From positions 2,542,001 through 2,606,000 of the forward strand of contig JANJGN010000052.1 in assembly GCA_026770705.1 (NCBI GenBank): a stretch of DNA of 64,000 bases, written 5' to 3'. Origin of the DNA: Isurus oxyrinchus. Its lineage: Eukaryota. Made by a program: the position numbers and the translations under genes. A model generated the notes under the pieces. The model saw nothing but the letters and a program-made list of their open reading frames with translations. It had not been told where the DNA came from and did not search any database. Position 1 is the stretch's first letter, and each line of letters opens with the position of its first letter. Shown piece after piece: positions 1-64,000 of the stretch.

Positions 1-9901: not shown

Positions 9902-12549
9902 CTCTCCCTCTCTCTCTCTCTCTCTCCCTGTCTCTGTCTTTCTTTCTGTGTCTGTCTCTCATTCCCTATCTCCAGCTCCTCCTTTAAGATGCCCGTTAAT
10001 AACTGACTTTGTTGACTCAGCTGTTGGTCTCCTGTCCCTAATATCTCCTCATGTACCTCAGAGTCAGGTGAAGATGTCACTAACAATCCCCGGATGAGCC
10101 TTGGGACATTTTGCTACATTGAAGGTGCTATATAAATGCAAGTAGTTGTAGTAACTCTGATCTGCTTCGATTAACAATGGAACCACAAAGGCTCCTTCGA
10201 CAGGGCGTGTGTGCAGCAGGATCACAATAAATACATTGAGCTGTGAGATTTTTAATTCTTTCATCGAATGTGGCTGTCACTGGTGATGTCAGCGTTAATG
10301 CCCATCCCTAATTGCCCTTGAGAAGGTGGTGGTGAGCTGCCTTCTTGACCCACTGCGGTCCATGTGGTGTAGGTACACCCAAAGTGCTGTTAGAGAGGGA
10401 GTTCCAGGATTCTGACCCAGCGACAGTGAAGGAACGGTGATATATTTCCAAGTCAGGATGGTGAGTGACTTGGAGGGGAACTTCCAGGTGGTGGTGTTCC
10501 CATGTGTCTGCTGCCCTTGTCCTTCTAGATGGTAGAGGTCGTGGGTTTGGAAGGTGCTGTTGAAGGAGCCTTGCTGAGTTGCTGCAGTGCATCTTGTAGA
10601 TGGTACACACACTGCTTCCACTGTGTGTTCATGGTGGAGGGAGTGAATGTTTAATGTGGGGGATGGGGTGTAGATCAATCGGGCTGCTTTGTCCTGGATG
10701 GTGTCAAGCTTCTTGATTCTGTGCTTTGTGCAGAAGTGATTTAAAGAGACAGTCCAGATGTTGGTGTAAGGTTACAGTGGGCTCTGTGTCTGTGCTGCAC
10801 TGACTCTCTGCTATATGATAACCACAGTGTGATATTGTGTTATTGCAGGAGAAAGACAGCGATGGAGGAGAGAGTTTCAGGGACCAGAGACATTGCATTG
10901 ACCCCCAGTCCACTCTCTGTGAAGCACCAGGTACAGGAGCTGTTTACACTCACTCCAAAGCTTCAATCTCAGTGTGTAGACAACACGTGTCCCAGATTCC
11001 CAGCCCAGTTACCCACTGATTTGTACCTGTGGAGTCAGCAATGGTTCAGTATCATGCTGTCTCTCTGTTATGACACAGCAACTGGTAAAGGCTGTTGTTT
11101 AAAATCCCAGAGGGAAACTTTAAACAACTGTCATAACCTATATTTCCCAGTGGAATGTTTGAGATGCAGCTCTAAATTCAGGAATAAGACCATCAGTTCT
11201 TGAGATGGGTTTATATCAAACTACATGAGACATTTATTAATTTTCACAAGTTAATCATATGCACATGGATACAAACTAGTACTATCATAACTTTTTAACA
11301 AATTCCCAAACTAACGTCCTCTAAGACAACCCATAGACTTTAAGCAGATTCCAAGCGAAGCATTTTCACCTCACAAATTCCAAATGAGGTTCCTTTCACT
11401 TTGGTTCCTTTGCAGACAGGTGCAGGCTTACAGCTGCTTTGATGTTACAAGCCTCTGCTCTGCACACACAAAACTGCTCAAGTTATACCCAGTGCTTCTC
11501 TTTGAATGTAAATTCTCATTGTATCATCAGGACCATTGATCTCCATCTCTTCTAACAATAAATCCCCTTTCATTGTCTCAATTTTATTAGTAATATAAAC
11601 ATTGATTGGTTTAAGAATTCACTCCCAGGCTTTGAATCCTCCTTTTAAAAATGCAATATGCCTCTTTACCTCTTTGTTTACATCTCAAAACTACTATACA
11701 TCAAAGTACCCAGATCGGCTGGCTTTTATCCAATTAAAACACACACACACACACCCACAGACTAAACCTCTGTTTAAAAATACAATTTCCAATTACAATA
11801 CATACGTGAATAGATTCATAACCCTTCCTCTCTCTTTCTCTCTCTTTCTCATCATGTCTCTGATTACAAGGTTCATGTTATTGAGCCTCACACCAGGCAC
11901 CTGAGTGCAGAATCCAAGCCGTCACTCACCAGAGCCATTACCGATTGAGTGCGAGACTGACAGAGGGTCAGTACTGAGGGAGTGCTGCTCTGTCGGAGGG
12001 TCAGTACTGAGGGAGTGCTGCACTGTCGGAGGGTCAGTACTGAGGGAGCACTGCACTGTCGGAGGGTCAGTACCGAGGGAGTGCTGCACTGTCAGAGGGT
12101 CTGTACTGAGGGAGTGCTGAACTGTCGGAGGGTCTGTATTGAGGGAGTGCTGCATTGCCATAGGTGGTTACTTTTATATGAATGGAGAGAAATTTAAACT
12201 CACTGAGACAAGACTGACAGTAACGAGGCTGCACAATAAGTTAACCCTATCAGTGCCATTAAATGATGTGAGGATGTCTTCTGTTTCCATTTCTCTGTAG
12301 GGTAAACAGAACGTGCTGATTACTGAGCCCCGGAACACAACCAGAGACACAACTAGTGAGGGGGAGACCCCAGCTCCCCGGGGTCTCTCTGAAGGTCCAG
12401 TGGGAGGCGATGCTGGACATGGAATCCCTGACAATCCCGACGAGCTTCTCTACGCCAATACCCAAGTCTTCAGGGTGCCCAGTGGTGATGGGTCTGTCCA
12501 CAGGGAAGAGGAGACGGAATACGCACAGATCAGATTCAAGCGAAACTGA
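3221..12549 (+). CDS. Siglec-like gene A, 3' portion (C2 Ig exon, TM exon, three alternative cytoplasmic cassettes); 5' exons lie before the window
   Basis: Phase-compatible exons 3221-3502 (1-1), 4021-4117 (1-2), 4839-4920 (2-0), 6357-6605 (0-stop), all paralogous to gene B exons. A 414-N gap between the C2 and TM exons could hide more exons. Confidence 0.8.
4021..4117 (+). CDS. Gene A transmembrane exon [33 protein letters not shown]
   Basis: ttttacag acceptor, gtaagt donor, 97 nt; hydrophobic stretch followed by basic residues; nearly identical to 36534-36630. Confidence 0.88.
4245..4700 (-). mobile_element. LINE 3' fragment (CR1/L2-like family); copies at about 7195-7640 and 10265-10715
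   Basis: Reverse complement matches the + copies at 14480-14900 and 40500-40900 ([35 protein letters not shown]). Confidence 0.8.
4839..4920 (+). CDS. Gene A cytoplasmic exon 1, cassette 1 ([27 protein letters not shown])
   Basis: ttattgcag acceptor, cag|gtacag donor, phase 2-0 joins TM and terminal exon in frame. Confidence 0.8.
5056..5809. mobile_element. Solo-LTR-like element (TGTTATGA...TCATGACA); copies at about 7987-8920 and 11066-11822
   Basis: TG..CA ends with short inverted termini; absent from the paralogous gene B intron; a related copy interrupts a CR1 at 16598-17426. Confidence 0.65.
6357..6605 (+). CDS. Gene A terminal exon, cassette 1 (..[20 protein letters not shown])
   Basis: tctctgtag acceptor, phase 0, open to TGA; C-terminal TEYAQI motif as in CD33-related Siglecs. 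Confidence 0.82.
   Translation, partial: GKQNVLITEPQNTKRDATGEGETPAPRGLSEDAVGGDVGHGNPDKPEEFLYANPQDLRMSSGDGSVHREQETEYAQIRFEHN
7153..7158 (+). terminator. Putative poly(A) signal, cassette 1
   Basis: AATAAA about 550 nt after the stop, at the homologous position in all three cassettes. Confidence 0.5.
7770..7851 (+). CDS. Gene A cytoplasmic exon 1, cassette 2 (RKTTTEERVSGTSDISLTPSSLSVKHQ)
   Basis: Intact splice sites and frame; duplicate of 4839-4920. Use as an alternative exon is unproven. Confidence 0.6.
8415..8592 (+). mobile_element. CR1 3' end inserted only in cassette 2
   Basis: Similar to the CR1 3' end at about 55980-56150, including the tcttatgg tail; absent from cassettes 1 and 3. 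Confidence 0.7.
9418..9666 (+). CDS. Gene A terminal exon, cassette 2 (..[21 protein letters not shown])
   Basis: Intact acceptor and ORF; duplicate of 6357-6605. Confidence 0.6.
   Translation, partial: GKQNVLITEPQNTTRDTTSEGETPAPRGLSKGPVGGDVGHGNPDKPEEFLYANPQVLRMSSGDGSVHREEETEYAQIRFEHN
10226..10231 (+). terminator. Putative poly(A) signal, cassette 2
   Basis: AATAAA homologous to 7153. Confidence 0.5.
10849..10930 (+). CDS. Gene A cytoplasmic exon 1, cassette 3
   Basis: Intact splice sites and frame; duplicate of 4839-4920. Confidence 0.6.
12301..12549 (+). CDS. Gene A terminal exon, cassette 3 (..[21 protein letters not shown])
   Basis: Intact acceptor and ORF. Confidence 0.6.
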   Translation, partial: GKQNVLITEPRNTTRDTTSEGETPAPRGLSEGPVGGDAGHGIPDNPDELLYANTQVFRVPSGDGSVHREEETEYAQIRFKRN

Positions 12550-13154
12550 GTGTGAAACGGGGAGAGGGGGTGAGGAGGTTTGTGGGTGGGGGCCGGGATT
12601 ATGATTCCTTGGAACATGAGACAACCCACTGGCGGAGAGAGGGAGAGAGGGAGGAAGGGACTGAATGGGTCTGCGGTTGGTGTGGTTTGGAATGTAATGT
12701 TTCCCCAGTGACGACTTGATGCTGCGACATTGCGGANNNNNNNNNNNNNNNNNNNNNNNNNNNNNNNNNNNNNNNNNNNNNNNNNNNNNNNNNNNNNNNN
12801 NNNNNNNNNNNNNNNNNNNNNNNNNNNNNNNNNNNNNNNNNNNNNNNNNNNNNNNNNNNNNNNNNNNNNNNNNNNNNNNNNNNNNNNNNNNNNNNNNNNN
12901 NNNNNNNNNNNNNNNNNNNNNNNNNNNNNNNNACTGCCTTGGTTAACTCTGCTTTTGGTCATCTGTCCCTAATATCTCATTATGTGTCTCAGAGATGGAT
13001 TTATATCTCTAACAATCCCCTGAAGAGCTCTGGGACAGTTTGCCTCATTAAGTGTGCTATACAAATGCAAGTTGTTGGAGTATCTTGGACCTGCCTCGAT
13101 TCAGAATGGAACCATGGATACTCCTTCGACAGGGCGTGTGTGCAACAGGCTCGC

Positions 13155-13160
13155 AATAAA
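13155..13160 (+). terminator. Putative poly(A) signal, cassette 3
   Basis: AATAAA homologous to 7153. Confidence 0.5.
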
Positions 13161-14134
13161 TGCATTGCACGGCAACAACTAAGCATGTCCCTTGATGCTG
13201 ATGCATCCCAGTCCTGCTGTGTGGACACATCACAACCGAGGGACTGCCTGACTGCGTGCAGCCAACATGGCTGAATAGTAATTAGCAGAAATGTGACGTC
13301 ACTGAACCTTGTTAACATTTTAGAATGTGCTTTCTGAATTCTGCAACTAGTTCATTCTGTGATAGATTACAAGAAGCCTTTGCATTTTCTATAATATTAC
13401 ATTTATTGTCACAAGGGATTTAAATGCCCAGAAAACTCTGTACAGATATATTTTTATTAAATATCTTACTCTAGGACAACCTTCCTGCTACAATCTGTTA
13501 ATTCATGTCATTGCATTTCCCCACCAAATTATGTAAATTCCTGTGTCCACATTTATCATGAAAATTTCCCATGTAAACATGTCACACTGTACTTACACTC
13601 TCTTGCCAGTGGTGGTGCTGTAGGCGCACCAAATTCTTTCTCAGAGACTGTAGCACATCTCCCAGTTGTCTTTACAATATTATTAAGATACAGGGAATGG
13701 GGACAATCTTCACACTGTGGTTACAATGTTGTTAAGACAGAGAGCTGGTGAAACCTCCCCCCCTCCACAGAGTTGAGGGCAGGGTCAGTTCTGGCTGTGA
13801 GACCCCCACACTCATCCCATGCCCCCTGTTCATTTCTCCATCCCCGCTCTAACTTAGCGCTTTTACACATGAAGTGCGGGGCCCACAGGAAAGTGTGGAA
13901 GGGCTGCCCATCGCAGCTGGAACAAGGAAACTGGCGGGTCTCCCAGGATAGAATGGCGGAGTGGGGGAGGGGGAGCAGTGGGGTCAATATCCACAACCTC
14001 CCCAACACCCCCATCACTGTCACTACCAAGAGGGAACATCAGTCTCGAGACGGAGGCCAGAGTGTGACCAACTGAGACAAACTGAGACTGAAACCAGCAT
14101 CAACCAGTGTCCCAGCAAATAAGGTCAGAGTAGG

Positions 14135-17100
14135 GGAAATGGGGAAAAGACAGAAAGGTTCTTAATCTGAATGCACGCAAGAGAGAATCTAACCAAGCCC
14201 CTTGACATTCAATGGCAGCACCATCACTGAATCCCCGAATATCAACATCCTGGGGGTTACCATAGGCCAGAGAGTGAACTGGACCTGCCATATAAATGCT
14301 ATGACAGTTAGAGCAGCTCAGAGGCTGGGAATCCTGCGGTGAGTAACTCACCTCCTGACTCCTCAAATCCTGTCCATCATCAACATAGCACAAGGCAGGA
14401 GTGTGAATGGAATACTCTCCACTTGCCTGGATGAGTGCAGCTCCAACAACACTCAAGAAGCTCGACACCACCCTGGACAAAGCAGCCCCGCTTGATGGGC
14501 TCCCCCTCAACCACAGCAACACTCACTCCCTCCATCGTCAATGCACAGTGGCAGCAGTGTGTCCCATCTACAACATGAACTTCAGCAACTCAGCAAGGTT
14601 CCTTCAACAGCACCTTCCAAACCCACGAGCTCTACCATCGTGAAGGACAAGGGCAGCAGACATAGGGGAACACCACCACCTGGAAGTTCCCCTCCAAGCC
14701 ACACATCATCCTGATTTTGAAATATATCGCCGTTCCTTCACTGCCACTGGGTCAAAATCTTGGACTTCCTTCTCTAACTGCATTGTGGGTGTACCTACAC
14801 CACATGGAGTGCAGAGGTTCAGGAAGGCAGCTCACCACCACCTTCTCAAGGTAATTAGGGATGGGCCATAAATGCTGGCCTAGCCAGTGATGCCCACTTC
14901 CCATGGAAGAATGAATATATTAAACATAAATTTGGAACAAAATGAATGAAGTTATAGCACAAATAGAGATTAATGGGTACGATAAGATGGACACTGCAGA
15001 GAGTTGGTTGCAAGGTGACCAAGGTTGGAAATTGAAAATTGAAGGATATTTGGACTTTTTGAAAGGATAGGAAAAATGAAAAGGAGGTGGGATAGCTCTG
15101 TTAATAAAAGATGAGACCTCTGAAGTAGTGAGAAATGATTTTGGCTCAGATGTCAAGATGCACAGTCAGTTTGGGTGAACATAAGGAATTGCAAGGGAAA
15201 GAAATCTCTGATGGGTTGGTTTATACTCCCCCCTGACAGTAGTTACACTGCAGGGACAGATTATAAATCAATACATGAGGAGGTCTGTGAGAAAGGCACC
15301 ACATTAATCATGGGAGTTTTCAATCGTCGTATAGATTAGACAAATCAGATTAGCAAATGTAGCTTTCAGCGAGATTATACAGATTGTATTCAGGACAGTA
15401 TTTTAGAACAACCCAACATGGAACCAACCAGGGAAGAGGCTGTTTTAGACCAGGCAATGTTTAATGAGACAAGACTAATTAACATCTCATTGTAAAGGAC
15501 CCTCAAGGGAAGAGTAATCATACCGTGTTGAAATTTAATATTCAGTTTAGAAACTTGGGTCTGAAACTAGTGTCATAAACTTAACTAAAGGCAATTACAA
15601 GGGTTAAAAGCAGAGTTGGCCCAAGTAGAGTGGGACAGCAGGTTAAAGGTGGGTGGGGTGGGTAGATGAGGAGTAACAGGCGTCTAAAGAGATCTTTCAT
15701 AAATTCCAATGAAGATATTTTCCAGTAAGAAAGAAAGAATCTATAAAAAGGATGGAGCATCGGTGGCTAACTCAGGAAGCTAAGGACGGTATCCAATTGT
15801 GAGATAAAGCCGGCAATGTTGGGATGCTTAGTGATAGGCTGGAGATTGGGAATATTTGAGAAACCAGAAAAGTGAGGGGAGAAATATAAGGAGGCAGAAA
15901 TGATGATATGAGAGTAAACTAGCAAGAACCATAAACAATGACAGTGAGATGTTGTACATTAAAATAAGAGAGAAGCTACAGTAATAATGGGACACATAGA
16001 AAATCAGACTGGGGAATTAATAATGGGAAACAAGGAAATGACAGAGACTTTCAACAAGAATTTTGTGTCTGTCTTCACAGTAAAAATCTCTAAAACCATC
16101 CCAATAGCAGGAGAAAGTCACGGTGCAACAAGGAGGGAGGAACATAAAACAATCACTATCACCAGAGAAAAAGTATTAAGAAAACTAATGAGACAAATGC
16201 TGACAAGTCCCATGGAGCAGACGGCCTGAATGTGAGGGTCTGAAAGGAAATGGCTGCAGAGACGGTGGATGCATTGGTTGTAATCTTCCAGAATTCCTTA
16301 GATTATGGGAAGGTCCCAGCGGATTGGAAAAACATAAATGAAACATTTCTGTTCAATAAAGGGGGAGGTAGAAAGCAAGAAACCACAGGTCAGTTAGTCT
16401 AACATCTGTCATTGGGAAAATACCAGAATTCATTATGAAGGAGGGAGCAGCAGGACATTTAGAAAACCATAATTCAATCAGACAGAGTCAACATGGGTTT
16501 GTGAAAGGGATATCATGTTTGAAAAAATAATTAGATTTCCTCGAGGATGTAACAAGTGGATTGGATAAAGTGGAACCGGTAGATGTGGTGTATTAGGGAC
16601 TATGACACAGCCAAGGGTAAAGGCTGAGTTGTTCAAATCCCAGCGGGAAAATTGAAACAACTGTCGTAACCCAATTTTGCTGATTGTAATTTCGAGATGA
16701 AGACTTTGAATTCAGTAGGAATTAGACCACCGAGACTTGTGGGTTTTTTTATATAAAACTAAATAAACCATTTATTAATTTAACAACAAATTTAACACAT
16801 ACACATTGGCTACAAATAACTACTATAATAAATCTTTAACAAATCCCCAATTAATCAACCCCACGTAAACCTCTACTAAGGCAACAATGAACCATTGACA
16901 TAATATAGACACCAGGCAAAGCACATTTGACATTACGAATTCCGAATGAGGTTCCTTTGCAAGTTGGTTGGAGGCTACAGGCTGGTTAGGTCTGAAATGC
17001 TCCTGCCTCACACACACAAACTCCTTCCTTTATATAGCTAGCTTTCCCTTTGAATGTAAATTTTCCATTGTATCACTCGGTCTTCTGAACTCCAGCTCTT

Positions 17101-17830
17101 CGAACAATAAACCCCCTTTCATAGCACCAATTTCATTAGTAAGTTCAAGAAAAAACACATCTTTTGGCTCCTTCTAACTAGGTGCAAGATTTTACCCCCA
17201 GTCTGGAATGGTTTATTCAACAATTGCAAATGAACACTTTACTGTTCTCCTCACAATTCACCCAATTAACATCTCAAAACTACTAAACATCAAAGCACAC
17301 AGACCAGCTGGCTTTAATCCAATTAAGACACACACAGACATACCCCTATACATGGACCACCACTAGAATTCTATTTGAAAATATTATTTCCAAGCACACG
17401 TTACACACAAATATCTCTTCATGACATTGGATTTCCAAAAGGCATTCGATAAGGAGCCACATCAAAGGATACTGCACAGGGTGAAATTGAATGGTGTTGG
17501 GGGTGATATATTAATATGGATAGAGGACTGGCTAACTGACAGGAAACAGAGAGCCAGGATAAATGGGTGATTTTCAGCTTGGTAAACTGTAACTAGTGGA
17601 GAGCCACAGGGATCAGTGCTGAGGCCTCAACTATTCACTATCTACATTAGTGACTTGGATGAAGACACTGACTGTACTGTAGGCAGATTTTCTGACTGTA
17701 TGGTGAAGATAGGTAGGAAATATATAACCTGGGCAGGAAAGCTGGTTGTGAGGAGGACACAAAGAGGCTGCAGAGGGAGATAAATAGTTTCCGTGAGTGG
17801 ATAAAATAATGTGTGGATGGAATATAAGGA
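14135..17830 (+). mobile_element. Decayed CR1 LINE ORF2 (endonuclease to RT) with a nested LINE fragment (about 14181-14915) and a solo LTR (16598-17426)
   Basis: Recognisable remnants LNAR, GGGIALLIKD, IMGxFN, EPTREEA, VDVVYxDFQKAFDK (split by the insertion) and PQGSVL, with many stops and frameshifts. Confidence 0.85.
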
Positions 17831-17998
17831 GTGAAAATGTCAGGGTGTCCAGCTGATCCTACTTGTTCTGTTCTTATATTCTTATACAGACACAGGGTTT
17901 ACTGACAGTGCACAGCAAAGTGCTGTTCACTCACTTTGTTCCAACTTCCTCATTTTGTCTCACAGTGACACATCAGCCCTTTCTAATTAAATACACAG

Positions 17999-18083
17999 AG
18001 GGAGCAGCACAGGAAGAGGTCATTCAGCCCAAGCAGAGCGTGTGGGCAGTTCATCCCCAGGCGAGCAGTCGGACAGGTCCTGG
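17999..18083 (+). other. 85-nt exon upstream of the gene B signal exon (probable 5'UTR exon), near-identical to the gene C cytoplasmic exon 61846-61930
   Basis: aaatacacag acceptor, tgg|gtaagt donor, no ATG; about 390 nt before the signal exon acceptor, as in gene C. Confidence 0.55.
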
Positions 18084-18515
18084 GTAAGTAACAGAACGAT
18101 TGGAATTCACTTCCACCACCAACACCGTCCTTTGTTGATGTTGTGACTTTATAAAGACATTTTCCAATGATCGATGCCTTTGAAAGATTTCTACTGATTA
18201 TTGAGATCTGGGTGTGAGGCTCAAGTCTGTTGTACAGAACATCTTTCTAGCTCAAGGGACATGAGCTTGGGGCATCCTGAGGTGGTGAAAGGTGCTATAG
18301 AAATGCAAGTCCTTCATTGTTTTTCTTTCTGAAAGCCTTGTAACTCTCTGCAGAGCACCTATCATCCCACAGAGAATCAAAGTAGTCTGTGAAGATATTG
18401 TCTAAAAGCAGTTCTGATCTCTCGAGAGCATTCGGACAAGAGGTGAAGTCTCATTAACTCCTTTCTCTTTCAGAACTTCAGAGTTAGAAGCTAAAGGAAT
18501 ATCTGGGAGCAGACA

Positions 18516-18555
18516 ATGATCGGGAAATCTTACTTCCTCCTGTCACTTCTCCAAG
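18516..18555 (+). CDS. Gene B signal peptide exon [13 protein letters not shown](V)
   Basis: ATG, hydrophobic core, caag|gtaat phase-1 donor; acceptor at 18473; conserved in gene C. Confidence 0.8.
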
Positions 18556-21500
18556 GTAATATCATCATCAGCTCGGACAGACTTATGGTTAATAGTCTTT
18601 GTAAAAGATCATTCTTATTGACCTCTAATTGGGAACTGATTTAGCAGTGAGCCAGTGTACAAACTCACACTATGTCCCATTCATCCATCACTCCTCTGCT
18701 CACTGATATACACTGACACCCTGTCTGACAGCAGAATTGGAGGACAGCAGAGGCCTTGGAGGGTTGTAGGGGCTGGAGAAGTGTACAGGGATAGGCAGGT
18801 TTGTAGCAGCGAGAGCAGAATCTCAAAATTCAGGTGCTGTCAGACGTTGGTCAGTGAGCAATGGGGATTGATGGATTGAATAGAGAAGCAGGGATAAAAC
18901 CTGGTGGGTGAAGCCTATCCTAATGAGAGTTATCCGATAGCAATAACCTGAAATTTGTGTCCTTTGCTGCCTTTATTCAAAACTTCCCATGAAGACAACA
19001 CAGCAGCTCCTAGAATAGACAGGCTGTTCAGTGTCACACTTCCTGTCCATTCTCACCTTGCTAGATACTTCAATAAGGGAGCAAGATAACTGAAAGAGAG
19101 AAGGAAGGTAAAGCTGTCCGTGTGTAAAACTGTCAAATATTCTGAGTTATCATGATTGTCTCTGACCTGCTGCAGAGTTTAAATTTCACAGAATCTGAGC
19201 ACTTTGCAGCTCAGAGAGAGACCATTGACTCACTGCCTGAAAGGGCGGTGGAAGCAGATTCAACAGGAACTTTCAGAAGGGGAACTGGATAAATACTTGA
19301 AGGGAAATTTGCAGGGATGTGCGAAAGGTGCTGGAGAGGAATTGGGAAAGAGTCAGCACATGCACGATGGGTCAAACAAGCTCCTCCTGTGTTGTATCAT
19401 TCAACAATCAGACAATTTAAGACCCTTGTCAGCAAATCTTCAGAATCCTGCTGAATCACAGATGTTTCAGAAGGACAGGGAACAAGAAGTTTCTGGTATC
19501 AGCGTTTCATGTGGGGCCCAGTTCAGTTTGAACAAAAAAAATGACAACAGCATCTTTGAAAGTCATGAACCCACCACAGCGGCATCTCCGACACATGCAG
19601 AGCTCAGGCTAGAGGCACTTTGTTAGTGTGTTTCTCAGTGTCTGCTGGAGTAGGGTCAGTGCTGAGCTTGGGGACAAGTCAGTCTACAATGCTGCATCGG
19701 AATCAACAATACAACAATATGGGGTTTGGATCAGAAATAATCCCTTAGACAATGAGGATCCAAAGAGATTCCTGAGACAATGAGAATCCAAAGAGATTCC
19801 TTATTCCATCGGTTGTCTTACTGGGGTCCATGATTTTCCAAGGGGTCCTTGGCAGAATCAAATTATCGAGCAATAGTGTGTAAAATACCGGAGAGAACGG
19901 GAAAGGTGGGATCAATGGAAAACTGTTCACTCTGTTTACACTAATGGGAGTCAGTCTCAGTAATGGAGACCATGAAACTATCATCGATTGTCATACACAC
20001 CCATCTGGTTCACTAATGGCCTTTAGGGAAGGAAATCTGCCGTCTATATCTGGTCTGGCCTACATGTGACTCCAGACTCATAGCAACGTGGTTCCTCTGA
20101 AATGTCCGAGCAAACCATCCAGTTCTCACCATGCTAGAAACTTCAATAAGGGAGTAAGATAACTGAAAGAGAGAAGGAAGCCTAAGCTGCTCATGTGGAT
20201 AGATGTCAAATATCCTGAGTGATCATGATTGTCTCTACTCTGCTACAGAGATTATGTCACGGGACATTAGAGATGGGCAGCAAATGCTGGCCTTGGCAGC
20301 GACGCCCACATCCCATGAATGAATACATTTACAAAATCTTATTACTTGGAAGGTGCAAGTGCAGGTTGTTATGATCCTTGAGCAGACCCTCTCAGCACTG
20401 ACCCTACTCCAGCAGACCCTGTGAAACACACTAACAAAGCGCCTCTCGCCTGAGCTCTGCATGTGTCGGAGGTGCCACTGTGGTGGGTTCATGACTTTCA
20501 AAGATGGTGTTGTTTATTTGTTCAAACTGAACTGGGCCCCACACAAAACGCTGACACCAGAAACTTCTTGTTCCCTGTCCTTCTGAAATATCCGTGACTT
20601 CAGCAGGATTCTGAAGAGTTGCTGATGGAGGAACAGGCACCCAATTTTTTTTGATAATTTACAGTTAGGAACCAATAATATTTTGTTTCAAGTAGACGAG
20701 GTTTGAGATTTAAGACGCTTGCAAAGAGAATAAAGCTACAAGATTCCATGGCTTTTAAACAAACAAAAATAAACTTTACCAGCTCAGAAAGATAAAATAA
20801 TTCACAATATCCACCTTATACCCTAACATTCTGGATTAATATGAGCTCATGTGAATTAACAGGCAAACTGTGGTCTCACAGCCACATTACTCATTAAATT
20901 GTAAACGCAACCAAGACAGATCCCATGGATTTCACAACAACCCACCCGGACATCAGTGAACACTGTCAGTCAACCAATCTCACTGAAACTCTGTTTCTCT
21001 CATGAGGGATTCCAATCTTCAACTTCGTACATCCTGCCTTGGAATTCTCTCCAAAAGTCGCTTCAACTCGGATGGCCTCAGTGACGTTCCACCTCACAGG
21101 GTTTCCATCTCTTCTCCTGAGGCTCCATTGCCCTGGATTCCCCACTATATACTCAAGCACCACTAGGATTAGATGAAAGGTTTTGATTGACTGGGTAGAC
21201 AAAGAATGTTCCCTCTTGTGGGCAGGAGAATAACTAGAGGCCGAGTGATTGGTGATACCTTAAACATTGAAGAGGGAATGAACACCAATCAGATTGAATC
21301 AGATTAGCCAATCAGCTGTGTTGAAGAGCAGACAGGAATGTTTGGCTAATTAGTGATTCATGACGGTGATAATGGGGGGAGTTCTGAGGGCTCCTAATCC
21401 ATTGTCCTGTCTTGTAAATCAGCACTGAATGGATCTCAATTGGTGGGTCTTGTTGACACTGTGTTGGGTGGAAGACTGGCTTCACTAAGGGGAAGCGGTA

Positions 21501-35900: not shown

Positions 35901-38673
35901 GCTGTCAGGTCTTCGTTTCCAATCTCCATACTTGACGACCTTTCTCTCGCTAACTGTCCTGAACAACCCTTTTAATCGCTGAACTTCTCATTCTTTAATT
36001 GATAAATATTATATATAAATGTTACATGGATTACTTTGAAATGCAACACTTCTATTCATAAATTGCTTAGAAATTACTAAACATTCAACAGACAATGAAG
36101 CAATAGCGAAGTGAGCTCACTGTTGAAATGTAGGAAACACAGGTACTGATTTGTGCACAGCAAGATCCCGCAATCCATCGTGTGATAATGACCTGATAGT
36201 CGACTATTTTAGTGAGGTTGGTTGTTACATGTGTAGAGACTACATACCCTTTAGGGAGGTAAGCATGTCTCAATGTGGATGTGACTCCAGTCTCATACAC
36301 CAGCATGGTTAACTCTTACCTGCCCTCTGAACTGCTCTCCCAGTTTGGGACAAACCAGTGGTTCAGGAACAAGACCCCCCACCACCATCTCAAAGGGAAA
36401 CTAGTGATGGACAATAAATGTCAGCATTGCCCGAGAATGAGTATTTAAACATTGAGTGAGTGTATCGCTTCTCGAGATACATCGGAGCATCATTGTAAAC
36501 CTGTAGTGCAGTAATTAATGGCTGTTTTTACAGGTAGAGACTCCAGTAAATGGACAGTAGGATTGTTCACGGCTGGGATCATGTTGAGTGTTTTCCTGGC
36601 TGGAATCTTCATCTTCATCTGTGTGAGAAAGTAAGTCTGAAGATTTAACTTGATTTTAATATAAACATTTGCTTCAATGTTCTTTCCTTAAGTCGGTGAT
36701 TGTTTCTCTTGGGATCAGCACCAGGTCCCTCTCTGTAAGTGATCCCTGTGTCCACTCTGATCCGGAGAGAACCTTTCATTGTCCTGTATCCAGTAAACAA
36801 TCACGAGACCCAGAGATTCCTCACTCTGCACGATTACTCCTGGATAAATATTTGCTTCAATGTTCTTTCCTGAAGTCGGTGATTGTTTCCCTTGTGTTAA
36901 GCGCCAGATGCCTCTCCGTAACTGGTCACTTTGTCCCTTATTATCCAGAGAGTGTTTTTCATTGCCCGTTATCCAGATGAATAATAATCAGTTGCTGTGA
37001 TCTGGAAGGTGCTGCCTGAAAGGGCGGTGGAAGCAGATTCAATAGGAACTTTCAAAAGGGGAATTGGATAAATACTTGAAGGGGGAAAATTTGAAGGGCT
37101 ACGGGGGGAAGAGCAGGGATGGAGGGGTCAGGCAAAATTGGATCACATGACACACTTCCATTATAGTGATATCACGCTGATATCCCTTATTGCAACTGGA
37201 GACAGTCCAGTCGTTGGTGTAAGGTTACAGTGGGCTCTGTGTCTGTGCTGCACTGACTCTCTGCTATATGATAACCACAGTGTGATATTGTGTTATTGCA
37301 GGAGAAAGACAGCGATGGAGGAGAGAGTTTTAGGGACCAGTGACATTGCATTGAGCCCCAGTCCACTCTCTGTGAAGCACCAGGTACAGGAGCTGTTTAC
37401 ACTCACTCCAAAGCTTCAATATCAGTGTGTAGACAACACGTGTCCCAGATTCCCAACCCAGTTACCCACAGATATCTACCTGTGGAGTCAGCAATGGCTC
37501 AGTAGGTAATACTGACTTTCGGTCCCTTCCCCCTCTCTCCCTCCATCACTCGCTCTTTGTCCAGAGACCTGAACACAATAATCACAAGGCACCTGATGTC
37601 ACTACTGAGGGAGTGCTGCACTGTCGGAGGGTAGGTACTGAGGGAGTGCTGCACTGTCAGAGTGTCAGTACTGAGGCAGTGCTGCACTGTCGGAGGGTCA
37701 TTACTGAGGGAGTGCTGCACTGTCGGAGGGTAGGTACTGAGGGAGTGCTGCACTGTCGGAGTGTCAGTACTGAGGCAGTGCTGCACTGTCGGAGGGTCAG
37801 TACTGATGGAGTGCTGCACTGTCGGAGGGTCAGTACTGAGGGAGTGCTGCACTGTCGGAGGGTAGGTACTGAGGGAGTGCTGCACTGTCGGAGGGTCACT
37901 ACTGAGGGAGTGCTGCACTGTCGGAGGGTAGGTACTGAGGGAGTGTTGCACTGTCGGAGTGTCAGTACTGAGGCAGTGCTGCACTGTCGGAGGGTCAGTA
38001 GTGAGGGAGTGCTGCACTGTGCGAGGGTCAGTACTGAGGGAGCGCTGCACTGTCAAATAGTCAATATTCAAGTGGTGCTGCCTTCTCGAAGAGGCAGTTG
38101 TGAGGGAGTGCCGCACTGTCAGAAGCCAGCACTGAGAGTACATTGTAGTGTTCAAGGTGCTGTCTTTCAGAACAGTTGTATAATGCTGACCATGTTTACC
38201 CTCTCAGGTGGTCGTATAAGATCCCACGGCCACATTTCCAACACTATAGCAGTGACACCCTTCAACAAAAATTTCTTCATTTGCGTGAGGTTCTTTGGAT
38301 GTCTTTGAAAAAAAGGGTTAAACGCTCTGAGCCACGACTGACACTAACGAGGCTGCACAATAATTTAACCCTATCAGTGCCAGTAAATGATGTGAGGATG
38401 TCTTCTGTTTCCATTTCTCTGTAGGGTAAACAGAACGTGCTGATTACTGAGCCCCGGAACACAACCAGAGACACAACTAGTGAGGGGGAGACCCCAGCTC
38501 CCCGGGGTCTCTCTGAAGGTCCAGTGGGAGGTGATGCTGGACATGGGAATCCTGACAAACCCGACGAGATTCTCTACGCCAACATCAACTTTTCAAAGCT
38601 GCCCAGCGGTGACAGGACTGTGCACAGGAGCGAGGACACAGAATACGCACAGATCAGGTTCCAGAAAAACTGA
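18516..38673 (+). CDS. Siglec-like gene B: inhibitory-type, V + C2 + 8 repeated C2, TM, ITIM + ITSM-like tail (about 1129 aa)
   Basis: join(18516-18555, 21981-22349, 24755-25051, 25599-25880, 26766-27047, 27822-28103, 28843-29124, 32509-32790, 33598-33879, 34662-34943, 35435-35716, 36534-36630, 37302-37383, 38425-38673) = 3390 nt, open, all GT-AG. Requires skipping 24015-24383. Confidence 0.85.
21981..22349 (+). CDS. Gene B Siglec V-set domain exon with the essential Arg (codon 22286-22288)
   Basis: SCVQIPC (two Cys), W in strand C, GDCSL Cys in strand E, and [10 protein letters not shown] with Arg in place of an F-strand Cys: the Siglec signature. Confidence 0.93.
22980..23955 (-). mobile_element. 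CR1 RT/3' fragment, interrupted by a short Penelope-derived piece (about 23745-23881)
   Basis: Minus strand reads as CR1 C-terminal remnants ([10 protein letters not shown]; [11 protein letters not shown]). 23745-23881 resembles the Penelope terminus at about 29650-29750. Confidence 0.7.
24015..24383 (+). pseudogene. Duplicated V-set exon with an in-frame TAG at 24311-24313
   Basis: Same length (369 nt) and splice sites as 21981-22349; TAT>TAG at the Tyr of YFFR; an extra Cys (YPSCLEN). Confidence 0.9.
24755..25051 (+). CDS. Gene B second Ig (Siglec linker C2) exon
   Basis: [39 protein letters not shown]; the extra Cys fits the Siglec V-C2 interdomain disulfide; phase 1-1. Confidence 0.9.
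25599..25880 (+). CDS. Gene B repeated C2 exon 1
   Basis: 282 nt, AG/GT, phase 1-1, open. Confidence 0.88.
26766..27047 (+). CDS. Gene B repeated C2 exon 2
   Basis: 282 nt, AG/GT, phase 1-1, open. Confidence 0.88.
27822..28103 (+). CDS. Gene B repeated C2 exon 3
   Basis: 282 nt, AG/GT, phase 1-1, open (YLC variant). Confidence 0.88.
28843..29124 (+). CDS. Gene B repeated C2 exon 4
   Basis: 282 nt, AG/GT, phase 1-1, open. Confidence 0.88.
29649..31973. mobile_element. Penelope-like retroelement insertion with an inverted duplication and a 13-bp TSD
   Basis: GIY-YIG domain [26 protein letters not shown] (31107-31436) and RT C-terminus [18 protein letters not shown] (30685-). 29649-30620 is the reverse complement of about 31000-31935. 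gtaattacagcgt at 29636-29648 and 31974-31986. Confidence 0.92.
31835..31873 (+). ncRNA. Minimal type I hammerhead-ribozyme-like motif of the Penelope element; mirror copy 29713-29751 (-), partial copy about 23843-23881 (-)
   Basis: agtt-CTGTCGA-a-gggtc(atgag)gactc-GAAAC-GTC-aact: stem I agtt/aact, stem II gggtc/gactc, palindromic ACGT. The core deviates from CUGAUGA here; the 23843 copy has CTGATGA. Confidence 0.6.
32509..32790 (+). CDS. Gene B repeated C2 exon 5
   Basis: 282 nt, AG/GT, phase 1-1, open. Confidence 0.88.
33598..33879 (+). CDS. Gene B repeated C2 exon 6
   Basis: 282 nt, AG/GT, phase 1-1, open. Confidence 0.88.
34662..34943 (+). CDS. Gene B repeated C2 exon 7
   Basis: 282 nt, AG/GT, phase 1-1, open. 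Confidence 0.88.
35435..35716 (+). CDS. Gene B repeated C2 exon 8
   Basis: 282 nt, AG/GT, phase 1-1, open. Confidence 0.88.
36534..36630 (+). CDS. Gene B transmembrane exon [33 protein letters not shown]
   Basis: 97 nt, phase 1-2, uncharged hydrophobic helix. Confidence 0.9.
37302..37383 (+). CDS. Gene B cytoplasmic exon 1
   Basis: 82 nt, phase 2-0, paralogous to 4839-4920. Confidence 0.82.
38425..38673 (+). CDS. Gene B terminal exon with ITIM ILYANI (38569-38586) and ITSM-like TEYAQI (38638-38655)
   Basis: Matches (I/V/L/S)xYxx(L/V/I) and TxYxxI, the arrangement seen in CD33-related Siglecs. Confidence 0.88.
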   Translation, partial: GKQNVLITEPRNTTRDTTSEGETPAPRGLSEGPVGGDAGHGNPDKPDEILYANINFSKLPSGDRTVHRSEDTEYAQIRFQKN

Positions 38674-38867
38674 GTGTGAAACAGGGAGTGGGGCTGTGGG
38701 GTGTGTGCAGCCAACATGGCCAAATAGTAATGAACACAAATATGATGTTGCTCAACTTTTTTTTTATTGGTTCTGAGTGAGCTTTCTGAATGCTGTACCT
38801 TTTTCCATGCTGTAAAAGATTGTGAGAAGCTTATGAATTATCTATAATTTTACATCTGTTAATACAA

Positions 38868-40915
38868 GGTGAGGTGAGAGTGACTGCCTTTGACATCAAG
38901 GCTGCATTTAACCGAGTGTGGCATCTAGGATCCCGAGCAAAACTGGAGTCAATGTGAATCAGGGGTGGTACGAAAGTATAATAATTTGCATACTATTTTC
39001 CTGGTTTGTTGTAAACTAGGTTTCTGGGTGTGAGTGTAGATGTGTCTGTCTGTGTAGTTTAATTACATCTGGAGACAGGTACACTGCAAGTTTGAGATTA
39101 TCAAAAGAAGCTAGATGTAGAAATGTACTTGAAATGCTAATGAGAACACATGGAGTCTGCCTTAGCATGTAAGGTGTGAAGGGGTTGTTTAGATTTCAAA
39201 GGGATGTCGGTCTGTTTAGGACAAGCCCAATAAGCAAAGCTAAGGAGTTTTTTTTTAATTTTACCCAAACTTCATTGACAATATTGGCAACATGAAAGTT
39301 TATATTATGGGAAAGGTACAGTTCCAAAGAATTTACACATCAAAGAGAGAGAAACATGTATAAAGGAGAATGAAAGGCTATGTTGGGGGCCATGTAAGAT
39401 CTAACAGGAGTGTGTGAAACAGGCTTGAAGAAGCCTCCAGGCATTTGTGCGTAAGTCTGTTATGTTCAGTAAATAAAGTTGGAGAAACCCGTTTAGAATT
39501 CCAGTGTCAAGTGTGTGCTGTGTTAACTCGCTGGTTTTGTTTTTAATCTAAAATCTTATGTTGGACTGTTGCCTTAAACGGGCTCTGTAACTGGGAGTCA
39601 GGTTAATTAGGAATTTGAGAATTTATTTTAGCTGTAACTAACCGTGGTATTATGTCTGTGCTTGAAATCTTTTATTTTGTTAATAAATATCTTAATCCAA
39701 TTTTTAAAATCTCTAAAGGTTGTGGTCAACTCATTACTCCTGAATTCAGTGCACGCTTCTTGTAATAAATACAAATTGCAAAACTATTGTGATAGAATGA
39801 CCAATTTTCCCTTGTGGATTTGGAGCACCAAGCACACATCATCTGCCATGTCATGTCACAGGGAAAACTCTCCACTCGTTGGATTCATACCAAGTACAAA
39901 GGAAGGTGGTTGTGGTTGTTGGAGGTCAGTCATCTCAGTTCCAGGATATCACTGCAGGAGTTGCTCAGGGTAGTGTCCTAGGCCCAACCATCTTCAGCTG
40001 CTTCATCAATGACATTCATTCTATCACATGGTCAGAATTATGGATGGTCGCTGATGATTGCACAACGTTCAACATCATTCATGACTCATCAGATGCTGAA
40101 GCAGTCCATGTCCAAATGCAGCAAGACCTGGACAATATCCAGGCTTGGCCTGACAAGTGGCAAGTAACATTCATGCCACACAAGTGCCAGGCAATGAACA
40201 TCTCCAACCAGAGAGATTATATCCAACTCCCCTTAATGTCCAATGGCATTACCATTGCTGAATCCCCCACTATCAACACGCTGGGAGTTAACATTGACTA
40301 GAAACTGAACTGGACTAGACATATAAATACTGTGACTACAAGAGCAGGCCAGAGGCTGGGAATCCTGTGGTGAGTAACTCACCTCCTGACTCCCCAAAGC
40401 CTGTCCACCAACCTTAAGGCACAGGTCAGGAGTGTGATGGAATACTCTCCACCTGCCTAGATGAGTCCAGCTCCAACAACACTCAAGATGCTCGACACCG
40501 TCCAGGACAAAGCAGGCCTGCTTGATTTGCACCCCATCCACAAACATTCTCTCCCTCTACAACTGACGCACAGTGTGTGTACCATCTACAAGATGCAACG
40601 CAGCGATTCACCAAGCCTCCTTAGACAGCACCTTCCAAACACATGACCACTAACATCTAGAAGGACAAGGGCAGCAGACACATGGGAACACCACCACCTG
40701 GAAGTTCCCCTCGAAGTCACTCAACATCCTGACTTGGAAATATATCACCGTTCCTTCACTGTCGCTGGGTCAGAATCCTGCAACTCCCTCCCAAACAGTT
40801 CTGTGGGTGTACATACACCACAGGGACTGCAACAGCTCAAGAAGGCAGCTCACCCCCATATTCTCAAGGACAATTAGGGATGGGCAATAAATTCTGGCCT
40901 AGCCAGTGTCAGTGA
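38868..40915 (+). mobile_element. LINE RT and 3' end inserted downstream of gene B, with a nested solo LTR at 38966-39860
   Basis: AFDIKAAF..; QGSVLGPTIFSCFIND..ADD RT motifs (39879-40301). The nested element has TG..CA ends and gggg/ggga flanks. Sequence either side aligns with about 13250-13680 downstream of gene A. Confidence 0.85.
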
Positions 40916-41339
40916 ATGAATACAAAAAAGAAGCAATTAAAATGCCCTGACATTTCTGTACATTTTTATCAAATTAAATACGTACTCTAGTGAATAATTT
41001 CATTCTCCAAGGCACCACTTCCTGTTGTCACATGCCCTTCTGATTATTTAAATTCCTGTGTCATTGGTAATGGAACATTCCCATGTAAACATGTCACACT
41101 GTAATTACAGCCTCCTGCCAGTGGTGGTGCTCTAGTGTCATAATTTTGCTTCTCAGAGACTGGAGGAGCTGTATGCTTTGTGTTTACAATATGAGTAACA
41201 CTCAGGGGTGACCAGGGAGATTCTTTTGGCCAAGTTTACGATGTTGCTAAGATACAATGGCCCCGTGGGATTTTTCCTACTGCGTTTACAATGTTGAATT
41301 GAAGAGATTTTTGAAGTGCCTGGCACAGTTTTATTAAGG

Positions 41340-41555
41340 TCCCTGCACACCCAATCTGGAGTCACTGGGTTCAGTTCTGAGTCCAGCAGCTTAGGAAGGA
41401 TATATTGTCCTTGGAGGGGGTGCTGTGCAGTGTCACCAGGATGATCCCGGAGCTGAAAGGGTTAAATCCCGAGGACAGGTTGCACAGACCAGGCTTGTGT
41501 TCCCTCGAGTCTCGAAGATTAAGGGGTGATCTAATCGAGGGGTTTAAGATGAGCC
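41340..41555 (+). mobile_element. CR1 3' coding fragment
   Basis: TRMIPELKGLNPEDRL..SLESRRLRGDLIE. Confidence 0.75.
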
Positions 41556-44085
41556 GTCTCTGTGACCTTCTTCAACCCTGTGAGTCAGCAATGACAACAT
41601 GAGTTGATGTTAGCCTGATATGTAGTGCATGGAGGGATATTACTCTCCAGGGTGTGTGTGCATCACAGTGCTCATTCACATGTGTTCCATGTGCACCTAC
41701 ATCAGCTGTGTAGACATACAAGCCTCAATGCTGCATCCGGGGAACGTACCATGTCTCACACCTTTGCTGCAGCACGACCCTTCCCTTGGAGCTCTGTGTG
41801 CTCGAGACATATTTTGTTATTTTTTCCTGCCGTCTCTGTGTCCCCCGACCCGGGAGTGAAAATCCGGCCTTAACTTCCACTTTCTAGTGTCTGAGACAAG
41901 AGGCAATGAGTGAGTGGGCTGACAGTCAGGATTAATGCTGTTAATCTGTGTTTGAGGGGCTGTGAATTCTCGGGGGACTAGTTACTCTCTGAGCTGCAGC
42001 TTCCAAATCCTTATTTGATGCCGTGCATGTGGGGTTGGAAGATTTTTTTTAAAACCACAGGCAGTTCACAGAAACCCACAGGAAACCCACAGAGAGACAG
42101 TCACTGAGAAAGTCACTCACTCCTTGTGGTTTCACCTTTTAACCACATCCTGTCTGTGTGGCTTAAATGTTAAACACACCGGCCACACTCAGGGAGGTTT
42201 CACTCTGTGAAGCGCTTGCTCTCTCTCTCACAAACACACACACAGACACACACACACAGACACATACACAGACACACCCATACACACATACTCACATACA
42301 GAGACACACACACTCACTCACACACACACACAGACACGCACACACACGTACACAAACAGACATACACATGCTCACACACATACACAAACACACATACACA
42401 CGCTCACACACTTACAGACAGACACANNNNNNNNNNNNNNNNNNNNNNNNNNNNNNNNNNNNNNNNNNNNNNNNNNNNNNNNNNNNNNNNNNNNNNNNNN
42501 NNNNNNNNNNNNNNNNNNNNNNNNNNNNNNNNNNNNNNNNNNNNNNNNNNNNNNNNNNNNNNNNNNNNNNNNNNNNNAGACAGACACAAACACACTCACA
42601 TTCTCACACACACACAGACACTCACTTACACACACCCAAACACACACCCAAAGACAATATCCTGACAGCAAACTGTGATTTAGAGCTTCCTACAACTTAA
42701 CTAACTGACCAAAGATGTATTGAACTGTCTAAAAGTGACCTGTTTTGCAAAGAAATACAAGATTGTACACAGATCAAAAATGGCTGACACAAGTCATCTG
42801 ATAGCTGATACTGTGAAGTTGATCACTTCTCTGGAAAAGTTCAAATGAATTGCACTGCAGACCTGTTGCAGGAAGGTCACGCCTGGGGTGTGTCAGGGTT
42901 CACTGCAAACAGGGACACTCTTAAAAGGAAAGCATTAAAATGCAAAGTGCTGGACTTTGAGCAGCTGTAGTTCTATCAAAACAGTGGGAACTGCTCACCA
43001 AGCGGATAATCATCAGCCATTCAAAACCCCCTGTGGAGGATGCAATACCCCCATCTCCTGTTGATTTATATCTTGAAATGCATCAAATGTTTTGGAGATG
43101 CAAAGATAAAAAACGTGAATACTTGGCCTTTAACAATGAATGCAAAACATGCTGATTGAATTCCCTTCAGGAATATACAGACAGGAGTTTAACAAATGGT
43201 TCTGCCAAGCAGATATAAGAGAAAGGAGGAGGAAAAAGAAATATGGCAGTCATCTAAAAACCCTGCTAGAAAAGAACAGAAATGATTTCTCCCTCTATCC
43301 CTGTCTCTCTCTCTCGCACCTTCTTTCTCTCTGTCTGTCTGAAGCTAACAGAGTGTCTTCAATCATGTGCAAGTCTGAGCCAGATGAAATACAGGATTCT
43401 ACAGCAAACCAACTAATTTAAAACAGCTCCAAACTTCACAAACTATGCTGCAGTATAATAACTCTTTGATTTTTTTTTTAATTGGGCTCCATAATTATTT
43501 TACCTCTGATATCTATGTGTGTGTTTGTGTGTCTGTGTGTGTGTGTGTGTGTGTGTGTTTGTGTGTGTACCTTCCTGTGTGAGCGTGTGTGTGTGTCTGT
43601 GCCTGTCTGTGTGTGGGTGTCAGTGTGGTGTGTGTCTGTGCTTGTCTGTGTTTGTGTGCGTTTGTGTGTGTATGCGTGTGCACCTGTGTGTCTGTGTGTG
43701 TGGGCCTGCGTGTGAGTGTGTGTATGTGTGCCTGTGTGTGAGCGTGTGTATGTGTGCCTGTGTGTGAGCGTGTGTATGTGTGCCTGTGTGTGAGCGTGTG
43801 TATGTGTGCCTGTGTGTGAGCGTGTGTATGACTTGTTGTGGAAATTGCATTTGGGGGAAACTATATTTTAAACCCTTTTTGCAACCAACCATGGGGGTTG
43901 AATAGAAAGGGAGCCAGTTCACTGCCCGTCACCCAGTTGTAACAACATTCACACACACACACACTCTCACACACACACTCTCACACGCACACATTCACAC
44001 ACACCCACATCCACTTACCCACACACAAACACACACAAACAAAGATAATGTCCCACTGACAGGAAACTGCGACTGAGTGACAGCA

Positions 44086-45030
44086 TGTCAGGAATATATA
44101 ATAATCTCCATAATGTTATTGGAATTTATTGTAAAATAGAGTCCATGTGTCTGTGTCCACATGTGTCTGTGATGTGTTTGTGTGAGACTTATTGGAATTA
44201 GAGGAAGCTGGTCTGGGTGTTTTGATGGAAGAAGAGAAGTTAGGTTTGAACTGTTTATTAGGTAAACATGGGGAAGTTTTAGAATGTGAAGTGTAAAGGG
44301 GGCAATTTGCATTTTAAGTTAAACCAAACGAGATTGTTTTCAAAGAAGGAGAGAAATGTGTCACCGAGCCAGGTGAAGATAAGAAACAGTGTGTTTATTT
44401 TTGCCAAAGATTACTGGTAAAACTTAGGGCTATGAGAAATTTGTATTATTACAAAGATAAAGTCCAAAGACATAGTGAAACAATGGGAATTTGCATTCAA
44501 AGGGGAAAATATGTATCAAGGAGTGAAGACTGTGTGTAAGGGTCGGTGTTTTTAAGATCTTACAATGGTGAAAAGCCTTCAGACTGCATGTACCAAGCTG
44601 CTGCCTCCAGGGACTGAAGTTAAGAGAATTCACTTTGAACTCAACTGTTCAGCGTATCGTTTACTGTTCCTGGGACATTTAAAATCTCTGTCTTTTACTG
44701 TTGCCTTAACAGAGATAACAGAGCGTCTTCAACAAAATGCAAATCTGAATCAAATAACCACCAGGATGCCACAGGTAACCAATTAACTTTGAACAGCTAC
44801 AAACTTCAGCAATCTACGCCTCAAAGACAAGCAAAGGTATTAATCATATATTCTTTCAAATTTTTGTCGGACTCTAACTTTTTAATTCTGACGTGTGTAA
44901 ATGGAAGTTAAATTAATTAAGGGATTTAGAAGTTATTATAGTAGTAATTTATAGACAGATGTGTATGCTTAAAAATCATTTTTTCTTGTTAATCAATGTT
45001 TAATTTAGTTTTATAAAATCCTCTTACACT
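44086..45030. mobile_element. LTR-like repeat related to the 38966-39860 / 16598-17426 family
   Basis: Shares segments (ttggaattagaggaagctggtctgggtgttttgatg; gggaatttgcattcaaagggga) with the reverse complement of about 17040-17330. Confidence 0.55.
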
Positions 45031-45558
45031 GAAAAAAGGGTGTACTCTATTGTAAAGTGTTCTGGGACATCCAGAGACCATGCTGTACAGAAGAGATTTG
45101 ACAGGAGCAGCAAGTGTTTTACTTACAGGAGAATGAGTCCCCAGGGTTGTAGAGTCAATCCTGTCAGATGAATGACTAACTGGAGACACTTCAGGGAGCT
45201 GATCTAATTCTGGAAATGTTCAGTTTACCAGGATCGGAGGAGAGATGATCTTCCTCTCCTGACTGCATCGGACACGAGGTGAACTGGCTCTGGGAGGAGG
45301 GTCAGTGTTAACCCAGTTTTTCTGTGTTTGAGGGAGATGTGAAACTGGGGAAGTCACGTGGTTTTTTGGTGTGGTCACTCCATGTCTTTATTTGGTGCAG
45401 CACTCATTTAGTTCATGTCGTTGTTTCAATGCTACAAAACCACAACGCATTCTGGACTATTTCTGCCTGACCTGCTGTCAGATACACACAGTCTGACAGA
45501 GAGGTGGAAAAGTGGTCCCTAGCAACGTGTGTAACTGTGAACTTGGCTCAGTCAGAAT

Positions 45559-45614
<56 letters not shown>

Positions 45615-48600
45615 TCACACACATACACAATACACACATTTTCTCTCATTCATTCTCTTAAACACACACACTCCCTCTCAAACACGCACACGCTCTCTCG
45701 CACACTCCTTCTCTCAAACACATACACCCTCTCAAACACACACACACACGCTCTCACGCACACGCTCTCTCACATACACACTCTCTCTTTCACACACACA
45801 CTATCTAACACACACAGATTCTCTCTCTATCTTTCTCTCTCACACATAAACTCTCTCTCTGACACAAACATTCCCTTTCTCTCACACACACTCTCTCTCT
45901 CACACAATTAAGCTACCTCCCTCTCTCATGCACACACACTCTACCTCTCTTTTGCTCTCTCACACATTTTCTCTTTCTCTCTATCCTTCTCTCTCGCATA
46001 CATACGCACTGTCACTCTCTCACACACACATTGTCTCTCTTTCTCACACACGCACTCACTCTCTCTCTCTCTCTCTCCAAGACAGCAGGTTGGGGTTTTC
46101 AAACCGTCTCAAGGTTTCAGCTCAAAACCCAGATGGACTCTCCCTAGTAAGGGAGTGCTGAGGGAGTGCTGCACTGTTGGAGGGTCAATATTGAGGGAGT
46201 GCTGCACTGTCAGAGGGTCAGTACTGAGGGAGTGCTGCACTGTCAGGAGGTCAGTACTGAGGGAGACCTTGCTCTATCAAAGGGTCAGTACTGAGGCAGT
46301 GCTGAACTGTTGGAGGGTCAGTACTGAGGGAATGATGCACTGTCGGAGGGTCAGTACTGAGGGAGTACTGCACTGTCGGAGGCTCAGTGCTGAGGGAGTG
46401 CTGCACTGTCGGAGGGTGAGCGCAGAGGGAATGCTGCTCTGTCAGACTTGCCATATTTCAGATGATGTTTGAAATTAGCAACATGCCTCATGTATAATTA
46501 TCTATCATCAGCTCAAAATAAATAGATTATTCCTGTACGTTTCACTTTACTGTAAATTGTTGTCAGTTTCATTTCCTTAGAAACCAGGCTTGTGTGATCA
46601 CTATTTTTAAATAACGTTAATAATTAAGATGTGACAATACACACACACACAGATACACACACAGACTCACACACACAGACACAGACACACACAAACACCC
46701 TCACACACAGACACAGACACACAGACACATAAACACACNNNNNNNNNNNNNNNNNNNNNNNNNNNNNNNNNNNNNNNNNNNNNNNNNNNNNNNNNNNNNN
46801 NNNNNNNNNNNNNNNNNNNNNNNNNNNNNNNNNNNNNNNNNNNNNNNNNNNNNNNNNNNNNNNNNNNNNNNNNNNNNNNNNNNNNNNNNNNNNNNNNNNN
46901 NNNNNNNNNNNNNNACTCAGACACAAACACACACACTCACATATGTTCACACTGACACACGCTCACACAGGCAGACACACTCATACTCACACAGACAGGC
47001 AGAGAGACAGACACACACACACACACATGTCAGAAATAAAAAGGTGGAGCCAATAAAAATTTAAAAGAATATATGATTGATAGCTTTGCTTGTCTTTGAG
47101 GTGTAGATTGTTGAAGTCTGTGTGAGCATGAGTGTGTCTGCCTGCGCGAGCGTGTGTCAGTGTGAACATATGTGAGTGTGTGTGTGTGTCTGAGTGAGTC
47201 TATNNNNNNNNNNNNNNNNNNNNNNNNNNNNNNNNNNNNNNNNNNNNNNNNNNNNNNNNNNNNNNNNNNNNNNNNNNNNNNNNNNNNNNNNNNNNNNNNN
47301 NNNNNNNNNNNNNNNNNNNNNNNNNNNNNNNNNNNNNNNNNNNNNNNNNNNNNNNNNNNNNNNNNNNNTATTGTTGCATCTTAATTATTAATGTTATTTA
47401 AAAATAGTGATCACACAAGCCTGGTTTCTAAGGAAATGAAACTGCCAACAATTTAGAGTAAAGTGAAACGTACAGGAATAATCTATTTATTTTGAGCTGA
47501 TGATATATAATTATACATGAGGCATGTTGTTAATTTCAAACATCATCTGAAATATGGCAGGTCTGACAGAGCAGCTTTCCCTCAGCGCTCACCCTCCGAC
47601 AGTGCAGTACTCCCTCAGTACTGACCCTCTGACAGTGCAGCACTCCCTCAGTACTGACCCTCCGACAGTTCAGCACTGCCTCAGTACTGACCCTTTGATC
47701 GAGCAGGGTCTCCCTCAGTACTGACCTCCTGACAGTGCAGCACTCCCTCAGTACTCACCCTCTGACAGTGCAGCACTCCCTCAATATTGACCTTCCAACA
47801 GTGCAGCACTCCCTCAGCACTCCCTCACTGGGGAGAGTCCATCTGGTTTTGAGCTGTAACCTTGAGATTGTTTGAAAACCCCAACCGTCTGTCTTGGAGA
47901 GAGAGAGAGAGAGAGAGAGTGAGTGCGTGTGTGAGAAAGAGAGACAATGTGTGTGTGAGAGAGTGACAGTGCGTATGTGTGCGAGAGAGAAGGATAGAGA
48001 GAAAGAGAAAATGTGTGAGAGAGCAAAAGAGAGGTAGAGTGTGTGTGCATGAGAGAGAGAGGTAGCTTAATTGTGGAGAGAGAGAGTGTGTGTGAGAGAA
48101 AGGGAATGTTTGTGTTAGAGAGAGAGCTTATGTGTGAGAGAGAAAGATAGAGAGAGAATCTGTGTATGTTAGATAGTGTGTGTGTGAAAGAGAGAGTGTG
48201 TATGTGAGAGAGCGTGTGCATGAGAGCGTGTGTGTGTGTGTTTGAGAGAGAGGGTGTATGTGTTAGAGAGAGGGAGTGTGCGAGAGAGGGTGTGCATGTT
48301 TGAGAGGGAGTGTGTGTGTTTAAAAGAATGAACAAGAGAAAATGTGTGTGTGAGTGTGAGTGTGTGTGTGTGTTTGTGTGTGTGTGTGTATGTGTGTGCA
48401 TTCTGACTGAGTCGAGTTCACAGTTTCACACGTTGCTAGGGATCACTTTTCCACCTCTCTGTCAGACTGTGTGTATCTGACAGCAGGTCAGGCAGAAATA
48501 GTCCAGAATGCGCTGTGGTTTTGTAGCATTGAAACAACGACAGGAACTAAATGAGTGCTGCACCAAATAAAGACATGGAGTGACCACACCAAAAAACCAC

Positions 48601-48927
48601 GTGACTTCCCCAGTTTCACATCTCCCTCAAACACAGAAAAACTGGGTTAACACTGACCCTCCTCCCAGAGCCAGTTCACCTCGTGTCCGATGCAGTCAAG
48701 AGAGGAAGATCATCTCTCCTCCGATCCTGGTAAACTGAACATTTCCAGAATTAGATCAGCTCCCTGAAGTGTCTCCAGTTAGTCATTCATCTGACAGGAT
48801 TGACTCTACAACCCTGGGGACTCATTCTCCTGTAAGTAAAACACTTGCTGCTCCTGTCAAATCTCTTCTGTACAGCATGGTCTCTGGATGTCCCAGAACA
48901 CTTTACAATAGAGTTCACCCTTTTTTC
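45031..48927. repeat. About 3.9 kb palindrome (arms about 45031-46996 and 47117-48927)
   Basis: Unique sequence, CA/CT microsatellites and 33-bp arrays are all mirrored; spacer about 120 bp; one N-gap in each arm. Confidence 0.92.
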
Positions 48928-49150
48928 GAAGTGTGGTTACTGTTGTAATGTAGGAAACGCAGCAGCCAATTAGCGCACAGCAAGCTCCCACAAACAGCAA
49001 TGTGATCATCTGTTTTTGGTGATGTTGGTTGAGGGATAAATATTGGTGCCAGGACACCGGGGAGATCTCCCCCCTGCTCTTCCTCCAAATAGTGGCTGTG
49101 GGATCTTTCACACCCGCCCGAGAGGGCAGACGGGGGACTCGGTTTAGTGT
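48928..49150 (-). mobile_element. DeuSINE-type (AmnSINE1/SacSINE1-like) SINE fragment
   Basis: Minus strand reads aaaccgag..ccgtctgccctct..aaagatcccacagccactatttggaggaagagcagggg..tccccggtgtcctggc..atttatccctcaaccaacatcacc, matching my recollection of the Deu domain. Confidence 0.7.
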
Positions 49151-50381
49151 CTAATATTGGACTAATCTCCAGGCGAGGTTGGCTGGATGGATTATTGACA
49201 AGGTCCATTCACCCTGTAAAGAGTTTCTCTGGTTTGAAATACCCGATCAAACATCAAGTTCTGTGTCTAAACTTTGTGTTGAAAAGACACCTTTCCAGCT
49301 CTTCACCTGCCATTAGGTTGTTGAGTCTTCACATGCTCCGTCTGTCCGTGGCCAACCCCTCTTATCTCATCCTTTCCTTGTGGTACATCGAGCTGTTCAT
49401 CCTGACGGGTTCCCTCCTTCCCAGTAACACTCCATCTCCAACATCAAACTAACTCCCAACACGTTGATGAATTGTATGGATTCCAGCGTCAGTTGGTTCT
49501 GTCTGAGGCTGTTTCTCTGATCGGGGACCGAGCTGTTCTGAACGGACATTGTGTTCAGCAGTTCTTATTGCAGATCAGACTGTTCAACCAATGCTGCTGT
49601 TCACTGAGGTGACTCCGATTCTACATTCACACATTAATGATCTCATGTCCAGCAGCAAACATCTGAATGAAGCCAGGTTCAAGAAAAAACCCAGCTGCTT
49701 GATCCGACAGTTATCTGTTCAGGCATGGCCCCTTGTTCCAAATAACAAACATTATTTAAAAATAGTCATCACATGAGCCTGGTTAACAAGGAAATGAAAC
49801 CATGAACAATTTGCAGTAAAGTGAAACGTACAGGACAATCTATTTATATAGAGCTGATGATTTATTTTACACGAGACATGTTGCTAATTTCAAACATCAT
49901 CCGAACTATGGCAGTTCTGACAGTGCAGCACTTCCTCAGTACTGACCCTCTGACAGTGCAGCACTCCCCCAGTACTGACCCACTGACAGTGCAGCACTCC
50001 CTTGGGACTGAATCCAGAGATACAAGGAAGAGACTGAAGAGCTGACGATTCAGCTGAATTTAAAAACAGAGGCAGTTACAGAATCACAACAAGTTTACAG
50101 AGCAGAAGGAGGCCATTCAGCCCCTCGAGCCTGTTACACAGGAACTGGAGCGGCCATTCAGCCCCCTCGAGCCTGTTACACAGGAACAGGAGGAGGCCCA
50201 TTCAGCCCCTCGAGACTGTTACACAGGAACAGGAAGAGGCAATTCAACCACATTCTTGACACCAAAGGGGTTACCAGTTTGCTTACGGTGGAAGACAGAG
50301 AGTTGGTTTCTCAAATTCACACAAACCAACTCACATTTTGACTCACAGAGACACATTCACCCTTTCTAATTAAATACACAG

Positions 50382-50466
50382 AGGGAGGAGCACAGGAAGA
50401 GGTCATTCAGCCCAAGCAGAGCGTGTGGGCAGTTCCTCCCCAGGCGAGCAGTCGGACAGGTCCTGG
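50382..50466 (+). other. 85-nt exon upstream of the gene C signal exon (probable 5'UTR exon)
   Basis: Paralog of 17999-18083 and 61846-61930 with AG and GTAAGT sites. Confidence 0.55.
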
Positions 50467-50899
50467 GTAAGTAACGGAACAATTGGAATTCACTTCCACC
50501 ACCAACACCGTCCTTTGTTGATGTTGTGACTTTATAAAGACAGATTCCAATGATTGATGCCTTTGAAAGATTTCTACTGTTTATTGAGATCTGGGTGTGA
50601 GGCTCAAGTCTGTTGTACAGAACATCTTTCTAGCTCAAGGGATGAGGAAAATGGGATGCCCTGAGCTGGTGAAAGGTGCTATAGAAATGCAAGCCCTTCA
50701 TTGTTTTTCATTCTTAAAGCCTTTTAACTCTCTGCAGAACACCTATCATCCCACAGGAAATCAAATTAGTCTTTGAAGTCATTGTCTAAAAGGAGTTCTG
50801 ATCTCTCGAGAGCTGTCGGACAAGAGGTGAGGTCTCATTAACTCCTTTCTCTTTCACAGTTTGAGAGTGAGAAGTGGATGGAATATCTGGGAGTGGACA

Positions 50900-50939
50900 A
50901 TGATCAGGAAATCTTACTTCCTCCTGTCACTTCTCCAAG
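50900..50939 (+). CDS. Gene C signal peptide exon [13 protein letters not shown](V)
   Basis: Paralog of 18516-18555; acceptor at 50859. Confidence 0.8.
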
Positions 50940-53900
50940 GTAATATCATCATCAGATTTAATGTTAATAGTCTCTGTCAAGGATCATTCTTATTGAGCTG
51001 TGATTGGGAACCGATTCAGCAGTGATCCAGTGTACAAACACACACCAAGTCCCATTCACCCATCACCCCTGTGCTCACTGATATACACTGACTCCCTGTG
51101 TGACAGCAGAATTGGAAGTGATCAGAGATCTCAGAGAGTTGTAGGGACTGGAGGACGTTACAAAGTTCAGCAGAATTGTAGCAGCGAGAGCAGGATCTTA
51201 AAATTCAGGTGCTGTCAGACGTTGGTCAGTGAGCGATGGGGAGTGATGGGTTGAGTAGAGAAGCAAAGATAAAAACTGGGGGATGAAGACTATCCTGCTG
51301 CGAGGTCTCCGATAGCAATGGCCTGAAATTTGTGTCCTTTGCTGCCTTTATTCAAAATTTCCCATGAAGACAACACAGCAGCTCCTAGAATAGACAGGCT
51401 GTTCAGTGTCACACTTCCTGTCCATTCTCACCATGCTAGATACTTCAATAAGGGAGCAAGATAACTGAAAGAGAGAAGGGAGGCAAAGCTGTCTGTGTGT
51501 AAAACTGTCAAATATTCTGAGTTATCATGAGTGTCTCTGATCTGCTGCAGAGTTTAAATTTCACAGAATCTGAGCACTTTGCAGCTCAGAGAGAGACCAT
51601 TGACTCACTGCCTGAAAGGCCGGTGGAAGCAGATTCAACAGGAACTTTCAGAAGGGGAACTGGATAAATACTTGAAGGGGAAATTTGCAGGGATGTGCGA
51701 AAGGTGCTGGAGAGGAATTGGGAAAGAGCCAGCACATGCACGATGGGTCAAATGAGCTCCTCCTGTGTTGTATCATTCAACAATCAGACAATTTAAGACC
51801 CTTGTCAGCAAAACTTCAGAATCCTGCTGAATCACAGATGTTTCAGAAGGACAGGGAACACGAGGTTTCTGGTATCAGCGTTTCATGTGGGGCCCTGCTC
51901 AGTTTGAACAAATAAACAACACCATCTTTGAAAGTCATGAACCCAACACAGGGGCACCTCCGACACATGCAGAGCTCAGGCTAGAGGCACTTTGTTAGTG
52001 TGTTTCACAGTGTCTGCTGGAGTAGGGTCAGTGCTGAGCTTGGGGACAAGTCAGTCTACAATGCTGCATCGGAATCAACAATACAACAATATGGGGTTTA
52101 GATCAGAAATAATCCATTAGACAATGAGGATCCAAAGAGATTCCTTAGACAATGAGGATCCAAAGAGATTCCTTAGACAATGAGGATCCAAAGAGATTCC
52201 TCAGACAATGAGGATCCAAAGAGATTCCTCAGACAATGAGGGTCCAAAGTGATTCCTTAGACAATGAAGATACAAAGTGCACCAATCAGATTGAACCAGA
52301 TTAGCTAATCAGCTGTGTTGAAGAGCAAACAGGAATGTTAGGCTAATTAGTGATTCATGACGGTGATAATGGGGGGAGTTCTGAGGGCTCCTAATCCATT
52401 GTCCTGTCTTGTAAATCAGCACTGAATGGATCTCAATGGGTGGGTCTCGTAGACACTGTGTTGGGTGGAAGACTGGCTTCACTAAGGGGAAGCGGCAGTA
52501 GAGAGGCATTGTCACTGGGCTAGTATTCCAGAGGCCCAGGGTGATGCTCTGGGGCCCTGGGTGTAAATCCCATCACAGCAGATGAATGGGATTAAAAAGC
52601 CTGGTTCACTGATCCCCTTCAGGGAAGGAAATCTCCACCCTTACCGAGTCTGGCCTACATGTCACTCCAAACCCACAGCAATACAATTGATTCTTAAATG
52701 CCTCTGATGGACATGGGATGGGTAATAAATGCTGGGCACATCCCATGAACGGATAATTTGAAAAACACATGACTTGGAGACACTGTGTTGGGTGGAAGAC
52801 TGGCTTCACTAAACAGGGTCCTGAGGACCATGAGCCAATGTAGAATGAACTTGTCCACTCCTGTGTCCAGGATTCTCTTCCATCCATTGTGAAACCTTGG
52901 GGAGATCCCTGTGTGTCCTGTAGATGGTCCACACTGCAGCCACTGTGCCCCAGTGATGGACGGGGTGGATATCGAGTCTAGTGGATCTACAAACCATCCA
53001 GAGTTAAATATTGATATTTCTCTCCCCAGTTGGACTGTCACAAGAGTGGAAAGGTGACACTCCACGAGAGGTGACAGCGCAGGAAGATTCGTGTGTACAG
53101 ATTCCATGTCATTACAGTTATCCATCACATTTGGAAAGCCAACCACGAGTCGGAGTCTGGTTTAATAATGAGAATCAGATTCCTGGATCTCCCATTGCCT
53201 TTCACTCCAAGGATCACAGTCACGAGTTACCACGGTTCCACCATCGGACCCGGCTGTCTGGAGACCTGAAAGATGGCGACTGTTCCCTGATTATAAACAA
53301 CATCAGACGGGAAGATGCAGGACCTTATTTTTTCAGGATAGAATTTGACAGCAGTAATAGTTACAACTACTATCCTGTAACCCAGCTTCACGTTTCTGGT
53401 AAGTGCTGTGTTATAATTACTCAACAATTCACATCCAACACTCAATGGGAATTAACACAAACTGTGACGTTTACATATTAACACAAAACACAGCTTATTA
53501 TAACACACTGTCTGATTCTCAATAACCTGCTGATAGCTTCCAGTTCAGTCCTAAAGCAACCTCTAATACTCACTTTAATATCAATGATTAAATGTATTGA
53601 CTGTGTCCATCAAAGTTATCAGGTTATCCACTCTCATCGATCTCTCTAATCCTGTTTAAAATAATTTCCTGATCATTGTAACCTCTCAGTTCTGATATCA
53701 TCCTTGCAAAGGTGCTTTCTCTTGTGGGACTGTGATTTCTATTTGAACTGATGCTTCACGTTATATTTCTCTAAAAGGATCCATTCTCCGTCTGTTAGAT
53801 TTCACAGATAAACCCACGATATTCCCTGCTGAAATTATTGCAGGAAAGCCTGTGGATGTAAGCTGCACCTTCAACACAACGTGCAATGGAACAGCAGCAC

Positions 53901-56900
53901 CTGTCTTAACCTGGGACACTCCCACTGACGTACCTGGATCAGTCTCAAACACTGTAACTCAGCATGGTGTCACTCTGACCTATACTTCTGTTCTGACCCT
54001 GATCCCATCACTCAAACACCACGGACACAGTCTCAGCTGCAGAGTGAGATATCCATCTGTTTCATCGAAGCAGTCCCTCGTACTAATTGTACAAGGTAAG
54101 TATGGACATCCTTCATTATACATTCGCTGGAACAGTCTATATTGTGCACAGCAGGATCTCATAGAAAGGTATTCTGATGAGAACCAGATCATCTGTAGTT
54201 TAGGGAAAAACACTAACCAGAAAACAGTTAATGACAGTTTCTGAACATTAACACTGGAGCTTTTTTTTCCAGCCAAGAAGCTGATAGAGCAGAGCATCAT
54301 TCACAATATACTAACCCCCTGACAGTGCAGCACTCCCTCAGTACTGACCGCCTGACAGTGCAGCACTCCCTCAGTACTGACCGCCTGACAGTGCAGCACT
54401 CCCTCAGTACTGACCCTCCAACAGTGCAGAACTCCCTCAGCACTGACCCTCTGACAGTGTAGCGCTCCCTCAGTACTGACCCTCTGACAGTGCAGCACTC
54501 CCTCAGTACTGACCTGCTGAAATTGCAGCTCTCCCTCAGTACTGACCCTCTGACATTGCAGCACTCCCTCAGTACTGACCCTCTGACAGTGCAGCACTGC
54601 CTCAGTACTGACCCTCCAATAATGAAACAATCCCTCAGTACTGACTCTCCGACAGTGCAGCACTCCTTCACTGCTGACCCTCCAACTCTGCAGTGCTCCG
54701 TCAGGACTGAAAATCTAACATTTCATATCTCCCTCCTGACTGACCATCTGAAAATACAACAGATCCTCGGTCGAGTCCTTCAAACAGTGCTGCACTTCCA
54801 CAGTACAGAATCTCCCCCCCACCCACAGTGCAGCACTTCCACAGTACTGAACCTCTGACAGTGCAGCACTCCCTCAGTACTGACCCTCCCACCTGCAGCA
54901 CTCCCTCAGTACTGACCCTCCCACATGCAGCATTCCCTCAGTACTGACCCTCCCACATGCAGCACTCACTCAGTACTGACCCTCCCACAGTGCAGCACTC
55001 TCTCAGTACTGACCCTCCCACATGCAGCACTCACTCAGTACTGACCCTCCCACAGTGCAGCACTCCCTCAGTACTGACCCTCCCACATGCAGCACTCCCT
55101 CAGTACTCACCCTCCCACAGTGCAGCACTCCCTCAGTACTGACCCTCCCACATGCTGCACTCCCTCAGTACTGACCCTCCCACAGTGCAGCACTCCCTCA
55201 GTACTGACCCTCCCACATGCAGCACTCCCTCAGTACTGACCCTTTGACAGTGCTGCACTACCTCACTATTGGCTTTAAACTAAATAGAGTGTGGGGCGAA
55301 TGTTTCTGGAGAGGGTATATGTACAGTTACAAACCAAAAGGATTTATTAGCATTGCAGGATAGCTGTTTTGGCAATGATACCCAGTGTGTGACAGGAAGG
55401 GACACAGTGTCCAAACATAAAAATACATCAGCAAATAGTGTCAGAGTGGGGGAAATGATAAAAAGACAAAATTAATGGCTCTTTACTTAAATGCACATAG
55501 TATTTGGAATGTTGGCCTTTATTTCAAAGGGAATGGAGTATAAAAATAGGGAAGCCTTGCTAAAACTATACAAGGCACTAGTTAGACCACACCTAGAATA
55601 CTGTGAGCAGTTTTGGTTCCCTTATCTAAGGAAAGATGTACTGGCATTGGAGGCAGTCCCGAGAAGGTTCACTAGGTTGATCCCAGTAATGAGGGATTTT
55701 CATATGAGGAGAGGTTGAGTAGGATGGGCCTGTACTCATTGGAGTTTAGGAGAATGAGAGCTGACCTTATTGAAACATATAAGATTCTTAGGGTGCTTGA
55801 CAGGGTAGATGCTGAGAGGTTGTTTCCCCTTGTGGGAGAGTCTAGGACCAGAGGGCATAATCTCAGAGTAAGGGGTCACCCATTTAAGACAGAGATGAGG
55901 AGTTTCTTCTCTCAGAGGGTAGTGAATGTGTGGAATTCTTTACTGCAGAGAGCTGCAGAGGCTGGGTCATTAATTATATTCAAGGCTGAGATACACAGTT
56001 TTTTAATCAGTCAGGGAATCAAAGGCTATGGGGAAGAGGCAGGAAAGTGGAGTTGAGGATTGTCAGATCAGCCATGGTGTCATTGAATGGCGGAGTTGAT
56101 TGGCCGAATTGCCTCCTTCTGCTCTGACGTGTTGTGGTCTTATGGTCTTATCACCCTCCAACAGTGCAGAGCTCCCTAATTACTGATCCTCCGACAATGC
56201 AGCACTCCCTCAGTACTGAACCTCTGACAGTGCAGAGCTCCCTAATTACTGACCCTCCGACAATGCAGCACTCTTCCAGTGCTGACCCTCCGACAGTGCA
56301 GCATTCCCTAAGTACTGATCCTCCAACAGTGCAGCACTGCCTCAATACTGAGCCTCCAACAGTGCAGCACTGCCTCAATACTGACCCTCCAACAGTGCAG
56401 CACTCCCTCAGTGCTGACCCTCCGACAGTGCAGCACTCCCTCAGTACTGACCCTCCGATAGTGCAGCACTCCCTCACTACTGACCCTCCGTCAGAGCAGA
56501 GCTCCTAATTACTGACCCTCCAACAGTGCAGCACTCCCTCAGTACTGACCCTCCAACAGTGCAGAACTCCCTAATTACTGACCCTCTGATAGTGCAGAGC
56601 TCCCTCAGTACTGACCCTCCAACAGTGCAGCACTCCCTCAGTACTGACCCTCCAACAGTGCAGAGCTCCCTAATTACTGACCCACCGACAGTGCAGCACT
56701 CCCTCAGTACTGACCCTCTGACAGTGCAGTACTCTTTCAGTTCTGACCCTCCGACAGTGCAGCACTCCCTCAATACTGACCCTCCAACAGTGCAGCACTC
56801 CCTCAGTGCTGACCCTCTGACAGTGCAGAGCTCCCTCAGTACTGACCCTCCGATAGTGCAGCACTCCCTCAGTACTGACCTTCCGACAGTGCAGCAGTCC

Positions 56901-59900
56901 CTCACTACTGACCCTCTGACCGTGCAGCACTCCCTAAATACTGACACTCTGACAGTGCAGCACTCCCTCAGTACTGACCCTCCGACAGTGCAGTACTCTT
57001 TCAGTTCTGACCATCCAACAGTGCAGCACTCCCTCAGTACTGACCCTCCCACAGTGCAGCACTCCCTCAGTACTGACCCTCCAACAGTGCAGAGCTCCCT
57101 AATTACTGACCCTCCGACAGTGCAGCACCCTCTCAGTACTGACCCTCCGACAGTGCAGCACACCCTCAGTACTGAACCTCCGACAGTGCAGAGCTCACTA
57201 AATACTGACCCTCCCACAGTGCAACACTCCCTCAGTACTGATCCTCCGACAGTGCAACACTCCCTCAGTACTGTTCCACCGACACTGCAGCACTCCCTCA
57301 GTACTGATCCTCCGACAGTGCAGCACCCTCTCAGTACTGTCCCACCGACAGTGCAGCTCTCCCTCAATACTGACCCTCCGACAGTGCACCACTCCATCAG
57401 TACTGAACCTTCAACAGTGCAGCACTCCCTCAGTACTGACCTTCCGACAGTGCAGCAGTCCCTCACTACTGACCCTCTGACCGTGCAGCACTCCCTAAAT
57501 ACTGACACTCTGACAGTGCAGCACTCCCTCAGTACTGACCCTCCGACAGTGCAGTACTCTTTCAGTTCTGACCATCCAACAGTGCAGAGCTCCCTAATTA
57601 CTGACCCTCCGACAGTGCAGCACTCCCTCAGTACTGACCCTCTGACAGTGCAGCACTCCCTCAGTACTGACCCTCCCACAGTGCAGCACTCCCTCAGTAC
57701 TGACCCTCCAACAGTGCAGAGCTCCCTAATTACTGACCCTCCGACAGTGCAGCACCCTCTCAGTACTGACCCTCCGACAGTGCAGCACACCCTCAGTACT
57801 GAACCTCCGACAGTGCAGAGCTCACTAAATACTGACCCTCCCACAGTGCAACACTCCCTCAGTACTGATCCTCCGACAGTGCAACACTCCCTCAGTACTG
57901 TTCCACCGACACTGCAGCACTCCCTCAGTACTGATCCTCCGACAGTTCAACACTCCCTCAGTACTGTCCCACCGACAGTGCAGCTCTCCCTCAATACTGA
58001 CCCTCCGACAGTGCACCACTCCATCAGTACTGAACCTTCAACAGTGCAGCACTCCCTCAGTACTGATCCTCCAACAGTGCAGCACTCCATCAGTACTGAT
58101 TCTCCGACAGTGAAGTACTCGCTCAGTACTGACTATGTGGCAGTGAAGCTTTTACAGTACCCACCCACCATCAGTACAGCAGGTCCTCAGTACTCACCCT
58201 CCAACAGGGCAGCACTCCCTCACTACTGACCCTCCGTCAGAGCAGAGCTCCTAATTACTGACCCTCCGACAGTGCACCACTCCATCAGTACTGAACCTTC
58301 AACAGTGCAGCACTCCCTCAGTACTGACCTTCCGACAGTGCAGCAGTCCCTCACTACTGACCCTCTGACCGTGCAGCACTCCCTAAATACTGACACTCTG
58401 ACAGTGCAGCACTCCCTCAGTACTGAACTGAAGAGTCTGCCTGAATTATGTGCTCTGTGGTGAAGGATTGATATCACACCTTTAACATTGTCAGGGTCTC
58501 TGAAAGTGCTTCACAGTCAATTTAAGTAACTGATCTTTATTTGTTTTCAGACGCACCACAGAATCTCTCAATTACTTCTCTTGATATGATTAACGCTTCA
58601 TCGATCAATATAATTGAGGGGAATTCTGCAGTGATAATCTGCTCTGTCGAGAGCTTCCCAGCTTCTAACCTGACGTGGCGACATCTTAATGTCCCAATGA
58701 ACAGAACAAGTTCCAACAATGAGCTGTGGTTGGTGATTCCTCACGTTACATCCAGGGACACTGGAGACTATCAGTGTGTGGCAGAGAATGAACATGGAGC
58801 AGTGGAGGGGTTCATAACCATCACTGTGGAACGTGAGTTAACACAAATTGCAATAACACTGTCACATACAGATGCACACACACACACATAGACATACACA
58901 TGCACACACACTCACTCATGAACAGATGTATACAAACAGGCACACGCACACATGCGCAAACACATACACACACACACGCACACACAAACATACTCACATG
59001 TGCAGAAACACGAACACACACACAAATACACACACACAGACACACACACACACACATGTGTAAGGTTCACTCTAGTCTCTCAGGGCTGCACTGGAGTCTC
59101 GGTATCAGCCCTGATTCTGTGTTGAAGGAAGGTAAACTCCAGATCAACAAGACCCTGAATTGGATGAGCAAGCTCCTGAACAGTGAATTTTATATTTACC
59201 CCTCAGTGCTCCATCAATCAAATACAATTCATTGCCTGTCAAGCCCTTGGCGAATTCCTGAAGATGTGAATGGAACTTTCTTTCATTCTAGATTGACAGC
59301 ACCTCAACTGGTGGGAGAATGCAACTGCAGTGTGACAGTTTACATAGGCAGTGTCCATTATAAATGTGACAGAGGAACTTATTCTGAGGAAAGGTGCCTG
59401 GAAATGCATTCAGACATCAGATTCAAAGAGATGATACATGGAGTCTTGCTGTGCACTGCGCTTGCTCACTCTAAAATCTTTATATGTTTATAGACACACC
59501 ACAGAATCTCTCAATTACTTCTCTTGATATGATTAACACTTCATCAATCAATATAATTGAGGGGAATTCTGCAGTGATAATCTGCTCTGTCGAGAGCTTC
59601 CCAGCTTCTAACCTGACGTGGCGACATCTTAATGTCCCAATGAACAGAACAAGTTCCAACAATGAGCTGTGGTTGGTGATTCCTCACGTTACATCCAGGG
59701 ACACTGGAGACTATCAGTGTGTGGCAGAGAATGAACATGGAGCAGTGGACGGGTTCATAACCATCACTGTGGAACGTGAGTTACACAGAATTCAACATTC
59801 TGTTTTTATTAGCTCATGGGATGTGGGCATTGTTGACAAGACCAGAAATCATTGCCCATCTGTAACTGCCCCTTGAGAAGGTGGTGGTGAGCTGCCTTCT

Positions 59901-62900
59901 TTAACCACTGCAGTCCATGTGGTGTAGGCGCACCCACAGTGCTGTTAGGGAGGGAGTTCCAGGATTTTGACCCAGCGACGGTGAAGGAACGGCCGATATA
60001 GTTCCAAGTCCCAGGGCAGACCACCACCTCAAGTTCACCTCCAAGTCAAACCCCTCACTGACTTGGAACTGTCTTGGTGGAAGAGGTTAAGTGTTTGGAA
60101 GGTGCTGTCGAAGGAGCCTTGGTGAGTTGCTGCAGCGCATCTTGTAGATGGTGCACACACTGCTGCCATTGTGTGCCAGTGGTGGAGGGTATGAATGTTT
60201 ATGCTGGTGGATTGGCTGTCGATCAAACAAGCTGCTCCTGGATGGTGTCGAGGTTCTTGAGTGTTGTTGGAGCTGCACTTATCCAGCCAAGTGGAGATTA
60301 TTCCATCACACTCCTGACTTGTGCCTTGTCCGATGGTGGACAGGCTTTGGGGAGTCAGGAGGTGAGTTACTCACCGCAGAGTTCCCAGCCTCTGACCCGC
60401 ATTTGTAGCCACATTATTTCCTGTTGCCGGGCTGTTGCCAGGGCCAATAGCCTTTGCTGTATCCAGTATCATCAGCTGATTCCTGATGTCACGTGGAGTC
60501 AATCGAATTGTCTGAAAGCTGACATCTGTGATGCTGGGACCCTCTGGAGGAGGCCGAGATGGATCATCCACTCAGCACTTCTGGCTGAACATGGTTGCCA
60601 ATGCTTCAGCCTTGTCATTTGCACTGATGTGCTGAGCTTCCCCATCATTAAGGATGGGGATATTTGTGGAACATCCTCCTCCTGTTAGATCTTTAATTGT
60701 CCATCACCATTCATGACTGGATGTGGCAGGACTGCAGAGCTTAGATCTGACCCGTTGGTTGTGGGATCGCTTTGCTCTGTCTATAGCATGTTGTTTCCGC
60801 TGTTTGGTGTGTATGTAGTCCTGTGTGTCACCTCAGCAGCTTGGCACCTCTGTTATATGTGAATCCTCCTTATAGAAACCTGCATGTACATGGATATTAT
60901 CAATAAATATTACATAGATAAATGTTATTTATACAGAGCTTTCATGCATAGACAATATCACTTCACAAGTTCAGAATTACTACATGTACATAGAGAACCA
61001 TTCTCAAACTGTACTGGAGTCATTCATTGGCTGATTTTACAGGGCGAGATTCCAATGAATGGAAAGCAGGATTGCTTGGAGCTGGAATCTGTTTGAGTGT
61101 TGGACTGAGTGGATTCTTCATCTTCAAGTGTGTGAGAAAGTAAGTGTGAAGCTTTAATTGGTTGTTTTTGAACATGTTTTCTTCAACCTTCTCTCCTTAT
61201 AGAAAGAACTTGCATTTCTATAACACCTTTCACAACCCAAAACCCTTCACAACCCCTGAAGAGCTTTGATGTTCACCTACTGTTTAACATCTCATCCAAC
61301 ACTCACTGTTTCACAACTCAGTCCTGTAACAGGCAGTGTTGACCTGGACCATAAAATACCTTGTGACTTCCTGAGGATGTGAAAGGGGATATATAAATGA
61401 AGACATTTCTTTTGTTAGTGAATGCAATCTCTTTCCATTTTCAGTGTCTAACTCACTCTCTCTCTTACCTCCACTAATGCTCTCCTTCTCATTCTCTCTC
61501 TCATTCACTCTCTCCCCAATCTCCACTAATGCTCTCCTTCTCATTCTTTCTCTCGTCCTCTTACACATTGTTCAGTATCTCACAATTTTAAGGAGCGCTG
61601 AGCAACGTCTGCTCCATCAGAAGATCGACCTCAACACCTGGAGCGAGCAGTGAATTGAAACTCGCTCAACGACTGTTCAGATTTACACAGGAATCACGAC
61701 ACAGAGTCAGGACACAAAGGGTTAACAGTTTGCTTACAACACAACACTAAGGCCTTACGTTTCAGTGAAAGGGTTTTCACAATTGTTCCCCAATTCCTGA
61801 TTTGACTCACAGAGACACATCAACCCTTTCTCATTAAATACACAGAGGGAGCAGCACAGGAAGAGGTCATTCAGCCCAGTCAGAGCGTGTGGGCAGTTCC
61901 TCCCCAGGCGAGCAGTCGGACAGGTACTGGGTAAGTAACGGAACGATTGGTACTCACTTCCACCACCAACACCGTCCTTTGTTGATGTTGTGACTTTATA
62001 AAGACAGATTCCAATGATTGATGCCTTTGAAAGATTTCTACTGATTATTGAGATCTGGGTGTGAGGCTCAGGTCTGTTGTACAGAACATCTTTCCTGGTA
62101 AATTATGCAGACAGGTTACACACAGTCTACGATTATATTCCCTCAGGTCTAGAAGATTAAGGAGTGATCTAATTGAGGGATTCAAAATGATTAAACACTC
62201 GAAAGGGTCGATAGAGAGAAGCTATTCCCTCGGGTGGGGGTGGGTGGTGGGGGTCGGGTGGAGTCCAGAACAAGGGGGCCGGAACTTCAGATTGGAGCCA
62301 GGCCATTCAGGGGTGATTTCAGGAAGCACTTCTTCACACAAAGGGGAGTGGAAATCTGGAACTCTCTCCTCAATAATCAAACCCAACACCGAATACACAT
62401 CATGTTGATTGTCACTCTGTCCATTTCCATCTCTATTACAGAAGAGAGGTGAGGGGAAAGCAGGAATCAAATCGAACCACCGTGTTGATGAATATCGAGG
62501 TCCTGTTTATGAAAACTGTGAGCGTGGTTGGGCTTTGAGGAATCAGGTGAGTCACACACCACAGGATCCCCAGCCTCTCAGCTGCTCCAGTAGCCTGGTT
62601 ATTGATATGGCTGCTCCAGTCCTGTATCTGCAATGTTTTATACAGTCACTCCCAAACCCAACCAAACTCACACCCAACACCATTCAGAATCAATAATCAA
62701 ACCCCGATCAGAATCAATAATCAAACCCCGTTCAGAATCAATAATCAAACCCCGTTCAGAATCAATAATCAAACCCCGTTCAGTATCAATAATCAAACCC
62801 CGTTCAGTATCAATAATCAAACCCCGTTCAGAATCAATAATCAAACACCGTTCAGAATCAATAATCAAACCCCGTTCAGAATCAATAATCAAACCCCGTT

Positions 62901-63656
62901 CAGTATCAATAATCAAACCCCGTTCAGAATCAATAATCAAACCCCGTTCAGTATCAATAATCAAACCCCGTTCAGAATCAATAATCAAACCCCGTTCAGT
63001 ATCAATAATCAAACCCCGTTCAGAATCAATAATCAAACCCCGTTCAGTTTCACTAATCAAACCCCGTTCTGTATCAATAATCCAACCCCGTTCAGAATCA
63101 ATAATCAAAACCCATTCAGTTTCAATAATCAAACCCCGTTCAGTATCAATAATCAAACCCCTTTCAGAATCAATTATCAAACCCTGTTCAGTGTAAATAA
63201 TCAAACCCCTTCCAGTATCAATAATCAAACCCCGTTCAGAATCAATTATCAAACCCCATTCAGAATGAATAATCAAACCCCGTTCAGAATCAATTATCAA
63301 AACCTGTTCAGAATCAATAATCAAACTCCGTTCAGAATCAATAATCAAACCCCGTTCAGAATCAATAATCAAACTCCGTTCAGTATCAATAATCAAACCC
63401 CGTTCAGTATCAATAATCAAACCCTGTTCAGTATCAATAATTAATGTATCTATTGTGGGTGGAATTTTTGATTTGGATCAATAATACTAAACACTGATCA
63501 CTCTGATTGTCACTCTGATCATTTCTGTTTCTATTACAGAAGAAAGATGAGAAGGATCTGGAAATGAAATCTCACCGCGGAGTCAATCCTGATACAGATG
63601 ATGATCTTTACGCAAACTGTGAATTTGCTGAGGATTCTGTTTATGGGAATTTATAA
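50900..63656 (+). CDS. Siglec-like gene C: V + 3 C2, Gly-rich TM, ITAM-like/YxN cytoplasmic tail (about 557 aa), putative activating receptor
   Basis: join(50900-50939, 53030-53398, 53799-54095, 58551-58832, 59494-59775, 61043-61139, 61846-61930, 62442-62546, 63540-63656) = 1674 nt, open, all GT-AG with compatible phases. Confidence 0.8.
52117..52275. repeat. 28-bp tandem repeat (tagacaatgaggatccaaagagattcct), 5-6 copies; 2 copies at the paralogous site about 19745-19801
   Basis: Read directly from the sequence. Confidence 0.9.
53030..53398 (+). CDS. Gene C Siglec V-set exon, essential Arg retained
   Basis: SCVQIPC, GDCSL, YFFRIE; 13 amino-acid differences from the gene B V domain by manual alignment. 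Confidence 0.93.
53799..54095 (+). CDS. Gene C linker C2 exon
   Basis: 297 nt, phase 1-1, paralog of 24755-25051. Confidence 0.9.
54315..55262. repeat. 33-bp (and 31-bp variant) SINE-derived satellite array
   Basis: Unit actgaccctccgacagtgcagcactccctcagt. Confidence 0.92.
55263..56150 (+). mobile_element. CR1 LINE piece (5' fragment fused to the 3' end) embedded in the satellite
   Basis: [22 protein letters not shown]..; ends in tggtcttatggtctt. Confidence 0.88.
56151..58430. repeat. 33-bp satellite array with a 627-bp (19-unit) higher-order duplication; smaller arrays at about 2900-3090, 5960-6210, 9050-9300, 11945-12160, 25170-25470, 37600-38140, 46150-46445, 47560-47825 and 49915-50005
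   Basis: 11-aa periodic ORFs; near-identical ORFs at 57198 and 57825, offset 627. Confidence 0.95.
58551..58832 (+). CDS. Gene C repeated C2 exon 1
   Basis: 282 nt, phase 1-1, near-identical to the gene B repeats. Confidence 0.9.
59494..59775 (+). CDS. Gene C repeated C2 exon 2
   Basis: 282 nt, phase 1-1. Confidence 0.9.
59810..60850 (-). mobile_element. LINE fragments (same family as 4245-4700)
   Basis: Minus ORFs [16 protein letters not shown].. and [22 protein letters not shown]. Confidence 0.8.
61043..61139 (+). CDS. Gene C transmembrane exon [33 protein letters not shown]
   Basis: ttttacag acceptor, aa|gtaagt donor; same 97-nt length and phase as the A and B TM exons but diverged in sequence. 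Confidence 0.85.
61846..61930 (+). CDS. Gene C cytoplasmic exon 1 ([29 protein letters not shown])
   Basis: 85 nt, phase 2-0, open; exactly bridges the phase-2 TM exon and the phase-0 YENC exon. Confidence 0.7.
62100..62370 (+). mobile_element. CR1 3' fragment
   Basis: [14 protein letters not shown]..; [16 protein letters not shown]. Confidence 0.8.
62442..62546 (+). CDS. Gene C cytoplasmic exon 2 ([35 protein letters not shown])
   Basis: ctctattacag acceptor, cag|gtgagt donor, 105 nt, phase 0-0. Confidence 0.78.
62684..63441. repeat. 24-bp minisatellite (agaatcaataatcaaaccccgttc), about 31 copies
   Basis: Read directly; gives 8-aa periodic ORFs. Confidence 0.95.
63540..63656 (+). CDS. Gene C terminal exon [38 protein letters not shown]
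   Basis: tttctattacag acceptor, phase 0, TAA at 63654-63656; two Tyr motifs 7 aa apart with acidic residues upstream. Confidence 0.78.
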   Translation, partial: KKDEKDLEMKSHRGVNPDTDDDLYANCEFAEDSVYGNL

Positions 63657-64000
63657 ACTGAGCAAGAATGAGACACACACAGTGTGGGGAGAATACAGAA
63701 TGGGAGAATCATTCAAAACTCCAATTTACCTTCCTAATATCCACAGGAACTCACTCCCAGGAAATAGATTTAAACCTCTTGTTACAATCTGATGGAATTT
63801 CTTCGGAATGATCTATCCAGGATGATTGTCTGTGGGCTTCAATTCGAACATCCTCCTTCAGAATTGTCCCTCACTGTTGGAAAAATCCTTCTCTCCAATC
63901 TGATTGTAAATGTCTTTAGATATCGTTCGATGATGTACCAGGACAGAACGGACAAATTCAATCCCGTGTCCTTGATTATGAGTTAATTTTCATTCTGTTA

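Follow-up and report, generated by a model that had tools for sequence, protein, structure and literature searches.

An exon used both as a non-coding leader and as a coding tail exon in a shark Siglec-like gene cluster

How does one and the same exon come to lie ahead of the signal-peptide exons of two receptor genes and also in the middle of a cytoplasmic tail? The 64,000-nucleotide stretch of shark DNA analyzed here (the window; coordinates refer to its forward strand unless stated otherwise) raises this question with an 85-nt exon, called X below, that occurs at 17999-18083, 50382-50466 and 61846-61930, in each case with CAG before it and GTAAGT after it. An earlier note on the window had placed the three copies at exactly these borders. 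The two upstream copies agree at 83 of 85 nt, and each of them agrees with the third at 81. The downstream intron is alike for 164 nt (18084-18247, 50467-50630 and 61931-62094, the last ending at the edge of a repeat fragment), with 158, 157 and 159 pairwise matches, as the note's figure of about 165 nt had indicated, and the upstream flank is alike over about 45-60 nt. The block as a whole gives a 294-nt match at 96% (E 8e-135), which is far beyond chance.

The first two copies are non-coding leaders of genes B and C. They end 390 nt before the signal-peptide exon of gene B (18474-18555, encoding the peptide that also starts RefSeq shark Siglec-like models) and 393 nt before that of gene C (50860-50939), close to the 390 nt of the earlier description. 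The third copy is a coding exon of gene C; the frame is open through the transmembrane (TM) exon, X, a YENC exon and the last exon up to a stop at 63656, and X supplies the phase 2 to phase 0 bridge that had been proposed for it. The tyrosine codon TAC, which had been contrasted with TCC in the other two copies, fails as a marker of the tail: the A is found in 11 of 36 copies from tails and in 3 of 25 from leaders, the rest having C, and it is a polymorphism common to both groups.

Judged by their domains, the cluster genes are Siglec-like, of a CD33-related-like type. Pfam matches to V-set, Ig_CD22 and C2-set_2 fit a V-set domain, then C2-type Ig domains and a single TM segment, and the best PDB matches of the gene C V exon (53035-53400) are Siglec-5, -8, -10 and CD33 (E 3.5e-15 to 5.5e-14). 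Its YFFRIE aligns with YFFRVE of Siglec-5, and we take the F-strand Arg in it to be the essential sialic-acid-binding residue. Genes A and B end their tails with an 82-nt linker exon and an ITIM-like exon. In gene B these follow a TMb-type TM exon (36534-36630, 77% identical to the TM exon of gene C); the linker (37302-37383, phase 2-0) is the positional counterpart of X, to which no homology is detectable, and the last exon (38425-38673) encodes ILYANI and TEYAQI, which are ITIM- and ITSM-like. Gene A (4021-12549) has three tandem pairs of linker and ITIM exons and a Glu inside its TM (VLLAEIFIF), and in gene B (21986-35721) two V exons are accompanied by eight C2 exons, nearly identical to one another and matching those of gene C at 97-99%, a sign of domain-number variation.

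The tail of gene C is built differently, from a TMc-type TM exon (61043-61139, phase 1-2), X, the YENC exon (62442-62546, phase 0-0) and a last exon with LYANC-x7-YGNL (63540-63656). The YENC exon with its acceptor (62400-62546) looks like the beginning of the last exon with the acceptor there (63500-63656), so that YENC is likely a tandem duplicate of that start; it is absent from the white-shark isoform P0002 and from two divergent genes on contig C34 (see below). Three YxN motifs are present in this tail, presumably Grb2-SH2-like. Compared with the ITAM consensus Yxx[L/I]x6-12Yxx[L/I], as given in PMC13358205, the spacing of YANC-x7-YGNL fits and the residue at the first Y+3 is Cys, so the tail contains no strict ITAM. 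Since the TM segment also has no buried charged residue of the kind used in adaptor coupling, "activating" is a motif-based guess for this receptor.

Evidence that X is spliced in both positions comes from assembled contigs, presumed to be RNA, in which paralogues are not separable. They report the presence of a joint, not proportions or transcript starts, and because they were assembled from paralogues their joints are not assignable to the window's own genes. The exon joints relied on here have GT..AG borders. Leader X is joined to signal exons in runs X1, X5 and X7, from three studies, with a loose end in run X3; for gene C the junction expected at 50466>50860 is found as 50466>50858, 50860 and 50861, and the gene B leader is of the same spliced copy type. 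In these MIGKS-type genes leader X is thus a non-coding exon spliced to an ATG-bearing exon, and because of these joints the idea that the upstream copies are untranscribed relics fails. Summed contig depth rises across 50345-50419, at the gene C leader, which is at most a weak hint of a start site.

The two junctions that the earlier note had named for the tail copy are also present, TM to X (61139>61846) in runs X5 and X7 (organism B, two studies) and X to YENC (61930>62442) in runs X2 and X5, with loose ends in run X1, so the case it had allowed for, a tail copy that is never spliced, does not apply. Organism A (one sample, runs X1 and X2) has a TM to YENC joint that skips X, with depths of 1856 and 132, respectively; this is the only TM joint among those listed for organism A, where no TM to X joint appears, and no skipping joint was seen in the contigs of organism B. 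Skipping X shifts the frame and gives a predicted 32-residue tail that has no tyrosine and stops 8 nt before the last junction; the tyrosine exons are in frame only when X is included.

One could suppose that tail X serves chiefly as a copied internal promoter, or as a cassette with weak inclusion, that the usual product is the short tail, and that X to YENC transcripts start inside the intron. The single TM joint listed for organism A, found together with X to YENC, would suit this, as would broken X copies in 4 of 34 sampled tails (a 13-nt deletion, a stop, a donor change and a 1-nt deletion). However, organism B joins TM to X in two studies and shows no skip, three shark orders preserve both frame and length class, the tyrosine exons depend on X for their frame, the PU.1-like site of the leaders (below) is absent from tail copies, and contigs speak of presence rather than proportions; we consider this explanation improbable.

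The acceptor of leader X works as well, as seen from signal exon to X joints and from a loose end in which a LINE donor is spliced onto X. A LINE fragment with a GT donor lies at 14825-14851, 3.1 kb upstream of gene B, and matches that loose end (run X2), although the element is multi-copy. An alternative upstream acceptor, whose equivalent is used in signal exon to X contigs, would add 33 nt (61813-61845) and put a stop in the tail frame (KDTSTLSH*). Signal to signal joints also occur in the contigs, matching tandem X-signal-X-signal units, which lie at 2608.6-2611.3 kb and 2893.8-2896.0 kb of contig C52; since such units exist in the genome, circular RNA is not needed to account for the "back" joints from signal exon to X.

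The dual use of X is a family-wide feature of this shark Siglec-like cluster and no local accident. A contiguous census of 664 kb of contig C52 (the window plus 600 kb) finds 32 copies, namely 25 leaders, 2 tails and 5 extra distal copies, some of them damaged, and every one of its 25 signal exons is preceded by X at a distance of 0.39-1.05 kb, whether the gene is of ITIM or of YxN type. A search of the source genome with the X block gave 810 candidates, of which 40 were scored and 30 loci fetched; these comprise 28 tails and 2 leaders. The last exon of gene C type has 139 matches in the source genome, and among 60 of them, picked non-randomly across the ranking, 34 stand in the TM-X-YENC-last architecture, which by extrapolation (34/60 x 139) makes a YxN-tail subfamily with coding X of roughly 80 genes. 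That the upstream copies are nevertheless untranscribed duplication relics, or that the similarity is an assembly artefact, might be argued from the 5 of 32 census copies that are distal and in part damaged, but the leader to signal joints in three studies, the universal position of X and independent RefSeq models in other species make this scarcely credible.

The other 26 sampled last exons (for example L145 and L147-L149) are orphans with no TM, X or YENC exon upstream; 25 of them adjoin an inverted X-signal pair and are an amplified inversion junction. A MAG-like V exon type is found in the same cluster (for example L201-L206), with 16 full-length copies, a signal exon of its own (MGEVGLILIF) and about 100 further copies that match only up to residue 95-97. 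No X was detected in the 0.6 kb examined upstream of the MAG-like signal exon, and a search of the source genome for a close orthologue of the P0062-type V exon found none. Two older tail genes on contig C34 have an X that is 90% identical and is joined straight to the last exon; they have X leaders of their own, one of them partial, and of the shared intron no more than about 30-37 nt is left in their tails.

Comparison of 25 leaders with 36 tails shows that the two groups are hardly distinct within the block. In the exon, leaders differ among themselves by a distance of 0.020 and tails by 0.027, with 0.024 separating the two groups; the corresponding values for the shared intron are 0.037, 0.034 and 0.037, and 23 sites are polymorphic in both groups with 0 fixed differences, although recurrent changes at CpG may account for some of these sites. 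Further upstream (-188 to -115) homology falls to 78-79%; in the window this diverged, older homology is between the tail intron at 61658-61731 and the upstream flank of one leader type. The block tree interleaves leaders and tails, with 8 label changes (6-8 in bootstraps, and 0% of bootstrap trees with 1). Given one shared consensus, 23 shared polymorphic sites and diverged flanks, gene conversion probably maintains the likeness of leader and tail copies; among many cluster copies it would homogenize the block from -45 to +249. Homogenization is not universal, since the C34 tails keep only their short piece of intron and an X at 90% identity.

Independent constraint or a recent re-duplication, instead of repeated conversion, could also make the copies similar, and the AU test, which does not reject tail monophyly within the block (p=0.116), leaves room for that, as do the divergent C34 tails. 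Against it, the copies are no less similar in the 164-nt intron than in the exon, the 23 sites vary in both groups with none fixed, the upstream flanks of the very same copies are only 78-79% alike, and basking-shark models already have both uses; we think it quite unlikely that conversion can be dispensed with.

The tail use of X is old and is common to three shark orders, those of the carpet, ground and mackerel sharks. Automatic models from white shark, basking shark, Mustelus, Chiloscyllium and Stegostoma have the X peptide directly after the TM, and leave-one-out tests confirm homology among six such models (p=0.0005). Five batoid proteins (Hemitrygon, Rhinoraja, Hypanus, Mobula and Pristis) have a similar last exon with another TM and linker. 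By comparison with shuffles, no X-like linker is found in four of these five tails or in seven ITIM-type linkers; the Hypanus linker is weakly like X (p=0.0125) and is the sole segment of 13 to exceed the shuffles, and we do not retain homology of X to ITIM-gene or batoid linkers, the other 12 being no better than chance orderings. The check in other chondrichthyans that the earlier note had called for thus returns coding X in three shark orders and no X in the five batoid proteins. Near-identity among the copies is no sign of a recently formed chimera, the tail being common to three orders. One Mustelus model (P0011) connects TMc to the last exon through a linker other than X, which may be an artefact of prediction.

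Leader use is documented in a narrower set, comprising the source genome, organisms A and B (RNA) and one basking-shark read-through model. Beyond mackerel sharks and one further organism no leader was seen. The basking-shark models P0006 and P0007 read TM-X-X-signal-V, so this shark has both uses. Apart from these two, no X frame was found in the N-terminal extensions of 160 proteins plus 7 inspected by eye, and two metagenome scans found no X leader of a distant shark. The TM-X tail also occurs on MAG-like heads, in models P0001 (white shark) and P0064 (zebra shark), which indicates that the tail was shuffled between head types.

Which use came first? The leader copies carry a candidate promoter element, CTTCCTCATT, on the reverse strand at 17945-17954 upstream of the gene B leader, which is a PU.1/ETS-like site. 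The pattern CTTCC.CATT is present in 23 of 27 leader copies and 0 of 38 tail copies, counts of related copies and not of independent events, and it is degenerate in gene C's own leader. An AP-1-like TGACTCA was rejected as a leader-specific element (7 of 27 leaders, 28 of 38 tails), and a bacterial promoter scan gave no match, the bacterial consensus not applying here. Within X itself, nt 7-33 (61852-61878 in the tail copy) match, on the reverse strand, the 3′ end of an abundant LINE at 24 of 27 positions. This LINE, which we take to be a CR1, has 5013 exact pattern matches in the source genome (control 0) and Pfam RVT_1 upstream; the 27-nt match may be chance. A 42-nt tandem array of the same word lies upstream of C-type leaders (50103-50246 in the window).

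Of the two origins that the earlier note had offered, we favor exaptation of a 5′ leader exon into the tail, and consider it somewhat probable that X arose as a promoter-bearing leader, was copied once into a tail intron in the galeomorph ancestor and has been kept identical by conversion. A duplication breakpoint inside an ancestral tail finds no support, as the roughly 3 kb ahead of 33 leader-side copies showed no remnant of a TM exon or of TM-proximal intron. Batoid tails have no X, and the shark tail combines an ITIM-gene-like TM exon with a batoid-like last exon and has X at the seam. The 36 main tails have one upstream flank type, the 25 leaders have nine, and the tail flank is nearest to one of these (local score 80 vs a shuffled maximum of 38); the PU.1-like site and the LINE-end word point the same way. 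The event would have joined a block of at least 190 nt of upstream sequence, X and 164 nt of intron, all from one leader type, between a TM exon like that of the ITIM genes and a last exon of YxNC type. The AG and 3n+1 length of X would by luck have bridged phase 2 to phase 0, and we propose that for this reason X was then retained as a spacer keeping the tyrosine exons in frame, its loss by skipping shifting the frame to the 32-residue tyrosine-free tail.

The opposite direction, in which an old coding exon was copied upstream of a signal exon and spread with shuffled 5′ halves, has more to say for itself than the other alternatives, though we doubt it. Tail use is documented in three orders and leader use in the narrower set, the MAG-like Siglecs have no X in the 0.6 kb upstream and can still carry the X tail, the Hypanus linker has its weak similarity, and X comes with a functional acceptor and a frame that is open and exactly 2-0, neither needed by a first exon. 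The acceptor does not imply a tail origin, however, because signal to X and LINE to X contigs show that it is used in leaders too; moreover, four of five batoid tails and seven ITIM-type linkers have nothing like X, the 33 leader-side copies have no TM relic upstream, and leader flanks are more diverse than tail flanks. Of 26 variants in tails 11 are synonymous, against 4 of 19 in leaders (24% under neutrality; binomial p=0.03, Fisher p=0.20), which hints weakly that tails, and tails only, are under coding constraint.

X is, then, a real, RNA-supported and old dual-use exon: one DNA block acts as the 5′ leader of most genes in the family and encodes protein in a subfamily. It also marks the seam along which a shark receptor whose tail is of a non-ITIM kind was put together. 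Reads and gene models in the cluster will mis-join, since leader and tail have this exon in common. A further-reaching idea, that X is a captured Siglec promoter exon acting as a coding switch, with conversion by the numerous leader copies dictating its peptide in each lineage since before the carpet, ground and mackerel sharks split, we put forward tentatively, as a possibility that is probably wrong in at least some part. If true, including X would yield a tail bearing an ITAM-like pair and three YxN motifs, and skipping it a tyrosine-free decoy.

Coding X is already contained in public models: XP_078093142.1 (Mustelus), XP_048379657.2 (Stegostoma) and GCC37911.1 (Chiloscyllium) have TM-X-YENC-last. 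These are predictions, and their names give no hint that the linker is a leader exon. The literature searched on Siglecs and on exaptation of UTR exons, mainly openly accessible papers, yielded no description of a dual-use exon; in it the ingredients are known (duplication, exonization and conversion in Siglecs) and their combination was not found. TATA-less myeloid promoters such as that of human FcgammaR1b have a PU.1 site beside clustered start sites (PMC2191524), and leader X is similar in having a predicted PU.1-like site about 50 nt upstream. Primate LRRC37 captured a promoter by segmental duplication (PMC3371713). A promoter region copied to a new gene position is common to both systems; the LRRC37 copy stays a promoter, whereas the shark copy is translated, in the receptor tail of the same family. 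The closest parallel is in primate SIGLEC11 and SIGLEC16, where a block of 97-99% identity is kept by gene conversion beside diverged sequence (PMC5701461). There, too, Siglec paralogues with different tails share a converted block that includes the upstream region. That conversion links equivalent 5′ regions of two genes; the shark block, by contrast, occupies non-equivalent positions, leader and cytoplasmic exon, with two functions, and would extend paired-receptor gene conversion to non-equivalent positions within a gene.

What the first reader, a model, noticed from the sequence alone, without database searches (positions are those of the whole stretch)
61846..63656. A Siglec with an intrinsic ITAM-like, triple-YxN cytoplasmic tail
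Seen: three phase-compatible exons give a ~100-aa tail with PVYENC, then [19 protein letters not shown] at the C-terminus (Yxxx-x7-YxxL, acidic upstream). It has no evident similarity to the A/B tails, and the last exon's frame is missing from the ORF track. Known: ITAM is YxxL/I-x6-8-YxxL/I, pYxN binds Grb2-family SH2 domains, known activating Siglecs lack such tails and use DAP12, and CEACAM3 is a precedent for an intrinsic ITAM-like decoy. Inference: a self-contained activating, possibly phagocytic, Siglec. Caveats: the first half-site has Cys at +3, and SVYGNL also fits a loose ITIM.
Basis: partly seen in the sequence, partly recalled or inferred. Interest (0 to 1): 0.88.

Follow-up and report, generated by a model that had tools for sequence, protein, structure and literature searches.

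The report
Shark Siglec tail with YxN tyrosines
The three exons are the real end of a shark Siglec-type immune receptor gene and encode a tyrosine tail kept across shark orders, but it looks like a docking site for Grb2-type adaptors rather than a true ITAM, and in the closest-matching RNA sample the first exon is skipped, giving a short tail without tyrosines.

Summary
After TM exon 61043-61139 come three exons with canonical AG/GT sites: t1 61846-61930, t2 62442-62546 and t3 63540-63656. Together they give a tail of about 100 aa with YENC, YANC and a terminal YGNL.

RNA contigs show joints TM>t1, t2>t3 and a 3'UTR. A t1>t2 joint was not among the rows shown.

RefSeq models from other sharks carry the same tail. 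Stegostoma has TM-t1-t2-t3, Mustelus t1+t2 and Carcharodon t1+t3. A Scyliorhinus protein ends in the same module.

Across 7 modules Tyr and Cys at +3 are invariant and Asn at +2 is present in 6. The spacing of 7 and the terminal YxN[LVI]-stop are kept in all four t3-type modules.

The invariant Cys, the single-exon layout and the missing L/I fail the ITAM definition. The ITIM fit of SVYGNL is not conserved (A, P, A at -2).

The best reading is a third, Grb2-type (pYxN) docking tail whose signalling sign is unknown.

In the RNA sample most like the window, TM splices straight to t2. This shifts the frame to a 32-aa tail without tyrosines. So t1, an 85-nt copy of the family's leader exon, works like a CEACAM1-type long/short switch.

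The scan noted this same tail on other pieces of this genome (unchecked).

The parts
50382..50466 (+). 5' leader exon of gene C; near-identical copy of t1
   Evidence: 95.9% identical to 61801-62094 and aligned. Two RefSeq read-through models splice this exon type to the signal exon (P0005, P0006).
50860..50939 (+). Signal-peptide exon of gene C (ATG at 50900)
   Evidence: Sequence read, boundaries. It matches the N-termini of P0006, P0007 and P0009.
53030..53398 (+). V-set (sialic-acid-binding type) exon
   Evidence: Pfam V-set 1.7e-12 and Ig_CD22 6.5e-09. Contains the CVQIPC and FFRIE motifs. Boundaries.
53799..54095 (+). C2-set exon (C2a)
   Evidence: Pfam C2-set_2 2.2e-08. Boundaries.
58551..58832 (+). 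Stalk Ig exon C2b
   Evidence: Pfam Ig_3 and I-set. Joint 58832>61043 in X5 and X6.
59494..59775 (+). Stalk Ig exon C2b' (skipped in the X5/X6 contigs)
   Evidence: Pfam Ig_3. Joint 59775>61043 in X1.
61043..61139 (+). Transmembrane exon; no charged residue inside the span; ends with 2 nt of a codon
   Evidence: 100% identical in protein to P0005, and 83-97% identical to P0006-P0010.
61783..62094 (+). 312-bp segment that holds t1; recent copy of the start of the family's duplication unit
   Evidence: 93.6% identical to 17936-18247 and 95.9% to 50337-50630. Its 5' edge is the same as that of the gene B/C units. Exon and intron parts are equally similar.
61846..61930 (+). t1: 85-nt cytoplasmic cassette exon that sets the frame for t2 and t3
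   Evidence: Joint 61139>61846 in X5 and X6. A t1-type peptide follows the TM in six RefSeq models. It is skipped in X1 and X2.
62442..62546 (+). t2: first YxNC module (PVYENC)
   Evidence: Joints 61139>62442 and 62546>63540. Homologous to t2 of P0010 and P0009. It is an exon duplicate of t3: the acceptor flanks are 85% identical and BLASTP gives E=0.009.
62676..63441 (.). 24-bp tandem repeat, 32 copies, in the t2-t3 intron
   Evidence: TRF.
63540..63656 (+). t3: last coding exon, with LYANC, seven residues, then YGNL-stop
   Evidence: Joint 62546>63540 in X2 and X5, plus loose ends in X1. 51% identical to the C-terminus of P0004, with the stop at the same place.
63657..64000 (+). 3'UTR, which runs beyond the window
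   Evidence: Contigs cover 63536-63897 and continue (X5 record 23, X6 record 31, X1 record 8, X2 record 16).

Best explanation
These are the true terminal exons of the third Siglec-like gene in the window. They encode a tail type that sharks have kept for a long time. It consists of a serine-rich linker exon (t1) followed by one or two copies of a module built around Tyr-x-Asn-Cys, and the last copy ends in Tyr-x-Asn-[Leu/Val/Ile]-stop. Inferred mechanism: after the receptor is clustered on its sialylated ligand, Src-family kinases phosphorylate these tyrosines. The pYxN sites then dock Grb2-family adaptors (Grb2, Gads, Grap). This output differs from the ITIM/ITSM tails of genes A and B, and from the tailless, charged-membrane receptors that borrow an ITAM chain. 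Whether the net effect is stimulatory or dampening cannot be read from the sequence. Shown: t1 is 85 nt long (3n+1) and is a near-identical copy of the family's 5' leader exon. Including it puts t2 and t3 in the tyrosine frame. Skipping it gives a 32-aa tail without tyrosines whose stop lies 8 nt before the last exon junction, so by the usual 50-55-nt rule that mRNA should escape nonsense-mediated decay. The gene can therefore make a long signalling form and a short silent form, as CEACAM1 does with its 53-nt exon 7.
For: The gene model rests on canonical splice sites and an open frame. RNA joints TM>t1 appear in two studies (X5, X6), t2>t3 in X2 and X5 with loose ends in X1, and the 3'UTR is covered. 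Conservation: P0010 (Stegostoma) carries TM-t1-t2-t3, P0009 (Mustelus) t1+t2, P0007 (Carcharodon) t1+t3, and P0004 (Scyliorhinus torazame) a t3-type end. In the alignment of 7 modules only Tyr and Cys(+3) are invariant, and Asn(+2) is present in 6 of 7. The terminal tyrosine is YxN[LVI]-stop in 4 of 4. Overall tail identity to Stegostoma is low (about 35-53% per exon by local alignment) against 71% for C2a and 83% for TM. That pattern fits a disordered tail kept for short motifs. The TM has no buried charge. pYxN is the known Grb2 SH2 motif and is used in CD22 and IpLITR 1.1b. The switch: joint 61139>62442 in X1 (depth 1856, against 2229 for C2b'>TM) and in X2, with the frame and stop position computed. 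CEACAM1 exon 7 is the precedent (PMC2490704).
Against: No binding was tested, and Grb2 docking is inferred from motif conservation alone. The invariant Cys at +3 is not explained by Grb2 specificity and may point to another partner or to a lipid or redox modification. One relative (P0007) has YKSC, without Asn. A direct t1>t2 joint was not among the 15 joints displayed (36 were hidden), so the full long form rests on orthologue models plus the TM>t1 and t2>t3 joints. All contigs over 61879-61880 in X1, X2 and X5 carry the leader-type letters, so paralogues blur the t1 evidence. In the sample closest to the window the skipped form dominates. The RefSeq proteins are automatic models.
Confidence: 0.55

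Rival explanations
1. One reading: the YANC-x7-YGNL pair is a variant ITAM. When doubly phosphorylated it recruits a Syk-family kinase through its tandem SH2 domains, making an adaptor-independent activating or phagocytic Siglec, like CEACAM3.
For: There are acidic residues before the first Tyr. The spacing of 7 and a hydrophobic +3 at the last Tyr are kept in four species. The TM has no charge, so no borrowed ITAM chain is expected. CEACAM3 and marsupial CEACAMs show that single-chain ITAM or ITAM-like receptors exist, and some of them also have YxN (PMC2832619).
Against: The first half-site has Cys at +3 in 7 of 7 modules instead of L/I. The motif is also present alone in t2-type modules, with no second tyrosine. 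Both tyrosines lie in one exon, unlike the split ITAM layout. Asn at +2, which is irrelevant to an ITAM, is kept. Two relatives have Val at the last +3.
Confidence: 0.13
2. Inhibitory tail. SVYGNL would act as an ITIM recruiting SHP-1/2, or the pYxN sites would assemble a CD22-like Grb2-Shc-SHIP complex, so gene C would be another brake.
For: SVYGNL fits (I/L/V/S)xYxx(L/V) (definition). The CD22 tail uses a Grb2 site for inhibition independently of its ITIMs (PMC5302901). The TM is 61-65% identical in protein to the TM of the ITIM-bearing genes A and B.
Against: The -2 residue of the last Tyr is A, P and A in the three relatives, so the ITIM fit is specific to this copy. The family already has a dedicated ITIM/ITSM tail (A/B exon), and keeping a separate tail type suggests a different output.
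Confidence: 0.15
3. Sorting signal. The terminal YxxPhi-stop, and perhaps the YxNC sites, would bind clathrin adaptors without phosphorylation and make the receptor endocytic, with no kinase signalling.
For: The last four residues are Yxx[LVI] followed at once by the stop in 4 of 4 species. Yxx(L/M/V/I/F) is treated as an endocytic motif in the CEACAM literature.
Against: This does not explain the conserved Asn at +2, the invariant Cys, or the t2 modules that lack a YxxPhi.
Confidence: 0.07
4. At this particular locus the long tail is not made in useful amounts. The t1 copy would be a recent piece of the next duplication unit, the normal mRNA would be TM>t2>t3, and the protein would be a short-tailed, signal-dead receptor or decoy. 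The YxN frame would matter only in paralogues.
For: X1 and X2 match the window at 99.6-100% in 4 contigs. They join TM directly to t2, at a depth close to that of the C2b'>TM joint. The 312-bp segment is 94-96% identical to the leader copies in exon and intron alike, and shares their 5' edge. This copy has private changes.
Against: TM>t1 joints exist in the sister species in two studies. t1 after this TM type is conserved in six RefSeq models from distant sharks. Contigs drop rare variants and 36 joints were not shown. The t2 and t3 tyrosine frames are intact here.
Confidence: 0.1

Closest known systems
CD22 (Siglec-2) cytoplasmic tail (and Siglec-10/G, from general knowledge)
   Same: A Siglec whose own tail carries a Grb2-type site next to other tyrosines. 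The V-set exon here hits the Pfam Ig_CD22 model. Grb2 recruitment to CD22 is documented (PMC5302901).
   Different: CD22 has three conserved ITIMs and signals as a brake. The shark tail has no conserved ITIM. It is built from duplicated YxNC exons and has no significant sequence similarity to ITIM-type tails.
CEACAM3 and other single-chain ITAM / ITAM-like receptors
   Same: An Ig receptor paired with inhibitory relatives that carries its own tyrosine pair at ITAM spacing. Some CEACAMs also carry YxN (PMC2832619).
   Different: Here +3 of the first Tyr is an invariant Cys, and the pair is not split by an intron. There is no sequence similarity, and Syk use is untested.
Channel catfish IpLITR 1.1b
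   Same: A fish Ig-type receptor whose tail has a YxN site proposed to bind Grb2. It drives ERK/Akt activation and phagocytosis without a classical ITAM (PMC4810170).
   Different: IpLITR 1.1b also has ITIMs and an ITSM. It belongs to a different receptor family and lacks the YxNC module.
DAP10, the immunoglobulin tail tyrosine (ITT) motif, and LAT/NTAL (general knowledge, not tested here)
   Same: Signalling through pYxN and Grb2-family adaptors rather than through an ITAM, with several YxN sites in a row as in LAT/NTAL.
   Different: Those are adaptor chains or antibody tails, with Met or Val at +3. None has the conserved Cys or a lectin ectodomain.
CEACAM1-L / CEACAM1-S switch
   Same: Including a short exon whose length is not a multiple of three (53 nt there, 85 nt here) selects a long tyrosine-bearing tail. 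Skipping it selects a short tail through a frame shift (PMC2490704).
   Different: The long CEACAM1 tail is ITIM/ITSM-type. Here the cassette exon is also used, in near-identical copies, as the 5' leader of neighbouring genes.

Membership tests
Siglec (I-type lectin) | N-terminal V-set domain of Siglec/CD22 type | tested here: met
   Pfam V-set 1.7e-12 and Ig_CD22 6.5e-09, both above the curated cut-off.
Siglec (I-type lectin) | Conserved arginine of the sialic-acid site and the CxxxPC pattern | tested here: met
   FFRIE and CVQIPC are present in the V-set exon translation. The same motifs occur in P0006-P0011.
Siglec (I-type lectin) | Binds sialylated glycans | not testable with these tools
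   Needs glycan-binding assays.
ITAM | First half-site (D/E)xxYxx(L/I) | tested here: not met
   The site is DDDLYANC. Cys at +3 is invariant in 7 of 7 modules. Definition from PMC2832619.
ITAM | 6-8 residues, then a second Yxx(L/I) | tested here: met
   Seven residues then YGNL. The spacing is kept in 4 of 4 species, but two relatives end in Val.
ITAM | Half-sites split between exons by a phase-0 intron | tested here: not met
   Both tyrosines lie within exon 63540-63656.
ITAM | Recruits Syk/ZAP-70 tandem SH2 domains | not testable with these tools
   Needs biochemical tests.
ITIM | (I/L/V/S)xYxx(L/V) present | tested here: met
   SVYGNL sits at the C-terminus.
ITIM | Motif kept in relatives | tested here: not met
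   The -2 residue is A (Stegostoma), P (Carcharodon) and A (S. torazame).
Grb2-type SH2 docking site (pYxN) | Asn at +2 of the tyrosine | tested here: met
   Three of 3 motif tyrosines here have it. Six of 7 module tyrosines and 4 of 4 terminal tyrosines across species have it.
Grb2-type SH2 docking site (pYxN) | Phosphorylation-dependent binding of Grb2/Gads | not testable with these tools
   Needs peptide pull-down or SH2 array.
Adaptor-coupled activating receptor (DAP12/FcR-gamma type) | Lys/Arg inside the membrane span and a very short tail | tested here: not met
   The span [20 protein letters not shown] has no charge, and Lys lies only at its outer edge. The tail is about 100 aa.

The most novel reading that the evidence does not exclude
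The YxNC-x7-YxN[LVI] end is a shark-specific, cysteine-variant ITAM that recruits Syk-family kinases directly. Sharks would then own an adaptor-independent activating or phagocytic Siglec, switched on and off by inclusion of an 85-nt exon that doubles as the leader of neighbouring genes.
Probability: 0.12. Interest if true: 0.8.

Novelty: new variant of a known kind. Interest (0 to 1): 0.52.

Why it matters
Siglecs are thought to signal in two ways: through ITIM-type tails, or by borrowing an ITAM chain through a charged membrane residue. Here a third tail is conserved across at least three shark orders. It is built from duplicated Tyr-x-Asn-Cys exons and has no conserved ITIM. That suggests early jawed vertebrates gave this lectin family a further, Grb2-type output. 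The invariant cysteine defines a short motif with no known reader, which can be tested directly with peptides. The 85-nt exon that both sets the tail's frame and serves as a 5' leader elsewhere shows how tandem duplication can reuse one exon for two jobs. I found no paper on this family in the library searched. The proteins exist only as automatic RefSeq models named CD33-like, Siglec-13 or MAG-like.

Tried and rejected
- phmmer of the t3 exon against 1.84 billion representatives gave one true hit (P0004) and three repeat-driven bacterial false hits.
- The search for homologous proteins with the P0004 tail found only P0004 itself. A profile of P0004 plus the separate exon translations added only P0005.
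- The Atlas search with the Stegostoma tail gave nothing usable (best score 0.76).
- The 61593-61653 alternative terminal exon had no joint among those shown. The contigs over it are unspliced and 6% different.
- An alternative t1 donor at 61923 breaks the frame.
- Homology of t3 to the A/B tail gave no BLASTP alignment and only a marginal NPD..LYAN match. It was left open.
- A search for the intermediate exon of genes A and B (their tail exon is also out of phase with the TM exon) gave no clear candidate.
- The joined exon model was translated only inside local scripts.
- Complex prediction was not used, because no partner sequence was available and phosphotyrosine cannot be modelled.
Full report
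**What is in the sequence**

The window holds three tandem Siglec-like genes. For the third gene (C) the exons are:
- leader 50382-50466
- signal exon 50860-50939
- V-set exon 53030-53398
- C2 exon 53799-54095
- stalk Ig exons 58551-58832 and 59494-59775
- transmembrane exon 61043-61139

The V-set exon passes the Pfam V-set and Ig_CD22 models and has the CVQIPC and FFRIE signatures.

All have canonical splice sites.

The TM exon ends two bases into a codon. t1 supplies one base plus 28 codons, and t2 and t3 are in phase 0. The order TM-t1-t2-t3 is therefore open to the stop at 63654-63656. The tail has about 100 residues, with PVYENC in t2 and LYANC, seven residues, then YGNL-stop in t3. No other open 3n+1 exon with a strong donor exists between TM and t2. 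No N runs lie in this region, and none were touched.

**Internal anatomy**

t2 and t3 are duplicates of one exon. Their acceptor flanks are 85% identical (62406-62453 against 63504-63551), and the peptides align with E=0.009.

t1 sits in a 312-bp segment (61783-62094) that is 94-96% identical to 17936-18247 and 50337-50630. Those two copies are the 5' leader exons of genes B and C. At gene C the next exon, 50860-50939, carries the ATG and the signal peptide that runs into the V-set exon.

The duplication unit shared by genes B and C starts at 17941/50326. That is the same 5' edge as the tail copy, whose similarity stops at 62094. A SINE-like piece follows the tail copy, and a 24-bp repeat of 32 copies lies in the t2-t3 intron.

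**RNA evidence (contigs only, one call allowed)**

Runs X1 and X2 (organism A) match the window at 99.6-100% over four contigs. Runs X5 and X6 (organism B) differ by about 3%, and DNA runs of organism B hold about 0.40 of the words. I infer that A is the window's species or nearly so, and that B is a sister species.

Joints seen:
- 58832>61043 and 61139>61846 (TM>t1) in X5 and X6, from two studies
- 59775>61043 in X1
- 61139>62442 (TM>t2, t1 skipped) in X1 and X2
- 62546>63540 (t2>t3) in X2 and X5, with matching loose ends in X1

3'UTR contigs run past 63897. A t1>t2 joint was not among the 15 rows shown (36 were hidden). All contigs over 61879-61880 in X1, X2 and X5 carry the leader-type letters, so abundant leader copies blur the t1 evidence.

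In X1 the TM>t2 joint (depth 1856) is nearly as deep as C2b'>TM (depth 2229). In that sample the skipped form therefore dominates. Skipping t1 shifts the frame and gives a 32-residue tail without tyrosines. Its stop lies 8 nt before the t2/t3 junction, too close for nonsense-mediated decay by the usual 50-55-nt rule.

**Relatives**

The t3 exon alone found P0004, a Scyliorhinus torazame protein (GCB77003.1). Its C-terminus aligns over 37 residues at 51% identity and stops at the same place.

Searching with the TM+t1 part of a Carcharodon model (P0005) found RefSeq models in five more species:
- Stegostoma tigrinum P0010 has TM-t1-t2-t3 in full.
- Mustelus asterias P0009 has t1 plus a t2-type module.
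- Carcharodon P0007 has t1 plus a t3-type module.
- Cetorhinus P0006 and Carcharodon P0005 run from t1 into the leader and signal exon of the next gene (read-through models). This also shows that the t1-type exon is spliced to the signal exon.

So t1 is an old cytoplasmic exon of this TM type, not an accident of this locus. The three-exon tail predates the split of lamniform, carcharhiniform and orectolobiform sharks.

**What is conserved**

In the alignment of seven modules only the tyrosine and the cysteine three residues later are invariant. Asn at +2 is present in six of seven. The four t3-type modules all keep seven residues between the two motifs and end in YxN[L/V/I] followed at once by the stop.

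Identity to Stegostoma is 71% in C2a and 83% in TM, but only about 35-53% in the tail exons by local alignment. That is the pattern of a disordered tail kept for short motifs.

**Interpretation**

Measured against published definitions (PMC2832619), the pair fails the ITAM test on the first +3 residue and on the split-exon layout. It passes on spacing.

SVYGNL fits an ITIM here, but the -2 residue is A, P and A in the relatives. The membrane span has no buried charge.

The feature that selection has kept is YxN, the Grb2-type SH2 motif. This motif is used by CD22 for an ITIM-independent brake (PMC5302901). It is also proposed for stimulatory, phagocytic signalling by catfish IpLITR 1.1b (PMC4810170).

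I therefore read the tail as a third, Grb2-family docking output of the shark Siglec family, with its signalling sign unknown. The invariant Cys is unexplained. The t1 cassette works like CEACAM1 exon 7 (PMC2490704).

**Novelty**

Literature searches found no description of this family or tail.

Notes of this scan report the same YxNC tail at other places in this genome. I could not read those places, so they are leads only.

**Limits**

- The joined exon model was translated only in local scripts and was not sent to any search tool.

Noticed in passing
window 17936-18247 and 50337-50630: Near-identical copies of the t1 exon serve as 5' leader exons of genes B and C. They lie at the very start of the tandem duplication unit. 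Read-through RefSeq models in Carcharodon and Cetorhinus splice TM>t1-type exon>signal exon of the next gene.
   Followed up: partly
window 6357-6602, 9418-9663, 12301-12546, 38425-38670: The A/B-type tail exon (LYAN., then TEYAQI) starts in phase 0, while the TM exons end two bases into a codon. Genes A and B must therefore also use an unidentified 3n+1 exon between TM and tail. A conserved 306-bp block (4736-5041, 7667-7972, 10746-11051, 37199-37504) is a place to look.
   Followed up: partly
window 62676-63441: A 24-bp tandem repeat of 32 copies at 91% match fills most of the t2-t3 intron. It accounts for about 28% of the words used to find sequencing runs.
   Followed up: no
window 61925: This t1 copy has a private C-to-A change that turns the Ser of DRSW (found in the other eight t1-type sequences compared) into Tyr (DRYW). 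The same change strengthens a GT seven bases upstream of the real donor.
   Followed up: no
window 54300-58510 and 37597-38136: Long arrays of a 33-bp-type satellite lie in the introns of genes B and C. Both strands are open as long repetitive ORFs of up to 581 aa, which are not genes.
   Followed up: no
window 58832>61043 versus 59775>61043: RNA contigs show the TM exon joined to either of the two stalk Ig exons, so the number of stalk domains varies between transcripts or paralogues.
   Followed up: no
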